This document shows positions 1 to 64,000 of a DNA stretch of 64,000 bases, one piece after another. The translations under genes were made by a program, and so were the position numbers. The notes under the pieces are model-generated. The model worked only from the letters and a program-made list of their open reading frames with translations, was not told the DNA's origin and did no database searches. The stretch comes from Microgenomates group bacterium (GTDB lineage Bacteria > Patescibacteriota > Microgenomatia > UBA1400 > MFAQ01). Every line of letters starts with the position of its first letter. Positions within the stretch are counted from its first letter, which is position 1. The DNA lies in NCBI GenBank assembly GCA_049303575.1, contig JBAQNH010000002.1, positions 316,541 to 380,540 on the forward strand, written 5' to 3'.

Positions 1-378
1 AGTTTTAGTCTCCTTGGTCACTTTTTTGGAGTCGAGATTGACCTTCTTTTTGTTACGGCGGTTCTTACCATTCTTTCTTTCTCCGTCCACGACACTATTG
101 TTGTTTTTGATCGCATTCGCGAACTTTCTCATAAAAATAAAAGCGTTGACTACATTACTCTAGTCAATCAAGCTGTTACCGAAACCATGGTTAGATCATT
201 AAACAACTCTCTCACTATTATCTTTATGTTGATTGCTCTTTTCCTCATTGGTGGAGAGACGACCAGATACTTCTCTCTCGCCCTTCTAATCGGAACCGTC
301 ACCGGCACTTACTCATCTACTTTTACCGCCGCTCCACTTCTTATTGTCTGGAATAAGATTTTTGCCAAGAACAAATAA
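1..378 (+). CDS. secF: Protein-export membrane protein SecF (or SecDF C-terminal part), 5'-truncated by window edge
   Basis: Frame-1 translation from position 1 is continuous. It gives ...FSVHDTIVVFDRIRE... and then the TM-rich C-terminus LLIGTVTGTYSSTFTAAPLLI, which is typical of the SecF C-terminus. Confidence 0.65.
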   Translation, partial: SFSLLGHFFGVEIDLLFVTAVLTILSFSVHDTIVVFDRIRELSHKNKSVDYITLVNQAVTETMVRSLNNSLTIIFMLIALFLIGGETTRYFSLALLIGTVTGTYSSTFTAAPLLIVWNKIFAKNK

Positions 379-379
379 A

Positions 380-1840
380 CTATTCTTTAGCGATCTCTTT
401 AATTCGTGAAAGTAGATATTCTTTATTGTTTTTGCTCGTGTCTTCCAAGACTTCCTCAAATAATTTCTTTAGTACTTTTCCGACAGTTGGTCCTGGTTCC
501 ACCTTCAATACTTCCATTACGTCTTTCCCGTTTACTACCATATCATTTATCTCCATCGGTTCAAAAAGTTGTTCCCCAATTCGCTTCTGCAACTCCATAA
601 ATCTCCAGCTGGTAGTTTTCGATCCACTTCCTTTTCGATCGGCAATACGCAAAAGCACCATGTCGGCGATATTTTCCTTACCTACTTTTCTGATAATTCT
701 TCGAATAGCTGCATCCGTCATCTCTGGTTGATACGCAAACATGTGCATTCTCACCAGAGTTACGATTTTCTCCGTTTGTTTATTTGTAAATCTCAATCTT
801 TCACATATTTCTTTTGCCATTCTGGCACCGATTACCTCGTGTCCATAAAAAGTAATCATTCCTCTCGTCGGTTGTTCAAACCCACAATTTGCACACATCG
901 TCATCTCTTCGGACAAATCTCTAAACATTTTTCCACACTTTCGGCATTTATATCTTTGGCTTCTGGGTTTCCCTACATCATGAATAAAAGTGGCAAAGCG
1001 TACAATCGGATCCGGTGAAGAACTGCTCCGTAAACACTCGATCATATGATCGAGGACGGTCAGTGTATGGTGTCCCCCCTGCATCACCCCACGTCCTTCT
1101 AGTACCTCAGGCATTATCTGTTCCATTAATCCAGTCGAAATCAAAAGAGACACTCCATCAGCTGGATAGTTCGAGCCGATAATTTTTAAGAGTTCATCGC
1201 GAACTCTTTCTTTACTTATCTTTTCAAGAAGCGGTGCTTTTACGGCAATTGCTTTTAGTGTTTCTTCCTCAATTACAAACCCTAGTCTGGCTGCAAATCG
1301 AATTGCTCTCATCATTCTCAACGCATCTTCCCCAAAGCGTTTTTCGGGGTTTCCAACTGCTCGAATTAATCCCTTTTCAAAATCCGTCAATCCTTCAATC
1401 AGATCAATTAACTCGTATTTTCCGTCCTTTTGACCAATCACCAAAGCATTCACTGTAAAATCTCGGCGAGTTACATCTTCTTCCAAAGTTTTTCCCCAAC
1501 TCACATTATCTGGTCGGCGAAAATCAGAGTATTCTTTTTCTGATCGGTACGTTGTCACCTCATAAAGTTCCTTTTTTCCATCAACCTCAATCTCATACGA
1601 CACGGTCCCAAAATCATTATTGTAAAACGGATCGTATTTTTCCAAAACTTTCAAACTTTGTTCGGGAGTTGCGTTTGTGGTCAGGTCGCAGTTCTCCGGT
1701 ATTTTTTCCATCAGAATATTTCGAACACCGCCACCCACCAAATAGACCTCAAATCCTCCAGCAATAAACTCACTCATCACCCGCTTCAGTTCATGAGGAA
1801 GTAAAATTAATTCGTCCGGTAATAAAAACCTTCTATACAC
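380..1840 (-). CDS. cca: CCA-adding tRNA nucleotidyltransferase / poly(A) polymerase family with HD domain and an inserted Cys4 zinc ribbon
   Basis: 486 aa. It has a pol-beta NTase head (LVGGGVRNILMEKIPENCDLTTNATPEQ), an RxxRF RNA-binding region and a C-terminal HD (FIHDVGK). A CRKCG...CANCG insertion is present. Confidence 0.7.
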   Translation of the reverse strand: MYRRFLLPDELILLPHELKRVMSEFIAGGFEVYLVGGGVRNILMEKIPENCDLTTNATPEQSLKVLEKYDPFYNNDFGTVSYEIEVDGKKELYEVTTYRSEKEYSDFRRPDNVSWGKTLEEDVTRRDFTVNALVIGQKDGKYELIDLIEGLTDFEKGLIRAVGNPEKRFGEDALRMMRAIRFAARLGFVIEEETLKAIAVKAPLLEKISKERVRDELLKIIGSNYPADGVSLLISTGLMEQIMPEVLEGRGVMQGGHHTLTVLDHMIECLRSSSSPDPIVRFATFIHDVGKPRSQRYKCRKCGKMFRDLSEEMTMCANCGFEQPTRGMITFYGHEVIGARMAKEICERLRFTNKQTEKIVTLVRMHMFAYQPEMTDAAIRRIIRKVGKENIADMVLLRIADRKGSGSKTTSWRFMELQKRIGEQLFEPMEINDMVVNGKDVMEVLKVEPGPTVGKVLKKLFEEVLEDTSKNNKEYLLSRIKEIAKE

Positions 1841-1879
1841 GCATAAATCTTATCACGGCAAACAAGGTAAAATACCCGT

Positions 1880-3367
1880 ATGGAAATAAGCTTTGAGGAT
1901 TTGTTAATCCTAGCCAAAACCAAAAGAGCCGATATAGACGAAACACGACTCAGAGAAGTCTATCTTTTTGCTGAGAAAAATCACGCCGGCCAAGTTCGCC
2001 AAACAGGGGAGGACTACATTGTCCACCCTCTTGCTACTGCTCATATTCTCGCCGGTTGGGGTCTTGATCAGGCCAGCCTTGAGGCCGCCCTTCTTCATGA
2101 TCTACCGGAGACGGCAAACATCACGATCGAAGAGTTGCAAAAAAATTTTGGTGAAGAAATTGCTAAGCTGGTCGAAGGGGTTAATCGTGTCGGCAAAGTA
2201 AAGCTTAGAGGTAGTCAAAACTTACAATTTCTAGAAAACCTTAGAAGAATGTTTGTCGCTATGGCCCAAGATATTCGCGTTGTCCTTATTCGTTTGGCTG
2301 ACCGACTTCATAATATTTCCACCCTTGATGCTGTTCCTCTTTCCAAACAAAAACGGATAGCCATTGAAACAATGGAAGTCTATGCCCCTCTTGCCGAAAG
2401 ACTTGGTATGGGTCGTCTTAAGGGAGAGTTGGAAGACTTAGCCTTTCCTTACATCTTTCCTGAAGAATATGCTTGGCTTCAAGAAATTGCCAAACCTCAC
2501 TTTAAATACTCCGAAAAAAATGTTTCCGGCATCATGAATAAACTTCGTCAGCAATTGGTCAAACACGGTATCACTGCACGAGTCGAGGGTCGACCAAAAA
2601 GAAAATATAGTCTCTATAAAAAACTCCTTCGTCCTGAAATCAATCGCGATATTACCAAGATTTACGATCTCATGGCGGTGAGGGTTATTACGGGAGATAC
2701 GGCGAGTTGCTACTCTACTCTTGGCGTAATTCATCAATACTGGAAGCCGGTTCCCAATGCTGGAATATCCGACTTCATCGCTCAGCCAAAACCCAATGGT
2801 TATCAGTCGATCCACACTAAAATTTTTGACAACATGGGTAACATTGTTGAGATCCAAATTCGTTCGGAAGAAATGCATCTTACCGCCGAGTTGGGTGCCG
2901 CCGCTCACTTTGCTTACTCGGATGCCAAAAGCCATGGCGCCTCGGACGAAAAATTAACTGCTGGCACCGCCTTCAAAATTTCCGAAAAAATGTCTTGGGT
3001 CAAGCAACTAGCTGGTTGGCAAAATCAGGTAAGTGCTGCCGGTGATAATCTCGAAGATTACAAACTGGATGCACTTTCTCAGCACATTTATGTTTTTTCC
3101 CCTAATGGTGATGTCTACGACCTTCCGGAAAACTCAACTCCGGTAGACTACGCCTTTGGTGTTCACTCAGACCTTGGCCATTACATCCAAACTGTCAAAA
3201 TTAATGGTCGTATTGCTTCGCTTGATCAACCCCTAAAAAGCGGTGACATCATCGAAGTTCAAAAGTCAAAAATTATGAAAAAACCAAATAAAAACTGGCT
3301 TAGATTTGTCAAGACTCACAAAGCCAAAGAAGAAATCAGAAAAGCTGTCCAAGACCAACAATCCTAG
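1880..3367 (+). CDS. Bifunctional (p)ppGpp synthetase/hydrolase Rel/SpoT (short form, no ACT domain)
   Basis: 495 aa. It has an N-terminal HD hydrolase domain (YIVHPLATAHILAGWGLD...LLHD), a RelA/SpoT synthetase core (RPKRKYSLYKKL...YQSIHT) and a TGS-like C-terminus. Confidence 0.8.
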   Translation: MEISFEDLLILAKTKRADIDETRLREVYLFAEKNHAGQVRQTGEDYIVHPLATAHILAGWGLDQASLEAALLHDLPETANITIEELQKNFGEEIAKLVEGVNRVGKVKLRGSQNLQFLENLRRMFVAMAQDIRVVLIRLADRLHNISTLDAVPLSKQKRIAIETMEVYAPLAERLGMGRLKGELEDLAFPYIFPEEYAWLQEIAKPHFKYSEKNVSGIMNKLRQQLVKHGITARVEGRPKRKYSLYKKLLRPEINRDITKIYDLMAVRVITGDTASCYSTLGVIHQYWKPVPNAGISDFIAQPKPNGYQSIHTKIFDNMGNIVEIQIRSEEMHLTAELGAAAHFAYSDAKSHGASDEKLTAGTAFKISEKMSWVKQLAGWQNQVSAAGDNLEDYKLDALSQHIYVFSPNGDVYDLPENSTPVDYAFGVHSDLGHYIQTVKINGRIASLDQPLKSGDIIEVQKSKIMKKPNKNWLRFVKTHKAKEEIRKAVQDQQS

Positions 3368-3387
3368 TATAAAATTAAGAGGCATCA

Positions 3388-4302
3388 ATGAAAACATTAC
3401 TCAAGAACATCTTTCCTGACCTTCGCTCGGTCATAAATATCACCGCCTTACTGTGTCTTTCTGTCTACTTTATATTTGTTCCGATAATTAGCTCTCCCAT
3501 TTCACGCCAAAAACCAAATGTCAAAGCTGCTTTTGTTAGCGAACCTCCAACACCGGTTTCCAAAAATATTTCTGCTCCCCAAGTCACGGCCACGGGAATT
3601 TATATTACCGATCTCAAAACCGGTCAGGTGTTACTCGAAAAAAATGCTCACACCAGACTAAAACCAGCCTCCCTTACTAAGATTATGACCGCTCTCGTTG
3701 CCATGGATTATTACAATGATGACTCTATTCTTTTGGTCAAAAATGGCCAAAGCGCCAATGGTAACACGGTTAAATTACGTAAAGGAGACAAACTCATCGC
3801 TAGTGATCTGTTTTATGCTCTTCTCGTTCCGTCGGGAAATGATGCTGCTGTTACTCTTGCTGAAAATTATCCTGGTGGTTATCAGGCCTTCATTTCACGA
3901 ATGAACGCAAAGGTTACCGAGATGAACTTACAGAATACTCATTTTGTAAACGTTTCCGGAGTTGAAAGTCAAAATCACTATATCTCCGCTTTTGATATTA
4001 CTGTTTTAGCTAGAGCCGCTCTTGCTCGTCCACAATTCTCGTCAATTGTCTCCACTCAAAAAATTACCCTAAAGAGTCTTAGGGGAAATATTTATCCTCT
4101 GGAAACTACCAACGTTCTTCTTGGTCAGCCAGGAATTTTTGGCGTAAAAACAGGTTGGACTCCCGAAGCCGGAGAGTGTTTAGTTATTCTTGTCGAAAGA
4201 GACAATCATTCGGTTCTCATCAGCATACTAAACAGTAAGGATCGTTTTGGGGAAGCACAAACCCTGTTTAACTGGGTTTTCGAAAACTACTCTTGGGAAT
4301 AA
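3388..4302 (+). CDS. D-alanyl-D-alanine carboxypeptidase (S11 / PBP5 family), N-terminal membrane anchor
   Basis: It carries the SxxK motif (PASLTKIMTALVAMDYY), an SGND motif (LLVPSGNDAAVTLAE) and a KTG motif (GVKTGWT). Confidence 0.7.
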   Translation: MKTLLKNIFPDLRSVINITALLCLSVYFIFVPIISSPISRQKPNVKAAFVSEPPTPVSKNISAPQVTATGIYITDLKTGQVLLEKNAHTRLKPASLTKIMTALVAMDYYNDDSILLVKNGQSANGNTVKLRKGDKLIASDLFYALLVPSGNDAAVTLAENYPGGYQAFISRMNAKVTEMNLQNTHFVNVSGVESQNHYISAFDITVLARAALARPQFSSIVSTQKITLKSLRGNIYPLETTNVLLGQPGIFGVKTGWTPEAGECLVILVERDNHSVLISILNSKDRFGEAQTLFNWVFENYSWE

Positions 4303-4306
4303 CCAA

Positions 4307-5389
4307 CTACTTCTTAATCCACGACTCACTGACTGCGGAAACATAAGCCGTAAAACCCTGATCACCCAAGAAAATGTAGACTGGCATGGCATATCCAGTG
4401 CTGACCTCCGCGTCATAGTATCCCAGGAATACTCGTCTGATTTTAACCTCGGCTGTTTTTGAATCGCCTCGATAAACAAATCCGCCGCCACTTTCTAACT
4501 CGGCCCATGCTTCGTCTCCTGTTTTTATTGGGTAAGTTCCATTTTTTGTGTAATCAATTTTGTTATACCCAAAACTCAGGTAAATGATTTTATCACTCAA
4601 GTTTTTTGATCCGGACACAATGACCCTGATTAAACCCTTGTTTGGATCACCTCGATAAAATGGATAACTGGCAACCACTTCTTTAGTTTTACTGGCAGGA
4701 TCCACCTCGTCCATATTTTTTCTAAACAAATCCAGTTGAACAAAATCGGCGTCAGACAAAGACAGGGCAATCGCCAATTTTCCTCCGTCATCCTTGAGGT
4801 AAGTCGCTTTTTCTACACCCACAATATCCGAATTCAAAAGACCAACCCTGCTCAAATAATTTTCTGTATCCATAATCACCGCTTTGTCGGAGGTAAAGCT
4901 AGCCATTGATGCAAGAGCCGGATTGTTTTGCCACTGTCTGGTCAAATTAAAATGGCCACTAATAATATTCATATCTAGTCTAGATCCCAATTGGTCTTGA
5001 TTTGTCCAAACATAATTAGACCCCGATTTTTGTTCTGGTTTAAATAAAAATCCTAAAGCAGCTGCAGTCTCAATTGCCTTTTCGGCATCAGTAAAGGTGC
5101 TCCTTTTAATTGGTTGGGCATAAACTCTCATCCTGTCTACAAAGACTGGAATATTTCCTGTGGGTAACTCCAGTACCAATTTTGGTCGTTCAACATTTTC
5201 GGGAAAATCTATTTTTGGCAGCTGGCCAAAATCTGTTGTTGGATTTGGTAGGGGAGTCGGGTTTAGGGTTTGATAATACCTAATCAAAGCTCCTCCCAAA
5301 TACCAAAGAATGGTAATTCCCACAAAACCGATTAATCCGGACCTGATTACCTTTCTTGCTGTTATCGATGCTTGTGTTAGTGTTGCCAT
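4307..5389 (-). CDS. Hypothetical membrane-anchored protein (single N-terminal TM, large extracytoplasmic domain)
   Basis: A 360-aa ORF with a hydrophobic N-terminal segment (LIGFVGITILWYLGGALI). I recognise no motif in it. Confidence 0.4.
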   Translation of the reverse strand: MATLTQASITARKVIRSGLIGFVGITILWYLGGALIRYYQTLNPTPLPNPTTDFGQLPKIDFPENVERPKLVLELPTGNIPVFVDRMRVYAQPIKRSTFTDAEKAIETAAALGFLFKPEQKSGSNYVWTNQDQLGSRLDMNIISGHFNLTRQWQNNPALASMASFTSDKAVIMDTENYLSRVGLLNSDIVGVEKATYLKDDGGKLAIALSLSDADFVQLDLFRKNMDEVDPASKTKEVVASYPFYRGDPNKGLIRVIVSGSKNLSDKIIYLSFGYNKIDYTKNGTYPIKTGDEAWAELESGGGFVYRGDSKTAEVKIRRVFLGYYDAEVSTGYAMPVYIFLGDQGFTAYVSAVSESWIKK

Positions 5390-5414
5390 AAGCTAAATAA
5401 AGTATACTATCACT

Positions 5415-6842
5415 ATGGCTGATACGCACGTAAGAACCAGAATTGCTCCCTCCCCAACAGGAGTGCCCCACATCGGCAATACCAGAACTGCCCTCTTTGA
5501 TTATTTACTCGCCAAAAAATATGGCGGCGAGTTTATTTTACGTATCGAAGACACCGACCAAAAGCGTCTGGTTCCTGGTGCTGTTGACAAAATTTATCAG
5601 ATTTTTGATTTCCTAGGTTTAAAAAGAGATGAAGATCCAGTTGTTGGTGGTCCATACGGACCCTATGTCCAAACTGAGCGCCTTGAGATATATCAAAAAT
5701 ACGCTTTAGAACTTGTAAACATGGGAGCCGCTTACTACTGTTTTTGTTCCGAAGAAAGACTCGAAGAACTTCACAAAAATAATCCTTTTGCCAAATATGA
5801 TCGTCACTGTCGCAATCTATCTCCGGAAGAAGTAAAAGCCAAATTAGACTCCGGTGCCCCTCATGTCATCAGGGTCAAACTTCCCGAAACCGGTTTCACT
5901 ACCTGGCATGACTTGGTTCAGGGAAAGCTTAGCTTACCCAACACCGAATGCGACGACAAAGTCTTGATGAAGACAAATGGTATTCCCACATATCATCTTG
6001 CCGTTGTTGTCGATGACTATTTGATGAAAATTAGCCACGTCATTCGAGGAGTTGAGTGGATGATGTCTACTCCTGTTCACCTTTTTCTTTTTGAATCCTT
6101 TGGTTGGGAGCCAACCGCTTTTCTTCATGTTCCCTTGCTTCTCGGTCCCGACAAAAGCAAACTATCCAAACGCCATGGTGCCAAATCAGTCCTCGAGTAC
6201 GCCGCCGACGGTTATCTTCCTGAAGCCATCAACAACTTTCTTTTTTACTTAGGTTTTTCCTACAAAGACAACTCTGAGTTACTCACTCTTGATCAAATGG
6301 CCGAAGTTTTTGATGAAAAAAGAATTCAAAGACAAAACGCTATTTTCGACATCCAAAAATTGAACTACCTCAATAGTCAATGGATCAAAAAACTTGACTC
6401 GGAAGATCTCTTTAATAGACTAAAGGCTTTTATACCCCAAGAATGGCAAGCTGAAAAAGCCAAAGTTATCTCCATTATTGATATTGCCAAAGAGAGAATG
6501 TTTACTCTCAAGGACTTCGCTTCTTCAGCCGAATATTTTTTCTTTACCCCAGAAGTCGACAAACAGCTAGTTCTCGAACAATCAACTCATACCGAAGAGG
6601 AAACAAAAAAATGGTTCGCGATTGCTATTTCTCTAATCGAAAATACCAAGGAATTTACTTCCGAAAATCTCCACGAAGAGTTTATGTCTGCCCAAAAAGA
6701 CTCCGGCTTCTCACCTCGGGAAGCTTTTATGTCTCTTCGTGTCGCCATTTCTGGACGTACTACCACCCCACCCCTCTTTGATTGTTTTGTAATCTTAGGG
6801 AAAGAAGAATCCCTCAAAAGGTTAAACTCCGTTTTTGCCTAA
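5415..6842 (+). CDS. gltX: Glutamyl-tRNA synthetase
   Basis: It has class I HIGH (PSPTGVPHIGNTRTALF) and KMSKS (KLSKRHGA) motifs, and a GluRS-type catalytic core. Confidence 0.85.
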   Translation: MADTHVRTRIAPSPTGVPHIGNTRTALFDYLLAKKYGGEFILRIEDTDQKRLVPGAVDKIYQIFDFLGLKRDEDPVVGGPYGPYVQTERLEIYQKYALELVNMGAAYYCFCSEERLEELHKNNPFAKYDRHCRNLSPEEVKAKLDSGAPHVIRVKLPETGFTTWHDLVQGKLSLPNTECDDKVLMKTNGIPTYHLAVVVDDYLMKISHVIRGVEWMMSTPVHLFLFESFGWEPTAFLHVPLLLGPDKSKLSKRHGAKSVLEYAADGYLPEAINNFLFYLGFSYKDNSELLTLDQMAEVFDEKRIQRQNAIFDIQKLNYLNSQWIKKLDSEDLFNRLKAFIPQEWQAEKAKVISIIDIAKERMFTLKDFASSAEYFFFTPEVDKQLVLEQSTHTEEETKKWFAIAISLIENTKEFTSENLHEEFMSAQKDSGFSPREAFMSLRVAISGRTTTPPLFDCFVILGKEESLKRLNSVFA

Positions 6843-6845
6843 AAT

Positions 6846-7715
6846 ATGCCGGAAAACAATCTACAAAATTCCATCGCCAAACTCGAAAAGAGATCAGCCT
6901 CTTTTCGAAATAAAATTCTAAGAAATCCAGCCGCCAAGAAATTTTTTGCCAAATCTACCTTGCTGGCTTATGATCTCCGTCAGAAATCCAGCCGCATACT
7001 CGCCGGTGCTGGATTGGTTGGTAGTCTTCTGGCTATGCCCATGCCCCAAACACCTTCTTTCCCAACAGAGATTTCTGAACCGGTAAAATCAATTCTTTCC
7101 AGTAAACAAAAAGTTCTCGGCAATCTTCAGGAAATCATTCCCCACCAACCGGCAAAAATTACCGGAGATCAAGCTTTAAAAGTCGAAAAACTTATTTCTG
7201 AAAATACCAACATCCCCGTCAAAGTTGAATTGGAGGGTCAATCTTTAAATCACACTATTGGTTACACCGGTTTTGAACAACACCTCAAACGCTATCCCGG
7301 GGATGCTCTTTCCGAACACGACGAAATCCAAGAAGCCGGTATGGCACCAGGCTTGGGCGCTTTCGGTTATTTTGCCAAAGACTCTCGTGATTTCTCCACA
7401 AAAATCTATCTCCAAGAAAAGTACTACTGTGTCGTCCAAACTTTATATCTTGAAAATTGGAACAAGGACTATCGCCAGCTCAAGGATTGGTATGCATTCC
7501 GAAAAATGCTCGTCGTTAATCCCGTCAATGGTAATGCCGTTGTTTGTGTCATAGGCGACGCTGGTCCGGCAGAGTGGACCGGTAAACAGTTTGGTGCTTC
7601 TCCGGAAACAATGGAATACTTGGATCTCAATAAAGGTCCACGCAAAGGTCTCATTCTTATGTTATTTGTCGACGATCCCGAAAATAAAATTCCTTTAGGA
7701 CCCGTTAATTATTAA
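6846..7715 (+). CDS. Hypothetical protein with RlpA/3D-like double-psi beta-barrel C-terminal domain (possible cell-wall associated)
   Basis: The C-terminal MLVVNPVNGNAVVCVIGDAGPAEWTGKQFGASPETMEYLDL resembles the RlpA DPBB signature (VVVRINDRGPF...IDLS). Assignment is tentative. Confidence 0.4.
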   Translation: MPENNLQNSIAKLEKRSASFRNKILRNPAAKKFFAKSTLLAYDLRQKSSRILAGAGLVGSLLAMPMPQTPSFPTEISEPVKSILSSKQKVLGNLQEIIPHQPAKITGDQALKVEKLISENTNIPVKVELEGQSLNHTIGYTGFEQHLKRYPGDALSEHDEIQEAGMAPGLGAFGYFAKDSRDFSTKIYLQEKYYCVVQTLYLENWNKDYRQLKDWYAFRKMLVVNPVNGNAVVCVIGDAGPAEWTGKQFGASPETMEYLDLNKGPRKGLILMLFVDDPENKIPLGPVNY

Positions 7716-7721
7716 AAAAAT

Positions 7722-8042
7722 ATGTCACCACTTTTTTTCGACCACCTAGTAATCAAGACCGAGATAATTGAGTTGATTAATAAAAAGCCGGAACCGGAAA
7801 ATCAAAAAGGCAAAGCGCTTCAGTTAATTGACGACATTTTCTACCAGGGGATAGTTGCCCACATACTGGAAAAACTAAATCCAAAGCACCACGACACTTT
7901 TCTTAACCAAGTACATGAGCGTCCCTATGACCCCGAACTTATCTCCTATCTCAAAGAACATATCGGTCCGGACATCGAAGATGATATTCGCAAAGCCGCC
8001 AATAAAATTGTCAAACAGATACTTAAAGACCTCAGCAATTAA
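7722..8042 (+). CDS. Hypothetical protein (106 aa)
   Basis: An ORF directly downstream of the 6846..7715 ORF, with no recognisable motif. Confidence 0.35.
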   Translation: MSPLFFDHLVIKTEIIELINKKPEPENQKGKALQLIDDIFYQGIVAHILEKLNPKHHDTFLNQVHERPYDPELISYLKEHIGPDIEDDIRKAANKIVKQILKDLSN

Positions 8043-8084
8043 TCCTCCTTATTTTCTTGCTCAAGATGTGTTAACCTAATATCC

Positions 8085-8615
8085 ATGGAATCAGAAAAAT
8101 GTCCCAAATGTGGCGCCCCCTTATCAGCAATAACCGAAACCCCAACCGGTCGTAAACTTCAACGTTGTTCGACTGGTGTCTGGAATACGGAAACTCACAA
8201 AACCGATGGTTGTGACTACGTTAAATGGCTTGAGGTAGAACCTCAAACTCTGGACGAAAAATGTCCCAAATGTGGTCAACCTCTCGTCCTCCAAGTTACT
8301 CGTTTCGGTAAAAAAATGAAAAAATGTAGTGCTGGTGGCTGGGACAAAGAAGCCAAGCAGGCTACTGGTTGCGATTATGTCGAATGGATTAATGGGACCA
8401 CCGAAAAGCTCGACGAAAAATGTCCCAAATGTGGCGAGCCTCTAGTTCTTTACACTACTGCCGCTGGTAAAAAAATGAAAAAATGTTCCACCTCTGGCTG
8501 GGACAGAGAAGAGAAAAAAGCCACCGGCTGCGACTATGTTCTTTGGCTTAAAACCGAGTACAAACCTCAAGAGTCAAATGGCGAAGAATTTCTTCCCCCT
8601 GAAGACATCTTTTAA
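8085..8615 (+). CDS. Tandem (3x) topoisomerase-type C4 zinc-ribbon repeat protein
   Basis: It has three repeats of about 52 aa, each of the form CPKCG(A/Q/E)PL...(RFGKKMKK)C(S)..GW....GCDYV.W. This resembles the zf-C4_Topoisom ribbons of TopA. Confidence 0.5.
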   Translation: MESEKCPKCGAPLSAITETPTGRKLQRCSTGVWNTETHKTDGCDYVKWLEVEPQTLDEKCPKCGQPLVLQVTRFGKKMKKCSAGGWDKEAKQATGCDYVEWINGTTEKLDEKCPKCGEPLVLYTTAAGKKMKKCSTSGWDREEKKATGCDYVLWLKTEYKPQESNGEEFLPPEDIF

Positions 8616-8716
8616 TTCCCCAGGTTTTTCCCAAACTACCAATGTTGACAGCCTATCTCCTTTAAATGTGCGAATTTTGGTAGCATTTCATCATCATAAT
8701 GTGGGAAAATACATCA

Positions 8717-9151
8717 ATGTCAAAGAAAAAGTCATCCTTTCTCGATCAAGCTTCACAGAAACTAACCTTCTGGATTGGTACTCCTCAATCCATCATCGCC
8801 CACACCGCATTTTTTATCGGCATTTTTATTCTGATACTTTTTGGTATGCCCACCGATAAAGTTCTCCTCATTCTTACCACCGCTGTTTCTCTCGAAGCCA
8901 TCTATCTCGCCATTTTTATTCAAATGACCGTCAACCGCACTACCACGAGTCTGGCTGGCGTCGAAAAAGACATCGGCGATATCCAAGAGGACGTTGATAG
9001 TCTTGAGGTAAATTTCAAAGGTATCTCCAACGACTACGTTGAGGACGATGCTGAAGAGGATGACGTTGTCAATGCTCTAAAAGATATTGAAAAACGTCTC
9101 ACTAATCTTCAAGATGATATTGGCGTTCTCAAGAAAAAAGGACTTTTCTAG
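8717..9151 (+). CDS. DUF1003-family membrane protein
   Basis: It has two TM helices and then a coiled C-terminus. The pattern TFWIGTPQSIIAHTAFFIGIFILILFG...ILTTAVSLEAIYLAIFIQMTVNR is typical of DUF1003. The start was chosen at the MSKKK Met inside the 8699 ORF. Confidence 0.5.
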   Translation: MSKKKSSFLDQASQKLTFWIGTPQSIIAHTAFFIGIFILILFGMPTDKVLLILTTAVSLEAIYLAIFIQMTVNRTTTSLAGVEKDIGDIQEDVDSLEVNFKGISNDYVEDDAEEDDVVNALKDIEKRLTNLQDDIGVLKKKGLF

Positions 9152-9465
9152 GACACCTTTTTTCCATTCCACAAAGACTCAGAAAGATTCACTTTTCCGT
9201 TTTTAAATATAACTCCCTCAGCAATCAGCATTTTCATCTTTGTCGGCACTCCATCTCCAGCAGAGTAACCAGTCAAAGAGCCATCAAAAGCCACCACCCT
9301 GTGGCAGGGGACAATTGGTACAAAGGGATTTGTTTTCATCAATAATCCTACCGCTCGACTTGCCTTCGGATTTCCGACCAATCGGGCAATCTGTCCATAC
9401 GTTGCTACCTTTCCCTGCGGAATCTTTTTGGTAACCTCATAAACTTTTTCTTTAAATGTTTTCAT
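9148..9465 (-). CDS. ogt: Methylated-DNA--protein-cysteine methyltransferase (Ogt/MGMT C-terminal domain only)
   Basis: The PCHRVV active-site motif (VPIVPCHRVVAFDGSLTGY) and an HTH (ATYGQIARLVGNPKASRAVG) are present. The start was moved to an internal Met to remove overlap with the upstream gene. Confidence 0.65.
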   Translation of the reverse strand: MKTFKEKVYEVTKKIPQGKVATYGQIARLVGNPKASRAVGLLMKTNPFVPIVPCHRVVAFDGSLTGYSAGDGVPTKMKMLIAEGVIFKNGKVNLSESLWNGKKVS

Positions 9466-10072
9466 ATTTTCGAAAGACAAAGAACTCTGTTTCGGAAATT
9501 CCTCTGTTTTGAAATAATGCCGGAACATCTATTTTTTCATAATCCAAAAATAAATCAGAGAGATCACCTTCGTTAATTACATTTCTGTCACAAACTATCA
9601 AGCCGGAATTTTTTAAAACCCTTACTATCTCCGAAAGCTGGTCTTCAATCGTCTCCACAGGCAGTCCAAAAAGTAACACCACTTCGAAATTATCTTTATC
9701 AAAAGGTAAAGCTTTGTTATCGGCAATGACCTTTAATCCACTCCCCAAAACCGGAAAATATTTACAATCTCCCTCTTTATAGTCTTCCAGACTAATATGA
9801 AACACTTTTTCTTCTCCAAAAACAAATTTCGGTAAAACATCAAAACCGGAACCGGCATAAAGGATTTTTTCTTGGTGAAAAGTATTGTTTATCCATTTCA
9901 GAAATAGATACTGGGAAACTTTGTAATCCCTTTCAACTTCTTCGATATACTCGGCTGTCAGGGGATCTTCTTTTCTAATGGGTAAAGTTGCTTTAAGCAC
10001 CTCTCCTTCAATCACGTCAATTGCACTCTGAGGTATTTTATTTTCTCTACTAATATAGCCTTCAAATTCCAT
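9452..10072 (-). CDS. Hypothetical protein (206 aa)
   Basis: A clean ORF upstream of ogt on the same strand, with no confident motif. Confidence 0.4.
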   Translation of the reverse strand: MEFEGYISRENKIPQSAIDVIEGEVLKATLPIRKEDPLTAEYIEEVERDYKVSQYLFLKWINNTFHQEKILYAGSGFDVLPKFVFGEEKVFHISLEDYKEGDCKYFPVLGSGLKVIADNKALPFDKDNFEVVLLFGLPVETIEDQLSEIVRVLKNSGLIVCDRNVINEGDLSDLFLDYEKIDVPALFQNRGISETEFFVFRKYENI

Positions 10073-10133
10073 AACGGGATTATAGCAACTCCTTTTGGTT
10101 TATACTGAAGATAATTCTATTACTATTTGAATT

Positions 10134-11279
10134 ATGAAAAATAAATCAAATTATTTAGTAATCTTTCTTCTTTTTCTTTTTGTTACCACCTTTATCCTCT
10201 TTCTTTTTTGGGGAAAATTACGATCATCTGTTTTTGCTCCGAGACAAGCTATCCCCACCAACGGAACAAAGTTAACCATCGAACAATCTAGCCCCCAAGA
10301 TATTGAGGTCGTTGCCCAAAAGCTGGACATCCCTTGGGAAATTGTCTTTTTACAAAATGGTGATCTGCTTGTAACCGAAAGATCAGGAAAGCTTCTCAAA
10401 ATAGGATCCGAAACTAAAGTAATTAAAGAAATTGAAGGGGTGAAACATATTGGCGAAGGGGGATTACTGGGCCTTACTCTTCATCCAAATTTTTCCGTAA
10501 ACAATTTTGTTTATCTTTACTCGACTACCCAAGACTCAAATGGAATAACCAACAGGGTTGAAAGATATAAATTCTCAAACGACACTTTAAGTGAAAGAAA
10601 GGTTATCTTGGAAAAGATAAAAGGTTCCTCCAATCACGATGGGGGAAGGATTGTTTTTGGACCGGATGGGTATTTATACATTACCACTGGTGATGCGGAA
10701 AACCCCAACCTAGCCCAAGACAAAAACTCTCTAAATGGAAAAATACTGAGAATCAAAGACGATGGCAGTATTCCCGAAGACAATCCTTTTGGAAACGCAG
10801 TTTATTCTCTGGGACACAGAAATCCTCAAGGACTTGCTTGGGACAAAGATGGCACTCTTTGGGAGACAGAACATGGACCATCAGGAATTCAAACAGGAAA
10901 TGATGAGGTCAATCTTATTATCAAAGGAGGTAACTATGGTTGGCCAACAATTAAGGGCGATCAAACGAAAGAGGGTTTAATTTCTCCAATAATTCAATCT
11001 GGTTCAAAAGATACTTGGGCACCTTCCGGAATGGCTTACTTTGGTGGAAGTCTATTTTTCTCGGGGTTAAAGGGAGAAGCACTCTATGAAGCAAAAATAA
11101 GGAATGGAAACAAACTTGATTTACTTACTTATTTCAAACAAGAATTTGGAAGAATTAGAGCGGTTGTTTTAGGACCGGACGGATATCTCTACCTTTCTAC
11201 AAGTAACCGTGACGGAAGAGGTCAGATAAGGGAAGGAGACGACAAGATAATCAGAATAAACCCCAAGATCTTCAAATAA
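10134..11279 (+). CDS. PQQ-dependent soluble sugar dehydrogenase (YliI/sorbosone dehydrogenase family), signal-anchored
   Basis: The beta-propeller motifs GLLGLTLHPNF, HDGGRIVFGPDGYLYITTGD and LGHRNPQGLAWD are present. Confidence 0.7.
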   Translation: MKNKSNYLVIFLLFLFVTTFILFLFWGKLRSSVFAPRQAIPTNGTKLTIEQSSPQDIEVVAQKLDIPWEIVFLQNGDLLVTERSGKLLKIGSETKVIKEIEGVKHIGEGGLLGLTLHPNFSVNNFVYLYSTTQDSNGITNRVERYKFSNDTLSERKVILEKIKGSSNHDGGRIVFGPDGYLYITTGDAENPNLAQDKNSLNGKILRIKDDGSIPEDNPFGNAVYSLGHRNPQGLAWDKDGTLWETEHGPSGIQTGNDEVNLIIKGGNYGWPTIKGDQTKEGLISPIIQSGSKDTWAPSGMAYFGGSLFFSGLKGEALYEAKIRNGNKLDLLTYFKQEFGRIRAVVLGPDGYLYLSTSNRDGRGQIREGDDKIIRINPKIFK

Positions 11280-11288
11280 TATTTTCTC

Positions 11289-11510
11289 TCACTTCAGAAA
11301 GCCTCTTTGCTGTAATACGTTCTTCATGGCTAGCCATTCAGAAGGAACGGTTTCGTAAGTATCTTCTATCTGTTTCAACTTATAAATTACCACCGCAATT
11401 TGTTCGGGTGGTACACCGTCAAAAAATTCTGGAGTAAACAACTCCATAAATAAATCATCCAGGGTCTCTGGACTTTCATTTTCCGGTGCCTGTCCTTTTT
11501 GTTTTTCCAT
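11289..11510 (-). CDS. Hypothetical small acidic protein (73 aa)
   Basis: ORF only. Confidence 0.3.
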   Translation of the reverse strand: MEKQKGQAPENESPETLDDLFMELFTPEFFDGVPPEQIAVVIYKLKQIEDTYETVPSEWLAMKNVLQQRGFLK

Positions 11511-11562
11511 ATACCGATTCTAGCACGTTGCCTGTAAGTGATACCGTTATAATAACTTAAAC

Positions 11563-12246
11563 ATGGAAACAAGCGGAGTCCTCGCACCCAATGGATACGA
11601 ATTTTTTGAAGTGGAAGATAACCCGATGTTGGGAAGCGATAATAAAAAAGAAGAATTTGTAATAAAAAATAGAAGTTTTTCTGATGTAGACGGGTACTTC
11701 TCTGGTGGAGTCTCTCGTGAGATAAAAAAACTTCTGGAAGAAAATCCAAACGAGCAAATTCGAGTTCTGGACTTGGCCGGCGGAACAGAATCACAAGCAG
11801 TAAGAGATATCGAGAAAGAATTTGGAAACTCTGTGAAGGCCTTAAATATTGATTTTGCTCAAAACATTGAAAAAGGGAAAGGAGCGGATAGAGTTCAAGG
11901 AGACGCTACTCATATTCCTCTCGCTGATGCAAGCATCCAGATTGTTTATTGCCGTCAACTACTCCCCTTTATGAAGCGTTTCAGTTCCGAACATGGATCG
12001 CAGGTAAATAAGGTTCTTGCGGAGGTTGCGCGTATTTTGAAACCGGGAGGCATTGCCTTTCTCGATGACGAAGAAGAATTGTCGGGTACCAAATCGGATA
12101 ATAAACGACAAGAACTGGCAGATAAATTTGGCGTTATTTTGGAAAACTACGATAGCGCTAGTTTAAGAAAAGGGGATAGAAATTTTCCCAAGTTTTGGGA
12201 CAGAGGTGTGAGACCAGCGAAATTTCTGGTCATGAAGAAGTTGTAA
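11563..12246 (+). CDS. Class I SAM-dependent methyltransferase
   Basis: Motif I (VLDLAGGTESQAVRD) and a Rossmann-fold layout are present. Confidence 0.55.
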   Translation: METSGVLAPNGYEFFEVEDNPMLGSDNKKEEFVIKNRSFSDVDGYFSGGVSREIKKLLEENPNEQIRVLDLAGGTESQAVRDIEKEFGNSVKALNIDFAQNIEKGKGADRVQGDATHIPLADASIQIVYCRQLLPFMKRFSSEHGSQVNKVLAEVARILKPGGIAFLDDEEELSGTKSDNKRQELADKFGVILENYDSASLRKGDRNFPKFWDRGVRPAKFLVMKKL

Positions 12247-12323
12247 AACATCGTGCATTTCCTTAGATATATTTAGGGTACTTTTGTATTCTGTCTTATG
12301 AATATCAACTATAGGTTGATTGC

Positions 12324-14306
12324 TTGAATAGCTGTGCTATAATTTTGGTTAAATTTATGGAACCTATATGTTCTTTAGATATGACTGAGTTTATAAAAAG
12401 ACCTGGAATTGAGCCTGTGTCTGTGGACTCAAGCACGAAGGAGCGCATGATTGAAAGCACCAAAACCGCCTTCGAAATTGCAAAAATGGTTACCGGAAAA
12501 CATGCTCCTGTTTACCTTTATGGTGGCGCGGTTCGAAATATGCTCCTTGGACAGCCAACCTCCGATACCGACTTTGACTTCATTGGTAATTTTAATCTTG
12601 ACCAAATAGAAAAAGATTTTCCAGGATTGGTAGTAGGACGCTGGGACGCCGTATCCACCTTAAGACTCGAAATTGGATCTTCAATATATGACTTCACTGG
12701 AGTTGAGGATATTTACCAAAGACTTTCAGAAAATGATATAAATACCTCTCTTATTTTTATGGATGAGAGTGGTAATATTTTTGATTGTTTTGGTGGAATA
12801 GAGTCGCTTAACAAAAAAGAAATTAGGATCGTTGATCCTGACAAAAAAATTATCAGTGACCCATCAAGAATACTGAGAGTATTTAGATTTGCCACCGAAC
12901 TTGATTTTAGTATTGAAGAAGAAACCCTGGCAAGCACAATAAGAAACGCCCATTTGTTAAAACAAGCTAAAAACCTTGACGACGATTTGTGGGAAATTGT
13001 GACCCTTGAACCCAATAAAAGGGCCGACGTTTTGAAATCATTGAGGCAGTACGGAATTGATCGATTCCTAGAATTTCCTGAAGGTGTTCTGGAAGCAGTA
13101 AATGTTTATGAACTAGAGAAGGAGATACAAAGATTTCCACAAATAGAAGAGGTTTCGAAAATGTTTAATACCGATGCCTATCTTGTTGGTGGTGCTGTTC
13201 GTGATCTTATCTGGGGTAAAAAAATTAACGATTTAGATTTTAAAATTAAATTGCCCGTTTCGGAAATCATTAGGATTCTTGAAGAACGTGGTTTTGAGAA
13301 AAGTCCTGACTACCATACCTCAGAGGGTCAGTATTATGTAAGTACTTTTACGGGAGTTGCTGGGGCGGTTATAAATGGTATCGATATTCATTTAACTGCG
13401 GTAGAGTCAATGGAATTATCTCCCATGATTGACACAGGTGATGTGAACTTTAGTTGTTGTATTTACAACGCAAATACACGAAAAATTGTGAACCCAGAAA
13501 TCATAAAGGACATTCAAGAAAAAAGACTTTATTTCTGTAACATAGAAAATGCTAACGAAGATCCTCTAATCGTAGTCAACGCACTTAAACAAATTTCCAA
13601 ATTACCTGATGTTGTAATACCGCAAGAAACCGATAAGGTAATTAAAAGTAATATTCCGAGAGTAATACAATATTTTGAGGAAAATCCTGAAATGATTTAT
13701 ATCTTAGAATCAATTTGCGGAAACTTAAATTCTGAGGAGGCTCTCTCATATTTTGGAATTCATACGGAAGTTTGTAAACTGTTAGCCAACTTGCCTGAGA
13801 AAAAATCAAAGTTGTTGGTCTCAGGAGAAAATTATTTATCTCTAACACTTGATGAACTTTCACCAAGTGATAAATCAGAATTAATTGAATTGATCAAGTC
13901 TGCGTTTGGTAAAAAATATGATTCAAGTAAGGAATTTCCAGAAAGGATTAACTCTGTCGTTTTCGAAAGGAAAGCTGGAGAAATTGTCGCTTGTGGCTTG
14001 GTGGATGGGGAACGAGTTTATGTTGCTTCAGCCAAACGGGGATATGGATGGATAAACATTTTTACCAATTTGGCTAAAAATAATTACAACGTTTGGTGCA
14101 CTGTTGACTCAGCGAATCCAAAAATACAAGCGTTATGTTCTCTAGGTGGCCTGACGATAGAAACCGATCCAACTGTAATGAGAAAAATGCTTGTTAATAA
14201 AGGTGGTAAAGATAACAATTCGCTTGAAATTTACGAACAAAACGGACTACTTGTATTTAGAGATAAAAATAAAAGCGGTTATTCGCAAGTGCTCCTCAGA
14301 TCTTAA
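12324..14306 (+). CDS. Tandem double pol-beta/CCA-type nucleotidyltransferase protein with C-terminal GNAT-like region
   Basis: There are two separate NTase head domains: PVYLYGGAVRNMLLGQPTSDTDFDF with a following RILRVFRF, and a second one DAYLVGGAVRDLIWGKKINDLDFKI. No HD domain is present. Confidence 0.55.
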   Translation: MNSCAIILVKFMEPICSLDMTEFIKRPGIEPVSVDSSTKERMIESTKTAFEIAKMVTGKHAPVYLYGGAVRNMLLGQPTSDTDFDFIGNFNLDQIEKDFPGLVVGRWDAVSTLRLEIGSSIYDFTGVEDIYQRLSENDINTSLIFMDESGNIFDCFGGIESLNKKEIRIVDPDKKIISDPSRILRVFRFATELDFSIEEETLASTIRNAHLLKQAKNLDDDLWEIVTLEPNKRADVLKSLRQYGIDRFLEFPEGVLEAVNVYELEKEIQRFPQIEEVSKMFNTDAYLVGGAVRDLIWGKKINDLDFKIKLPVSEIIRILEERGFEKSPDYHTSEGQYYVSTFTGVAGAVINGIDIHLTAVESMELSPMIDTGDVNFSCCIYNANTRKIVNPEIIKDIQEKRLYFCNIENANEDPLIVVNALKQISKLPDVVIPQETDKVIKSNIPRVIQYFEENPEMIYILESICGNLNSEEALSYFGIHTEVCKLLANLPEKKSKLLVSGENYLSLTLDELSPSDKSELIELIKSAFGKKYDSSKEFPERINSVVFERKAGEIVACGLVDGERVYVASAKRGYGWINIFTNLAKNNYNVWCTVDSANPKIQALCSLGGLTIETDPTVMRKMLVNKGGKDNNSLEIYEQNGLLVFRDKNKSGYSQVLLRS

Positions 14307-14310
14307 AGGC

Positions 14311-15333
14311 TTATTTGATGTCGGGATAAGATTCAGAAATTGTACGCGATAAATCAGTTATCGCTTCCTCAAGTGGTTTATAAATAGTTGTTCCGGCCGC
14401 ACCTCTATGACCCCCTCCGTTTTCACCAATAGATTTAGCAATAACACTAACATCGTAGGAGTTTTCGTCACGAGTTCTCAAGCTTACAGTTACTATATCT
14501 GGTTCCGCTTCTACTAAGCTTGCAACTATGTTCCAACCAACTACAGATCTTAGAGTGTTGCCGATTAGTCCTTCCATTGCATCTTCTTTAGAAATATTTC
14601 TATTTTTAATTTCCTTATTGGAAACGACAGAAAAAACTACTTGGTCTGAATAAAATTTACGAAGATTAGATAAGGCTAAACCCATCATTTCCAGCTCAAC
14701 TGGTTTTTTATTATTTTCAAATTCAAAAACAAATGGGTGATAGTTGGGATAAATTAATGAAAGCTCAGAAAATATTTTGATTGTTTCTGGTGTCGCATTT
14801 GGATATTTAAGACCACCAGTATCTGCGAAGATTCCCAGTAGCAAATAGAGAGCAATATTCTGTTCAATTTCTATCCCCCAAGTGTTGAATAGTTTATAGA
14901 TAATCTCAGACGTAGAAGAACTCTCGGAATCTACCAAATTAATGTTTCCAAATTTTGAATTTGTTTTATGATGATCAATTACAATTGTCTTCATTCCTTC
15001 TGGGAAAACGAACCCTTCTTTTTGTGAAATTTGAGAAGGAGAAGAACTATCTAGAATTATGAACAGATCATATTCATTCGGGTCTATATCCAAGTAAGAT
15101 TTTTTTTGTATCTTGTCGCGGTTTGGCAGTGAATTTAAATAATCTGGGTACTGAGAATCGCCCGCAATACATGTGACGGTTTTCCCCATTTTTGATAGGG
15201 CTGCTTCCATCGATAACACAGAGCCAATGCTATCAGGATCAGGATACGGATGGCAGTGTAGCAATATCTTCTTGGATTGCTTAATGCTATCCAAGATAAT
15301 ATCTGCGATGTTGTTAGAGTTGGTGTCCATCAC
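14311..15333 (-). CDS. nrnA: DHH/DHHA1 phosphoesterase (NrnA-like oligoribonuclease / pAp phosphatase)
   Basis: The DHH motif (IVIDHHKTN), a GGGH motif (GENGGGHRGAAG) and an aspartate-rich N-terminus (LHCHPYPDPDSIGS) are present. Confidence 0.7.
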   Translation of the reverse strand: MMDTNSNNIADIILDSIKQSKKILLHCHPYPDPDSIGSVLSMEAALSKMGKTVTCIAGDSQYPDYLNSLPNRDKIQKKSYLDIDPNEYDLFIILDSSSPSQISQKEGFVFPEGMKTIVIDHHKTNSKFGNINLVDSESSSTSEIIYKLFNTWGIEIEQNIALYLLLGIFADTGGLKYPNATPETIKIFSELSLIYPNYHPFVFEFENNKKPVELEMMGLALSNLRKFYSDQVVFSVVSNKEIKNRNISKEDAMEGLIGNTLRSVVGWNIVASLVEAEPDIVTVSLRTRDENSYDVSVIAKSIGENGGGHRGAAGTTIYKPLEEAITDLSRTISESYPDIK

Positions 15334-15460
15334 TGTATTTTAGCACTCTGTACCTATCACCCAATCGCTTTCGATAAAATTCTAGATTTCTGTAAACTAC
15401 ATTTATCTTCACCAATGACACTTGTCCTGCACCATTGGACGTGGCATTAAAGTTAATTCG

Positions 15461-15928
15461 TTACTTTGAGAATTCTTGAATTACTTTTTCGGCATTTTCT
15501 AACTGATTAGGGAAAAGGAGGTGGTCCTTAAGTTCTCCCCTAGTTACCCATTTCACTGTTCTAATTCCATCTCCAGCTCTTACATCGCTTTCATCTCCAT
15601 TATATTTAACCCAAAACTGAGTTAGCTCTGTACCACGCCAATATTCACCCTTTTCTTTAAAGGTTTTTTCAACGACATGATCTGGCCATTCATACCGGTA
15701 TTCATTTTTACTTTTACCAATAATTTCAAACTTGTCCGACTCTAATTCCTCAATAAGTTCTCTCATTACCGCTTGCTCAGAAGTTTCACCTTCATCAACA
15801 CCACCGCCAGGGAATGACCACCACTTGTCTGGCTCGTAGGCTTCTTTATTAACCACCAAAAATTTACTGTCCTTGTCAATAACAATTGCTAAGGTACTTT
15901 GACGGTAAGATAATTTTTCTCTGTTCAT
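15461..15928 (-). CDS. NUDIX hydrolase
   Basis: The NUDIX box is GGGVDEGETSEQAVMRELIEE. The start was set at an internal Met to remove overlap with the upstream NUDIX gene. Confidence 0.6.
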   Translation of the reverse strand: MNREKLSYRQSTLAIVIDKDSKFLVVNKEAYEPDKWWSFPGGGVDEGETSEQAVMRELIEELESDKFEIIGKSKNEYRYEWPDHVVEKTFKEKGEYWRGTELTQFWVKYNGDESDVRAGDGIRTVKWVTRGELKDHLLFPNQLENAEKVIQEFSK

Positions 15929-15977
15929 ATTTTTCACTAAATTCAAAATCAAATATTCTAGTAAAAACTTGGGATAT

Positions 15978-16538
15978 CTACGAGCGCTTTGATTCCCAGA
16001 GTTGAATAGCATCGCTAAACATCGCATCTCCAGTTTCACCCCACTTGATGTAGCTTGTGATTTGATTTGCGGGGACAAATATCCTTTCCCATATATTTCC
16101 TCGATCTGGGTCTGGTGTTTGGGGTAACAGTTCATCTAGTTTCACAACACAGCGCAGTTGGTAAAACAAGTCACCCTCATTTTTATTTGGGTTATCGGGT
16201 ATCTCTGTTTTCTGGGCACCGAGTTGGTAGATTTCTCCAGCTTTAACATCGACTTCCTCCAATAATTCCCTTCTTACCGCCTCCTCAATATTCTCACCGC
16301 TCTCGGGTTTACCACCAGGAAGTTGCCACTTGCCTTCAGACGCTTCCCTAGCGACCAGAATTTCTCCCTTATTGTTAAAAACAATTCCGTACACCTGCTT
16401 AACTGGAGTATATTTTTCAAGATTATCATCACGAATCCAAGTCATAGTGACCTCCACTCCATTGAAATTGTATGATGACTTTGGATAATTCATATCTTGA
16501 TCTTGATATGACAAATTATATAGTAAAAAAATCAGCAA
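15978..16538 (-). CDS. NUDIX hydrolase
   Basis: The NUDIX box is PGGKPESGENIEEAVRRELLEEV. Confidence 0.6.
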   Translation of the reverse strand: MLIFLLYNLSYQDQDMNYPKSSYNFNGVEVTMTWIRDDNLEKYTPVKQVYGIVFNNKGEILVAREASEGKWQLPGGKPESGENIEEAVRRELLEEVDVKAGEIYQLGAQKTEIPDNPNKNEGDLFYQLRCVVKLDELLPQTPDPDRGNIWERIFVPANQITSYIKWGETGDAMFSDAIQLWESKRS

Positions 16539-16610
16539 ACATGAAAATACTTTATATCGACAATTGGGTATGTAGTCTGAGCTAAAATCTCAAGTTGCTA
16601 TTGTTTAAGT

Positions 16611-17700
16611 CGCGATACATATGGGAATGACGGCCGATACAATATGCCGTCAGATTTCCACCATTTAAAGTACACCAACAGGAAATACTCTCGTGGAGAG
16701 TATATTGCCCTGATGAAACTAATCTCTAACAGTCTTGGATTTGATCTCTCAGATCCAGCTAGATTTAGACACAAATGCTTACTTCACTACTACCAGTTTG
16801 GTTGGCGCTCTACAGTTGATGCCTACGGAGTAGGCAAGACAACTCTGTATACCTGGAGAAGAGATTACGAGGGTTCACAAAAAAGGCTTAACTCTCTCGT
16901 TCCACACTCAACAAAACCAAAGAAAGTGAGAGAGATGAAGACTGACTGGAGACTCACAGAGTTCATTAAACAAATGAGGTTAACTTACGGCAATCTGGGT
17001 AAGGAAAAGATTGAGTGCTTTCTGGATGAGTATGCCAAGGAACTTGGCATCTCCTCTCTCGGCTGCACCACTATTGGCAAGATCATCAAAAGAAGAGGTT
17101 TCACCGAAAAGGGAAAACGAAAGAAGTACTCAAAGAAAAGGGCTGTTTTGAGGGTGAAGTATGCTCCTAATGAACTAGTTCCTGGATACTTAGAAATGGA
17201 CTCCATTACCTTAAATGTTCTAAACAACAGATACTACTTTACAACCATCATTGACATCGTCTCCAGGTATGCCTTTTGTAGACTGACTAAGTCTCTTACG
17301 GCAAAGAGAACCCTGGACATCTTCAAGGAGTTTCTAGACACTAGTAAGCAAGTTCCCAGACAAGTCCAGACCGACAACGGTCATGAGTTCTTGGGAGAGT
17401 TTGACCAGTACCTAACTGAACAGAACATATCCCATGCTTTTACCTACCCTAGGTCACCCAAGATTAACGGCGTAGTAGAAAGATTCAACCGCACCATACA
17501 AGAGGAGTTTCTTAACCGAAGCGATGAACTGTATACACATGACCTGGATGGGTTTAAGGAGAACTTGGACAAGTATCTTCACTGGTACAACTACCAAAGA
17601 CCTCACCGATCGCTTAAACTACAGACACCACATGCCTTTTTGGAAGAATTAACAATTAACATTAAACAAGACCCTCTCATTCCCATATGTATGTGACGCG
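16611..17700. mobile_element. IS481-family insertion sequence (about 1.09 kb) with imperfect terminal inverted repeats
   Basis: The left end at 16611-16630 (cgcgatacatatgggaatga) matches the reverse complement of the right end at 17677-17700 (tcattcccatatgtatgtgacgcg). The match is 14 bp perfect plus cgcg. It encloses a single DDE transposase ORF whose stop lies inside the right IR. Confidence 0.6.
16644..17696 (+). CDS. IS481-family DDE transposase (rve integrase core)
   Basis: An N-terminal HTH is followed by an rve core (IIDIVSRYAF...VQTDNGHEF...VERFNRTIQEEF...YNYQRPHRSL). Confidence 0.75.
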   Translation: MPSDFHHLKYTNRKYSRGEYIALMKLISNSLGFDLSDPARFRHKCLLHYYQFGWRSTVDAYGVGKTTLYTWRRDYEGSQKRLNSLVPHSTKPKKVREMKTDWRLTEFIKQMRLTYGNLGKEKIECFLDEYAKELGISSLGCTTIGKIIKRRGFTEKGKRKKYSKKRAVLRVKYAPNELVPGYLEMDSITLNVLNNRYYFTTIIDIVSRYAFCRLTKSLTAKRTLDIFKEFLDTSKQVPRQVQTDNGHEFLGEFDQYLTEQNISHAFTYPRSPKINGVVERFNRTIQEEFLNRSDELYTHDLDGFKENLDKYLHWYNYQRPHRSLKLQTPHAFLEELTINIKQDPLIPICM

Positions 17701-17737
17701 TACACTATAACGAAAGGAAAAGACATAAAATAAAATA

Positions 17738-18265
17738 ATGGAACAAATAATTTTAGTTAGACACTGTCAAACGAATTTATTGGCATCTGGAGATAGTGGT
17801 ACGAGGAGAAATGACTCTCCTCTATCAGAATTGGGATTAAAGCAGGCAGCTCAAGTCAGTAAGTTTGTAAACAAATTTGAGTACGATGCTGTTTTTTCTA
17901 GCTTGTTTATTCGAACAATAAAAACAGCAGAAATGATAAACGAAAATAAAAAACCTCAATTTGCAAACATTAACCTCAGTGAGTATTTTGCCGGAGACGA
18001 TGGAAAAGGAAGAGAGTCAACAAACATGGGAACAGCCAGAACAATGTCCTTTATTTATCCAATGTTTGATCTTTACAAATCCATAGTCATTGTCGGACAC
18101 AATTCAATAAACTCCACAATACTTAGATCTTTTCTTAATATGGAATTTGAGGAGGCTGAAAATTATTTCAAATCAGTCGGTCAAGTATTAGTGCTTAGAC
18201 GAGATTGGCAAAAAGGAGATAAAACTTGGCACATTGAAGCCGAATTTACCCCAGACCAAAAATAA
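17738..18265 (+). CDS. Histidine phosphatase family protein (phosphoglycerate mutase-like)
   Basis: The N-terminal motif is ILVRHCQTN (an RHG-like motif with Cys in place of Gly), with VGHNS later. Confidence 0.55.
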   Translation: MEQIILVRHCQTNLLASGDSGTRRNDSPLSELGLKQAAQVSKFVNKFEYDAVFSSLFIRTIKTAEMINENKKPQFANINLSEYFAGDDGKGRESTNMGTARTMSFIYPMFDLYKSIVIVGHNSINSTILRSFLNMEFEEAENYFKSVGQVLVLRRDWQKGDKTWHIEAEFTPDQK

Positions 18266-18317
18266 ATTATTTATTGTTGAATTTATTAAAGAGATAACCT
18301 GTTTGGTGTGGTAAAGT

Positions 18318-18893
18318 TTGGAATTTTTTCCTACAAATAGAGCCGAAGAATTTAAAAACCTCCTGACACAGTACAATATATGCATGGATACTAATTTACT
18401 CCCCATAAAACCCTTTCAAGAAACACTACATGGTAGTTTCTGTGGTCCAGCTGTCATCAAGATGGTTCTTGATTTCTATGGTATTGAAAAGTCAGAGGCT
18501 GAGGTTGCCATTCTCTCCAACAAAGATGATGACCTAGGTATTGGCGACGAAGATATCAAAAGGACACTAGAAGGTGAAGGACTAAAAGTAGAAATTAAAA
18601 ATTTTGCCTCATTTGAAGATATTCAATCCGCTTTGGATAAAAAGGCTCCAGTAATCGTAAACTGGCTTACTAGAGGAAGAGCTGATTACGACGAAGACGA
18701 TTTAGCAGACGGACATTACTCTGTTGTCGTTGGCTTAGACAAGGAGAACATATATCTCCAAGATCCAGAAGTGGGCAGACTCAGAAAACTTCTCAAAGAA
18801 GATTTTATTAGAGTATGGTTTGATTTCACTTCAGATCACATTGAGAAATGGGAAGATATGGTCATCAGACAGATGATTGCGGTGTATAAATAG
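18318..18893 (+). CDS. Peptidase C39-like domain protein (stand-alone, cytoplasmic)
   Basis: FCGPAVIKMVLDFYG resembles the C39 catalytic Cys motif (CGxAxLxMxxxxxG). A His lies downstream (DGHYSVVVG). Confidence 0.4.
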   Translation: MEFFPTNRAEEFKNLLTQYNICMDTNLLPIKPFQETLHGSFCGPAVIKMVLDFYGIEKSEAEVAILSNKDDDLGIGDEDIKRTLEGEGLKVEIKNFASFEDIQSALDKKAPVIVNWLTRGRADYDEDDLADGHYSVVVGLDKENIYLQDPEVGRLRKLLKEDFIRVWFDFTSDHIEKWEDMVIRQMIAVYK

Positions 18894-19009
18894 CCAATTA
18901 CCTTTTAAGGCGGACGACTGATCTCCTGACTCTCCCGCACTCAACCAGTGAGTGAGGATGGGATCTTGTGCGGGTGGAGAATCCCTTTCTGTTGCCCCTC
19001 GTTAAAATA

Positions 19010-19459
19010 TTAAGCGAACTGTTGATTTGGGAACATGGGGTCAATCTCGCTTAACAGCGACTCAAGTTCTTCCTTTGGGCCATACCAACGAATAGTTTGC
19101 ACAAATTCCCCATTTGATAACCATTTATACTCAATATTTTCTATATTTAAATGTTCAACTTCCTGATCTGTGACAACACCGTAAATATTTTCTTTGCATA
19201 TATCCCCAAAAGCGTCTTTATATTCTTTTCTCAACGATAATTTTTTAATCGTTAAAATATTTTTAATTCCGGTTTCCTCATCAACCTCTCTCTTTACAGC
19301 ATCTTCCTCATTTTTATCTTCAGCTTCAACACTTCCAGTCACTACATAATAAAAATCTCCACCATGAATAGGGTCGATTGGATTGTTTCGAAGCGCCAAA
19401 AAATGTATTTTTCCACCCATTTCTCTAGCAATGATAGCCATAATCTTACGCTTCATCAC
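19010..19459 (-). CDS. NUDIX hydrolase
   Basis: The NUDIX box is GSVEAEDKNEEDAVKREVDEETGI. Confidence 0.6.
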   Translation of the reverse strand: MMKRKIMAIIAREMGGKIHFLALRNNPIDPIHGGDFYYVVTGSVEAEDKNEEDAVKREVDEETGIKNILTIKKLSLRKEYKDAFGDICKENIYGVVTDQEVEHLNIENIEYKWLSNGEFVQTIRWYGPKEELESLLSEIDPMFPNQQFA

Positions 19460-19518
19460 TCAGTTTAGCACGCACGTAATATTAATTGTCCGCAGGCACA
19501 ATGATAAAATAAATATGA

Positions 19519-20250
19519 ATGAAAAAGGAAATCGTGATGATTCACGGCTGGGCAACTAGAAGCTATAATTCCAATTTAGACTGTAAGGAAATAAACGAGG
19601 GTATTGCTTGGAGTCAAAGGCAAGGACTGATTAACATACTTGAGAAAGAATATTCTATTCGTTTTTTTAATTTGCCAGGGTTTTGCTGTATTAAAGAACC
19701 TCAAAAGCAAGCTTTTGATTTAGAAGATTTTTCAGACTATTTAGACATTTGGATTAAGAGTAAAGGCATTAAGCCGGTAGCTATCGTTGGCTATTCTTTC
19801 GGAGGAGCTGTAGCACTAGACTACAAATCAAGATATAAATCCGATACTAAAGTCATACTTATTTCGCCAGCCCTGAAAAGAAAAGAAACGATAAAATCAC
19901 AAATGGGGAAAATGGGTAAACATGTAGTCCCTAAAAAATACTTTACTTTACTAAAATCTATATATCAATATATTTTCAACAAATATCATCGAGAGGGAAC
20001 TACTTTTATGAGGGCAAGTTACGACAAAATAGCCAGGAGAGATATAAGATCGCAACTAGAAAAGGTAAATCCCAAAGAGATTCTACTAATCTACGGAGAT
20101 TCCGACACTTCAACCCCCGCAGATTACATTTATGAAATTGTTGAAAAGAATAAATTAAACTGTTTCATAATCAAGGGAGGAAATCACAATATTGGAGACA
20201 CACATCCAGAGGAAATTTTTTCAGCAGTTGCCGCTTTCATTCCAAGATAG
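19519..20250 (+). CDS. Alpha/beta hydrolase
   Basis: It has a GxSxG nucleophile elbow (VGYSFGGAVAL) and conserved C-terminal Asp and His residues (GDSD...GGNHNIGDTHPEE). Confidence 0.6.
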   Translation: MKKEIVMIHGWATRSYNSNLDCKEINEGIAWSQRQGLINILEKEYSIRFFNLPGFCCIKEPQKQAFDLEDFSDYLDIWIKSKGIKPVAIVGYSFGGAVALDYKSRYKSDTKVILISPALKRKETIKSQMGKMGKHVVPKKYFTLLKSIYQYIFNKYHREGTTFMRASYDKIARRDIRSQLEKVNPKEILLIYGDSDTSTPADYIYEIVEKNKLNCFIIKGGNHNIGDTHPEEIFSAVAAFIPR

Positions 20251-20259
20251 AATATCCCT

Positions 20260-20292
20260 GGCACGCGGGCGAGTGCCCGTACCCTGTACGGG
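20260..20292. terminator. Pair of overlapping GC-rich hairpins between convergent hydrolase gene and tRNA-Gln (possible bidirectional terminator; no clear U-tract)
   Basis: ggcac-gcgggcga-gtgcc (20260-20277) and cccgtac-cct-gtacggg (20276-20292) are perfect stems directly after the stop at 20250. Confidence 0.3.
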
Positions 20293-20305
20293 AAATCCTT
20301 ATCTG

Positions 20306-20378
20306 TTGCCGAGCTAGGATTCGAACCTAGAATATTCGCCTCCAGAGGGCGACGTCCAACCAATTAGACGACTCGGCA
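20306..20378 (-). tRNA. tRNA-Gln (anticodon CUG)
   Basis: Manual cloverleaf: acceptor UGCCGAG/CUCGGCA with the U1-A72 pair typical of bacterial tRNA-Gln. D-arm is GUCU/GGAC. Anticodon stem is UCGCC/GGCGA with loop CUCUGGA. T-arm is CUAGG-UUCGAAU-CCUAG. Length is 73 nt and no CCA is encoded. Confidence 0.8.
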
Positions 20379-20398
20379 ATATCGTCCCCTATTATATA

Positions 20399-21115
20399 TC
20401 AAGGGTAAGTTCGGAACCTAATTAAATCGTAAAATTCAGTTGCTTCTTTCTTTTTTCTAAGTCTAACCGAATACCTTCTCCTTTCTGGATGAAAACCCAA
20501 TATTATTAACCCTTTTTCGACCTCGTCTAACAAACTACAATTCCGATTACTAAATTCAAAGTTATAGGTATAAGTATTATTATGGACACAATAGGAAGCT
20601 TCTGCTTCGAACAAACCTTTCAATATAGAGACCAAATATGATTTTTTATTCCAAACCCAAAGAGGTAACTTAATGTTCAATTTTCCTCTTGCTCCAGTTG
20701 GTATTTCCAGTCTACGACTTAGATTATTCTGATAAATTGTGACGTTATAACAGTTTGAGTTAGATCGTTTAATTAACGATGGAGTTTTTACGAATATTTT
20801 TTCTATCAGTAATACTGCATACAAAGCCAACGGAGGCTTATCAGTTCCAAGTGTTATCCTTAAACACTCTGTTCTCGGAAATTTATAAATATTTCCGTCA
20901 CCCAAAATCAAACCAATTAGAACGGCCAACTCCTTTGATTTTTCTAATTTCTTACTCGAATTTGGGATTTTTTCAGTCAATCTAGCGTTAGCACGCCACT
21001 CAAAAAAATTATCAATTCTCTTTCTTTTAAATGTATCAGAAATTTTTTTTACTCTTAAGTCTGTAAATCGTGTTTTACCTCTATTCCAAGGCATAATTCC
21101 TTTTTTGTTACCCAC
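20399..21115 (-). CDS. Free-standing LAGLIDADG homing endonuclease
   Basis: Two LAGLIDADG-type motifs are present (LIGLILGDGNIYK and LKGLFEAEASY). The 238-aa length is typical of a monomeric double-motif enzyme. The gene ends 20 bp upstream of tRNA-Gln on the same strand. Confidence 0.7.
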   Translation of the reverse strand: MGNKKGIMPWNRGKTRFTDLRVKKISDTFKRKRIDNFFEWRANARLTEKIPNSSKKLEKSKELAVLIGLILGDGNIYKFPRTECLRITLGTDKPPLALYAVLLIEKIFVKTPSLIKRSNSNCYNVTIYQNNLSRRLEIPTGARGKLNIKLPLWVWNKKSYLVSILKGLFEAEASYCVHNNTYTYNFEFSNRNCSLLDEVEKGLIILGFHPERRRYSVRLRKKKEATEFYDLIRFRTYP

Positions 21116-21385
21116 AAACTAATATACCATTAGACGTAAAACATTACAAAATCCAAGAAGTTTGCCCCGGATTAAACCTTTAGCATTTCCAGAACCTTAA
21201 ACACTACGAACGCTGGCCAGAAGAAAGACTTCAAGACTCCTTCTATTACCGGGACAAAACCAACAGCGTCTTTTAAAAAATAAAAAATTGATCCAATTAT
21301 TCCTAGACCATAGAGGGCTTCAGAATTAGGTGCCCAACGATCACATTTCATATACAGTTTATATATTGTTAATAATTAAATATTA

Positions 21386-22156
21386 TCACTTCTTTACTGC
21401 CAATATCGCCATAAACATTGGGAACTCATCCCTGGCTCTATTTTCTGCTTTAGCCATTTTCCCCTCACTTTTTTTGTCCGAAGTCCACTCTTCGATTTTC
21501 TCAATTAGAAACCCATTTTCCAACAACATTCGGGAATACTCTTCAATGGGTAGATGAAACGACCAGGTCACGGGTGAGTTTCTATCCCCAGGGTGCATAT
21601 TAATGGGAATTTCCAGAGGAGACATATAGCGGTTGATTCTTCGATACTGTAATTTATTTTTTACATCAGTTTCCCAACTACTTTGGCGAGGGATTCGGAA
21701 ACACGGATGATTAAGAACAATAATAAGTTTTCCGCCTTTATCCATTTTTTCTCCAGTTAGTTTAATTGTCTTGTCTGGTTCTTTAATGTTTTGAAGTGCC
21801 AAAATTATCGCCGCCTTATTATATTTTTCTGCCATCGGAATACTCTTGGTCACATCCGCCACTACGTATTTATGTTTTTTGTTTATATCCATTCTCTTGG
21901 CATCGGCTATAAGCCCGTGAGCCAAGTCCACTCCGGTATACGACACCTCGCTAGGGAGTCTTCTCGCGAGCACTCCTTGTCCACAAGCCACATCCAGGAC
22001 TCTGTCTTTTCCGCCAATATCAAGTAACCTCATTACCCCAGGGATAACTACAGCTTGATGAAAGAAATGTCCCTTCTCGCCCACAATTTCACCATACCAC
22101 TTCGTTACGCTATTCCATGATGTTTCTCTTTTTTCCATACCTCTATTTTCGCACAC
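21386..22156 (-). CDS. Class I SAM-dependent methyltransferase
   Basis: Motif I is VLDVACGQGVLARRL and motif II region is HKYVVADV. Confidence 0.55.
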   Translation of the reverse strand: MCENRGMEKRETSWNSVTKWYGEIVGEKGHFFHQAVVIPGVMRLLDIGGKDRVLDVACGQGVLARRLPSEVSYTGVDLAHGLIADAKRMDINKKHKYVVADVTKSIPMAEKYNKAAIILALQNIKEPDKTIKLTGEKMDKGGKLIIVLNHPCFRIPRQSSWETDVKNKLQYRRINRYMSPLEIPINMHPGDRNSPVTWSFHLPIEEYSRMLLENGFLIEKIEEWTSDKKSEGKMAKAENRARDEFPMFMAILAVKK

Positions 22157-22217
22157 TCCCTGTTGACATAATTATTTTTCCCTTTTACACTAGGGTATAC
22201 CCAAATAAATACCGAAT

Positions 22218-23366
22218 ATGTCCAATCTCATCGAACCACTAGCTTCCAAAATCCGCCCCAAAAAAATTACCGAATATATTGGCCAAGAACACTTGGTGGG
22301 AGAGGGTAAACCACTTAGTCAAGCCATAAAAAGTAAACACATTTTTTCCTTTGTTCTCTGGGGTCCTCCTGGTACTGGCAAAACTACCATCGCCAGAATC
22401 TACTCCGATGCCATTGACGCTGATTTTTACGAGCTCTCTGCCGTTTCCACCGGCAAAGATGACATTCGTTCAATAATAAAAAACACAGAAGAAACCACCA
22501 AACCCGTCGTTCTCTTTTTAGATGAAATTCACCGTTTCAATAAGGCTCAACAAGACTATCTCCTTCCTTTTGTGGAAAGGGGAAAACTTACCCTTATTGG
22601 AGCCACCACGGAAAATCCCAGTTTCGAAATTATTGCTCCACTTCTTTCCCGTCTCCGAGTTTTTGTCCTCAAAGAACTTTCTCCTGAAGAAATCGAAAAA
22701 ATTATTGTCCGAGCCGTCAAAGTTCTTAAACTCAAAATTGATAAAGAATCAAAAGAGTGGCTTGCCAACTTCGCCAATGGCGATGCCCGTCAAGCAATTG
22801 GACTTATTGAATCGACAGCCTCACTTTACGGAGAATTAACCGTTGAGAAATTCAAAACAGCTCTCCAGTCAAGATTCCTTCGTTTTGATAAGCAAGGCGA
22901 AGAACACTACAACACCATTTCCGCCTTTATCAAGTCCATGCGCGCCAGTAACCCCGATGCCGCTCTTTATTATCTCGCCCGCCTGGTCGACTCTGGAGAA
23001 GACCCTCTTTTTATCGCTCGTCGCATGGTCATTTTTGCCTCAGAAGATGTTGCTTCGCCCACGGCTCTAGTAGTTGCCAATGCCGTTTTTCAAGCTTGCC
23101 AGCAAATAGGCTATCCCGAATGTCAGGAAAATCTGGCTGCCGGTACTGTCTATCTGTCCAAGGCCCCCAAAGATCGTCGAGCCTATGACGCCTATATGTC
23201 CGCATTATCCGACGTCAAACAATTTGGGAACCTTCCCATTCCTCTCAATCTTCGCAACTCCCCAACTAAATTGATGAAAAAACTAGGTTACGGCAAGGAT
23301 TATGAAATGTACTCGAAAGAAAACTTATTGCCCGACCAATTAAAAAATAAAAAATATTATAAATAA
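22218..23366 (+). CDS. rarA: Replication-associated recombination protein A (AAA+ ATPase RarA/MgsA)
   Basis: Walker A ([14 protein letters not shown]), Walker B ([15 protein letters not shown]) and a MgsA C-terminal helical domain are present. Confidence 0.8.
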
Positions 23367-23368
23367 AT

Positions 23369-23854
23369 ATGTCAGAAAAAACGGATCGCTTACTTACCCG
23401 AGGATTAAATGAAGGTTTCGCAGGAGGTACTGAAATACAAAATATTGAAAGAGGTGGATTCAAAATAAAATCCAGTCACTATGAAGATAATATCGGGACT
23501 TATCACGATGAGTGGATGGCCGACAGAACAGGTGGTGGCCAAGAAATTGTTACGGCCGATGGAATCGCTTTCACTCGTATTTATGCTGGCGGCACAATTA
23601 ACAAAGAATCTTTAATAGACTTGGGAATTTCGGTAGACGATATCATGGCCGTTCTAAAGAAAAATATTATTGAGGGTGGTGAGCACACCAGGTTGTTTAC
23701 AGATTATCATCCGGAAGCAGAAGGTGATTGGCAATACTCTTATACAATTCTTGAGAACGAGGTAAAAATTCCTCTTACTTTGGGAAAAGAAATAATCAAA
23801 TACCAGGGGGTTCTTGTCTTCATTCATGATTTTCTCATTACTCCTGTCGAATAA
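23369..23854 (+). CDS. Hypothetical protein (161 aa)
   Basis: ORF immediately after rarA, with no confident motif. Confidence 0.35.
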   Translation: MSEKTDRLLTRGLNEGFAGGTEIQNIERGGFKIKSSHYEDNIGTYHDEWMADRTGGGQEIVTADGIAFTRIYAGGTINKESLIDLGISVDDIMAVLKKNIIEGGEHTRLFTDYHPEAEGDWQYSYTILENEVKIPLTLGKEIIKYQGVLVFIHDFLITPVE

Positions 23855-23878
23855 TTCCGGAGACTCTATAATCATCAT

Positions 23879-24331
23879 ATGATTGCGATTGTTCAAATAG
23901 TAAACTCCGGTAGTGTTGCTCTTGAAGGTGACTCAAATACTAAAAGAAATATCAAAAAGGGTTTAATTGTTTTTCTTGGTGTATCTAAAACAGACTCCGT
24001 TTCCGAAGTAATAAAAGTATCCGAAAAACTACTCAAACTTCGGATTTTTCCTGATGACGATCAAAAAATGAATCTAGACATCAATACTGTTAAGGGCGAG
24101 ATTCTCCTCATCTCCCAATTCACCTTACTTGGGAGTCTCAAGGGTAACAATCGTCCCGACTTCACCGACGCCGCCGGTAAAGAGCTGGCTGCTAGTCTTT
24201 ACGAACAATTTGCTGATAAACTTACAGAAGCTGGTGTTCGAGTTACCAAAGGTTACTTTGGCGAACATATGAAAATTCAGGTGGATCTCAATGGTCCGGT
24301 AACCATTATTTTAGACTCGGAAAAGTTATGA
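23879..24331 (+). CDS. dtd: D-aminoacyl-tRNA deacylase
   Basis: The N-terminus is MIAIVQ and the SQFTL and NGPVT motifs characteristic of Dtd are present. Confidence 0.75.
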   Translation: MIAIVQIVNSGSVALEGDSNTKRNIKKGLIVFLGVSKTDSVSEVIKVSEKLLKLRIFPDDDQKMNLDINTVKGEILLISQFTLLGSLKGNNRPDFTDAAGKELAASLYEQFADKLTEAGVRVTKGYFGEHMKIQVDLNGPVTIILDSEKL

Positions 24332-24804
24332 CCAAAAAAACCATTACTGCAATCATAATTGGAGGCATCATCTTTTGTGGTCTGGTTGGTTACAACTATC
24401 TTATTGCTCAGAAAAAAATTTCCGAAACTCGCCCTTCACCTCTCGGAATTTTTCTTGAGTCCTACCCCGAAAAAGTAACGATTGGCAACTCTGGTTCTTT
24501 TGTGTGGAATATTGAAAGTTCTCCGGATCTTTTCACTCCGCGCACTACTATTTACTGGGGCTACATCGCCTCTCCTAGTGCTCTTACTCAAGGCGACTCT
24601 CCCGAAGCCGTCGGCTACCCATACCACCAAGATGACTATTTTTCAGGAAAATATATGCTCCCTGATACCTTTGATCTGGCCATCAAGTTTAATAAATTGG
24701 GGAAAGTTTTTGCTCGCGCTTACGCCAAGGTAGGGGATAATCATCTTTGGACTGAGGAAAAAACTATAGAAGTTATTTCAATACCTGAAAATGTCAACAA
24801 ATAA
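24328..24804 (+). CDS. Hypothetical membrane-anchored protein (158 aa)
   Basis: It has an N-terminal TM (AIIIGGIIFCGLVGY). The gene start overlaps the dtd stop by 4 bp. Confidence 0.35.
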   Translation: MTKKTITAIIIGGIIFCGLVGYNYLIAQKKISETRPSPLGIFLESYPEKVTIGNSGSFVWNIESSPDLFTPRTTIYWGYIASPSALTQGDSPEAVGYPYHQDDYFSGKYMLPDTFDLAIKFNKLGKVFARAYAKVGDNHLWTEEKTIEVISIPENVNK

Positions 24805-24935
24805 ACGATTTTCCCTTACTCTTTTCTTGTTGGTTGCCTTCATGGCAATCGTTGCAACCATCCTCGTTGGCTTGAGAATCTTCAACCAATAATAAATTAG
24901 CAATTTACATCGTTATCTGCTAAAATCTTAAAACT

Positions 24936-27278
24936 ATGCCTATTCATCAAACATTAATACCCTTTATAGGACTAAAAGAAGGAGTTATCTTTCCCGAAAC
25001 GGAAGCCGTCCTAACTTTTGGAAAGCCGGCCTCAATCGCTGGCATTAATCATGCTTTTGGTAATAACGAGGAAGTTTGTTTTGTTTCCCAAAAAGATGCC
25101 AAAGCCGCCGCCACTAGTTTAAGTGATTACTACCTCGTCGGAACTGTTTGTCGTATTGTCAAAACCCTTCCTGTAAATGAGGAGCTTCACGCGATTGTCA
25201 AAGGCTTATTCCGCGTCAAAGTAGAAAGTATTGAAGAAAAAGACGGCTTAGTCTGGGCTCTTGTTTCCGAGTATCCCGAAGACACTTCCATCACGGCCGA
25301 AATCTCCGCACTCTCCAATCGTGCCATCGCTCTTATCAAGCGAGCTTCAGAACTGGGAAAAGCCAATATCGAACCGGGAGTCTTGACTAAGATTATCGGC
25401 AGTTCGGATCCCTTACTGGTTTCCTTCCAAATTTCATCCGTTCTGGAGGTAAAAAACGAAGAGAAACAAAAACTTCTTGAAAACAACTCTTTGGAAAAAA
25501 GACTTTCCTTCATCACCAATCATCTCACCGAAGAAATAAAGATTCTCGAGTTGGAAAAGAAGATTGAAAACAAAACTCAAAAACGTTTTGACGACAGTAT
25601 GAAAGAAGCAGTTCTTCGTGAAAGAATGCGTGCCATTCAAAAAGAGCTTGGAGAGGGCGGCGAAGAAGAAGAAATTGTAGAGCTCAAAAATAAACTAAAA
25701 AAGGCCAATCTTCCCAAAGAAATTTATGCCAAAGTAAACAAAGAGCTCGAACGCCTCAAAAAATTATCGATTCACAACCCCGAAACATCATATTTAAGAA
25801 CCTGGATTGAAACTGTTTTGGAGCTTCCCTGGGGAGAGTACACCAAGAGCAGTTACTCACTCTCCAAGGCGGAAAAAATTTTGGACCAAGACCACTATGG
25901 TTTGGAGAAAGTCAAAGAAAGAATCTTGGAATATATTGCTGTTTTAAAGCTAAAAAATGATCAGGTAAAAGCTACCAAAAATCGTGCCGTCAACCCCCCC
26001 ACAATTCTCTGTTTTGTTGGACCTCCGGGTGTTGGAAAAACTTCTGTTGGCCGCTCCATTGCCAAAGCCATCGGTCGTAAATTTGTCAAAATGTCCCTAG
26101 GTGGCCTAAAAGACGAAGCCGAAATTCGAGGACACAGACGTACCTATGTTGGAGCTATGCCCGGTAGAATAATTCAATCAATAAAAGATAGCGGTGTTAG
26201 TAATCCGGTTTTTATGCTGGATGAAATCGACAAAATCGGTGCTGATTTCCGCGGTGATCCCAGCTCGGCTCTTCTCGAAGCCCTTGATCCGGAACAAAAT
26301 TTTGCTTTCCAAGATTACTATCTTGATATTCCTTTTGATCTATCTCAAGTTCTTTTTATCACCACTGCGAACGTCTTGGACACTATTCCTGCCGCCCTTC
26401 GGGACCGTCTTGAAGTGATTGAGTTTTCCGGTTATACCGAAGAAGAAAAATACTTTATTGCCAAAAAATATCTGGTTAAGAAGCAATCCGAAGCCAACGC
26501 CATCAACCAAAAAGATATTGTTCTTTCCTCTCCTATGCTCAAGTTCCTCGTTCGTCACTACACTCGTGAAGCCGGTGTCAGAAATCTTGAACGTCAAATC
26601 GCTTCCATTATGCGCAAAATCGCCAAAGCTAAAGCCAGCGGTAAAGAACTTCCCATCGTCATTTCTAAAGAAAAAATCAACAAATTCCTAGGACCGATTA
26701 TTTATAGTCACACTCTCGCGGAAGACAATGATCAAGTTGGTTTGGTCACTGGACTTGCCTATACAAAAGTTGGTGGAGATATCCTTTTTATCGAAGTAGC
26801 TACTATGCCCGGTCAAGGAAAGATTACTCTCACTGGTCAGCTTGGCGATGTCATGAAAGAATCTGCCAAAGCCGCCTATTCTTATGTCCGCTCTCACAGC
26901 AAAGAACTCGGTATCAAAGACGAAAAAATTTCCAAGACGGATATCCACATTCATGTACCGGAAGGTGCTGTTCCCAAAGATGGACCAAGCGCAGGTCTAG
27001 CCATTACTACCGCCATTATTTCTGCTTTCACCGGCAAACCCGTTCCTAAAAATCTTGCTATGACCGGCGAAGTCACTCTTCGTGGTCGTGCTTTAGAAAT
27101 CGGCGGAGTACGGGAAAAAGTTATTGCCGCTCATAGAGCCGGTATCAATCATGTTATTCTTCCCAAAGACAACGAAAAAAATATTGCCGATCTTCCCGAA
27201 AAAGTTCGCCACGATCTAAAATTCAACTTCGTGAAGAGTATGGACGACGTCGTTAAGATTGTTTTCTCCGGAAAATAA
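24936..27278 (+). CDS. lon: ATP-dependent Lon protease
   Basis: It has a LON N-domain and an AAA+ domain (GPPGVGKTS). The protease Ser-Lys dyad is in PKDGPSAGLAITTAIISA. Confidence 0.85.
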   Translation: MPIHQTLIPFIGLKEGVIFPETEAVLTFGKPASIAGINHAFGNNEEVCFVSQKDAKAAATSLSDYYLVGTVCRIVKTLPVNEELHAIVKGLFRVKVESIEEKDGLVWALVSEYPEDTSITAEISALSNRAIALIKRASELGKANIEPGVLTKIIGSSDPLLVSFQISSVLEVKNEEKQKLLENNSLEKRLSFITNHLTEEIKILELEKKIENKTQKRFDDSMKEAVLRERMRAIQKELGEGGEEEEIVELKNKLKKANLPKEIYAKVNKELERLKKLSIHNPETSYLRTWIETVLELPWGEYTKSSYSLSKAEKILDQDHYGLEKVKERILEYIAVLKLKNDQVKATKNRAVNPPTILCFVGPPGVGKTSVGRSIAKAIGRKFVKMSLGGLKDEAEIRGHRRTYVGAMPGRIIQSIKDSGVSNPVFMLDEIDKIGADFRGDPSSALLEALDPEQNFAFQDYYLDIPFDLSQVLFITTANVLDTIPAALRDRLEVIEFSGYTEEEKYFIAKKYLVKKQSEANAINQKDIVLSSPMLKFLVRHYTREAGVRNLERQIASIMRKIAKAKASGKELPIVISKEKINKFLGPIIYSHTLAEDNDQVGLVTGLAYTKVGGDILFIEVATMPGQGKITLTGQLGDVMKESAKAAYSYVRSHSKELGIKDEKISKTDIHIHVPEGAVPKDGPSAGLAITTAIISAFTGKPVPKNLAMTGEVTLRGRALEIGGVREKVIAAHRAGINHVILPKDNEKNIADLPEKVRHDLKFNFVKSMDDVVKIVFSGK

Positions 27279-27927
27279 GATATCCACCGACCAGGACAGC
27301 GGCAAAGCTAAAGATAACTGCCATTGGTACTCCTAATAATTTCCAAATTGACTCGGTTGGTCTTAAATTTTCGAGGACTGCCCGGATTACTCCGTAACCT
27401 ACCAAGTACACCCCAAAAACAAAACCTGTTTTTTTCTGTTTTCGCGATATCTTCCAAAGTAATCCAAATAAAATCAGATTTAAAGCCCCTTCGTAAGCAA
27501 AAAGAGGCTCTCCGTTTTTCCCCACGATCTCTCCGTTTATATAATTTCCAATTCTTCCGATAACCTGGGCTAGCGGCATTCCTATAATCAAAATGTCAAT
27601 AAATTTAAGAAAATTTAATTTATTAAAATAACAGAAAAGTAGTACTCCCAAAACGCCTCCAACGAGAGCACCCCAAATTCCCAAGCCTCCTTCCCAAAAA
27701 TATAAAATTTTGTTTAAGTTTGCTGAGTAATATCTACCCCAAAAATCTGCTACATGATAAATTCTCGCTCCGATAACCCCACCGATAATCGCCCACGTCA
27801 TTACTTTTTCCAACACTTCTTTTTTTACCTTACCTCGGTTGGCTACGGCAATTTCCATTGCCATCCATACTCCCAAACCGATAAGGAAACCATATAGATA
27901 AAAGGTTATTCCCCAGATCTCAAACAT
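27253..27927 (-). CDS. lgt: Prolipoprotein diacylglyceryl transferase
   Basis: It is a polytopic membrane protein with the Lgt signature region (YFWEGGLGIWGALVGGVLG). Confidence 0.6.
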   Translation of the reverse strand: MFEIWGITFYLYGFLIGLGVWMAMEIAVANRGKVKKEVLEKVMTWAIIGGVIGARIYHVADFWGRYYSANLNKILYFWEGGLGIWGALVGGVLGVLLFCYFNKLNFLKFIDILIIGMPLAQVIGRIGNYINGEIVGKNGEPLFAYEGALNLILFGLLWKISRKQKKTGFVFGVYLVGYGVIRAVLENLRPTESIWKLLGVPMAVIFSFAAVLVGGYLIFRRKQS

Positions 27928-29161
27928 TTTTTATGTAATCTGTCAGTTTGTCTATCGCAATGATTTTGTTTTCTGTTTCATTTCGATGTTTCACTTCCAC
28001 ACCACCATTTTGCAAACTTCTAGCTGAAACTAAAACTCGAATAGGGCAGCCTATCAAATCCGCATCGGCAAATTTTTCTCCAGGGCTCATCTCTCTGTCA
28101 TCCCAGAGGGCATCAATACCCGCGTCTTTTAATTTCTTATAAATTTTCTTTGTCTCCTCTGGTTGTTGTAAGTCCACGATGTGTACCAAAAATGGAGCGA
28201 CACTCAAAGGCCAGATAATTCCTTTATCATCGTGGAATTTTTCTACCAACACTCCCATCAATCTACTGATTCCAATTCCATAACTACTCATTATGATCGG
28301 TTTTTTACTACCATCTTTGTCGGTGTACTCATAGCCAAAAGCTTTTGTAAACTTAACTCCCAAGGGGAAAATATTTCCCACTTCCGAAGCATTGAATATT
28401 TCAAAATCGGAATTATTATCAGCTCCTTCCGGTTTTACTTCCTTGTTGTAGGCAACTCCAGTATTTTTGTTTAAATAAATAGTGTCTTCTCCGCTCTCGC
28501 ATCTGGTCTGAAACTCATGAGAAAATTCACTGGTAAAGTCGCCTCCGGAAGCGAGGGCAATCACGGTGTCTTTTCCAATTCCAATTTCTTCATAGATATT
28601 CATATATATCTTCTTAGACTCCTCGTAAAACTTTTTCCAATCGGCCTCATTAGCATGGAAACTATACAGATCCTTCATTCGAAACTCTCGGCACCGAAGC
28701 AATCCGGACTTTGCTCTTGGTTCGTTTCGAAACTTTGTTTGAATTTGATAAACCGCTACCGGCAGATCTTTATAACTTGGGTTATATGTTTTTACCAAGG
28801 GCGTCACCACATCTTCATGGGTAGGGCACAAAACATACTCTGCATCACTCTTGGCCAAAGATACTTCATTGGCCGCACTGGCTTTAAAAAGAACATCAAT
28901 AGTCTCCAGTCTCCCTGTAGTTTTCCAGTACTCCTTGGGAGACAAGGCCGGCATCAATAGTTCCGAACCAATCTCATCAATGTGTTTTCTAACAATATTC
29001 TCTATTTTATTCAAAACTCGTAAACCCAAAGGTAAAAAGGTATAAACTCCCGCCATCTCTTGGTGAATAAAACCACCCTGTACCAATAGTTTATGATTGA
29101 TTGCCTCCGCGTCTTTGGGAGCTATTTTTTCTGGGCGAACGCCCATCTTACTCATTTTCAT
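27920..29161 (-). CDS. proS: Prolyl-tRNA synthetase (short form lacking editing insertion)
   Basis: Class II motifs are present (FRMKDLYSFH motif 2, GIGISRLMG motif 3) with an anticodon-binding C-terminus. At 413 aa it is short, implying no INS editing domain. Confidence 0.7.
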   Translation of the reverse strand: MKMSKMGVRPEKIAPKDAEAINHKLLVQGGFIHQEMAGVYTFLPLGLRVLNKIENIVRKHIDEIGSELLMPALSPKEYWKTTGRLETIDVLFKASAANEVSLAKSDAEYVLCPTHEDVVTPLVKTYNPSYKDLPVAVYQIQTKFRNEPRAKSGLLRCREFRMKDLYSFHANEADWKKFYEESKKIYMNIYEEIGIGKDTVIALASGGDFTSEFSHEFQTRCESGEDTIYLNKNTGVAYNKEVKPEGADNNSDFEIFNASEVGNIFPLGVKFTKAFGYEYTDKDGSKKPIIMSSYGIGISRLMGVLVEKFHDDKGIIWPLSVAPFLVHIVDLQQPEETKKIYKKLKDAGIDALWDDREMSPGEKFADADLIGCPIRVLVSARSLQNGGVEVKHRNETENKIIAIDKLTDYIKNV

Positions 29162-29170
29162 AGTCTAATT

Positions 29171-29923
29171 TTATCCTATACCGAGAGTACTTAATATTCC
29201 GACACCCAATCCTGCAGCAAAAACCAATAACCAAATCATTTTATTTTTTTGATCCGCTTCCTCCATACTCTCATGCATTTCCGGAATTAAATCTGCGAGA
29301 GCGATAAAAAGAAACATACCAGCGGTTACTGCCAATAAATATCCTTCGTAGTTCGTCACAATTCCACGGCTGAGATAAACAGTCACTCCTCCGAGAACCG
29401 CAACTAAACTTGAAGTTAAGTTTAAAAGTAGAGTTTTTATATTCGAATATCCAGATCGTAAATAAATTGTAAAATCCGCCATTTCTTTTGGAAGCTCATG
29501 CAAACCAACGGCCACCGCAGTGAGAATTCCAGCCTCTTTACTCAAAAGAAACGCCGCTCCAATAGCAAAACCATCAATAAAATTATGCAAAGCATCTCCC
29601 CAAAAAATTCCGCTAATTGGTGGCTTGGTACCATGAGTGCCATCGTGATGATGAAACCACAATCCGGATTTCTCCATCAAAAACACGAGCAGTATTCCTC
29701 CGAGAACTGACCAAGCAGCCATTTTGTAATCGGTCACCGCCCCAAAAGCTTCAGGAAGTAAATCAAGAACTGCCACGGTAATCAAGACTCCCGCCGCAAA
29801 ACTTGTCAGTTTGTTGGAAAGAATTCCAGCCTTACTTTTAAAATAGATTATTAAAATGGCTCCAATAAGCGAAGCCATTCCACCGATAAGACAATAAAAT
29901 ACTATTTGTAGCAAATTAGACAC
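29171..29923 (-). CDS. ZIP family metal (zinc) transporter
   Basis: It has 8 TM helices and conserved HNFxDGxAIG and HELPxExxDF motifs. Confidence 0.7.
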   Translation of the reverse strand: MSNLLQIVFYCLIGGMASLIGAILIIYFKSKAGILSNKLTSFAAGVLITVAVLDLLPEAFGAVTDYKMAAWSVLGGILLVFLMEKSGLWFHHHDGTHGTKPPISGIFWGDALHNFIDGFAIGAAFLLSKEAGILTAVAVGLHELPKEMADFTIYLRSGYSNIKTLLLNLTSSLVAVLGGVTVYLSRGIVTNYEGYLLAVTAGMFLFIALADLIPEMHESMEEADQKNKMIWLLVFAAGLGVGILSTLGIG

Positions 29924-29969
29924 ACTCCAATTGTATCAATAATTAAGGCTAATGCTATTATTAAGTTAG

Positions 29970-30821
29970 ATGCAAAGCCTAAGCCCCATAACAATTATCA
30001 AGGCCTCGGGAACCAAGGAGCCTTTTAGTGAAGAAAAAGTTGTTAGGTCACTTGCAACCTCTGGACTATCTCTCGACACCGCCTCTCAAACTGTCGACTA
30101 TCTCAAGCATCATCTAAAACCGGAAATAACCACTAGTGCTATTTATGGTCATGTTTCCTCCTACCTCAAAGAAAATGCTCCCATTGAGAACTACTTCAAC
30201 TATGGTTTAAAAAGAGCCGTTATGGACATGGGACCTTCAGGTTATCCTTTTGAAATTTTGGTCTCAGAAATTCTCAAAACCGAAAATTATAAAACCGAAG
30301 TTGGTGTGATTACCCAGGGCAAGTGTGTCACTCACGAGATAGACGTCATCGCCCAAAAAGAGACAAACAAATACTTTGTTGAGTGTAAATATCACAATAC
30401 TGCGGGTTATAAAACCGACATTCAGGTTGCCCTTTATACCTATGCCCGCTTTCTTGATGTCAACAATCTTCAGAAACAATCAAATCCTGACCAAAATAAT
30501 TTCTCTTGGTTGATAACCAATACTAAAGTAACTTCTGAAGTCGTTGACTACTGCAAGTGCGTCGGCCTCATGGTCACCACCTGGACTCGTCCCGAGGGAC
30601 AAGGTCTTCAGGACAGAATTGTTGCCTCCGGACTTCATCCAATAACCCTACTTTACAATATTCCTAGAACTGATATTAAAGCCCTGCTGGATCGAGGCAT
30701 AGTCACTTGTGTAAAATTAAAAACTGCCATACTAAATAACGAGGTCAACGATATACTGGATCAAGGTAAAAAAACGCTCATTTTAAAAAATATCCAAAAT
30801 ATCTGTAAAAATAATGAATAA
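29970..30821 (+). CDS. ATP-cone domain fused to PD-(D/E)xK restriction-endonuclease-like (Mrr-type) domain
   Basis: The N-terminus (IIKASGTKEPFSEEKVVRSLATSG) looks like an ATP-cone. The middle (FEILVSEILK...HEIDVIAQK...VECKYH) matches the D/E...D...ExK nuclease core. Confidence 0.5.
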   Translation: MQSLSPITIIKASGTKEPFSEEKVVRSLATSGLSLDTASQTVDYLKHHLKPEITTSAIYGHVSSYLKENAPIENYFNYGLKRAVMDMGPSGYPFEILVSEILKTENYKTEVGVITQGKCVTHEIDVIAQKETNKYFVECKYHNTAGYKTDIQVALYTYARFLDVNNLQKQSNPDQNNFSWLITNTKVTSEVVDYCKCVGLMVTTWTRPEGQGLQDRIVASGLHPITLLYNIPRTDIKALLDRGIVTCVKLKTAILNNEVNDILDQGKKTLILKNIQNICKNNE

Positions 30822-31185
30822 TATATTTGTACGAATCGTCCTTATCGTTCTCGCTTTGTTTGGATTGTATAAAATGTTTCCTCAAATTTCCAAGCCAGTT
30901 GATTACTATGTCAAAAATCCCTCATTCCAAAACTCGGTAGTTATTCCGGCAGTTCAAACAGCCAATAATATTCTTCCAGACAAGATAAAAATTCCTACAC
31001 CTCAAGTGATGGGTACCTATACCGACTACTCCACCGACTCGCCCCTAAGACAAATAACCGACGAGGTTAGTAGTCGGGCTGCCGAGCTGGCCACGGAGCA
31101 AATTAATCAGATCAAAAAAGCAGCTTCCGATCAATTTTGCACTATTCTCATCGAGAAAATCAAATCCGACTGCGGTATTCAGTAA
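30814..31185 (+). CDS. Hypothetical signal-anchored protein (123 aa)
   Basis: An N-terminal TM is the only feature. Confidence 0.3.
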   Translation: MNNIFVRIVLIVLALFGLYKMFPQISKPVDYYVKNPSFQNSVVIPAVQTANNILPDKIKIPTPQVMGTYTDYSTDSPLRQITDEVSSRAAELATEQINQIKKAASDQFCTILIEKIKSDCGIQ

Positions 31186-31187
31186 AA

Positions 31188-31490
31188 CTACCCGTAAACA
31201 ATCACTACCCCGATCATGTCCAACTTGGGCAGGTATCTTTTAATTTCATTTCGGAATTTTTCCGCTAGATTAGCCGAGTAAGTGGCATTGTTGGTGTTCT
31301 CCATATGTCCACAAAGTCTATTTTCATACTCGCGTACTATATCCATGATTTTTGCCCCCTCGCGATTGAATTCACCTTGCCATTTTTTTGGATCCTTCTC
31401 GTATTTATCGTGTAACTCCTGAAAAGCATCAAACTCTTTTTCGTGTTTCTGAACCATCTCGTTGAAAATTTCTAAGTATTTCGTAGCCAT
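31188..31490 (-). CDS. Hypothetical protein (about 100 aa)
   Basis: ORF only. The start was trimmed to an internal Met to avoid overlap with the divergent kinase gene. Confidence 0.3.
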   Translation of the reverse strand: MATKYLEIFNEMVQKHEKEFDAFQELHDKYEKDPKKWQGEFNREGAKIMDIVREYENRLCGHMENTNNATYSANLAEKFRNEIKRYLPKLDMIGVVIVYG

Positions 31491-31509
31491 AAAAATATTG
31501 TAGTACACT

Positions 31510-32124
31510 TTGGTAATGGAGAAAATCATCATTGGTCTTACGGGCTCACTTTGTTCGGGAAAGGGCACGATAGCCAGCCACCTAAAAGACCTCGGTTTTC
31601 ACCACCAAGTTCTCTCGGACAGAATTAGAGACGAAATCCGTTCCAGGGGGCAGGAAATAACCAGAACCCTTCTTCAAGATGTCGGTAACGAACTCCGGGA
31701 AACTTATGGTGGTTCCGTTCTTGCCGAAAGAACCGCCCTCTTGCTGGTTGGCATCGAAGGTAATATCGTCATCGACGGTGTCCGTAATCCTGATGAAATG
31801 ATTTTTTTAAGAGATAATTTTGGTGCCAAAATTATTGGCATTGACGCTCCTAAGGAAAAACGACTAGAGTGGTATCTTCAAAGAGCAAAAGATAGGGGAG
31901 AAGATGGCACTACCGTCGCCGATTTCCAAAAACACGACGATCGGGACTCCGGAATCGGCGAAAATAGTCTTGGCCAGCAAGTCGATAAGTGTTTACAAAT
32001 GGCCGATACTATCCTTTGGAACACCGGCTCCAAGGTAGAACTTTTTAGTGAATGCGATTTATTTCTCAGGAAAACTCTCGGCTTTGACCCGGAAATTCAC
32101 CGCTCCTTAAAAGAAAGAAAATAA
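31510..32124 (+). CDS. P-loop nucleotide/nucleoside kinase-like protein
   Basis: Walker A is IIGLTGSLCSGKGT. A VIDGVRNPDEM motif resembles the adenylate/cytidylate kinase fold. Specificity is unclear. Confidence 0.45.
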   Translation: MVMEKIIIGLTGSLCSGKGTIASHLKDLGFHHQVLSDRIRDEIRSRGQEITRTLLQDVGNELRETYGGSVLAERTALLLVGIEGNIVIDGVRNPDEMIFLRDNFGAKIIGIDAPKEKRLEWYLQRAKDRGEDGTTVADFQKHDDRDSGIGENSLGQQVDKCLQMADTILWNTGSKVELFSECDLFLRKTLGFDPEIHRSLKERK

Positions 32125-32436
32125 CTACTCTTCCGTTGTGTATTTATTTACAAACTTGTATGCCCACGTCAAATTTATGTCTTCCGAGTTTGAGTACATA
32201 AAAGCCAGCTCTTTTTTCTCCATTATCGAAAAGAACTCTTCCCAAGAAATATTTTTAGTTACTTCTCTTTTTCCGCTCAGCATTCCCTCATCTTTTCTTC
32301 CCTTCCAGTTTATTCTCAATCCAATACTATCGGTAGTTATCTCCGGGTCATCAATTATTGCTGGTGTTCCCTCATGACTCTCCACCCAATTTTTTATTTC
32401 CTCATTACTTCCCGCCAATTTATATACTACTTCCAT
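32125..32436 (-). CDS. Hypothetical protein (103 aa)
   Basis: ORF only. Confidence 0.3.
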   Translation of the reverse strand: MEVVYKLAGSNEEIKNWVESHEGTPAIIDDPEITTDSIGLRINWKGRKDEGMLSGKREVTKNISWEEFFSIMEKKELAFMYSNSEDINLTWAYKFVNKYTTEE

Positions 32437-32464
32437 AACTAAATATTAGCACGAAAAATTACAA

Positions 32465-33205
32465 CTAAGCCAGTTTTTCTTGTCTTAATTTCTCAAATAG
32501 TACCAGCGCTGTTGCCACACTTACGTTCAACGAAGCCACTTCTCTATTCATCGGGATATTCACAAAAATATCACACTCTTTTTGCAACGGTTCCGAAAGT
32601 CCCACCGCCTCTCCTCCCATCACAAAAGCTACCGGTCCCCTAAGATTTGTTTCGGTATATGGCTTGCCCATATCTACCTCCACTCCCACCATGGGGACTG
32701 CATACTCGTGTAGTAATTTGGCTGCCTGAAACATGCTCATTCCGATAAGTGGCACATAGGCCGCTCCTCCCATAGATACTTTGGCGACTACCGGCGTCAC
32801 TTCGTGTACTCCATTTGGCGAAGCAATCACGGCATCCACCCCAGCTGCCCAAGCAGTTCGGAGGATTGCCCCCAGATTTTGTTCATAGTCGATGTGATTT
32901 ACCAACAAAAGAAAAACATCTCGTTTTGCTTTTAAAATTTGTTCCAGTGTTGGAATCTCGGGAATCTCCATCAAAGCCACCACCCCTTGAGGATTTCGGG
33001 AATCACACATTTTTAAGAGTTCCTCATTTGTTACTTTTTGCACCGGCACATTGTTTTTTCTAGCCAGGTTTTCAATCTCTCTGATTCGAGGTTCACTCAG
33101 CGTCTGAACCGCCAAAAGCACGGAGGCAATTTTCTTGTCCGAATTCAGTGCATCATGCACCATATTTCTACCTTCAAGGGTAATAAATTGTGGATTTCTT
33201 TTCAC
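32465..33205 (-). CDS. TrmH/SpoU-family RNA 2'-O-methyltransferase (RlmB-like)
   Basis: It has an N-terminal substrate-binding domain and a SPOUT domain (NLGAILRTAWAAGVDAVI...VVALMEIPE...LSEPLQKECDIFVNIPM). Confidence 0.65.
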   Translation of the reverse strand: MKRNPQFITLEGRNMVHDALNSDKKIASVLLAVQTLSEPRIREIENLARKNNVPVQKVTNEELLKMCDSRNPQGVVALMEIPEIPTLEQILKAKRDVFLLLVNHIDYEQNLGAILRTAWAAGVDAVIASPNGVHEVTPVVAKVSMGGAAYVPLIGMSMFQAAKLLHEYAVPMVGVEVDMGKPYTETNLRGPVAFVMGGEAVGLSEPLQKECDIFVNIPMNREVASLNVSVATALVLFEKLRQEKLA

Positions 33206-33230
33206 CTCTATATTTTATCCTATTTCCTGC

Positions 33231-34328
33231 TCAACCTCGGATTAACAGTTTTGTGGAGCAGGGCAGCAGTTTTTCCACAATTCCCATCTTTATAGCTTCT
33301 TTTTCGGTGAGCTTGTCACAAATATCCAAGAGTGCTTTGTTGGAAAGCCCTACTCCAGCCAACTCAAGATCCGACTCCTCCATCGGCATTTCTGGTCCTC
33401 CCCAAAAAGTTCCTGTCCAGTTACATCGGATGCAGGCTTTTCCTAGGTTTTCCCCAAACATACCACTCATCAGGGCGTGTAGCTCGAAATCAGCTGCCTG
33501 GTTTTGGTTCCGGGGATAGGGAGAATAATATCGCAGAGGTGGTTGCGTATCTAAAAGCACTCCTGCCACTCCTGCCACAAACTCCACTCCTTTTTCTTTA
33601 CATAATTTTTCAATTACTTCGAGTCCGAATCTCGTTGCCATTGGTGCGATAATCACCACTTTATTTGGTAACCGTCCCATTTCTTCCAATTTTTCAATCA
33701 TCGCCACATGTTGCATTCCGGAAGCCACCGGATCACACAAAAACAAAGTTTGTAAGGTTTGGCCAAATCCTTCTAAATTAGGCTCCGACGCAAAATACGC
33801 TGTTCTATTGTATTCATTTTCTGCCGGCTTGTGACTAATGCCCACCATCGTCGTTGGTAAGTTTTCTCTTGTGGTCAGATAGATTGCCTTTTGCATTTGG
33901 GTCAGATGACCTTCTCGAGCGAAATAAATAATGCCGCTATTTTCCGAGTTTGCCTCCAAAATCGCCTCCTTAATTATTTTTGTCTGAGCTAGCTGGTACA
34001 CGGCAATCTCCATATCTATCTGTGCCGGAACTCCCAGATGAAATCTCGGGAGGACAAACTTAAGTTTCCTGTTTTCAACATCGGGAATAAAACACCCTGC
34101 TCCACTTACCGCCTCCGCTTCTGGAGATGACACTATCGAGATATTTTTTCTCTTTTCTCCATCCAAATTTATTTCCAAAACAGACAGACTTGTATAAGTT
34201 CCAATCCAATGGGAATATGCCTCAGAATTTCTAACGGACAAGCAAGATCTCGAAAAAGAAAACTGTTTTTCCGAGGCTTCGACCTCTTTTGCTAAGCTAT
34301 AAAAAAGACCCTCTTTCATAAGGGCCAA
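33231..34328 (-). CDS. Hypothetical protein with phosphoribosyltransferase-like segment
   Basis: LFLCDPVASGMQ resembles the UPRTase PRPP-binding loop (xxDPMLATGGS). The rest is unassigned. Confidence 0.3.
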   Translation of the reverse strand: MALMKEGLFYSLAKEVEASEKQFSFSRSCLSVRNSEAYSHWIGTYTSLSVLEINLDGEKRKNISIVSSPEAEAVSGAGCFIPDVENRKLKFVLPRFHLGVPAQIDMEIAVYQLAQTKIIKEAILEANSENSGIIYFAREGHLTQMQKAIYLTTRENLPTTMVGISHKPAENEYNRTAYFASEPNLEGFGQTLQTLFLCDPVASGMQHVAMIEKLEEMGRLPNKVVIIAPMATRFGLEVIEKLCKEKGVEFVAGVAGVLLDTQPPLRYYSPYPRNQNQAADFELHALMSGMFGENLGKACIRCNWTGTFWGGPEMPMEESDLELAGVGLSNKALLDICDKLTEKEAIKMGIVEKLLPCSTKLLIRG

Positions 34329-34462
34329 AAATACTTGTTTCTAATATCTCGCAAACAAAAAACCAGGTATGTTTTTTTCATCTCCTGGAATTTCAGTATA
34401 ACTTTCTTTTTCTACTAAATCAAATTTTAGATTCTTCAAAAAAGGATACTGATAGGAGGTGC

Positions 34463-34879
34463 TTAAGTATTATTTTGAACTTTCTCAATCTTAAATTTGT
34501 GCCCATTTAATTCATACTCGAAGCCTACTTCTTTTCCTATAATAATTTTTGAAAGTGGGGTGTCTTCGCTTATCAGGGTAATTCCATCAATCGTTATTCC
34601 TCCTAAGCCATCTGGGACAATAAAAAATCTATATCTTGTGCCATTACTGAGATTAAGAAGGTCATAGATGGTCTGAAACTCTCCAATTCTTCTCTTTAAT
34701 TGCTGAATACTCCTTTTCTCCTCCAGCAAGCTGTTATAGAGCTGGTTGGCAACTTGCCTTGTCTGGTCATGTTGAGACTCCATTGGAGTGGCACTATTAT
34801 CACGTTCAAAGGCAACATGTTTAATGCTGTTTTCTACAGATTCAATTTTCTCGTTTAGGATGCTGGACAAGTCAATCAC
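34463..34879 (-). CDS. GreA/GreB-family transcript cleavage factor paralog (divergent N-terminus)
   Basis: It has a C-terminal FKBP-like Gre domain (RFFIVPDGLGGITIDGITLISEDTPLSKIIIGKEVGFEYEL) preceded by a coiled coil. Confidence 0.55.
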   Translation of the reverse strand: MIDLSSILNEKIESVENSIKHVAFERDNSATPMESQHDQTRQVANQLYNSLLEEKRSIQQLKRRIGEFQTIYDLLNLSNGTRYRFFIVPDGLGGITIDGITLISEDTPLSKIIIGKEVGFEYELNGHKFKIEKVQNNT

Positions 34880-34896
34880 AAAGTTAAATTATACAG

Positions 34897-35182
34897 TGGC
34901 TCACCACTCAGTAGAATTGCCTCGCGGTTTGCCAACTGCTTGCCGGCAGTATTACGGTCGCGCGAGACGAATTTTGTATCCCGCCTGCGGGCGGGATGAT
35001 TTGCCTTCGGCAAAGTGCCAACTTCGCATTCAGCGATTGTGGCGAAGCTCTCTCAATATATGGCTCGTTTCACAATCTCGCCATATAAATATCAACTAGT
35101 TAGGAGAGTATTTTACTATCTAACATTTAATGGTTGAGATATCATTGTCCTGACGGCAAAAATGCCTGCTTCTCAGGCACAA
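34897..35182 (+). repeat. Structured repeat copy A (modules Y+Z, long form, + orientation)
   Basis: It is about 90% identical to 38475-38791. It contains atcccgcc-UGCG-ggcgggat and uugcc-UUCG-ggcaa tetraloop hairpins and a terminal ugccug-cuucu-caggca hairpin. Confidence 0.75.
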
Positions 35183-35223
35183 TGAACACAGGTTTAAATT
35201 AAGAACTATTAATGTTAATATAA

Positions 35224-35862
35224 ATGCATATGGAAGAATCCACTGAGGGTATTGAACTAAATGATAAAAAATCTACTACGTCTGTCGAGAAGACAAGGAC
35301 AAGATGGGAAGAACTTAGTATTGGTGCCAAAAAAAGTCTAGACAAGTTGTTTAAGCTTGGAGAGTATAAAGAAATATCATTAGCTGAGGCTATTGGACGT
35401 ATTGATAAAGCTCCTTCAATTATTGAAGACAAAGGAGTGAGTGTTTTTGGTCATGAAGTCGAAGACCCCCTAGCCTTTACGGTGAAATATTTGCAAGAAT
35501 CAATGAAAATACTGACAAAAAAAGAAGGTGATAGTGTAAATTGCGGTAGATTGTACGAAGTGCTTGGAGATATTTTTGCAAAAGATACATCCCATGACGA
35601 AAAAGTAGATAGGCGCGAGTGGGATGAATTTATAATCGCACAATATGACGAAGCGATGCGAATATACAATGGGGCAGGAGATACAAGAAGATATTGGGAT
35701 GTTGACCTAAAGAATAATGTAATTAAGGGTGGCGTAGAAGATGTTGTTCTATCGAATGGGGAACACTATGGCTACAGGAAAGACTTACTTAATATGTTTG
35801 CTGAGGAGAGAAGAAAAAGAAGAGAAGAAGATCATAATATGCATCGAAATAAGAGCGTATAA
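35224..35862 (+). CDS. Hypothetical protein (212 aa), first gene of two-gene island operon
   Basis: ORF only. Its stop lies 8 bp before the next start. Confidence 0.35.
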   Translation: MHMEESTEGIELNDKKSTTSVEKTRTRWEELSIGAKKSLDKLFKLGEYKEISLAEAIGRIDKAPSIIEDKGVSVFGHEVEDPLAFTVKYLQESMKILTKKEGDSVNCGRLYEVLGDIFAKDTSHDEKVDRREWDEFIIAQYDEAMRIYNGAGDTRRYWDVDLKNNVIKGGVEDVVLSNGEHYGYRKDLLNMFAEERRKRREEDHNMHRNKSV

Positions 35863-35869
35863 ATGAGGT

Positions 35870-37600
35870 ATGGATGATGCAGTGGGAGGTTTTGAGATAG
35901 AAACAACAGATAATAATACTCCAAAAGCGGAAGCGGTGGAGAAACAAACTTCGAAAATTGAGGTGAAAGACGGTCGTGGAGAAAAAGCCGATGTAATACA
36001 AACGGCAGAATTCAAAACAAAACTTGAAAATGATAAAGTTGAAGAAAAGCTGACACAGTTTGAAAATTTAGTAGGAAAATACACAAAACAAAAGGTTTCG
36101 GAAGGATTTAAAATCAATGTCGTTTATGGTTCTGCCGGAAATGGAGAGGTGGTAGATGGAGTTCTTTCAGTGAATTTACCAACTCAAAACGAAATAGACA
36201 TTGTTCAAAATGATGAGAGAGCAAAACCATTTTTGGATGTACTGACAAAAGCGGGTACAACGTATAAGGAATTTTCATTGGCACTAGCTTCTTCAACGAC
36301 GATACACGAATCAGAACATATGATTATTGACAGTAGACCAAATTCACAACTAGCAAGGGATTTTGAAAGTGCTCAACCTCTTGATCAAAAAATTATTCTC
36401 GATGAAGCAGGCCACGCGTTGTCGCTTCTTGATGAAGGAATTACATACGCATTTCAAATGGAAATAGATAGTGGAAGCGAATTATTCCAGAAACTGGAGG
36501 GGGATAAACCACCGTCAGAGGAAAGTTTTACAATATCAACCAGAAAACGACTGGGTGAGATTCTCAGGCCAAAATTGAAAGAGTATATCGATAATGGAAA
36601 CGATATAGATGGAGATTTTTTAAAGTTTGCGGGTGAGGAGATGAAGAAACTGGGTATCGAAAAATATGTAGCGGAAGCGGAAAACGAGAGAAGAGAGAAA
36701 ATGGTTTGGAGGGAGGCAGAACCAGTGCTAAATGATTGGGAAGGCAGATTGGCGTCATATGAAGAAAAACACCGCACACAGATATCTAAATCATTAGGCA
36801 TTATGGCTCATCTATTTGGAAAAAATACTCCGGAAAAAATCAACGTCGACCTTCATTACTTGGCAAGAAGAGACAGCTCGAAAGGTGAACCTGTTTCTAA
36901 CTTAGTTGACAACAATCTATTAGCAAAAAATGATACAGACGTTATTTACTGGCTTGGTAAGGTCACTCGATTATCTAGTGATGGTCCAGAACAAATTGAG
37001 GAAGAAGAAAGAAGACAAACAGCAAAAATAATACATGAAATGATTCATCAGGATTTTCAAAGTGAAAACAGTGTATTTAAAGACGTGTTGAATGAGTCAA
37101 ACAATAATCCGGAGATTATTGAATTAAGGAAAGAACTTATGTCGGGTCAAGCCAACTATCTTGAACCAGAAGCTGAACTTACAGCCATCTATCTGGAACA
37201 ATACGCAGATAAAATTTTAAAGGAAGAAACTTCTAATGATGGAACATCCACAAGTCAACAAATAATTGACTATCGGTTAGATAATGATAGGTTTCAAGAA
37301 ATTTTCAATGCGGTTATAGAAGCAGATGACGCAGAAAAGTGGAAAGATGGCGGTCCGTATAGAAGCACACATGATGGTTGGAAAGGTTTATATACAGAAA
37401 AAAATGAAAACATCGTTTCTACGGCTCCAGAAGCTAGTAATCAACCTCGACCTCCTCACGAGCTTTCAATCTACGAGCTAGGAACAAAAATAACCGATTT
37501 TTCTCTAATCGAAAAGTATGTTATAGAAGGAAAACAGATGGATTTACTCTTTGTAAAGGAACTGTACAAACTGTTTTTAGCTCAAAAAAATACTAGGTGA
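35870..37600 (+). CDS. Hypothetical acidic protein with two HExxH motifs (possible duplicated metallopeptidase-like fold)
   Basis: 576 aa with TIHESEHMIID (around residue 146) and IIHEMIHQDF (around residue 390). No signal peptide is present. Confidence 0.4.
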   Translation: MDDAVGGFEIETTDNNTPKAEAVEKQTSKIEVKDGRGEKADVIQTAEFKTKLENDKVEEKLTQFENLVGKYTKQKVSEGFKINVVYGSAGNGEVVDGVLSVNLPTQNEIDIVQNDERAKPFLDVLTKAGTTYKEFSLALASSTTIHESEHMIIDSRPNSQLARDFESAQPLDQKIILDEAGHALSLLDEGITYAFQMEIDSGSELFQKLEGDKPPSEESFTISTRKRLGEILRPKLKEYIDNGNDIDGDFLKFAGEEMKKLGIEKYVAEAENERREKMVWREAEPVLNDWEGRLASYEEKHRTQISKSLGIMAHLFGKNTPEKINVDLHYLARRDSSKGEPVSNLVDNNLLAKNDTDVIYWLGKVTRLSSDGPEQIEEEERRQTAKIIHEMIHQDFQSENSVFKDVLNESNNNPEIIELRKELMSGQANYLEPEAELTAIYLEQYADKILKEETSNDGTSTSQQIIDYRLDNDRFQEIFNAVIEADDAEKWKDGGPYRSTHDGWKGLYTEKNENIVSTAPEASNQPRPPHELSIYELGTKITDFSLIEKYVIEGKQMDLLFVKELYKLFLAQKNTR

Positions 37601-37658
37601 AGATACGTCTGACGAGTTCCCTAAATCCACTTAAGATAATAATATAAGATACATTAAG

Positions 37659-37837
37659 TTTTGCGTTTTCTTTTCATTTTCGTACGACTGCGGTAGTGCA
37701 TTCGAGCCGATGTGGAGTTTATCCGCCTTTGGCGGAGCAGGCAGTTGGCGAACCGCTAGGCCATTAGACCGAGCGGTGAGCCATTAAGTTAGTAATTCTG
37801 TTGGAAATAGGTCCGAACTTCGTTATAACACCTCACA
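37659..37837 (-). repeat. Structured repeat copy C (modules W+Y'+X', inverted orientation, ends at precise X terminus ...ttataacacctcaca)
   Basis: The reverse complement of 37738-37837 matches 38421-38520, the start of copy B. The 5' part (ttttgcgttttcttttc...tgcggtagtgc...ttcgagccgatg) matches 44930-44985. Confidence 0.7.
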
Positions 37838-37982
37838 TATTTTGTGACCCCCCAGGGTTGCTGGAATGGAACCACATTTGGGAAGAACTCAAATCGATCT
37901 ACCGCACGACTAGTCACCCTCAAACTCCAGCCCAATCTTACTACCAATAGGTTATGGAACTATCGATAAAACACAACACTTA

Positions 37983-38402
37983 TTAAACCTGATTAGTTCT
38001 GGTTAAGAAATCCAATAATCCTGCACTAACAAACTCTCTACACTCCTCACTATCAGTATTCTCATGAGTTTCTAACCACTTATCAAGCAATAGCCCCATT
38101 TCAGTAAACTGTCCGTCTACATCAATAACTTTAACTCTTGGATTTTCTGGAATATCAACCTCAACCCAAGTTTTTTTGTCAGTCTTGAAATCATAACTCC
38201 AATGTCCCCAGTTTCCTTGTTCGTTCATCCTGCCAAGTCCAATCTCTAATCCATTTGGGTAAACCAAAGAATATGCTTCATCAACAAACATAGATGGATC
38301 ATGTCCGGCAAGATTCAAATCGTATGTATTGTTGAATACGACTTTGATAACTTCAAACTCTCTCTTCTCCTTTACTGGTTCATTTTCACTCATAATAAAC
38401 AC
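37983..38402 (-). CDS. Hypothetical protein (139 aa) bracketed by inverted X termini
   Basis: Clean ORF with no motif. It lies within the 583-bp segment between X' (ending 37837) and X (starting 38421). Confidence 0.35.
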   Translation of the reverse strand: MFIMSENEPVKEKREFEVIKVVFNNTYDLNLAGHDPSMFVDEAYSLVYPNGLEIGLGRMNEQGNWGHWSYDFKTDKKTWVEVDIPENPRVKVIDVDGQFTEMGLLLDKWLETHENTDSEECREFVSAGLLDFLTRTNQV

Positions 38403-38420
38403 ATTGTATCACTAGTAATT

Positions 38421-38791
38421 GTGAGGTGTTATAACGAAGTTCGGACCTATTTCCGACAGAATTACTAACTTAATGGCTCACCGCTCGGCCTAACGGCCTC
38501 GCGGTTCGCCAACTGCCTGTCGGCAGTATTACGGTCGCGCGATACGAATTCTGTATCCCGCCTGCGGGCGGGATGATTTGCCTTCGGCAAAGTGCCAACT
38601 TCGTTGTCACATCTTTATGTTCGTCACAAGATCGCCTTGAGCGATTGTGACGAAGCTCTCTCAATTATGGCTCGTTTACCAATCTCGCCATATAAATATC
38701 AGCTAGTTAGGAGAGAATTTTACTATCTGATATTTTAGGATTGAGATAGCATTTGGCCTGTCGGCCAAAGTGCCTGCTTCGCAGGCACAAT
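38421..38791 (+). repeat. Structured repeat copy B (modules X+Y+Z, full long form, + orientation)
   Basis: It starts with tgtgaggtgttataacgaag. It contains the same UGCG and UUCG tetraloop hairpins as copy A, plus an extra ggcc-uaac-ggcc hairpin and a 24-nt insertion. Confidence 0.75.
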
Positions 38792-38907
38792 AAGACGTTA
38801 TTTGGGTACTCGTGATAATAAAAACACACTTTTTAATCTCTATTAACTGGTTAGATTCTTGGGCATTATATCCTTAACAATCCCGTTAGGGTAAAATAAG
38901 ACCAAAT

Positions 38908-39420
38908 ATGAAGAATAATTTGTTGATAAGTCTCCTTATGTGTTTGATGATATCCATCATACTTTTTGCTTATGCCCCAAAAATCTTGGCGGAAGAAACT
39001 TGTGTTGTTGAGCCAATTTCTTCATTTGATGACAGCTCGTCATGTAGATATACCTCGTATAGAGGGTCTGATGATAATTTTTATGAGTCTTGTTATCAAA
39101 AATATCTACTAAGAAAAAATGATTGGGAGATAAGGTGTTTTAGATATTGGGACGACAAAAACAAGATTACCCCAAGTACGAATCAAACACCAACGGTTGC
39201 ACCTGTAATTCAGAACACTCCTCCAGCAACCACTCCAAGTCCATCACCCATTAAAAAAATAATCAAGAAAATTATTACTCCTACCCCAACAGAAGAAATC
39301 GCAAGTAGTTCAGGATCAACATTTAATACCGCCACAGTTTCAGGAATAACAACATCAAAAAACGGGTTCTTGAGCTGGATATTGAAAATATTTAGAATAC
39401 TTAATATATTGAAGGATTAA
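38908..39420 (+). CDS. Hypothetical secreted protein with Cys-containing N-domain and Pro/Thr-rich linker
   Basis: A signal or TM segment is followed by a Cys-rich segment, then TPSTNQTPTVAPVIQNTPPATTPSPSP, then a hydrophobic C-terminus. Confidence 0.35.
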   Translation: MKNNLLISLLMCLMISIILFAYAPKILAEETCVVEPISSFDDSSSCRYTSYRGSDDNFYESCYQKYLLRKNDWEIRCFRYWDDKNKITPSTNQTPTVAPVIQNTPPATTPSPSPIKKIIKKIITPTPTEEIASSSGSTFNTATVSGITTSKNGFLSWILKIFRILNILKD

Positions 39421-39457
39421 AAATTGTATTCTCTCTAATTCATAATAATCTCCAACA

Positions 39458-40129
39458 CTACCTTATTTTTTCTTGCACTTGTTTACTCTTATCCTCAACC
39501 AAATATTTACCTAAATTACATTCTTGACACCGAGTTGCTAAATTGTCTACTGAATTACCCCCACCATCTTCTGGTCTGACAATGTGATCCATTGATAATA
39601 GTTTACCGTCTTTTGATCCTAAACCACAATCTACACACTTAAAGTTATCTCTTTTGAGCACCATATACCTAGTTGCTGGTCCAATCGATTTTCTAAATTC
39701 TCCCGCTTTAATTGCTTTTTTTAAATGGCTTAGGTCAATTCTTCCTCTTGATAGAGCTAATCTATGGGCTACTTGAACTGTTCTTAGTATACCTAACAGA
39801 CCAACGTACCTCTGGATACTTCGTACCGTGACTATTAGATCAAGCTTATCTTTAATCTCACTACAAGAATATCCATCTTGGTATAAATTTCTAATTTCGT
39901 TTTCATAAATTGATAATTTACTACTCCTAATTCTATTCTCTCTTGTCTTTACTGATGCTTTAGTACTTAACCCTTCATTCCTTTTCAGCTTCATTACCAG
40001 GGTTTTTTCTTTTAACCAATTCATAATTTTATGACTATATCTTAATGGATATTGTTTCCTTATTTCATACATGGGAATGCCCTCGCTGTATAGCTTCAAT
40101 ATCTCAAATTTATTTTCAGACCATTTCAT
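39458..40129 (-). CDS. HNH endonuclease with N-terminal HTH-like region
   Basis: The HNH motif is CVDCG...DHIVRPEDGGGNSVDNLATRCQECNLGK. Confidence 0.6.
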   Translation of the reverse strand: MKWSENKFEILKLYSEGIPMYEIRKQYPLRYSHKIMNWLKEKTLVMKLKRNEGLSTKASVKTRENRIRSSKLSIYENEIRNLYQDGYSCSEIKDKLDLIVTVRSIQRYVGLLGILRTVQVAHRLALSRGRIDLSHLKKAIKAGEFRKSIGPATRYMVLKRDNFKCVDCGLGSKDGKLLSMDHIVRPEDGGGNSVDNLATRCQECNLGKYLVEDKSKQVQEKIR

Positions 40130-40136
40130 TCGAATT

Positions 40137-40424
40137 CTATACTAATTGATTACTTAAAAGATAAGAGTATACAGAAGTACAAAAAGCAGCAAAATAACCA
40201 AAAGCTTGAACAACGTTTATTGTTCGATTCAATTTATTACTGTCATCTATATAAATTCCAAAATCTTCAACAAATTCACTCATCCCCATTTTTACTCCGT
40301 TAATAGTTTTTATTTCCCCCTTATTTTTTAGTTTAGGGATTTTTCTAGTAGCTTGATAAAAATGAAATATTGTCAACATCAAGAAGATAAAACTGAAGAC
40401 AATCCAAAGAAGCTGATTATTCAT
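40137..40424 (-). CDS. Hypothetical small membrane protein (95 aa, 2 TM)
   Basis: Hydrophobic segments lie at both ends. Confidence 0.3.
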   Translation of the reverse strand: MNNQLLWIVFSFIFLMLTIFHFYQATRKIPKLKNKGEIKTINGVKMGMSEFVEDFGIYIDDSNKLNRTINVVQAFGYFAAFCTSVYSYLLSNQLV

Positions 40425-40526
40425 ATCTTATGATACAACCTAGTGATAATAATCCCAGAACATTGCTTTGCTTTTGTATAAAATCAAAAAATCAAAATGT
40501 TTTATCAATAGACTATAATTTGATTA

Positions 40527-41390
40527 ATGGAAACTGAAAAATCACCCAAGAGAAGTTTGAGAAAGATATTTCGAAATGTGTGGTTATATTCTTTAATTCT
40601 CTTCATCGTTGGGTTAATAGGATTTAGATTTTTGGGATGGGAAGCTGGTTTTAGTAGAACAGCAACCATCGTAATTATGGGTGCATCAGCTTTGGTTGGT
40701 GGAATATCTTTTTTGACATGGATTTCAATCCTAATCTTCTCAAATAAATTTTCTCGAATCATCATAATACTATTGGGGATTTTTATATCATCTTTATACG
40801 CTTTAACCATATATTCAGTCACTTATATTTTTGTCTACAGCCGTGTATCTCAAGGAAGTATGGATACACTGGTTGATCTTCAATATATTCTTCCATTACT
40901 CATTTTTGGTCTCACCTTAGGTGTTTGGTTGAAAACAAAGCCGTTATTGATAAAAGGAATCGTTATCGCTGGGTTATTGGTCACATACTTAGCGGGAAGA
41001 AATTATGCAGTCGAGGCATATAAACCTCTTACCCAAGCCTTTAATTTTATTGACCGGGCTAATTCTACTGAAGGGTTGGCTTGGACAAATGAACCCGATG
41101 ATAATAAGTATTTGGAAGGAGAAAGAAAATACGTAGCTTTATACAAGCAAGCTTCCGAATCAATTAAAAATGATGTTTTTCGCTCTTGGCCAAGACAATA
41201 TTTTAACGATCTCTACCGAGTAGAAAAGAAAGTTTTAGATTATGATGAACAGCTCTTTACAGGGAAATTGAAAATCTCTCAAGAAGAAATAGATAAAATC
41301 ACAGCAGAAGTCATGAAAGAAAGAAGTGATATTCTTGCTTCGGGGTTTTCAACTCCATATTGGACTGAGTTCTTCATGGTTGTTAAATAG
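40527..41390 (+). CDS. Hypothetical polytopic membrane protein (287 aa)
   Basis: It has 5 or more predicted TM helices in the N-terminal two-thirds, followed by a soluble C-terminus. Confidence 0.35.
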   Translation: METEKSPKRSLRKIFRNVWLYSLILFIVGLIGFRFLGWEAGFSRTATIVIMGASALVGGISFLTWISILIFSNKFSRIIIILLGIFISSLYALTIYSVTYIFVYSRVSQGSMDTLVDLQYILPLLIFGLTLGVWLKTKPLLIKGIVIAGLLVTYLAGRNYAVEAYKPLTQAFNFIDRANSTEGLAWTNEPDDNKYLEGERKYVALYKQASESIKNDVFRSWPRQYFNDLYRVEKKVLDYDEQLFTGKLKISQEEIDKITAEVMKERSDILASGFSTPYWTEFFMVVK

Positions 41391-41453
41391 TTATTCCCCA
41401 CGAGTGGGGTTATACAAATTACATTTTTTTCTTTAAATCATAATAATACTTAT

Positions 41454-42026
41454 ATGACTAAGTCAATGAAATATTTATTAGTCTCACTAATAGTAATTAC
41501 CGCATTCTGTGTTTTATTCAACAGACAATCAAAAAAAGTTCTTATCTCCAATACAACTTCTAATCTTGCAAAAACGTCTGTAGATGAAAAGACGGCTTGT
41601 TCTGATGTTATTGCCAAGTATGCAACAGAAAGTGGAATACCAAAATATTCAGGAGATATAAAACAGATCAATTTCAATTCTTTGCCAGAAGCAAAATTAT
41701 TTAAGACTACAATCACCAATTCGTACAAAGAAGGCGCAAACTTTGCCGGGCACTATAATTTATCATTGTGGGGATGCGGAACTGATTGTTTTGGAATGTC
41801 AATTACTGATGTAGAAACGGGGAACATAATAGAATATTCACCTATACATGAAGGCTATCATCTAGATGGCTATAACGTCGATAATCGCTTAATAGTATTC
41901 AATCCCATTAATGCGGGAATGGAAAGAAAAATATACAAATTATCCGAATCGAGCAATAAGACTAACGCTCTTGAACTAATATGTTCGGAAATATCTCAGA
42001 ACGACATGTATCAATATCCTGAATAA
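41454..42026 (+). CDS. Hypothetical secreted/signal-anchored protein (190 aa)
   Basis: The N-terminus has a signal-like hydrophobic segment. The rest is unassigned. Confidence 0.35.
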   Translation: MTKSMKYLLVSLIVITAFCVLFNRQSKKVLISNTTSNLAKTSVDEKTACSDVIAKYATESGIPKYSGDIKQINFNSLPEAKLFKTTITNSYKEGANFAGHYNLSLWGCGTDCFGMSITDVETGNIIEYSPIHEGYHLDGYNVDNRLIVFNPINAGMERKIYKLSESSNKTNALELICSEISQNDMYQYPE

Positions 42027-42041
42027 TAATTAGCATATTTA

Positions 42042-42509
42042 TTGGTAATGAATAATCGAACTATAAAAAACATGAAACTAACTGAAGTTAAAAGCTGGAT
42101 TTTTAATAAATGCAAAAAAAATAGTGCGGCTATTAAAAAGATAACTTTGGGTCAATGGATAATAATTGCCTTATTGCTTTTAATATTATGGCAATTAATC
42201 GACGCTCCTATTTTTAGAATGCATTTCATTAAAAGAAGCTATATATTTGAAAAAAATAAAGGTGAATGTATCCTCAATTATGGATCACAGACATGCAGTG
42301 TGTCGTTTTATACTCGACCAAGTATATTTATCGTAATTACAAAACATGAAGGGGACGTCATTTTTGCAAAAAGCATTAATTTTTTAGGGAAATCTGTATT
42401 TAAAGACGGGACAGCCTATTGTCTCACTATACCGAAACCCAATTTCGTCACAGGATGTCGTTACAACGGAATAATATATAAGTTTGTTGACGTCAACGAA
42501 GAGAAATAA
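42042..42509 (+). CDS. Hypothetical membrane-anchored protein (155 aa)
   Basis: It has a single TM (WIIIALLLLILWQLI). Confidence 0.3.
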   Translation: MVMNNRTIKNMKLTEVKSWIFNKCKKNSAAIKKITLGQWIIIALLLLILWQLIDAPIFRMHFIKRSYIFEKNKGECILNYGSQTCSVSFYTRPSIFIVITKHEGDVIFAKSINFLGKSVFKDGTAYCLTIPKPNFVTGCRYNGIIYKFVDVNEEK

Positions 42510-42572
42510 ACTGAAAAACAAAAGAGTGAAAAAAGACGCAATCATATGCTTACAAATTTATAATCATGAAAT

Positions 42573-44915
42573 GTGAAACTGAAGAAAATCAAAAAAATCA
42601 AAGTTTACAAATCATTCCAAGATTTTTCTTGGCAACCTTTTTTAAATAATGAAACATTTCATGATGAAGTAAATATTATTTATGGCGAAAACGGAAGTGG
42701 CAAAAGCTCAATAGCCAATCTGTTAAAAAATGTTTCGGAAAATAAAGATTTTGGTAAATACAAACCAATCGAAGCGTGTTTAGTCTTTGATGACGGTGAA
42801 AAAAAATATCCAGTAAACAACGACTGGGATAATAAAATCCCAAAAGGTTCTATTTTGTTTTTTGATCATGAATTTGTTGACAAAAATGTTCATATGGGGA
42901 GTAGGCGAGATACAACACAAAACGGACAAGAACAGGAATCAGGCAAAATGATTATTGAGTTTGATAGCAACGCTATAAATTTGCGCGGTGTACGAGACGT
43001 TGCGAAAAAAGCGAAAGAGGAACAAGACCAGAAGATTAAAGATTTCAATTCAGCAAATAAGGATTACTTGTTCAATATTTTGACTGATGATGAAAAACTA
43101 TATTATCAAAACTATAAGGATAATACCGAAGATGAAATCAAAAAAGTAAAACAAGACTTGGAAAAAGAGAAAAGGGAAGCAGGAAAAAATTTTGAAATTG
43201 ATCAAGGCCTACAGAAGAAAGTCACGAGCATTCAGAGCGGAATAAAAAGTTTGCCGACAGAAGAAGTTGAAATCTCTCTTTCAGATATTGAAACCTATCA
43301 GAAAATTTTTGATTTTGATCTAAAGGAGCGGGCATCAATAAAGGCCGAACAAGATTTGATTGATAAAGTCAAAACGCACAAAATATTTTTTGAAACTGGT
43401 TTTGAAATCAGAAAAACACATCAAAACCGATGCCCTTTTTGTCAATCCGAAAACGAAGAAGCGGGGATTAAGAAAATTGTTGATTTGTTCAAGCAAATTT
43501 ATGACACGACATATAAAACACAGGCACAACAATTTGAAAAAGATAAACAAACCCTACTTGGTGAAATTTCACAAATTACGAAATCAGTCTCCGATTTTGA
43601 TTTGAATAATATTTTTCTAGAACTTAAAAAATTGGATCAAAACTATAAGATACCATATATCTACTCTGTTGAAGACGAAGAAATATACAAAAAGCCAGCT
43701 GTGAAAGAGATAAAAGATTTGAGCGATAAAATATCAAAACTTACAAAGCCAGACAAAGAGAACATCAAAGATCTTTATACAAAAGTAAAAACTGAATTTA
43801 AGGTAATTGAAGCGTTTTTCAAGGCAATTGGTGATTTCGTAGAACAAAGGAACAATCTAATTGTTAAATTCAAATCTGACAATACTGACGAAAAGCTTCA
43901 AGCACGAATTGCCACAAGCAGTAAAAGAATTGCTGAAGTTGAAAAAGTGTTGGTTTTTATCAATGGGAACAAGATAAAAGAGCAACAAAAGAAAGTGCAG
44001 AAAGAAAAGGAACTGAAAGTGATGCAAGATGTTTTAGCTACGTTAAAAATAGAATACGAAACGGCATTGAAAAATTATGAGGAACATTGCTCAACAAAAG
44101 CCTTTTCAAATCTATTGTCCAAAATTCAAGATTATTTCAAGAATTTCAATTTCAGTTTTAAGCTTAAATTGAAAACAGACCCAACAGGTAACAAAACCGA
44201 ATTTCCTTTTGCTTTCAAAGTTTTGGATTTTGAGGGCAACGAACGGGATTTTAATGAGGGGCTTTCTGAAGGGGAGATTCAGGTTTTGTCCCTTTGCTTT
44301 TTCTTTGCTTTTCTTGATATACAAAAAGAAAAAGATCAAAAAATACTTATTTTTGATGACCCAATCACGAGCTTGGATAGTAGCAATTTGAGCTATCTTG
44401 TTGATTTAATTTCAGAAGAACAAAATAACTTTTCACAAATATTTGTTTTTACCCACCACAGAACCTTTTTCAAATTTTTAAGAAAACGATTCGGACAACA
44501 AAAAATTGGGTGCAAGGAATTTAATGTCATTAGGAACAGAAAGGAGTTAGGCGGAAGCTTTTTATGTAAAAGTCATCAAACAGACTTTATGCCGTTGCTT
44601 AGAAATTTTGAAAGTGATTTGAGAAGTTGGTCTCCTTTAGATATAGAATTAAAAATAGTTGAGTACGGCCAGTATTTAAGATATGAGGTTGAAAAGTTCA
44701 TTAAGAACGAGCTGCTTCATATAAATGAAACAAAATTTGAAGATATTGTAGACGGAGTAAAAAACAACCAAAACATTAATGTTATAGATTTAGAAAAAAT
44801 TAAAGAAATATACTTATTTTGCAATTGGACAACTTCGCATGTCGATGTTGGTGATGATCATGGTCTTGATCAACTGAAAACTAAAATAATCGACTTTGTA
44901 TCCATAATTAATTAA
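42573..44915 (+). CDS. RloC/AAA_13-like Rad50-type ABC ATPase with coiled-coil CxxC zinc hook and C-terminal extra domain (candidate anticodon-nuclease/defense protein)
   Basis: It has a PrrC/RloC-like Walker A (IIYGENGSGKSSIANLL) and a long coiled coil containing HQNRCPFCQSE (CxxC hook). The ABC signature LSEGEIQ, Walker B ILIFDDP, D-loop SLD and H-loop FTHH follow. About 180 aa remain C-terminal of these motifs. Confidence 0.5.
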   Translation: MKLKKIKKIKVYKSFQDFSWQPFLNNETFHDEVNIIYGENGSGKSSIANLLKNVSENKDFGKYKPIEACLVFDDGEKKYPVNNDWDNKIPKGSILFFDHEFVDKNVHMGSRRDTTQNGQEQESGKMIIEFDSNAINLRGVRDVAKKAKEEQDQKIKDFNSANKDYLFNILTDDEKLYYQNYKDNTEDEIKKVKQDLEKEKREAGKNFEIDQGLQKKVTSIQSGIKSLPTEEVEISLSDIETYQKIFDFDLKERASIKAEQDLIDKVKTHKIFFETGFEIRKTHQNRCPFCQSENEEAGIKKIVDLFKQIYDTTYKTQAQQFEKDKQTLLGEISQITKSVSDFDLNNIFLELKKLDQNYKIPYIYSVEDEEIYKKPAVKEIKDLSDKISKLTKPDKENIKDLYTKVKTEFKVIEAFFKAIGDFVEQRNNLIVKFKSDNTDEKLQARIATSSKRIAEVEKVLVFINGNKIKEQQKKVQKEKELKVMQDVLATLKIEYETALKNYEEHCSTKAFSNLLSKIQDYFKNFNFSFKLKLKTDPTGNKTEFPFAFKVLDFEGNERDFNEGLSEGEIQVLSLCFFFAFLDIQKEKDQKILIFDDPITSLDSSNLSYLVDLISEEQNNFSQIFVFTHHRTFFKFLRKRFGQQKIGCKEFNVIRNRKELGGSFLCKSHQTDFMPLLRNFESDLRSWSPLDIELKIVEYGQYLRYEVEKFIKNELLHINETKFEDIVDGVKNNQNINVIDLEKIKEIYLFCNWTTSHVDVGDDHGLDQLKTKIIDFVSIIN

Positions 44916-44929
44916 CCCATAATAATTAA

Positions 44930-45210
44930 TTTTGCGTTTTCTTTTCTTTTTGCACTACTGCGGTAGTGCCGTTCGAGCCGATGTTTCGGCAGTTGTTGGC
45001 GAACCGCGAGGCCGACAGGCCGAGCGGTGAGCCAATTAAGTTAGCAATTCTGTTGGAAATAGGTCCGAACTTCGTTATAACACCTCACACTCAGAGAGTT
45101 TTCGCTCTCGTCAGGGTACATCGCCCGTGCGCCCGCCCTCGCACGGAGCGATGTGAAGGGCTTTTAAGTTGTATTACTATCAAAAAGAAAAAAGAAAAGA
45201 AAACGCAAAA
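44930..45210 (-). repeat. Structured repeat copy D (W+Y'+X' inverted) fused to an 80-bp inverted copy of the tRNA-Glu 3' trailer, bounded by 17-bp inverted repeats
   Basis: Bases 44930-45089 match copy C and are the reverse complement of the copy B start. Bases 45086-45165 are the reverse complement of 46691-46770. ttttgcgttttcttttc at 44930-44946 is the reverse complement of 45194-45210. Confidence 0.7.
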
Positions 45211-45276
45211 CGGGGGACAATTCCAGTTTGTCTTGGCTGTACTCTTTCGGGAAATATATGGTTAAATGAATGTAAG

Positions 45277-46908
45277 GTGAAATACATTTTGTATTGTCGA
45301 AAGAGTACCGATGAAAAAGACAAACAGGTCTTGTCCATTGAAGCTCAGATTGCTGAGCTTACCGAGTTCGCCATAAGGGAAAGGCTTGAGATAGTCGCCA
45401 CTTTCTCCGAATCAAAAACAGCCAAGACTCCAGGCAGACCAATCTTCAAGGAGGTGCTAAAGAAAATCGAAAGTGACGAGGCCGACGCCATTCTTTCCTG
45501 GCACCCCGATAGGTTGGCCAGAAACAGCATTGATGGCGGTTACCTCATCTATCTTCTCGACACAGGGAAGCTCCTTGACCTCAAGTTTCCTTCCTTTTGG
45601 TTTGATAACACTCCGCAAGGAAAGTTCATGCTCAACCTCGCTTTCGGTCAATCCAAATACTATGTCGATAATCTCTCGGAGAATGTTAAGCGTGGTCTTC
45701 GCCAAAAGATTAGGAATGGCGTCTGGCCTTCCCAAGCCCCTTATGGCTACTTGAATAATAAAATTACTCGGGGTATTGAAATCGATCCGGAAAAAAGCAA
45801 AGTCGTGAAAAAAGCCTTCGAAATCTTTGCAAAAGAAAAAGTTTCCTTCTCCGATGTTTCACTTCTTCTTGCCAAAGGCGGTATTCATAAAAGAAGTGGC
45901 AAACCAGTTGGTATCAGTCAAGTCCATAAAATGCTCACCAATCAGTTTTACATCGGCATCATGTCATATAACGGGGAATTTTTCGAAGGCAAACACGACC
46001 AATTCATCACTCGCCAACTCTTTAATAAGGTAAAGAGAAGACTAGAAGAAAAAGGCAACTCCAATTTCAAGTTTCGTGATTATGCTTTTTCCGGTCTCAT
46101 GCGTTGTGGGGAGTGTGGCGCGACTATTACGGCCGAAACTCACACCAAGCATTACAAAAACGGCACTCACCAAAAATTCGTGTATTACCGCTGTACCAAA
46201 AAGCTTAGACCTTGTTCACAACCATATTTACCAGAAGAAAAACTCAAAGATCAACTCCGAGGATTCATCTCCCTCGCCACACTCCCCAAACGCTGGGGGA
46301 ACGACTGGCTCAAGTGGTTGGAAAAAGACAAAGTCACGGGGCGGCAATCTGCAGATTCATTTTTTGAAAGATACAAACTAGATATACAAACCATTGATGG
46401 CAAACTCAACCTCTTACTTGATAGCTATCTTGATGGCACAATCAACTCTCAAACATACAAAGGCAAAAAGAACCAGCTCTTTACCGAGAAACAAAATCTA
46501 GAAGACAAGATAGCCAAAACAAAAGCAAAGGGAAGCAGTTGGCTCGAACCCATGACAGAATTCGTCTTTTGCGCTATACGAGCGCAAAAAATCGCGCGAC
46601 CGAATACTGCTAGCGAAGATCTGCGGATCTTCGCCAAAAACATCGGCTCGAACTTCTTTTTGAAAGATAAACAACTTACATGGGAGATGAAAAAGCCCTT
46701 CGCATCGCTCCGTGCGAGGGCGGGCGCACGGGCGATGTACCCTGACGAGAGCGAAAACTCTCTGAGTGTGATCCCGGCGGGAGTCGAACCCGCGATCTTT
46801 TGGATGAGAACCAAATGTCCTAGACCACTAGACGACGGGACCATGTCTGAACCTGTATATTGTACCAAATTAGTGCGCCAATTTGACTTGATAGGTTCAA
46901 AAGTGTAA
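45277..46908 (+). CDS. Large serine recombinase (resolvase-domain + recombinase-domain + zinc ribbon + coiled coil); 3' end reads antisense through tRNA-Glu
   Basis: The catalytic N-terminus is KYILYCRKSTDEKDKQVLSIEAQ (the YxRVSTxxQ-type motif with the Ser nucleophile). A recombinase domain and a zinc ribbon (CGECGATITAETH...YYRCTK) follow. The start is uncertain, either GTG at 45277 or TTG at 45289 after an AGGTGA. The ORF has no stop until 46908. Confidence 0.7.
   Translation: MKYILYCRKSTDEKDKQVLSIEAQIAELTEFAIRERLEIVATFSESKTAKTPGRPIFKEVLKKIESDEADAILSWHPDRLARNSIDGGYLIYLLDTGKLLDLKFPSFWFDNTPQGKFMLNLAFGQSKYYVDNLSENVKRGLRQKIRNGVWPSQAPYGYLNNKITRGIEIDPEKSKVVKKAFEIFAKEKVSFSDVSLLLAKGGIHKRSGKPVGISQVHKMLTNQFYIGIMSYNGEFFEGKHDQFITRQLFNKVKRRLEEKGNSNFKFRDYAFSGLMRCGECGATITAETHTKHYKNGTHQKFVYYRCTKKLRPCSQPYLPEEKLKDQLRGFISLATLPKRWGNDWLKWLEKDKVTGRQSADSFFERYKLDIQTIDGKLNLLLDSYLDGTINSQTYKGKKNQLFTEKQNLEDKIAKTKAKGSSWLEPMTEFVFCAIRAQKIARPNTASEDLRIFAKNIGSNFFLKDKQLTWEMKKPFASLRARAGARAMYPDESENSLSVIPAGVEPAIFWMRTKCPRPLDDGTMSEPVYCTKLVRQFDLIGSKV
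46691..46768 (-). repeat. Native 3' trailer of tRNA-Glu (copy E), inverted partner of 45086-45165
   Basis: It contains the hairpins gagag-uuuucg-cucuc and ccgugcg-cccgcccu-cgcacgg. It is 68 nt identical to the upstream inverted copy. Confidence 0.7.
46769..46842 (-). tRNA. tRNA-Glu (anticodon CUC)
   Basis: Manual cloverleaf: acceptor GGUCCCG/CGGGAUC with one G-U pair. D-arm is GUCU-AGUGGUCUA-GGAC. Anticodon stem is UUUGG/CCAAA with loop UUCUCAU. T-arm is GCGGG-UUCGACU-CCCGC. Length is 74 nt, no CCA is encoded, and it resembles E. coli tRNA-Glu. Confidence 0.8.
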
Positions 46909-47003
46909 AATGCAACCCGTTAGGCCAGAATAGTACGTTTGTCGGTATTTCCATCAAAAGTTCCGCAACTATTGTTTTTTTGGTCAAACCCTGTTTTACT
47001 AGC

Positions 47004-47035
47004 TTGACATATCAGTAACAGGCCTTATATTTATA
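47004..47035 (+). promoter_or_regulatory. Putative sigma70-type promoter for greA
   Basis: TTGACA sits 16 nt upstream of TATATT/TATAAT, about 20-50 bp upstream of the greA start. Confidence 0.3.
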
Positions 47036-47054
47036 ATCTGTAATTAAAAATAAT

Positions 47055-47528
47055 ATGAACCAACAAAACCAAAGAGTCCAGATGACACCCCTCGGCTATC
47101 GCCAGCTTGTCGATGAACTCGAACAACTCGAAAAGACCAGTCTTCCTGAGGCCATCGAACGCCTCTCTAAGGCCCGTGATTTTGGTGATCTCTCTGAGAA
47201 CGCCGAGTATCATTCTGCCAAAGAGGCTCTTTCCGCCATGGAGGGTCGTGTCGAAGAACTCAAGGATATCCTTACCAGGGTAACTGTTGTTGACGTCCAA
47301 AAAGCCGGACTCGACTCTGTTGGCTTAGGTAGTGTTGTTCATATTGAAGTCAACGGCTCCGTCCACGAATTCACCATCGTCGGTGAATGGGAAGCCGATC
47401 CAGCCGCCAAGAAAATTTCCCATGAGTCTCCTCTAGGTAAAGCCCTCTTGGGTAAAAAAGTTGGTGACTCCGTTGAGGTAGAAGCTCCTTCGGGAACTAT
47501 CTCCTACGCCATTAAAGAGGTTAAGTAA
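47055..47528 (+). CDS. greA: Transcription elongation factor GreA
   Basis: The GreA N-domain is canonical (ARDFGDLSENAEYHSAKE) and an FKBP-like C-domain follows. Confidence 0.85.
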   Translation: MNQQNQRVQMTPLGYRQLVDELEQLEKTSLPEAIERLSKARDFGDLSENAEYHSAKEALSAMEGRVEELKDILTRVTVVDVQKAGLDSVGLGSVVHIEVNGSVHEFTIVGEWEADPAAKKISHESPLGKALLGKKVGDSVEVEAPSGTISYAIKEVK

Positions 47529-47557
47529 TCTCTCCCTTTTCGTCATAAAATACTGAT

Positions 47558-48145
47558 ATGAATGAAGAATATCTTTCTGCGGTTAAATCTCAACTAGACG
47601 AAAAAATATTTGTCCACTCACTTGCACTCCAGGCCTGTATGGGCGGACTTTATGACTATTTTTCTTCCCAAAATATTCTCGCCCAAGACGAACCTTCTAA
47701 AGAAGACTGGCTTCTCGCTGGTCTGATCCACGATATCGACTACTCGGAGCCCTTCAAAGAAGACCATCCCAACAAAACCAGAGAAGCTCTTAAAAAATAC
47801 AATCTGGAAGTATCCGACACAATTTTGGATATCGTCAAAGCCCATGCTCCGGAAAAAACCGGCGTTAAACCTACCTCTAAAGCCCAATGGTCTCTTTTCT
47901 GTGCCGACTCTCTCACCGGTCTCATCATGGCCACCTCTTATGTGTATCCCAGTCGTAAAATCGCCGACGTCAAGCCAAGTTCTGTTATTAAAAGATTTCT
48001 CAAAGAACCTCGCTTTGCCGCCGGTACCAGACGGGACGAAGTTATTCTTTGTGAAAAAGAAGAAGGCTTAAATATCAAACTGGATACTCTTGTTGAAATC
48101 TGCCTTACCTCGATGCAAAAAGTTTCCGATAGTCTTGGATTATAA
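47558..48145 (+). CDS. HD-domain phosphohydrolase
   Basis: The H...HD motif is VHSLALQ...AGLIHDIDY. Confidence 0.5.
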   Translation: MNEEYLSAVKSQLDEKIFVHSLALQACMGGLYDYFSSQNILAQDEPSKEDWLLAGLIHDIDYSEPFKEDHPNKTREALKKYNLEVSDTILDIVKAHAPEKTGVKPTSKAQWSLFCADSLTGLIMATSYVYPSRKIADVKPSSVIKRFLKEPRFAAGTRRDEVILCEKEEGLNIKLDTLVEICLTSMQKVSDSLGL

Positions 48146-48163
48146 AAAGGATATAATCAAACC

Positions 48164-49438
48164 ATGCTTGATATAGCCTACATTCGCGAAAACCCAGACA
48201 AAGTAAAACAGGGGATAACAAATAAAAATTTTAATCCCGACATTGTCGACAAAGTTCTTGCCTCCGACACCAAACGTCGTGACCTCATCGGTCAGATAGA
48301 GGTAATCAGAGCCGAAAGAAATAAACTAAACGACGAATTGAAATCCGAAAGAACTCCCGAACTCATGACCAAATCGGGACAGCTCAAAGAAAAACTCCAG
48401 ACACTAGAACCACAGCTTCGTGAGGTAGAAGAAGAATATGCCTCCCTTATGCTCCAAATTCCCGGTGTTCCCCTGGATGAAGTCCCCGTCGGCAAAGACA
48501 GTACCGGTAATGAAGTTATCCGCACTTGGGGCGAAGTTCCTAAATTAAATTTCACCCCCAAAACCCATATCGAACTCGGTGAATCTCTCGACCTCATCGA
48601 TATCGAACGCGGTTCCAAGGTTGCCGGATTCAGAGGTTACTATCTTAAAAATGAAGCCGTTATGCTTCAATTTGCCCTGATGCTGTACACTCTCCAGAAA
48701 TTCATCTCCAAAGGCTACACCCCCGTCACCCCTCCCGTTATCTTGAAAAAGCGCTCCTTTGTAAATACCGGTCACTTCCCTTGGGGTCAAAAAGAAACCT
48801 ACAAATTTGAATCCGTTGAAGGAGAAGATGAAACCTATCTTGCCGGTACTGCCGAAGTTCCTCTTGTCTCTATGTACCAGGACGAAATCTTCAACGAAAA
48901 AGATCTTCCCATCCGCATGATTGGTTTTTCTCCTTGCTACCGCAAAGAGGCTGGCAGTTATGGCAAAGACACCAAAGGAGTTTACCGTGTTCATGAATTT
49001 GTCAAAACAGAACAAGTTGTCATCTGTAAAAATGATGTCGAAGAGTCCAGAAAAATTCACGAAGAGATGATGGCTCTCACCGAAGAAATTGCTCAAGAAC
49101 TAAAACTTCCGTACCGAGTCTTAAAGATGTGTACCGGTGACATGGGCGAACCTCAGGCCAAAAAATATGACCTCGAAGCTTGGATGCCGGGAAGAGGTGA
49201 CTATGGCGAACTTGCCTCCGACTCCATCATGCTCGACTTCCAATCTCGAAGAGCCAATATTCGTTACCGCGATGCAGGCAACGAAATAAAATATGTCCAC
49301 ATGTTAAACAACACAGCTTCAAACTCTCCTCGTTGGCTGGTTGCCATTCTCGAAAACTATCAACAGGCAGATGGCTCTATTAAAATTCCCGAAGTCTTAG
49401 TTCCATTTGTTGGAAAATCTGAGATTAAGCGTGGCTAA
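48164..49438 (+). CDS. serS: Seryl-tRNA synthetase
   Basis: It has an N-terminal coiled-coil arm (MLDIAYIRENPDKVKQG...) and a class II core (FRGYYLK, GTAEVPL, motif 3 GELASDS). Confidence 0.85.
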   Translation: MLDIAYIRENPDKVKQGITNKNFNPDIVDKVLASDTKRRDLIGQIEVIRAERNKLNDELKSERTPELMTKSGQLKEKLQTLEPQLREVEEEYASLMLQIPGVPLDEVPVGKDSTGNEVIRTWGEVPKLNFTPKTHIELGESLDLIDIERGSKVAGFRGYYLKNEAVMLQFALMLYTLQKFISKGYTPVTPPVILKKRSFVNTGHFPWGQKETYKFESVEGEDETYLAGTAEVPLVSMYQDEIFNEKDLPIRMIGFSPCYRKEAGSYGKDTKGVYRVHEFVKTEQVVICKNDVEESRKIHEEMMALTEEIAQELKLPYRVLKMCTGDMGEPQAKKYDLEAWMPGRGDYGELASDSIMLDFQSRRANIRYRDAGNEIKYVHMLNNTASNSPRWLVAILENYQQADGSIKIPEVLVPFVGKSEIKRG

Positions 49439-50480
49439 AAAAACTTTTTTCGTTCTTCTTTTTCTGGCGGCTATTCCCGGCATAATTTTTGCCTTACCAA
49501 AAATTCTAAAGTCCGATCTCATCTCTCCGTTTTTTCAGGGACCGGATCAAACCGAGAAAATTTCTCAAAGAGTTTCTCCACCTCCCGTTCTCGATATTTC
49601 CAAAGTCAAAACCATTTCCAGTTTGGAAAATATTCCCCGTTATCTTGTTTATAACAGCGATTCAAACAAGGTTTACTACGCCAAAGGCGCCGACATTCGT
49701 CTTTCACCGGCTTCTTTTACGAAACTTCTTTCCTCCCAGATTGCTCTCGATCTCGTTCCCAAGGAATACATGATCACGGCTACTAAGCAATCGATCGATA
49801 AAGTACCCACAATTTTAGGTCTCAAAGAAGGTGAAAAAATTTCCGTCTCTGATCTTCTCCGGGGGGCAATAGCCACCAGCGGAAACGACGCTGCCCAAAC
49901 TCTCGCCGATGGTGCCGCTAAAGCCGTCGGTATTAGTCCCGTAGAATTTGTCTATTATATGAACGCCAAAGCTCAGCTCCTTGGCCTCAAAAACTCTCAT
50001 TTCAGTAACCCCGACGGACTAGATGAACAAAATCAGTACTCAACTTTATTAGACATCGCCAAGCTAGTAAATAATGTACAAAAAAATTACCCGGAAATCA
50101 TGGAGGCAGCTCAATCAAATAATGAGGATATTCAAAAAACAGCCGACCATGGCTTCTATTACCTCCCCAACTGGAACGGTTTGTTAGGAGTCTACCCCGG
50201 TATTACCGGTTTAAAAATTGCCTATACCGAAGACGCCGGTTACTCCACCATAGTGACCGCCAAACGTGAAGGTTACTCTATGGCCGCTATCGTTTCCGGT
50301 GCCGACTCATATCTTGAACGTGATCTTGCCGCCGCCGACCTTCTCGATGCCGGTTTCTTGGCCCTCGGTTTGGAACCAATCAAAATAAACAAGAATCAAC
50401 TGAACATTCATTACAAAGAGTGGGGCGACCTAGCCAGAAAAATCCAAGCCGAGTTAAAGGCTTTGGAAGCCAATAACTGA
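49407..50480 (+). CDS. D-alanyl-D-alanine carboxypeptidase (S11 family), second paralog
   Basis: SxxK (PASFTKLLSSQIALD), SGND (IATSGNDAAQTLA) and KIAYTEDAG are present. The start overlaps the serS 3' end and is uncertain. Confidence 0.6.
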   Translation: MLENLRLSVAKKTFFVLLFLAAIPGIIFALPKILKSDLISPFFQGPDQTEKISQRVSPPPVLDISKVKTISSLENIPRYLVYNSDSNKVYYAKGADIRLSPASFTKLLSSQIALDLVPKEYMITATKQSIDKVPTILGLKEGEKISVSDLLRGAIATSGNDAAQTLADGAAKAVGISPVEFVYYMNAKAQLLGLKNSHFSNPDGLDEQNQYSTLLDIAKLVNNVQKNYPEIMEAAQSNNEDIQKTADHGFYYLPNWNGLLGVYPGITGLKIAYTEDAGYSTIVTAKREGYSMAAIVSGADSYLERDLAAADLLDAGFLALGLEPIKINKNQLNIHYKEWGDLARKIQAELKALEANN

Positions 50481-50481
50481 T

Positions 50482-51111
50482 ATGAGTTTTTTAAGTCTTT
50501 TCTTTCCCCAAAAATACACTTTCCCTGATTCAAAATACAATAAAAACATTTCCGTTCTTCGATATCTCAACTCAGACACTTTAGCTGTCGATGGTCTCAT
50601 CGAATCCGGGGATGTCATGACTCGCGTTTGGAAAAAGGGTATTACTGCTCTTCTTCCCAAAACTTTTGTACCTCAAAATGTTCTTCTTCTTGGCTTGGCC
50701 GGTGGTAGCAATGCTCATCTTGTCAATCGTTACTTCCCCAAAGCCAAAATCACCGCCGTTGAGATTGATCCTTTTATGATTGAGTTGGGAAAAAAATATT
50801 TCCGACTCGGCAAAGTAAAAAACTTGAAAATCATCATCGCCGACGCTCTCAACTACGTCAATAATCTTAAAGCCCAAGATCAATTTGATTTGGTTTTAGT
50901 TGACTGTTTTATCGGTAAAATCATCCCCAAAAAACTTGAAGATGTTCTCTTTTTTAAAAAATTAAAAGCCCACTCTCGTTTTGTTTTAATAAACCGACTT
51001 TGGTGGCACAACGACAAAATCATCACTGCCAATTTTTTCCGACTCCTATCTTCCCATTTCTTTTTTATCAAAGCCCATACCGGCTCAAACGTAGTCATTT
51101 CTCTCGTCTAA
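50482..51111 (+). CDS. Spermidine synthase-like / class I SAM methyltransferase family protein
   Basis: LLLGLAGGSNAHLV...ITAVEIDPFMIELGKKYF...IIADA is the typical PABS/MTase motif order. Confidence 0.45.
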   Translation: MSFLSLFFPQKYTFPDSKYNKNISVLRYLNSDTLAVDGLIESGDVMTRVWKKGITALLPKTFVPQNVLLLGLAGGSNAHLVNRYFPKAKITAVEIDPFMIELGKKYFRLGKVKNLKIIIADALNYVNNLKAQDQFDLVLVDCFIGKIIPKKLEDVLFFKKLKAHSRFVLINRLWWHNDKIITANFFRLLSSHFFFIKAHTGSNVVISLV

Positions 51112-51129
51112 CCAGTATAATCAAATCGT

Positions 51130-53781
51130 ATGTTCTCATTTCTTGACCCAATCCTTAACCCTAATAAAGTTGAAATCGAAAAACTCAAAAAGATAGTTGA
51201 AAATATCAACGTTCTCGAGACGGAGATTCATAAGATGAAAGATGATGAATTCCCTGCCGAGATTGCCCAGATCAAAGAAGAACTCCAACACGACAAAAAC
51301 ATCGAAGAAGTTCTTCCTAAAGTATTTGCTCTCACTCGTGAAGCGGGCATAAGAACTTTAGGCCAACGTCTTTTTGATGTTCAGTTGATGGCCGCCATTG
51401 TTTTTCACCAAGGAAAAATTGCCGAACAAAAAACTGGTGAAGGAAAAACTCTCTCCGCCGTTCCCGCCATGGTCTTAAATGCTCTTACCGGCAAAGGCGC
51501 TCATCTCGTTACCGTCAATGATTATCTCGCTCGTCGTGACGCTGGTTGGATGGGTCCGGTTTACAACTTTCTTGGTCTTACCGTCGGCTGTATTTTTTCC
51601 GGTCAGGGAGATCTCCCGGCTTCAACCTATGATCCGGAATTTTCCGACAGTACCCACGCCGACAGTCGTCTCCAAAAACTCCGCCCAATAACAAGACGCG
51701 AAGCCTATGCCTGCGACATCACCTACGGCACCAACAACGAATTTGGTTTTGATTATCTAAGAGACAACATGGCCCGCTCCTTGGAACAATTAGTTCAGCG
51801 TCCTCACCACTTTGCCATTGTCGATGAGGTCGACTCCATTCTCATCGATGAAGCCCGTACTCCGTTAATTATCTCTGCTCCGGACGCCGAAGCTACCGAT
51901 CAATATTTCCGTTTTGCCTCCCTTATCAAAACTCTCTCCGCCGATACCGACTACGAAGTTGACGAAAAACAAAGAACTGCCAATCTCACTGATCACGGCT
52001 TAAGGAAACTCGAAAAAATTCTTAATGTAGAAAACCTATACCAGCAAGACTATCAAAGTCTTCATCACCTGGAGCAGGCCCTCAAAGCTCATACTCTTTT
52101 TCAAAAAGACAAAGACTATGTCATAAAAGACGACGAAATAATAATTGTCGACGATCACACTGGTCGTTTGATGTATGGCCGCCGTTACTCCGATGGACTA
52201 CACCAAGCTATCGAAGCCAAAGAAGGTGTCAATGTTCAACAGGAAAGCCGCACCCTCGCTACTATTTCTCTTCAAAACTATTTCCGTCTTTACGAAAAGC
52301 TGGCCGGCATGACGGGAACCGCATCTACCGAAGCCGAAGAGTTCAAAAAAATCTATAATCTCGACGTCATCATTATCCCGACGAACAAACCCTGTGTTAG
52401 AGAAGACCACCCCGACACTGTTTACAAAACCCAACGCGCCAAACTTGGAGCTTTGGTTGCCGAAGTCATCGAACTTCACGCCAAGGGTCAACCTATTCTC
52501 ATTGGTACCAAGTCCATCGAACAAAACGATATTGTCACCCAATACCTCAAGAAAAAACGTATTCCTCATCAGGTTCTAAACGCTAAAAATCATGAAAACG
52601 AAGCCCAGATTATCTCCGAAGCCGGACGTCTCGGCGCCGTTACGGTCGCTACCAATATTGCTGGTCGTGGTGTCGACATCGTTCTCGGCGGAGACAAACG
52701 TGGTCGTGATGAAAAAGAATGGCAGAAAGAAGCTGACAAAGTCAGGGAAGTTGGCGGTCTCCACATCATCGGTGCCGTACGACACGAATCACGCCGTATT
52801 GATAATCAGCTAAGAGGTCGTTCTGGTCGCCAGGGAGACCCCGGTTCCAGCCGTTTCTACATCTCTCTTGAAGACGACATTATGCGTATCTTTGGTGGTG
52901 AGCAGGTAAGCCGTTTGATGGATTTTCTCAAAGTTCCCGAAGACCAACCTCTTGAAGCAGGTATGGTTACCAGAGCCATCGAAACCGCCCAGACAAAAGT
53001 CGAGTCCTTCTATTTTGACCAAAGAAAACATCTCGTTGAATACGACGATGTCATGAACAAGCAGCGTCAAATTTTTTACAAACGCCGTCTTAATCTTCTC
53101 GACGGGGGAACCAAAGTTACCTCCAAACAAATTGATCAAGGCCTCGAAAGAGAAATAGACTACCTTGCCAATATCTATGCTGCCTCGGGTATCAACAAAA
53201 CCGAAGCCGACATGATTCTCAAAGAGTTCCAGCTCATTCTTCCCATAGATCCTCACTCTGCCGACCTCATCGAAAGCAGTCTCATCGGCAAAGAAACAGA
53301 GGAAGTCAAAGAAATTCTAGGAAACGTCATTAAGGAAGCACGCAAAGCTCAAAAGGAACGTTTTGGTGATGACACTCTCGGTCAGGTTGAGCGCTTTGTT
53401 CTTCTCCAATCCTACGATGAACTCTGGATGAATCACCTCGACGCCATCGACAATCTTCGTGACGGTATTGGTCTCCGCGGTTATGCTCAAAAAGACCCCC
53501 TTGTTGAGTACAAACAAGAATCTTTTGCCATGTTTGAAAGTCTTCTGACACGTATTGACTCCACCACCTCTCATCGTATCTTCCGAGTTCAAGTTCAGAT
53601 GCCCACGGAGATGGCTCAACCCATCAAAGGTGTCGAAAAGTCCACTTCAGGAGAAAAACAAATTGCCACCAAAAAAGAAAATAAAATCGGTCGCAATGAT
53701 CCTTGCTGGTGTGGGAAACTAAAACCGGATGGTAGACCAGTAAAATTCAAAGACTGTCACTACCCCAAGCTACAATCTTAA
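51130..53781 (+). CDS. secA: Preprotein translocase ATPase SecA
   Basis: 883 aa with a DEAD-like motor (GEGKTL, DEVDSILIDEARTPLIIS) and a C-terminal zinc finger (CWCGKLKPDGRPVKFKDCH). Confidence 0.9.
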   Translation: MFSFLDPILNPNKVEIEKLKKIVENINVLETEIHKMKDDEFPAEIAQIKEELQHDKNIEEVLPKVFALTREAGIRTLGQRLFDVQLMAAIVFHQGKIAEQKTGEGKTLSAVPAMVLNALTGKGAHLVTVNDYLARRDAGWMGPVYNFLGLTVGCIFSGQGDLPASTYDPEFSDSTHADSRLQKLRPITRREAYACDITYGTNNEFGFDYLRDNMARSLEQLVQRPHHFAIVDEVDSILIDEARTPLIISAPDAEATDQYFRFASLIKTLSADTDYEVDEKQRTANLTDHGLRKLEKILNVENLYQQDYQSLHHLEQALKAHTLFQKDKDYVIKDDEIIIVDDHTGRLMYGRRYSDGLHQAIEAKEGVNVQQESRTLATISLQNYFRLYEKLAGMTGTASTEAEEFKKIYNLDVIIIPTNKPCVREDHPDTVYKTQRAKLGALVAEVIELHAKGQPILIGTKSIEQNDIVTQYLKKKRIPHQVLNAKNHENEAQIISEAGRLGAVTVATNIAGRGVDIVLGGDKRGRDEKEWQKEADKVREVGGLHIIGAVRHESRRIDNQLRGRSGRQGDPGSSRFYISLEDDIMRIFGGEQVSRLMDFLKVPEDQPLEAGMVTRAIETAQTKVESFYFDQRKHLVEYDDVMNKQRQIFYKRRLNLLDGGTKVTSKQIDQGLEREIDYLANIYAASGINKTEADMILKEFQLILPIDPHSADLIESSLIGKETEEVKEILGNVIKEARKAQKERFGDDTLGQVERFVLLQSYDELWMNHLDAIDNLRDGIGLRGYAQKDPLVEYKQESFAMFESLLTRIDSTTSHRIFRVQVQMPTEMAQPIKGVEKSTSGEKQIATKKENKIGRNDPCWCGKLKPDGRPVKFKDCHYPKLQS

Positions 53782-53805
53782 ATTCTCATAAGGTAGAATA
53801 AATTA

Positions 53806-55050
53806 ATGCCCAAAGTCATCCTCATTTCTGGCGGAAGCGACGGACTTGGAAAAGCCATCGCCAAAAAACTCGCCCCAAACAATCAAGTTGTTATTCTTTC
53901 TCACAACAAAGAAAAACTAGAAGCAACCGCTAGAGAACTCAACTGTGATTTTGTCGAAGCCGAACTGACCGACTATGAATCACTCAAGTCTGCCGTAACC
54001 CAAGTTGTTGAAAAGCACCAGACCATTGATGTTTTGATAAATAATGCCGGTATCTGGATGGAAGGAAAATTGGAAGACAACGAACCAAGCAAAATCAAAG
54101 AATTAATTGATGTCAACACTACCGGCACAATTTTTCTCACCAGAGCGGTTCTCCCCGTAATGAGGTCAAAAAAATCCGGCCAAATAATCAACATCGTTTC
54201 TCAAGACGGTCTCTGTGCCAAAAAAGACCGTTCCGTTTATCACGCTTCAAAGTGGGCCCTTACTGGTTTTACCAAGTGTCTCCAAGAAGACCTGGCCGAT
54301 GAGAACATCAAAGTTACCGGAGTCTATCCCGGCCTTCTTAAAACCAATCTTTTTGAAAAAAGTGGGGTTAAGAGAGATCTTACTGACGCCTTAGATCCGG
54401 CAGAAGTGGCATTATTTATAGAAACTGTTATAAACTTAGGTAACAGTACTTATATCCCCGAGTTCAGTATTAAAAATAAACAAACAAACACAACAAATAT
54501 GGATAACTCTTCCAATTCCACAATAGATCTCAATATCGATCCCAACATGATTGCTGCCCAAGACGACTCTCCCCAAACCACTCCTCCCAGTAATACACCG
54601 ATCACAACTCCAACTCCTCCAGTTCAAAATTCCAATGTTATCGATATTACTCCCGGCTCAACAGATACTTTTCCCAGTGCCCCTATCTCCACCCACATCG
54701 ACAACGTTCCTCTCGCCGAACCAAAAACGATGGATATTACCCCTCCCCAAGCCCCTCTTCAAACTCCCCCCATCGCCGCACCAACAAATACACCCGATGC
54801 TCTCTCTCATCTAGCTGACATTACTCCAACACCTACTCCCGAACCGACTCCTCTAGCCACACCATCTCCTTCTCTCATGCCAACTCCGGAAGAAACAATC
54901 CCCGAGACACCTTTCGCCATTCCTCCATACAATCCTACCCCAACTCCAGTTGAGTCGTCCCCGGTTGAGGCAACCCCACCAACCACTCCGCCCGTCACTC
55001 AATCAAGTCCTTTAGCTGAAGATCCCGATTTGGTCAAGCTAATCAAGTAA
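53806..55050 (+). CDS. SDR-family oxidoreductase fused to long Pro/Thr-rich low-complexity C-terminal tail
   Basis: The N-terminal 235 aa carry SGGSDGLGKA, NNAGIW and YHASKWAL (YxxxK). Residues around 240-414 are repetitive TPTPPVQ / PTPTPEPTP tracts. Confidence 0.6.
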   Translation: MPKVILISGGSDGLGKAIAKKLAPNNQVVILSHNKEKLEATARELNCDFVEAELTDYESLKSAVTQVVEKHQTIDVLINNAGIWMEGKLEDNEPSKIKELIDVNTTGTIFLTRAVLPVMRSKKSGQIINIVSQDGLCAKKDRSVYHASKWALTGFTKCLQEDLADENIKVTGVYPGLLKTNLFEKSGVKRDLTDALDPAEVALFIETVINLGNSTYIPEFSIKNKQTNTTNMDNSSNSTIDLNIDPNMIAAQDDSPQTTPPSNTPITTPTPPVQNSNVIDITPGSTDTFPSAPISTHIDNVPLAEPKTMDITPPQAPLQTPPIAAPTNTPDALSHLADITPTPTPEPTPLATPSPSLMPTPEETIPETPFAIPPYNPTPTPVESSPVEATPPTTPPVTQSSPLAEDPDLVKLIK

Positions 55051-55051
55051 T

Positions 55052-55378
55052 GTGGGTCAAGTAATCTGGACAAAACACCTCCACGAGAGAATCAAACAAA
55101 GAGGTCTTAACCCCAACTGGGTAGATATTACTGTTCGTTTCCCGGATGAGGTCCAGCCAAGTTCTACTACAGACTCAAAAAAGCACATCAAAGTTATCAA
55201 CGGATATAAAATTGTTGCTGCCATCAAACGTCAGGGAAGTGACTGGATTATCACCTCTGCTTGGTGGAATCAGATAAACGGTCATCGGGTTACTCCCAAA
55301 ACTAAAAAATCTTTTCTCGAAAAAATTATTTACAACTTTGTAGTTTACTTGGAAAAACTTCTCACCGGCAAAAAATAA
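55052..55378 (+). CDS. Hypothetical protein (108 aa)
   Basis: ORF only, abutting the SDR stop. Confidence 0.3.
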   Translation: MGQVIWTKHLHERIKQRGLNPNWVDITVRFPDEVQPSSTTDSKKHIKVINGYKIVAAIKRQGSDWIITSAWWNQINGHRVTPKTKKSFLEKIIYNFVVYLEKLLTGKK

Positions 55379-55693
55379 CTACTCGAGCGGTTTTTCAACC
55401 TTCATCAAAATCTTCTCCGTACCCACCACTATTTTTGAGTATTCTTCACAGTTCAATTTAGCGAACAAACCTTCTCTTGTTTCATTAGGGCACTCGTTTA
55501 TCAAAGCCATTCCGTAAAAAGTACCACTCATTACCAAGATAGACAGCAAAGACACTCCTACAATTCTGTATCGAAAATAAACATCATCCAAAACAAAGTC
55601 TTCCCAACCCACCACTAGGTGGTAAAACCACTCCGAAAAAGAGACTAAAAATATCACTGCGACCACAATCCCGACGATAACTGGCATCTGCAT
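55379..55693 (-). CDS. Hypothetical membrane protein (104 aa)
   Basis: It has two hydrophobic helices. Confidence 0.3.
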   Translation of the reverse strand: MQMPVIVGIVVAVIFLVSFSEWFYHLVVGWEDFVLDDVYFRYRIVGVSLLSILVMSGTFYGMALINECPNETREGLFAKLNCEEYSKIVVGTEKILMKVEKPLE

Positions 55694-55715
55694 ATACTCA
55701 TGTTATCATGAACTC

Positions 55716-56423
55716 ATGAACACCCAAATAGAACAAAGATTAGAGTCAGCAAACAACCTACGCGAATCAGAAAACTATGGAGAATCCGCTAAGCTTTATA
55801 CCGAATGTTTGATTGAGTTGTTAAAAACAAACGACCTTGAGGGTCTCATTCATTGTCTCTCCGGACAGAGTCTTATTTATAAAATTCAGGCTCGTCAAAA
55901 TAATCTTCCCATATATCGTCATCTGACCATTGCTTTTGCCAAAGAGAGTTTTGCTATTGCCGAAAAAAACCAAGACCTTGATGGTCGTGTTCTATCGATT
56001 GCCTACAGCTCTTATGCCGATGCTTTATTAATGGACAAAAACTTTGCCGAATCTCTACCTGTATTTGAAAAATCACTTTCTGTTTCCACCGCCGCTATTC
56101 CGGAGAAGGGGAGACTCAAAGCACATATCGGCACCGTTAAATATGTACTTGGCGACAAAGAAGAAGGCATCATTTTAATTAAGGAAGCTCTTGTAGATAT
56201 TCGTACCGGAGATCTCTCCACCTATCCAATTCGTGTTTGGGAAACCGGCGCTCTCAATGGTCTTGCTAAAATTATGGCCAAAGAAGGTAATCTTGATGAA
56301 GCCAAAAAGTTAGCCAATGAATCTCTTCGAATTGCCACCGAACACAATTTATCCATCAGAAAAAGAGAAGTTGAAGAAATCATCGCAAAACTCTCTTCCG
56401 GAAAAACAGATTTTTCTCTATAA
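55716..56423 (+). CDS. Hypothetical TPR-like helical protein
   Basis: Helical repeat character only. Confidence 0.35.
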   Translation: MNTQIEQRLESANNLRESENYGESAKLYTECLIELLKTNDLEGLIHCLSGQSLIYKIQARQNNLPIYRHLTIAFAKESFAIAEKNQDLDGRVLSIAYSSYADALLMDKNFAESLPVFEKSLSVSTAAIPEKGRLKAHIGTVKYVLGDKEEGIILIKEALVDIRTGDLSTYPIRVWETGALNGLAKIMAKEGNLDEAKKLANESLRIATEHNLSIRKREVEEIIAKLSSGKTDFSL

Positions 56424-56432
56424 TCTAGTCTT

Positions 56433-57098
56433 ATGAAAAAACTTCTTTTAGTTATCACCTCGGCGATACTACTTTCAGCCTGCAGTCTTACAAAAACATC
56501 CAGTAATCCCAATTACCAATTAACCGATATCAAAATCAACCCAACCAATATGGACAACACTACCCCAACTCAAGCTCCTCTCGCCGAAAACATTACCGCC
56601 GTTATCAAAACCAACAAGGGCACTATGAAAGTGGCTCTTTTTCCCAAGATAGCTCCCAACACTGTCAGAAATTTTGTTGAACTTGCTAAAGGCACCAGAA
56701 TTAACCCCGTCACTGGCAAAAAAGTTTCTGATAAACCCTTCTACGACGGCGTTATTTTTCACCGCGTCATCGAAGGCTTCATGATCCAGGGTGGTGATCC
56801 TCTTGGTTCCGGCATAGGTGGTCCCGGTTATAAATTTGCCGACGAACCCGTCACCGAAGAATACAGCAGAGGCACCATTGCCATGGCTAACTCCGGACCA
56901 AACACCAACGGCTCCCAGTTCTTTATTATGCACAAAGACTATCCTCTTCCTCCAAGCTACACCATCTTCGGTCGCATTGATCCTTCAGATGTAGAGAGTC
57001 TCAAAACCGTCGATGCTATTGCCACTACACCCGTAAACGGCTCAGACAAACCTCTAGAAGACATCACTATCCAGTCCATAGTTATCGAAGAAAAATGA
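56433..57098 (+). CDS. Cyclophilin-type peptidyl-prolyl cis-trans isomerase, lipoprotein-like N-terminus
   Basis: A lipobox-like LLSAC is followed by VIFHRVIEGFMIQGGDPLGSGIGGPGYKFADE and GSQFFI. Confidence 0.75.
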   Translation: MKKLLLVITSAILLSACSLTKTSSNPNYQLTDIKINPTNMDNTTPTQAPLAENITAVIKTNKGTMKVALFPKIAPNTVRNFVELAKGTRINPVTGKKVSDKPFYDGVIFHRVIEGFMIQGGDPLGSGIGGPGYKFADEPVTEEYSRGTIAMANSGPNTNGSQFFIMHKDYPLPPSYTIFGRIDPSDVESLKTVDAIATTPVNGSDKPLEDITIQSIVIEEK

Positions 57099-57931
57099 GA
57101 CGAATTGGCGGTCATGTTTCCATGGCCGGTAGTTTACTTAATGCCGTTTCCAAAACGATTGAAATTGGCGGTAACTGTCTGCAGATTTTTGCTGGTTCAC
57201 CTCGGCTTTGGTTCCGCAAACCATTTCCAGATGACCAAATAAAAAATTTTCTCGAAGAAACAAAAAAGTATGACTTGACTCCAACGGTTATCCACGCCCT
57301 CTATCTTGTTAACCTAGCGTCCACAAACAAGGACATTCTGGAAAAATCAATCAACTCCCTGGTTATCGATATGCAAAATGGTGCCCGCATAAAATCCGCC
57401 GGGGTCATTGTACATATTGGTTCTCACCTGGGTGCCGGTTTTGACGCGGTCAAAGATCAGCTTGTCGCCGTCATCCAAAGGATTCTTGCCAGTACTGAAA
57501 ACTGCGATTTAATTCTGGAAAATGACGCTGGTCAAAATGGCAAAATTGGCTCACCGGAAGAAATTAGCTACTTAATAAAAACTATCAGCGACAAGCGTCT
57601 CAAAATGTGTCTCGACTCTGCCCATCTTTTTGAGTCCGGGGTCGATATCAGAAAAATAGAATCGGTCGAAAAATTCTCCCAGAAACTAATTCAATTAGAT
57701 CTCGTCAATAAACTAGCTTGTCTTCATCTTAACGACTCCGCGACAGCCCTAGACTCTCATCGCGACATGCATGCCAATATTGACGAAGGGGAAATCGGCC
57801 TTGAAGGTTTAAGAAATTTAATCAACCATCCCTCCTTTAACTCTCTCCCCTTAATTTTGGAAGTTCCTGGAGAAAACAGGGCCGGATGTGACGAAAGAAA
57901 CATTACTCTGACCAAAGGTTTAATTAATTAA
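57095..57931 (+). CDS. nfo: Endonuclease IV (AP endonuclease family 2)
   Basis: It has IHALYLVNLAS, ILENDAGQ, CLDSAHLFESG and LHLNDS motifs. Confidence 0.75.
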   Translation: MRRIGGHVSMAGSLLNAVSKTIEIGGNCLQIFAGSPRLWFRKPFPDDQIKNFLEETKKYDLTPTVIHALYLVNLASTNKDILEKSINSLVIDMQNGARIKSAGVIVHIGSHLGAGFDAVKDQLVAVIQRILASTENCDLILENDAGQNGKIGSPEEISYLIKTISDKRLKMCLDSAHLFESGVDIRKIESVEKFSQKLIQLDLVNKLACLHLNDSATALDSHRDMHANIDEGEIGLEGLRNLINHPSFNSLPLILEVPGENRAGCDERNITLTKGLIN

Positions 57932-58608
57932 ACCTTTTCTTCCGGAGCGTCATGACGAATTTCTACGGCAGTTCCGGGGAAAAAAGACATACTCTCTCTT
58001 GAAGACCAGTAATCTGCGTCTCGAACGGCAGACTCAATTTTAGTTGGATACATTGCTCTCGCCATTTCTTCAAGATTTTTATTCATTTCCTCTTTAGAAT
58101 ACGGTCTGTCTTCGTATGGGCTTACGGCGTAACACCATGGAGCCATATGAAAGCGCACCGCATTTAATATTTCTTCTTTTGCGGTTGCATCCGGTAGGTT
58201 AAATTTTTCCAACCACCTGGCCGCGATCAGTCCGTGAGTGTAATCTGTCTTTCCGGTCATCCATATCACACCATCTTTACAAGTGTCATGCAGCAAAAAA
58301 GCACTAATAGCCATATCCAACTCTCTTGAGGAAAATCTGGCTCTTCGAGCATACTGTTCAACCACGGCAACTCCCTTGATTACATGGCGTACCAAGCCGC
58401 CTTCTCCGTTATCTTCCGGTGGGTGATACTTTCCGGAAGAACTGGCCGGACTAGTCCAAAATTTTGAATCTACTTCCCCAAAGGCTTGATAGGTAAAGTT
58501 TTTAATATCCTCCGAAACAATTTTCTCAATCTCTTTTTGTATCAGTCTCACACTTTCAATCGTCTGTTCCGAAAATTCCGGATTGGTGATGTTTAAAATT
58601 TCTCTCAT
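57928..58608 (-). CDS. HD-domain hydrolase (YfbR-like?)
   Basis: The motif AFLLHDTCK (H..HD) is present. Confidence 0.45.
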   Translation of the reverse strand: MREILNITNPEFSEQTIESVRLIQKEIEKIVSEDIKNFTYQAFGEVDSKFWTSPASSSGKYHPPEDNGEGGLVRHVIKGVAVVEQYARRARFSSRELDMAISAFLLHDTCKDGVIWMTGKTDYTHGLIAARWLEKFNLPDATAKEEILNAVRFHMAPWCYAVSPYEDRPYSKEEMNKNLEEMARAMYPTKIESAVRDADYWSSRESMSFFPGTAVEIRHDAPEEKV

Positions 58609-58626
58609 ATCGAGAATATACCACAG

Positions 58627-59823
58627 CTACTCGTACCGAATAGCATCGATTGGGGAGAGGTTGGCTGCTTTTTTCGCCGGGGACACTCCAAAGAAAATTC
58701 CGATTGCGCTTGATACACCTATAGCCACCAGCACTGCTACTAAATTCAAAGCCACCGGGAACCATATCTGGACCAAAAGCACAATTCCAGCAGCCAAGAG
58801 TAATCCCATCACTCCTCCAAAAATCGACAACATTGTTGACTCGGTCAAAAACTGTAACATGATGTCTCTTTTTGTAGCTCCAATTGCTCTACGAATACCC
58901 ACTTCTCTGGTTCTTTCCGTCACCGTTGCATACATAATGTTCATAATTCCGATACCTCCAACCAGAAGAGAGATCGATCCAATTGCAACTAACACAATAT
59001 TAATAATTCCAAAAATCTGATCTACTGTCGACAAAATCTCTGACTGTTGTGAAACGGAAAATTCATCTTTGTCATATCTCTTCAACAAGATTTTCTCAGC
59101 CTCTTCCGAAACTGTCATCACTAAATCGTCAGAAGGCACTCCAAGATATATTGACCAGAAGGTTTTTTTGGGATTCAATGAGCCAAAAGTTGTGGTGTAG
59201 GGAACTAAGGCTGATCCGTCTTGTTCTCTATCACCAGTTTTATTTGCCACACCTACTACTTTTAAACGTAAACTCCCAATTCTAATAGTCTTTCCTATCG
59301 CGTCATTTACATTTGTAAATAATTCTTCTGCTTTGGTGTATCCCAGAACTGCTACTTTTGACTTTTTTCCTACCTCAGTTTTTCCCCAAAGTTCTCCCAC
59401 ATTGATTTTTGTATTTTGCAGTAAAAACATTTCTTCATTTACACCAGTAATGTATCCGGTTACCTCTTTATCTGCCGAGCTGATGGTAACTGATCTAAAA
59501 TACATAGGGACAACATATTTTAATCCGGGAATTTTTTGTAAATCACGTACGTCTTTTTCATCAAATTCCACCCCTCCAACCAACCCAGCACCCAAACCAC
59601 CGGATATTCCGGAACCTGGCATTATCATGATCAAATTCGCTCCCAGACCCTCAAACTGTTTTTCGATATAGTTTTTTAATCCCAGACCCAGAGCAATCAA
59701 AAGCACCACTGACAACACACCAATCATGATCCCCAAAGACGTTAATGCGGTTCTGATTTTATCTCTCCTAAAATCAGCAATGGCCGATTTTAGAAGTTGA
59801 TATATTCCAGATAGTCGTTTCAT
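58627..59823 (-). CDS. ABC transporter permease, FtsX/MacB-like
   Basis: It has an N-terminal TM, a large periplasmic domain and a C-terminal 3-TM FtsX domain. Confidence 0.7.
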   Translation of the reverse strand: MKRLSGIYQLLKSAIADFRRDKIRTALTSLGIMIGVLSVVLLIALGLGLKNYIEKQFEGLGANLIMIMPGSGISGGLGAGLVGGVEFDEKDVRDLQKIPGLKYVVPMYFRSVTISSADKEVTGYITGVNEEMFLLQNTKINVGELWGKTEVGKKSKVAVLGYTKAEELFTNVNDAIGKTIRIGSLRLKVVGVANKTGDREQDGSALVPYTTTFGSLNPKKTFWSIYLGVPSDDLVMTVSEEAEKILLKRYDKDEFSVSQQSEILSTVDQIFGIINIVLVAIGSISLLVGGIGIMNIMYATVTERTREVGIRRAIGATKRDIMLQFLTESTMLSIFGGVMGLLLAAGIVLLVQIWFPVALNLVAVLVAIGVSSAIGIFFGVSPAKKAANLSPIDAIRYE

Positions 59824-60515
59824 TTTTTATCCTCCACTATTTTTCCGTCCAAGACTTTTATTTGTCTATTTGTTCTGGCAGCGATATCCGGTTCGTGAGT
59901 GACAAGTAACACGGTTATTCCTTCTTTATTAAGATCTTCGAAAAGTTTTAGAATCTCGTTACCTGTTTTTGTGTCAAGATTTCCTGTTGGTTCATCCGCA
60001 AGAATTAATTGTGGATTCATAATTAGAGCTCTTGCAATGGCCACGCGTTGCTGCTGACCACCAGAAATTTTATTTGGATACGAATCCTTTTTTGACAATA
60101 TTCCAAATTTATCCAGCAAACTTAAAGCTCTTTTTTCCGGATCAAAATCAAGTTTGTCTCTGGAGTATGTCACCGGAAGCAATACGTTCTCCTTTATCGT
60201 TAACTTATTCAATAAATTAAATTGTTGAAAAACAAATCCTACGAACTGGTTACGTACTTTTGATGTTTGATCATCATCAAGTCTGGCGGTATCATTCCCG
60301 TTGATAATTACCTTTCCTCTTGAAGGTTTATCCAATAACCCAATGATATGCATTAAGGTCGATTTGCCTGATCCTGAAGGTCCTACAATTGCCGAATACT
60401 CACCTTTGTGAATCTCCAAATTTACTTCCGAAAGTGCAGAAAATATCGATTCATCGCCCATTACGTACTCCTTGGAGACGTTATTTAGACTGATTATAGA
60501 TGGTGTCTTTTTCAT
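59820..60515 (-). CDS. ABC transporter ATP-binding protein (MacB/LolD-type)
   Basis: Walker A (GPSGSGKSTL), signature (LSGGQQQRVAIARAL) and Walker B (ILADEPTGNLD) are present. Confidence 0.8.
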   Translation of the reverse strand: MKKTPSIISLNNVSKEYVMGDESIFSALSEVNLEIHKGEYSAIVGPSGSGKSTLMHIIGLLDKPSRGKVIINGNDTARLDDDQTSKVRNQFVGFVFQQFNLLNKLTIKENVLLPVTYSRDKLDFDPEKRALSLLDKFGILSKKDSYPNKISGGQQQRVAIARALIMNPQLILADEPTGNLDTKTGNEILKLFEDLNKEGITVLLVTHEPDIAARTNRQIKVLDGKIVEDKK

Positions 60516-61524
60516 TTAGTCCTTCTGTAATTATCACCATTCCCTCAACCGAATCGCCTGTTACAACTTCTTTCTGGGTCTTAACTCCATTAGTTACTAG
60601 AGTCACATAATATTTTCCGTCACTCTTTTTTAGAAATCCTTCCGGTACCACTAATACATTTTTAAATTCTCTTGTTATAAAACCAACGTCTCCGGTCATT
60701 CCTAACCGCACATTTTGGTTATTTTCTCCCATCTTTATATTCATTTTTATTTCATACACGGTTCCGGACTCGCCCTTCTTCGGGGTATAACTTATGCTTT
60801 TTATTTCCGCGGGAATTTCCATGTCGGAAAAAGAATCTAAACTAACGACACCCTGCATCCCTTGTTCAAACGACACCACTTCAGTTTGGTCTGCGGTTGC
60901 CGAGAAAATGATTGTCTTCGGATTTACCACTTCAAAGGTTGCCGTTGCGGGAGTAATATTTTGTCCGGCTACCGGTGCATCAATGTTGGTCACCACACCT
61001 TCAATTGGTGTCCACAAAGTTGCATATCTAAGAGCCAAGGACTGCGACTCCACCGAAAGAACGGAGTTGTTCAAATCAAACTGATATTTGTCCAAAGTCC
61101 TCTTTACGGTTGCCCTTGCTTCGTCGGTCATTCCGTCGGTCTGCCAGTCTTTGTTGTCAGCCTGTGCTTGTTCAAAATCCCATCGTGTTTTTGAATAAGT
61201 ATTGAGTAACTTACTCATGCTATTTTGCAGTTCTCGTTTATCCAAAGAGGCCAATGATTGATATTTCTTTACATAATCTCCCTCTTTAACCCCCACCCAA
61301 GTCAAAAGACCGGATGCTTGGAACCGAAGTTCCACTCTTTCCTCAGCGTCTATTTCACCCGAAAGACTCAGTTCTTCTACCAAATCCTGTTTCACTACTA
61401 CAAATGTTTTTGCCTCATTTTCTTTTGCCTTACTCTGCGTTATGTTCCACGTCACAAGACCACCAATCAAAAAACCGACTAAGAAAAGTAGCCAAAACCT
61501 CTTTACTATTTTTATAAATTTCAT
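60481..61524 (-). CDS. HlyD/MacA-family periplasmic adaptor subunit
   Basis: A signal-anchor is followed by coiled-coil and beta-barrel regions, operonic with the ABC ATPase and permease. Confidence 0.6.
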   Translation of the reverse strand: MKFIKIVKRFWLLFLVGFLIGGLVTWNITQSKAKENEAKTFVVVKQDLVEELSLSGEIDAEERVELRFQASGLLTWVGVKEGDYVKKYQSLASLDKRELQNSMSKLLNTYSKTRWDFEQAQADNKDWQTDGMTDEARATVKRTLDKYQFDLNNSVLSVESQSLALRYATLWTPIEGVVTNIDAPVAGQNITPATATFEVVNPKTIIFSATADQTEVVSFEQGMQGVVSLDSFSDMEIPAEIKSISYTPKKGESGTVYEIKMNIKMGENNQNVRLGMTGDVGFITREFKNVLVVPEGFLKKSDGKYYVTLVTNGVKTQKEVVTGDSVEGMVIITEGLNEKDTIYNQSK

Positions 61525-61610
61525 GTTTTATATATTTTTACCAACGAACAAACCAACCCAAAGATTATATACCTTCAGTATATCGTCATTTTAAGCTGTA
61601 AAATACAAGA

Positions 61611-62720
61611 ATGATATCCGAAACTCAGCTAAATCTAACTGATCTAAAACGCAGAATCGACAGCCTCCGAACAAAGATAAACCTCGACCAACTCAAAGAA
61701 GAAAAACAAAAACTCGAGTTTGAGTCTGGGGAACCATCCCTCTGGCAAGACGAAGACAACGCCAAAAAAGTTATGTCCAACCTGGCACAGATTAGGGACT
61801 TGATCGACTCCATCGAAGGATTAACCACAGAGTTAAAAAATCTCGAAGAACTCCTAGATCTGGCTACCAAAAGTAACGACGACTCTATGGATAGCGATAT
61901 TACAATTCTTAAAGAGACTCTGGAAAAACATCTCGAAAAAGTTGAGTTGGTTACCTATCTTTCCGGCAAGTACGACTCTTCGGAAGCCATCCTCACCATC
62001 AAAGCGGGCCAAGGGGGTACCGAAGCTATGGACTGGGCCGGTATGCTCTGTCGCATGTACACCAGATTTTTTGAAAAGCGAGGTTGGAGTTACGAAACCA
62101 TAGAGTACTCTCAAGGAGATGAAGCCGGTATCAAAACCGCCACCTACATGATTCATGCTCGCTTTGCTTTTGGTTTTCTCAAAAATGAAAAGGGGACTCA
62201 TCGCTTGGTTCGTCAATCACCTTTTAATGCCGATAAACTTCGTCAGACCTCTTTTGCTGGAGTCGAAGTCACTCCCATTCTTCCCGAAGACACCGATATC
62301 GTAATTCGTGACGAAGATATCGAGTTTGAAGCCAGTCGTTCCGGGGGAGCAGGTGGTCAAAATGTTAACAAAGTTAGTACCGCCGTGCGCATCAAACATC
62401 TTCCGACAGGCATCGTCGTTGAGTGTCAAACCCAACGCTACCAAGTTCAAAACAGAAAAATTGCCATGGACCTTCTTCGTTCCAAACTTTGGGATCTTCA
62501 GGAAGCCAAGCGTCAGGATGAAATCAATCAAATCCGTGGCGAAAAAACCACTGCTAGCTGGGGACACCAAATTCGCTCTTATGTTCTTCATCCATACAAA
62601 CTGGTCAAAGATCTTCGTACCGAATACGAATCTACCAATCCCGATGCCGTTCTTGACGGCAATTTAGATGATTTTATCGAGGCGGAATTAAAGTTCTTCG
62701 CTCCCTCCCGCCAAATTTGA
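61611..62720 (+). CDS. prfB: Peptide chain release factor 2 (no programmed frameshift needed)
   Basis: It has the SPF tripeptide motif ([11 protein letters not shown]) and the GGQ motif ([13 protein letters not shown]). Confidence 0.8.
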
Positions 62721-62731
62721 TAAACTAAACC

Positions 62732-63277
62732 ATGGATATAAAAATGATTGATCTCGATAAAGGCCAAGGAGAAGCCCCTGTTATCAAGACAGAGTCTGCT
62801 CCACCAGCCTCATTTACTACTGAAACACAACCCAAAATGAAAAATAAATCTTTCCTTCCTGTCATTATTGTTTTTATTCTCGTTGCCATCGGTGGTTTTT
62901 ACTCCGGCGCCTGGCTCAAAGCCAAAAATTCCGGTACGATTGTCTCCGCCGAACTTTCCGGTATCCAGGCAGATATCCCTCAATCCGGTGTCAAAGTTGG
63001 TGACATCTTTGGCTCAGCAGATGAAAAAATCTTCAAAGATCCAGCTACGGGCGTCATTGACAAAGGTGGTTTCAATGGTGAAGGTACCCACAAACTTGTT
63101 CGTGCAGGTGGTATTTCTCAAACTGTCTATCTAACAAGTTCCACAATAGACCTCGACGCACTTGTTGGCCACCAAGTCACTATCTGGGGTGAAACATTCA
63201 AAGGCCAAAAAGTTGGCTGGCTAATGGATGTTGGTCGCGCCAAAGTTGAAGCTTTAAATGCTCCATTACCAAAATAA
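62732..63277 (+). CDS. Hypothetical signal-anchored protein (181 aa)
   Basis: It has an N-terminal TM (FLPVIIVFILVAIGGFYSG). Confidence 0.3.
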   Translation: MDIKMIDLDKGQGEAPVIKTESAPPASFTTETQPKMKNKSFLPVIIVFILVAIGGFYSGAWLKAKNSGTIVSAELSGIQADIPQSGVKVGDIFGSADEKIFKDPATGVIDKGGFNGEGTHKLVRAGGISQTVYLTSSTIDLDALVGHQVTIWGETFKGQKVGWLMDVGRAKVEALNAPLPK

Positions 63278-63286
63278 TTATTGCCC

Positions 63287-64000
63287 GTGATTGATTTTAT
63301 TCACGTCTCTAAGTCGTTTCCCAATGGGGACGTGGTTCTGGATGACATCGATTTTTCCATCTCACCCGGTGAATTTGTCATCATTACCGGTAAGTCCGGT
63401 GCCGGCAAAACCACCCTCGGTCGCTTGTTGATTCATGACTTAGTTCCCGATAAGGGGAAAATTATTGTCGAAGGCACGGATTTAAACAAAATAAAACCCA
63501 AGAGCATTCCCGTTTTACGAAGGAAAATCGGCTTTGCTTTCCAAGACTTTCGCGTCATTCCCGACAAAACTGTTGGTGAAAACATCACCGTTGCTCTCGA
63601 GATTGCTGGGTACGACCCCAAAAAAATATCTGAAAAAGTCAAACACACCCTAGATATGGTTGGCCTTTCGGGGAAAGAAAAACTTTTCCCCGGTCAGCTT
63701 TCCGGAGGTGAACTCCAGAGAGCTTCGATAGCCAGAGCCATCGCCGCCGAGCCCCCCATCCTTTTTGCCGACGAACCCACGGGCAATCTGGACAAAGAAA
63801 CTTCTCTAGAGATTTTTAAATTATTGCAAAAAATCAACTCCGACGGCACCACCGTTATTATTGCCACTCACGACGTTACTTTAATTAACTTAAACATTGG
63901 CAGCCACATCCATCTCGAAAAGGGTAAGATAGTAAAGATAGAGAAACGTTCGGAAGAAAAATCCGAAGAAAAAGAAGATAAAGAAGAAAAAAAGGAGGCT
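63287..64000 (+). CDS. ftsE: Cell division ATP-binding protein FtsE (start GTG/TTG; 3' end beyond window)
   Basis: The translation reads VIDFIHVSKSFPNGDVVL...GKSGAGKTTL...LSGGELQRASIARA...LFADEPTGNLD. It is not in the ORF track because it lacks an ATG start and has no stop before the window ends. Confidence 0.7.
   Translation, partial: MIDFIHVSKSFPNGDVVLDDIDFSISPGEFVIITGKSGAGKTTLGRLLIHDLVPDKGKIIVEGTDLNKIKPKSIPVLRRKIGFAFQDFRVIPDKTVGENITVALEIAGYDPKKISEKVKHTLDMVGLSGKEKLFPGQLSGGELQRASIARAIAAEPPILFADEPTGNLDKETSLEIFKLLQKINSDGTTVIIATHDVTLINLNIGSHIHLEKGKIVKIEKRSEEKSEEKEDKEEKKEA

Follow-up and report, generated by a model that had tools for sequence, protein, structure and literature searches.

Two described protein families, PrrC and RloC, come closest to the gene analysed here. 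PrrC, from the EcoprrI locus of E. coli, has an ABC NTPase and, on the same polypeptide, a C-terminal RNase module that bears an Arg-X3-Glu...His triad; it is about 400 aa long, its ABC domain is uninterrupted by any coiled-coil or zinc-hook insert, its Walker B carries an Asp pair (D215/D216; PMC3025547), and it is marked by a Walker A Arg, a PrrC box, a LARP motif and obligate linkage to type I restriction-modification. RloC, for which we used the proteins of Geobacillus kaustophilus and Acinetobacter baylyi as references (COG4694; Davidov & Kaufmann 2008; Klaiman et al. 2012, 2013) and the criteria of PMC2610378 and PMC3458546, is reported at 658-897 aa and lacks the terminal Walker A Arg that is a trait of PrrC (PMC3458546). 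It has the ABC ATPase motifs of PrrC, among them an LSEGE-type signature and a 'DD' Walker B; its ATPase head is split by a coiled-coil insert with a central CxxC, and its C-proximal part bears the pattern Arg-X3-Glu-X36-52-His, often with a Ser preceding the His (PMC2610378). Two residues that are essential in PrrC, H295 and R349 (R349 being the Arg in the Rx4-6H motif of HEPN domains), are described as conserved in RloC too (PMC3025547). Restriction-modification operons are the reported context of PrrC and RloC (PMC3710099), and rloC is often the sole cargo of mobile elements (PMC3458546).

Within the window (the whole stretch of 64,000 nucleotides of Microgenomates DNA that was analysed), we find a gene that, with a probability of roughly 0.65, encodes a stand-alone RloC-type abortive-infection protein. 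An earlier note, made from the sequence alone, had called it a candidate anticodon nuclease or other defence gene, and this wording has the right strength, since the nuclease identity draws on a motif and a helical fold with no significant match. The open reading frame is real and encodes 780 aa, within the range reported for RloC, from a GTG start (coordinates include the stop), and its N-terminus, MKLKxIKKIK, agrees with those of all homologs. A second 780-aa open reading frame in the window (24936-27278) is a Lon protease, and its reading as a paralog was rejected. The gene and its parts are as follows.

42573..44915, + strand: RloC-type gene (Pfam AAA_13, 124 bits; PADLOC PDC-S06, 2.4e-32; hhalign against the RloC-type family, E = 2.1e-25)
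42684..42707, + strand: Walker A GENGSGKS, residues 38-45, with no Arg after GKS
42927..43418, + strand: ascending coiled-coil arm, residues ~119-282 (AlphaFold2 secondary structure; top Foldseek matches Rad50, SMC and LmuB)
43431..43442, + strand: CPFC zinc-hook motif, residues 287-290, in a loop (283-292) at the coiled-coil apex (AlphaFold2)
43449..44138, + strand: descending coiled-coil arm, residues ~293-522 (AlphaFold2)
44262..44276, + strand: ABC signature LSEGE, residues 564-568, the same as in the APEC O1 RloC-type protein
44340..44378, + strand: Walker B KILIFDD and D-loop SLD, KILIFDDPITSLD, residues 590-602, with Asp-Asp and not Asp-Glu
44451..44459, + strand: H-loop THH, residues 627-629, H628 and H629 invariant
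44490..44912, + strand: C-terminal domain, residues 640-780, a beta-hairpin and four-helix bundle in the AlphaFold2 model, putative anticodon-nuclease module
44679..44693, + strand: R703-Y-E-V-E707, the Arg-X3-Glu half of a putative triad, invariant in the family alignment (A1) and the wider C-domain alignment (A6)
44820..44840, + strand: C750-N751-W-T-T-S755-H756, putative active-site half with the Asn and the Ser-His, conserved in A1 and A6

Every motif that the earlier note had listed is present at its place, and GENGSGKSS, LSEGE, KILIFDDPITSLD and THH are each invariant or nearly so across homologs. The ABC ATPase head of the protein is in two parts, Walker A at the N-terminus and the signature, the 'DD' Walker B, the D-loop and the H-loop past residue 560. 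The Walker A had been described as of PrrC/RloC flavour; the motif stands, and with no Arg after GKS it is RloC-like but not PrrC-like. We show with the AlphaFold2 model of the full-length protein (mean pLDDT 78) that a Rad50/SMC-like head is interrupted by an antiparallel two-armed coiled coil of about 400 aa, as had been proposed, with the predicted zinc hook CPFC at its tip between helices 119-282 and 293-522 (C287/C290, compared with C291 in Geobacillus RloC). CPFC is kept in 117/117 full-length homologs and is thus conserved, not a CxxC that occurs by chance; it is also present in 98 of the 99 members of the E. coli APEC O1 RloC-type family.

The best Pfam profile is AAA_13 (PF13166, E = 8.9e-36, 124.3 bits against a gathering cutoff of 36), which aligns residues 31-656 with profile positions 16-598 of 713 and leaves its C-terminal 115 positions unmatched. 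PADLOC gives PDC-S06 as its best model (PDLC04887), with 12 further PDC-S06 models matching, and its PrrC model finds no match in the full window protein. Another PDC-S06 model, PDLC04886, matches the E. coli APEC O1 RloC-type protein WP_000423308.1 over its full length (1.3e-254). We take this protein, the reference of the APEC O1-type family (A7), to be what has been described as the RloC of E. coli APECO1 (Klaiman et al. 2012; PMC3458546) and, as APECO1_RS04465, we presume it to be the ABC-HEPN type APECO1_4465 of PMC3710099. It shares the CPFCQ hook, LSEGE and the PDC-S06 matches with the window protein, and both genes are mobile-element cargo, but pairwise BLASTP aligns the proteins over only 87 residues at 26% identity, and the APEC O1 gene lies in a P2 prophage hotspot and not in a restriction-modification or recombinase island. 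Between the two families, hhalign gives a probability of 99.7% (A1 against A7, E = 2.1e-25, 369 columns) for an alignment that runs from the hook, CPFCQ on CPFCQ, to the ATPase C-lobe, with the helical C-domain outside it. JGI labels seven homologs 'wobble nucleotide-excising tRNase', and tblastn against plasmids returned weak matches to the ATPase region only, labelled 'AAA family ATPase'. As a member of the known RloC family, the gene is an ordinary though divergent phage-defence gene.

Rad50 and SbcC share the head, the antiparallel coiled coil and the CxxC zinc hook, and Rad50 is the top structural match of the window protein (Foldseek 3.4e-8, with SMC, LmuB and JetC also matched) as well as the best match of the family profile among PDB sequences, as would be expected of a host DNA-repair or chromosome-maintenance ATPase of the Rad50/SbcC/RecN type. 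However, SMC_N scores 44 bits, far under AAA_13, RecF reaches 32 bits against its own cutoff of 172, and no SbcC/RecN-type profile gave the best match. The window protein also differs from Rad50/SbcC in its much shorter coiled coil, its 'DD' in place of 'DE' and its additional conserved C-terminal domain, a putative effector, and no Mre11/SbcD-type partner is found near the gene. Its composition is AT-rich and foreign, as had been noticed (GC 0.31-0.32 against 0.40-0.45 in the flanks), a recombinase adjoins it, its homologs occur in restriction-modification operons, and they are patchily distributed (23 loci in 185,579 species genomes with the search patterns used). A role in repair is therefore scarcely credible, being effectively refuted by context and profile ranking.

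The weaker PADLOC matches, to LmuB (4.8e-20), mad3 and AriA, together with an HNH gene in the same island, bring up the possibility that the protein is the ATPase subunit of a Lamassu (LmuB), PARIS (AriA) or MADS type system that needs a separate effector, for example the HNH protein. These matches rank below PDC-S06 and are limited to the ATPase and coiled-coil parts, and the HNH gene (39458-40129, - strand) lies 2.4 kb upstream on the opposite strand, as the earlier note had it, with four unrelated small open reading frames in between. No homologs of the island's open reading frames were found beside any RloC homolog, the small ones do not recur, and no conserved partner gene was seen across about 22 loci. 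We consider such a multi-gene system very unlikely, and a Lamassu/PARIS two-gene system with an HNH partner was rejected, LmuA/LmuC-like conserved partners being absent from the ~22 loci.

After the H-loop an extra domain of about 180 aa had been proposed; the domain is present, and its length is closer to 150 aa. In the model it consists of a beta-hairpin (~648-665) and a helical domain of about 110 aa (673-779), in which R703, E707, K711, C750, N751 and H756 are invariant or near-invariant; C750 is invariant in both A1 and A6, and N751 and H756 never vary in A1, and in the wider A6 their conservation is 90% or more. The arrangement R703-x3-E707-x48-S755-H756 is the sole occurrence of the triad pattern in the window protein, corresponds to R692/E696/H737 of Geobacillus RloC, and 116 of the 117 full-length homologs retain it. 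Among shuffled sequences, the loose triad motif appears by chance in 11% and the version with Ser-His in 0.7%. The conserved motif and the predicted all-helical fold suggest that the C-domain is probably a tRNA-cutting tail, and the protein agrees with the RloC description as had been claimed.

Judged by its sequence, the C-domain is a small family of its own, mostly from CPR genomes. Its profile finds 63 clusters among 1.84 billion representatives, in which the full-length matches (~745-845 aa) bear the domain C-terminally and the others are shorter sequences or fragments. No profile-level homology to the canonical RloC-type C-domain is detectable [hhalign E = 0.037-0.16, best probability 1.4%, not significant], and the sole stretch that hhalign pairs with the canonical 'YRYINRGSH' is the C750-H756 region; manual motif alignment was needed for the RloC C-domain in the founding paper too (PMC2610378). 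The PADLOC PrrC model recognises the nuclease domain of the APEC O1 protein (C-domain MRNILE...YRYINRGSHSD), whereas the window's LRYEVE...FCNWTTSHVD gives no match; when just the last 158 aa were scanned against Pfam and PADLOC, with E allowed up to 10, the one match was YjcQ (0.065). A word-indexed search with the broad A6 profile recovered same-family fragments only, with no bridge to canonical RloC. Foldseek comparison of the C-domain model with the PDB and with BFVD (viral predicted structures) gave no match at E<=0.001, and the best TM-scores belong to HEPN proteins (1wwp, 7bxo, 2hsb), each with E>1. Single-sequence and profile searches of PDB sequences yielded only Rad50, SMC and AriA heads and no PrrC or RloC structure, and a literature search found no solved structure of either. 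The structural comparison suggested in the earlier note thus bears out a helical fold but gives no significant fold match to PrrC, RloC or HEPN.

The C-domain also differs from RloC in single residues. No counterparts of PrrC R349 and H295 were found in the family alignment: the seven positions that lead up to H756 read F-C-N-W-T-T-S, position -7 is not an Arg, and no upstream His is conserved. N751 is an Asn at -5 from the His, compared with -4 for the PrrC N352 equivalent, and the Asn-to-His spacing is 1-2 residues longer than in RloC. The -7 Arg is itself not universal, since it is absent from 5 of 25 APEC O1-type members examined. Because the seven residues before H756 include no Arg and the HEPN matches have E>1, we do not count the domain among demonstrated HEPN domains, and because no profile or fold match is significant and the second PrrC-essential Arg is missing, nuclease activity is something that we infer.

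Separate family status, the lack of a significant link to PrrC, RloC or HEPN, and the absent Rx4-6H Arg would also suit an RloC-like sensor ATPase whose C-domain is not a tRNase but a different effector, be it an RNase of other specificity or an activity directed at DNA, or else a docking or regulatory module. On the other hand, an invariant or near-invariant R/E/K...N...H set on a helical bundle resembles a metal-independent RNase site, and the published RloC spacing is reproduced, down to the Ser before the His. We find such a non-tRNase role unlikely, although it deserves more weight than the repair and multi-gene readings. In its docking variant, the ATPase would be coupled to neighbouring restriction enzymes, for instance controlling or licensing restriction, and would not kill translation. 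Twelve of about 22 examined homolog loci lie inside restriction-modification operons, often with overlapping start and stop codons, and such tight operons with diverse restriction-modification types suit an accessory role. However, the partners vary among type I, II, III and IV restriction genes or RhuM, which makes specific docking hard to reconcile and fits a partner-independent toxin, and solitary copies exist (the window and L005). In about half of the examined loci the RloC-type gene closes a restriction-modification operon, and the order at L018 is hsdS-gene-hsdR, like hsdS-prrC-hsdR.

With RloC, this clade has in common its occurrence in restriction-modification loci or as lone mobile-element cargo, but about half of its loci that were examined are linked to restriction genes, in a PrrC-like manner, whereas canonical RloC is reported as 'rarely linked', and the clade is largely confined to CPR/Patescibacteria. 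The embedding shared with PrrC holds for the relatives and not for the window copy, which, in contrast to PrrC, has neither the Walker A Arg nor a PrrC model match nor adjacent restriction-modification genes. That no cognate restriction-modification genes adjoin it had been said before and agrees with a profile scan of the window's open reading frames; the neighbours are small unknown open reading frames, the HNH gene and the recombinase. A promoter and terminator scan around the gene gave counts at chance level.

By analogy with the Geobacillus and Acinetobacter RloC, the ATPase and hook-mediated contacts would silence the C-terminal RNase in the resting state, and binding of DNA ends by the head (phage DNA, restriction products or double-strand breaks) would trigger ATP hydrolysis. 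The freed C-domain would then use Arg/Glu/His chemistry to cleave the anticodon loops of tRNA in a metal-independent transesterification, and the cutting of tRNA would halt translation and phage growth. Among the restriction-linked relatives, the RloC-type gene is probably a back-up for failed restriction; the window copy may have lost, or never had, such a partner, and would travel as cargo of a small serine-recombinase island at tRNA-Glu. The setting of the gene, which had been proposed to be island cargo, is indeed an AT-rich block bracketed by repeats beside a serine recombinase and a tRNA gene, with the following features.

38420..38519, - strand: repeat X copy B, left inverted-repeat arm of the AT-rich cassette
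44930..45089, + strand: repeat u+X copy C, right arm, starting 15 nt past the RloC stop, with a strong hairpin (z = -3.4)
45085..45165, + strand: repeat Y' (81 nt, 99%), inverted copy of the recombinase 3' end and tRNA-Glu downstream hairpin
45277..46908, + strand: large serine recombinase (Resolvase, Recombinase and Zn_ribbon_recom)
46768..46842, - strand: tRNA-Glu(CUC), abutting repeat Y

The recombinase reading frame traverses repeat Y (46691-46771) and then the tRNA-Glu in antisense, and tRNA-Glu(CUC) is likely the insertion landmark of the island. Copy C is in addition a direct repeat of copy A (37659-37837). The two tRNAs were all that an Rfam scan matched, so the repeats do not belong to any known RNA family. 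The window has two abutting inverted-repeat pairs, one around the cassette and the other around the recombinase, and it shares this layout with L019: at both loci the recombinase lies within near-perfect inverted repeats of 81-93 nt, one arm of which makes up the 3' end of the recombinase gene and lies directly against the 3' end of the tRNA, and an adjoining second pair of 95-189 nt encloses the whole defence cassette. A partial version is seen at L007, where a pair of 389 nt brackets the cassette and the adjacent recombinase is cut by the contig end. One tentative explanation, which we think rather improbable but worth stating, is that the RloC gene, together with any restriction-modification partners it has, belongs to an invertible or mobile 'flip cassette' that is driven by the recombinase and anchored at the tRNA gene.

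The RloC-type finding alters no major concept. It extends the family into the CPR/Patescibacteria, with genomes of about 0.7 Mb, and it shows that the PADLOC candidate 'PDC-S06' includes the RloC type, which bears on how defence-system censuses are read. A C-domain with Arg-X3-Glu...Asn...Ser-His and without the HEPN-type Arg offers a natural test of the residues that an RNase of the RloC/PrrC type requires. The recurrent layout of inverted repeats and recombinase is the unusual part, and the only part that could open something new. If the flip cassette is real, inverting either of the two segments, 38520-44994 and 45166-46690, would spare all genes and alter their orientation to outside promoters and terminators; CPR bacteria, with their reduced genomes, would in this way switch a potentially suicidal tRNase ON and OFF by phase variation.

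The RloC-type gene (42573-44915, +) starts with GTG and codes for 780 aa, and its N-terminus (MKLKxIKKIK) is the same in all homologs of the alignment. The motifs quoted in the earlier note were all found at the positions claimed for them:

Residues 38-45: GENGSGKS, Walker A
Residues 287-290: CPFC
Residues 564-568: LSEGE
Residues 590-602: KILIFDDPITSLD, Walker B and D-loop
Residues 627-629: THH, H-loop

The gene is also AT-rich, as had been noticed from the sequence, and lies in a block at about 39-45 kb with a GC content of 0.31-0.34, against 0.40-0.45 on both flanks. An identical protein is recorded from a MAG labelled 'Microgenomates group bacterium', a CPR/Patescibacteria genome. The window copy is solitary, and the remaining window genes are housekeeping genes (Lon, SecA, aminoacyl-tRNA synthetases, release factor).

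In Pfam, AAA_13 covers residues 31-656 (8.9e-36, 124 bits against a cutoff of 36), SMC_N scores only 44 bits, and an NCBIfam scan of the protein gave zero models at or above cutoff. The PADLOC search suggested in the earlier note placed models of the candidate single-gene defence category PDC-S06 at the top (2.4e-32), with LmuB, mad3 and AriA ranking lower and no match to the PrrC model. In a full-length AlphaFold2 model (32 homologs as input, mean pLDDT 78), residues 1-130 and 529-652 form the ABC head, the ascending helices span 119-282 and the descending ones 293-522, and the loop between them, 283-292, holds CPFC, in agreement with the coiled coil with a central CPFC hook described earlier. 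CPFC is kept in 117/117 full-length homologs. Foldseek against PDB ranks Rad50 first (3.4e-8), followed by cohesin, condensin and SMC heads, LmuB and JetC, and Rad50 is again at the top when the family profile is compared with PDB sequences. The Walker B of the window protein is Asp-Asp, like D215/D216 of PrrC (PMC3025547), and its Walker A is without the arginine that separates PrrC from RloC (PMC3458546).

Because no RloC-named model was among any of the PADLOC matches, we brought in a comparator from E. coli APEC O1. Klaiman et al. work with 'E. coli APECO1 RloC' (PMC3458546), and a HEPN survey gives APECO1_4465 as an ABC-HEPN protein occurring in prophages (PMC3710099). The APEC O1 chromosome carries a P2-like prophage in which the replication endonuclease and portal genes flank the gene of a 738-aa protein, assumed here to be the published RloC-type protein:

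6932-9148 of the APEC O1 locus L035 (NC_008563.1 925932-928148): 'AAA family ATPase', P2 prophage

Its motifs follow in the order CPFCQ, LSEGE, IDDP, then MRNILE and YRYINRGSHSD, and its nuclease domain also matches the PADLOC PrrC model. The PDC-S06 model PDLC04886 covers it full-length (1.3e-254), so PDC-S06 contains the RloC type, and this untested PADLOC candidate overlaps the long-known RloC family. Comparison by hhalign of the close-family alignment with a 25-sequence alignment of the APEC O1-type family gave a match of 99.7% probability (E=2.1e-25, 369 columns), which begins just ahead of the hook, pairs CPFCQ with CPFCQ, and spans the descending arm and the ATPase C-lobe, ending at the beta-hairpin past the H-loop. 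The analysis shows the architecture of the protein and, for the ATPase and hook part, its relationship to the RloC family, and the RloC-family reading of the earlier note holds.

In the C-terminal domain, the pattern by which Davidov & Kaufmann recognised RloC is Arg-X3-Glu-X36-52-His, with Ser often preceding His, and Geobacillus RloC carries R692/E696/H737 with hook residue C291 (PMC2610378). The window protein contains exactly one such pattern, R703-x3-E707-x48-S755-H756, and the Arg/Glu/His motif is retained in 116/117 full-length homologs. R703, E707, K711 and C750 are invariant both in the close family and in a wider set reaching 21% identity; for N751 and H756 this is true of the close family, with conservation of at least 90% in the wider set. 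When the last 141 residues are shuffled, the loose form arises in 11% of cases and the Ser-His form in 0.7%, so that the motif alone is weak and the evidence lies in its conservation. H295, R320, E324, R349, N352 and H356 are essential in PrrC and reported conserved in RloC (PMC3025547); the window family has counterparts of R320, E324, H356 and, offset by 1-2 positions, N352, but none of H295 or of R349, the HEPN Rx4-6H arginine. An R349-equivalent is missing too in 5 of 25 canonical-type sequences aligned.

The structural comparison proposed in the earlier note yielded a model of this domain, a beta-hairpin with a four-helix bundle (pLDDT 74), but no significant match to a known nuclease domain. 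Foldseek of the model returned nothing below E=0.6, the best TM-scores belonging, non-significantly, to the HEPN proteins 1wwp, 7bxo_F and 2hsb, and hhalign against the canonical RloC-type C-domain aligned only 'IYLFCNWTTSHVD' with 'FYRYINRGSHSD', at a non-significant E=0.037-0.16. The domain alone matched nothing in Pfam or PADLOC. An exhaustive profile search of 1.84 billion representatives yielded just 63 clusters with the domain; the full-length matches have about 745-845 aa with the domain C-terminal, and the others are shorter sequences or fragments. Judged from its sequence, the domain forms a small subfamily of its own, for which RNase activity may reasonably be inferred.

Most homologs at 45-80% identity come from MAGs of Paceibacterota, Saccharibacteria, WWE3, Buchananbacteria and Gracilibacteria, and a few of the homolog bins carry labels of other phyla. 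Homologs 47-79% identical lie on bins labelled Gammaproteobacteria, Saprospiraceae, Thermodesulfobacteriota, Bacteroidota or Oscillospiraceae (loci L008, L009, L017, L022, L024 and L027); such off-phylum labels mean that the cassette was recently transferred horizontally or that CPR contigs were mis-binned. Restriction genes surround the RloC-type gene in 12 of about 22 examined loci, where its usual position is at the end of the operon.

Restriction and related genes at homolog loci (the grouping of L007, L010, L011 and L015 is provisional, as they may be type I or ISP-like)
L018 (8718-15222, Saccharibacteria MAG): type I, in the order hsdS, RloC-type gene, hsdR
L015: type I, HsdS and HsdR (provisional)
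L007, L010: type I or ISP-like, HsdR-like and N6_Mtase (provisional; L010 by gene-length match only, unscanned)
L008, L011: N6_Mtase with fused specificity domain (L011 provisional)
L030: type II, HinfI
L016, L024: type II, AlwI
L009: methyltransferases only, D12 and N6_N4, gene order as in L030
L021: type III-like, N6_N4_Mtase and ResIII
L003, L019: type IV, GmrSD-HNH with EcoRI methylase
L004: RhuM genes flanking the RloC-type gene

PrrC/RloC HEPN proteins have been described in this same setting of restriction genes or RhuM (PMC3710099). The order in L018 mirrors E. coli hsdS-prrC-hsdR, but its protein has the RloC-type hook.

None of the small ORFs of the window's island, nor its HNH gene, recurs beside any homolog in the related loci, and the RloC-type protein is therefore a self-contained module. 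The HNH gene was rejected as its partner on the same ground:

39458-40129 (-): HNH protein gene, 223 aa, C-terminal HNH domain

In NCBIfam, the HNH protein most resembles the HNH region of IscB/Cas9d (2.4e-13, far under cutoff), and its N-terminal half is repeated and helix-turn-helix-like. Five small ORFs at 38908-42509 (170, 95, 287, 190 and 155 aa) appear secreted or membrane-bound, with nothing in Pfam, PADLOC or NCBIfam; none of the 30-odd related loci has homologs of them.

Recombinase and repeats in the window (repeat X: about 97 nt, copies 92-98% identical)
37738-37837, direct: repeat X copy A
38420-38519, inverted: repeat X copy B
44995-45089, direct: repeat X copy C
45085-45165 and 46691-46771: 81-nt inverted repeat (99%) bracketing the serine recombinase gene
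45277-46908 (or 45169-46908) (+): large serine recombinase, following the RloC-type gene

Copies B and C of repeat X, which a scan found absent from Rfam, bracket the AT-rich cassette with the RloC-type gene, and copies A and C have about 75 nt more in common upstream (extended A 37659-37837, C 44930-45089). The repeat arms contain strong hairpins, with a GC-rich one in repeat X (z=-3.4). Arm 45085-45165 of the recombinase repeat abuts copy C, and arm 46691-46771 is the 3' coding end of the recombinase gene, specifying its C-terminus, and adjoins tRNA-Glu(CUC) at the 3' end of that tRNA. Between copies A and B lies a 139-aa ORF (37983-38402, -) without a Pfam match. A perfect 22-nt inverted repeat (TTTTGCGTTTTCTTTTCTTTTT; 44930-44951 and 45189-45210) brackets a 281-nt block of MITE-like look that holds copy C and the left recombinase arm, and copy A begins at 37659 with the same 22-mer.

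Six further distinct loci have related recombinases beside the RloC homolog or not far from it. L019 has the layout of the window with other sequences, namely a tRNA-Gln and a 93-nt inverted repeat (98%) around the recombinase:

5535-5627 and 7116-7208 of L019: arms of the recombinase inverted repeat

An abutting 189-nt perfect inverted repeat encloses its EcoRI methylase, GmrSD-HNH and RloC genes. In L007 a 389-nt perfect inverted repeat encloses HsdR, methylase and RloC, the adjoining recombinase being cut by the contig end; L016 and L023, both without a recombinase, have degenerate inverted repeats (about 78 nt, 75%) around their cassettes. Short metagenome contigs of homologs often break off soon after the RloC stop codon; several with close homologs (L030-L033) stop 28-176 nt past it, consistent with a repeat boundary directly following the gene in many genomes. 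The inverted repeats may be inversion sites, element ends or fossils.

The window recombinase ORF runs through the inverted-repeat arm and antisense across the whole tRNA-Glu(CUC) (46768-46842), and the L019 recombinase likewise overlaps tRNA-Gln(UUG). For Acinetobacter RloC, tRNA-Glu and tRNA-Gln have been reported as natural targets (PMC3874168); this match is probably a coincidence.

The window protein thus belongs to the RloC family as a divergent member largely confined to CPR, with conserved putative catalytic residues and a context of defence and mobile elements. COG4694, PF13166 and PDC-S06 already include the RloC family, and homologs of the window protein are already auto-annotated by JGI pipelines as 'wobble nucleotide-excising tRNase'; none of the ten best-ranked of 718 literature matches to at least two of RloC, Patescibacteria, Candidate Phyla Radiation and Saccharibacteria mentions RloC. 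By analogy with the Geobacillus and Acinetobacter RloCs, dimers would be kept silent by hook-mediated contacts, DNA ends bound at the head would trigger ATP hydrolysis, and the released C-terminal domain would cut anticodon loops, so that translation would be arrested and the infection aborted. The sole element that might repay follow-up is the recurrent layout of recombinase and inverted repeats.

Follow-up and report, generated by a model that had tools for sequence, protein, structure and literature searches.

A putative tRNA-Glu-targeting large serine integrase with two inverted copies of attP in a Microgenomates genomic island

We identified an 8,347-bp island (38420-46766) inserted at the 3' end of a tRNA-Glu(CTC) gene in a 64,000-nt stretch of a Microgenomates group bacterium contig (hereafter, the window), and we consider it probable that the large serine recombinase (LSR) encoded by the island carried out this insertion itself. 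We class the system as a serine integrase that targets tRNA genes and has a dual attP. One attP overlaps the 3' end of the gene for the recombinase; it is duplicated, intact and inverted, in a segment that we call S, immediately 5' of the same gene. The layout is not peculiar to this genome; it recurs in 80 related loci, mostly from metagenome-assembled genomes (MAGs) of Microgenomates/Patescibacteria.

The unoccupied tRNA-Glu attB, whose existence a preliminary description of this DNA had anticipated, was found in a contig from another sample (L084), which we retrieved by an exact-protein look-up with the ATG-start 136-aa ORF. The same type of look-up returned no match for the recombinase or for the GTG-start 139-aa ORF, and just one 1.5-kb contig for GreA. 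L084 is 100% identical to 47004-46767 and to 38424-37601 of the window, with a 5-nt overlap TCACA between the two segments, and the 8,347-bp insert is absent from it. Sequencing runs SRR28062796 and SRR28062503 contain this strain. Because L084 fuses tRNA-Glu directly to 38424 via the shared TCACA, 38420-46766 is an insertion, and the empty attB consists of both flanks joined through a single copy of this 5-mer. The presence of an occupied and an empty allele with 100% flank identity is direct evidence of current polymorphism at this site. The island is bounded by a very short direct repeat, namely, TGTGA in the same orientation at the attL core (38420-38424, the island's left end) and at the attR core (46767-46771), the latter, read on the minus strand, corresponding to tRNA nucleotides 71-73 followed by 2 nt. 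The tRNA-Glu(CTC) gene (46769-46842, minus strand), which provides the B' arm of attB, is intact after integration according to ARAGORN, Rfam (64 bits) and the empty site. The 3' end of the tRNA is restored, and across the family only a repeat of 4-8 nt (tRNA nucleotides 71-74 and beyond) is left at attL. The GC content of the island is 0.36, versus 0.41-0.44 in its flanks.

Next to the left core lies X'Z (38425-38791, minus strand), which comprises the P' arm of attP and a structured GC-rich region; its tail (38425-38519) matches that of X in S at 95% identity, and it includes a short segment b' (38532-38543). Homologous X'Z segments are found 1-4.6 kb to the left of the recombinase unit in three related loci (L001, L003 and L005). 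The cargo (38792-44929) has a GC content of 0.32 versus 0.41-0.44 in the flanks, and includes an HNH protein (39458-40129), an AAA_13 ATPase (42573-44915; PADLOC candidate PDC-S06) and further membrane or unknown ORFs. To the left of the island we found a decayed sister island without a recombinase, E2 (34897-37837), which carries cargo ORFs as well as a Z-type X' with a truncated tail (34897-35183) and, at 37653-37837, an S-type X that meets the flanking DNA (from 37838) at TCACA. The empty-site contig shares this last junction. A B'-like remnant behind tRNA-Gln (20305-20378) was dropped, as it had no BLAST support against the loci.

The recombinase ORF (45277-46908, plus strand; 543 codons from a probable GTG start) is supported by Pfam domains, by homologues and by a match to SPbeta SprA. 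Its product harbors the domains Resolvase (PF00239, E 2e-21), Recombinase (PF07508, E 3e-15) and Zn_ribbon_recom (PF13408, E 2e-11), confirming the earlier assignment to the serine recombinases and placing it in the large, integrase type. It has the nucleophilic Ser in its N-terminal catalytic domain and contains the motif YCRKST; R8 and S10 are invariant in 20 homologues, as are the zinc-ribbon residues C277, C280, C306 and C313 in homologues. Residues 49-410 align with SPbeta SprA (9dxh; E 5e-10), including the region after the zinc ribbon. As described previously, the ORF has no stop until 46908 and runs antisense through tRNA-Glu(CTC). The preliminary description took its last roughly 70 codons as the antisense of the tRNA trailer and the tRNA; the antisense run to 46908 holds, but the roughly 25 codons assigned to the trailer are element DNA encoded by a repeat arm (see below), leaving 46 from the host. 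More precisely, codons 1-496 are element-encoded, codon 497 of the 543 spans the junction, and the last 46 codons derive from host DNA antisense to tRNA-Glu and its upstream region.

The recombinase gene is enclosed by the inverted repeat that was reported as 80-bp copies at 45086-45165 and 46691-46770. We recovered this repeat as 81-nt arms, 45085-45165 being the reverse complement of 46691-46771 at 80 of 81 bases (99%; BLAST E 4.6e-36), and when a 13-nt indel is allowed the match reaches 45189 and 46654, respectively. The junction strings quoted for it are correct on both sides (...aacacc TCACA ctcagag at 45085 and ...ctctgag TGTGA tcccgg at 46767), and an assembly artefact can be dismissed, since the repeat recurs in related loci that were assembled independently (56 of 63). 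However, the interpretation of both arms needed revision. The right arm had been taken as the native trailer of tRNA-Glu, whereas the native trailer in the unoccupied allele is ATTACTAGTGATAC..., and it therefore follows from the empty-site comparison that 46691-46766 is element DNA. The right arm encodes a recombinase C-terminus (...KKPFASLRAxAxARA...S.SV) that is conserved in homologues located beside 11 different tRNAs, and only after its 'SV' do the homologues diverge into the antisense sequence of different tRNAs. The junction of X with the left arm, at 45085, did not arise by recombination with tRNA-Glu, as formerly suggested, but is part of an intact inverted attP copy; the true left junction, attL, lies 6.7 kb further left, at 38420. 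The 81-nt inverted repeat thus exists because the element carries this second attP 5' of its recombinase gene.

One might instead view 45085-46771 as a 1.69-kb IS-like element with 81-bp terminal inverted repeats inserted between X and tRNA-Glu, since a single gene lies between the repeat arms, and the arms both begin, at their outer edges, with 5 nt (TCACA) that agree with the tRNA end. We consider this extremely improbable, and rejected it, because the empty allele lacks the 8,347 bp from 38420 rather than the 1.69-kb segment, one 2-bp staggered insertion could not give rise to the inverted cores seen at 45085 and 46767, and no 'empty' X-tRNA junction was found behind some 100 other tRNAs of these loci.

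For the tRNA-targeting integrase, attB would consist of the T-arm and acceptor end of the tRNA, followed by TCACA and the native trailer, and attP of the last ~115 nt of the recombinase gene (arm B), the 5-nt core and the tail of X', so that the predicted junction of the circle reads ...CTCTGAG TGTGA GGTGTTATAAC.... The P arm of attP, that is, B and its extension (46654-46766, plus strand), is the right repeat arm and encodes FFLKDKQLTWEMKKPFASLRARAGARAMYPDESENSLS. The proposal that the att site overlaps the 3' end of its own recombinase gene is thereby supported. The reconstructed attP aligns with the reverse complement of S over ~208 nt. A point against the model is that its P and P' arms show only weak symmetry. 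S itself (44930-45210, plus strand) can be divided into c (44930-44951), a hairpin (44952-44969), a' (44971-44986), the X core and tail (44987-45084), the core TCACA (45085-45089), B' (45090-45165, with an extension to 45189) and c' (45189-45210), the c:c' stem closing the whole duplicate. We place strand exchange inside the core (tRNA nucleotides 71-73 plus 2 nt), which restores the tRNA and leaves TGTGA as a direct repeat on both sides of the island; the CA crossover dinucleotide proposed earlier agrees with this placement, as TCACA includes CA. The TTCGA(A) T-loop-like motif shared by the tRNA, B and X arms may be the recognition feature. Because attP lies inside an ORF without a stop of its own, the reading frame of the integrated gene continues across the tRNA in antisense, while in the excised form the ORF would end 15 codons into X', the predicted proteins being 543 aa (integrated) versus 512 aa (excised). 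A circular intermediate would be expected on these grounds; neither a circular form nor an excision junction of the window element was observed.

We examined the family with this layout in no fewer than 120 protein clusters and in 80 loci. Of 67 related loci, 60 adjoin a convergent tRNA 3' end, with 11 tRNA identities represented, and where the inverted repeat is present it measures 78-191 nt, 17 of these repeats being 100% identical. An inverted X' tail, 95-100% identical, is found 0.7-6.7 kb to the left in 31 loci, the window included; in these mapped loci the left end shares a tRNA-specific core with attR as a direct repeat, which is 4-8 nt in most. The 4-nt core tracks the tRNA (TCAC, GCAC, CGAC, CCAC, CTGC or CCGC), and intact B.core.X' junctions exist in four loci (L083, L074, L082 and L001), which point indirectly to an excised, attP-bearing circle. 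The family has no close relatives among viral contigs, a profile query giving three weak or partial matches, and its recombinase is at most 27% identical to any annotated phage or plasmid LSR.

The preliminary description predicted that the recombinase flips the 1.6-kb segment between the inverted copies, as in phase variation of the Hin/Gin type. A near-perfect inverted repeat of 81-118 nt does enclose a serine recombinase gene, as in Hin/Gin, many contigs break exactly at the repeat, and the opposite gene orientation relative to the tRNA exists in two loci (L048 and L050). However, Hin and Gin are small invertases (~190 aa with a C-terminal HTH) acting on 26-bp sites with an enhancer and Fis, whereas the enzyme here is an integrase-type LSR of 543 aa with recombinase and zinc-ribbon domains. 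Its two sites are an attP-type site and a hybrid attR-type site; to our knowledge, attP-type and attR sites are a pair that canonical LSRs do not recombine. Moreover, ~95% of the loci share one orientation, the opposite one occurring in only ~3 of 70; in the latter, the flipped end bears the tRNA rather than X, as expected for integration via S, and assembly graphs are expected to break contigs at repeats anyway. We therefore find the predicted invertibility unsupported and such a switch very unlikely, although inversion of the 1.6-kb segment may occur by homologous recombination across the 81-118 nt.

Under the integrase interpretation, S may serve as a second active attP, through which the element could integrate in both orientations and recombine again with further tRNAs. 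Three loci (L018, L048 and L050) show the arrangement tRNA(+), core, B'-LSR, in which S-type sites have recombined exactly at the core. Equal activity of both attP copies, on the other hand, predicts about half of the loci in the opposite orientation, versus the ~3 of 70 observed. S could also double as a structured, insulating 5' leader with the c:c' stem beside the start codon. A stronger version, in which S is in practice only a regulatory leader or insulator, would place inward-facing terminators (hairpin plus T-run) on both sides of the recombinase gene and let the c:c' fold-back keep read-through transcripts from being translated, comparable to the IS10-type 'protection from outside transcription'. 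In its favor, S is always the immediate 5' neighbor of the gene, and 1-70 nt separate c' from the start codon; c:c' stems at this distance are found in ~50 loci and show covariation, as does a GC-rich hairpin in B that covaries between loci; S folds strongly (z = -8.3); and on the tRNA side there is an inward-facing, terminator-like hairpin with a T-run, the latter coinciding with the codons for the conserved KK(P/G)F. In a promoter/terminator scan of 44.7-47.1 kb, matches were no more frequent than in shuffled sequences. What speaks against a pure leader is that it would not need to copy the X tail and the tRNA-specific core to the nucleotide, that S-type sites in the three loci and, less directly, at the E2 junction are recombined exactly at the core, and that no strand-specific structure signal remains after composition control: the G+T-rich sense strand of S and X folds better, but the difference is gone after shuffling (z = -2.8 vs -3.1). 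Accordingly, we regard the leader-only reading as possible but doubtful.

Several conserved sub-parts go beyond the arms and core. Motif a (46638-46653, plus strand; 16 nt, codons KNIGSN) has a perfect inverted copy, a', in S, and a second match to it exists in most related loci; its synonymous sites are frozen across the family, with GGCTCGAAC in 66 of the 67 loci having motif a (81 examined). The coding segment b (46591-46602, plus strand) is complementary to b' in X'Z (a 12-nt match only in the window), and such complementarity, exact over up to 25 nt, is seen in 26 of 31 loci; after excision, the attP domain would be closed by pairing of b with b'. The closing stems of attP (b:b') and S (c:c') are 11-25 bp long, and a/a' is circularly permuted between them. 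Serine integrase att sites are known to need ~50 bp, and a pure double-stranded attP model leaves unexplained why the duplicate extends over ~208 nt and is bracketed by these extra stems and the frozen a/a'. These closing stems, together with internal hairpins that covary even inside coding sequence, might point to an att site that acts as a folded single strand of DNA or RNA, with the inverted copies or stem-closed domains as the substrate, analogous to integron attC or the CTX-phage attP hairpin. However, the structure z-scores are equal on both strands, no Rfam family matches, no rolling-circle or ssDNA replication gene was noted among the cargo proteins examined, and the substrate of serine recombinases is duplex DNA, both strands of which they cleave in a concerted manner, all of which makes this highly improbable. 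The Rfam search covered 34-47.5 kb at the gathering threshold and at E<=5, and found no family in X, S or B. We also rejected a bridge-RNA-like guide (IS110 bridge RNA or IS1111 seekRNA), as the protein is a serine recombinase rather than DEDD/RuvC-like, S is no guide with loops complementary to target and donor but duplicates the whole attP, to which it is identical and not complementary, S and X have no Rfam match, and strand-specific structure is absent.

A further-reaching reading, which we consider unlikely, is that the unit is a self-contained control and rearrangement device. Its state-dependent C-terminus (46 antisense-tRNA residues when integrated, 15 X' residues when excised) would set the direction of recombination without a separate directionality factor, and the spare inverted attP would permit integration either way and cassette exchange or inversion between tRNA genes; in a variant of this reading, stem-closed att domains of ~250-300 nt would act as folded single strands. 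No universal accessory gene or recombination directionality factor was found in the 31 mapped elements, which speaks against the integrase interpretation. If the device reading were true, these elements would be a main force behind the deposition of cargo and the rearrangement of chromosomes in Patescibacteria.

Compared with known systems, the integrase shares the resolvase, recombinase and four-Cys zinc-ribbon architecture of phiC31, Bxb1, A118/LI and SPbeta SprA, with detectable homology to the last (9dxh), and, like phage and integrative and conjugative element (ICE) LSRs, it shows conservative insertion, a very short common core and an attB restored in the empty allele. Unlike in those systems, the ORF lacks an own stop codon and runs across attP, the gene is accompanied by another, inverted attP, and conservation of the att region spans ~200-300 nt and includes closing stems. 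Mx8, which also targets a tRNA gene, and SSV-type integrases offer a parallel for a C-terminus changed by integration, but these are tyrosine recombinases with long tRNA-derived identity segments, whereas here a serine recombinase uses a 4-8 nt core and a duplicated attP. In the Mx8 and SSV integrases, attP likewise lies within the integrase ORF, so that integration changes the C-terminus (PMC4383910). TnpX and TndX of Tn4451/Tn5397 perform integration and excision without a directionality factor (PMC5704250), and those elements are likewise small with the LSR as sole mobility gene; however, their target specificity is low or different, they are not tRNA-targeted, and they have no long inverted attP duplicate. 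Tycheposons and Islander-type elements are likewise small islands that sit at the 3' ends of tRNA genes in streamlined genomes and carry a varying cargo, defence candidates among it. Their direct repeats are tRNA fragments of tens of nt, versus 4-8 nt here; nearly all of them use tyrosine integrases (910 of 937 in 10.1101/2020.12.28.424599), whereas the element in the window has serine recombinase domains only.

The targeting of tRNA genes has been called a tyrosine-only trait (PMC4383910, 2014); we found no later literature contradicting this, nor any description of the present family in searches combining serine recombinase, tRNA and Patescibacteria/CPR. Our results thus extend serine-integrase biology to tRNA genes, and the family is large. 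The mapping of both ends and the shared core of 31 natural elements, together with the T-loop-like arm motif, offers raw material for integrase engineering, and the duplicated inverted attP, the closing stems and the frozen motif constitute a deeply conserved architecture. The elements range down to a minimal, recombinase-only form of 2.4 kb, which together with the cargo-bearing derivatives provides the very small Patescibacteria genomes with a system of mobile islands; some of the mapped elements also encode XRE-type HTH proteins, MFS transporters or the like.

An inverted repeat of 81 nt with one mismatch pairs positions 45085-45165 with 46691-46771 (BLAST E-value 4.6e-36), and extends to 45189 and 46654 once a 13-nt indel is allowed. 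An 80/81-type match at this E-value is far beyond chance, and the preliminary description of the repeat, the adjoining tRNA-Glu(CTC) gene (46769-46842, minus strand) and the ORF was correct. Since the ORF between the repeat arms carries the Pfam domains Resolvase, Recombinase and Zn_ribbon_recom, it is, as proposed, the gene of a large serine recombinase (LSR); its start codon is probably the GTG at 45277, and it is indeed open as far as its first stop at 46908. The closest solved structure is that of SPbeta SprA (9dxh, E-value 5e-10), and identity to the LSRs of annotated phages and plasmids is at most 27%. It is a genuine LSR.

We took 80 related loci from species-representative genomes (protein identity to the window recombinase 49-83%). 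Those with informative titles are from Microgenomates-group Patescibacteria MAGs, about one third being labelled otherwise, possibly wrongly. A convergent tRNA gene abuts the ORF end in 60 of the 67 loci with enough downstream sequence, and eleven tRNA identities are found at the family loci (Glu, Lys, Leu, Val, Ser, Pro, Ile, Gln, Arg, Trp and Tyr). The upstream region and the 3' end of the gene share an inverted repeat of 78-191 nt in 56 of 63 loci (median 105 nt; 17 at 100% identity), and its outermost 3-8 nt are always the final nucleotides of the locus's own tRNA, for example, TCACCA, GCACCA, CGACCA, CTGC or CCGCCA. Judged by these loci, the layout of repeat, recombinase and tRNA is a family trait.

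The right repeat arm, B, had been taken for the native trailer of tRNA-Glu. However, B encodes the C-terminal pattern ...GSNFFLxxxxL...KKPFASLRAxAxARA...S.SV, which is kept in all of the best 120 homologous protein clusters (43-91% identity). Right after 'SV' the homologues split into the translated antisense of differing tRNAs, with the antisense T-loop signature G.EP present in 72 of these 120 clusters, or, less often, into the antisense of a second repeat, X, giving RCYNEIRTYF. The supposed trailer is thus part of the element; in its native context, tRNA-Glu has the trailer ATTACTAGTG..., and a 136/139-aa ORF comes next.

The X tail recurs in inverted orientation (at least 72 nt, 95-100% identical) in 31 loci, the window among them, 0.7-6.7 kb left of the recombinase unit. 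There it meets unrelated DNA via the tRNA-specific core, which repeats, in direct orientation, the core found at the tRNA junction. This pattern predicts attL at 38420, attR at 46767 and an empty site tRNA-Glu...GGGA TCACA ATTACTAGTG... for the window. The unoccupied tRNA-Glu attB, which the preliminary description had suggested seeking, was recovered in the Logan contig L084 (run SRR28062796), which is 100% identical to 47004-46767 and 38424-37601 and joins the two segments through a 5-nt overlap. Because L084 carries the empty allele, 38420-46766 (8,347 bp) is an insertion, and the existence of both an occupied and an empty allele between identical flanks implies recent integration or excision. 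The GC content is 0.36 in the insertion, 0.32 in its cargo and 0.41-0.44 in the flanks, and the 31 mapped elements span 2.39-8.35 kb. A three-way comparison of the upstream repeat block (S, see below), attL and attR shows that in most of the 31 loci attL and attR share just 4-8 nt, corresponding to tRNA positions 71-74, thus strand exchange must fall within this core. The proposed CA crossover dinucleotide falls inside this core. These junctions establish LSR-type insertion at tRNA nucleotides 71-74 with the tRNA restored. In L012, L030, L035 and L036, the trailer displaced to attL has no CCA after the core (TCAC joined to AAT...), and the sequence at the tRNA (TCAC joined to CA...) is that of the element, which thus seems to supply the tRNA with a CCA end encoded in the genome. 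At some loci the tRNA is replaced by a recurrent non-tRNA right flank, GTGAGCCAATTGTACCACCGGTGGAACC... and variants (L036, 7496-7540; L020, 7490-7544; L008, ~6472-6520), a type also seen in the tail of the homologue P0012; it is either a different target, likewise conserved, or an RNA gene that has degenerated.

We reconstructed attP from 46654-46771 and 38425-38514 as B.TGTGA.X', where X' is the left-end arm. Since it aligns over ~208 nt with few differences to the reverse complement of 44930-45189, the block S (parts c, hairpin, a', X, core, B' and c') duplicates the whole of attP, uncut and in inverted orientation, immediately 5' of the recombinase gene. In the 81-nt repeat, the B' half of S is paired with the B half left at attR, and the X half of S pairs with X' at attL (95% over 95 nt). 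The B.core.X' junction at the gene 3' end is intact in L083 and L074, with remnants in L001 and L082. The recombinase ORF crosses attP: the integrated form has 543 aa, the final 46 of them host-encoded, and the excised form is predicted to stop 15 codons into X' (...SLSVRCYNEVRTYFRQNY, 512 aa). The tyrosine integrases of Mx8 and SSV likewise have ORFs extending across attP (PMC4383910), a feature thus common to them and this serine recombinase. Our literature search found neither this LSR family nor an inverted second attP described; tycheposons are tRNA-linked islands, but overwhelmingly tyrosine-based (10.1101/2020.12.28.424599). Neither a recombination directionality factor (RDF) nor any other universal gene was found across the 31 mapped elements, for which the RDF-independent bidirectional LSRs TnpX and TndX (PMC5704250) provide a precedent.

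Excision would yield a circle with two inverted attP copies around the recombinase gene, and integration could proceed via either of them, in most cases the copy at the 3' end. S, the spare copy, would stay live after integration and might recombine with another tRNA attB, producing tRNA-flanked recombinase modules (as in L018), stranded cargo and, at least in theory, the inversion of DNA between two tRNA genes. Such inversions, driven by an integrase, have reportedly been proposed for Thermococcales. The alternative reading of the 1.6-kb segment between the arms as an invertible switch seems unlikely. In L018, L048 and L050, a same-strand tRNA is fused at the core straight to B' upstream of the recombinase, the product that would be expected from S, not the 3' attP, crossing with a tRNA attB. 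Stranded cargo may be represented by E2 (34897-37837), a decayed sister island in the main island's orientation with no recombinase. Its left X' (34897-35183) is Z-type with a truncated tail, and its head, read by eye, is attP-type with a b'-like stretch; two ORFs of no recognised kind follow (35224-35862 and 35870-37600), and the right X (37653-37837), whose head is S-type (c, hairpin, a'), passes at TCACA into unrelated DNA that begins at 37838. By these features, E2 is an integrant with S-type X joined to non-element DNA (type-b), minus its recombinase module. The 582-bp segment 37838-38419, holding the 139-aa ORF, is thus bounded on either side by a former att junction. In these four cases, the core is the exact point at which an S-type site meets a tRNA attB or, in E2, flanking DNA. 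Since S-side (opposite) orientation occurs in only ~3 of 70 recombinase-bearing loci, the two attP copies are unequal in outcome.

Several conserved features of the att regions go beyond what a plain duplex attP would account for, namely, their stems, motif a/a' and a coding hairpin. The c:c' stem closing S (11-22 bp) covaries between lineages, and its 3' strand ends 1-70 nt ahead of the start codon. A b:b' match (up to 25 nt exact) between codons QKIARAKN and X' occurs in 26 of 31 loci, and this pairing would close the attP domain in the excised form. Motif a (16 nt, encoding KNIGSN) recurs in S as a perfect inverted copy, a', but on the opposite side of the X core, so that the order is circularly permuted. 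The synonymous sites of a are held fixed, with GGCTCGAAC in 66 of the 67 loci where the motif was found (81 examined). The GC-rich hairpin within B covaries despite being coding. Folding z-scores of S are -8.3 (plus strand) and -7.7 (minus strand), and because the sense-strand preference vanishes under composition control, RNA, ssDNA and symmetric protein-binding roles are indistinguishable; S probably has a second role as a structured leader that insulates. A TTCGA(A/T)-like motif lies 17-21 nt from the core in all three arms (tRNA T-loop, outer B and X tail). We infer that it is a putative recognition element, which would account for one family using many tRNAs. Some 60-120 nt left of S, nine loci (L007, L009, L010, L025, L036, L038, L063, L066 and L072) share a conserved element, ...GCGGCCA/GCGCCATTTAAG..AGTTCTTTAAAA, with two interleaved inverted repeats of pseudoknot-like topology and a reading frame that varies among loci.

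The island's cargo includes a 780-aa AAA_13/SMC-like ATPase (42573-44915) matching the PADLOC candidate defence family PDC-S06 (E-value 2e-32) and, more weakly, LmuB, and a 223-aa HNH protein (39458-40129). In their place, the related locus L082 has a 1508-aa AAA_11/AAA_12 helicase, DUF4411 and a Peptidase_M78 pair. Judging by such annotations, cargo is variable and defence-like. The ~900-aa 'recombinases' (P0016-P0036, ~865-932 aa) are in-frame fusions: a second LSR gene has been entered at residue ~115 (motif AFGQSKYY) by an entire LSR element, which brings its own S (L088, 6151-10682; L089, 359-3112); L088 has a detached Resolvase N-fragment upstream (6151-6588). Proteins of fusion length form at least 17 clusters in the homologue list, suggesting a lineage targeting relatives' recombinase genes.

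Several TPA assemblies with family loci are labelled Pseudomonadales or Gammaproteobacteria, labels that look wrong. L070 (NZ_QPJS01000004.1) lies on a 233-kb contig of a cultured Bacteroidota strain, Schleiferia thermophila DSM 21410, with att arms nearly identical to those of L068 (Patescibacteria KatS3mg090 MAG), and may reflect contamination or a co-cultured episymbiont. The window also has an imperfect tandem duplication (8207-8380 and 8366-8539, 73% over 177 nt), not connected with the island. Contigs very frequently end exactly at the repeat's outer edge or within ~60 nt of the recombinase gene (L002, L013, L014, L020, L024, L027, L031, L034, L043, L056, L060, L088 and L089), and the family elements are a systematic source of assembly breaks in Patescibacteria MAGs.
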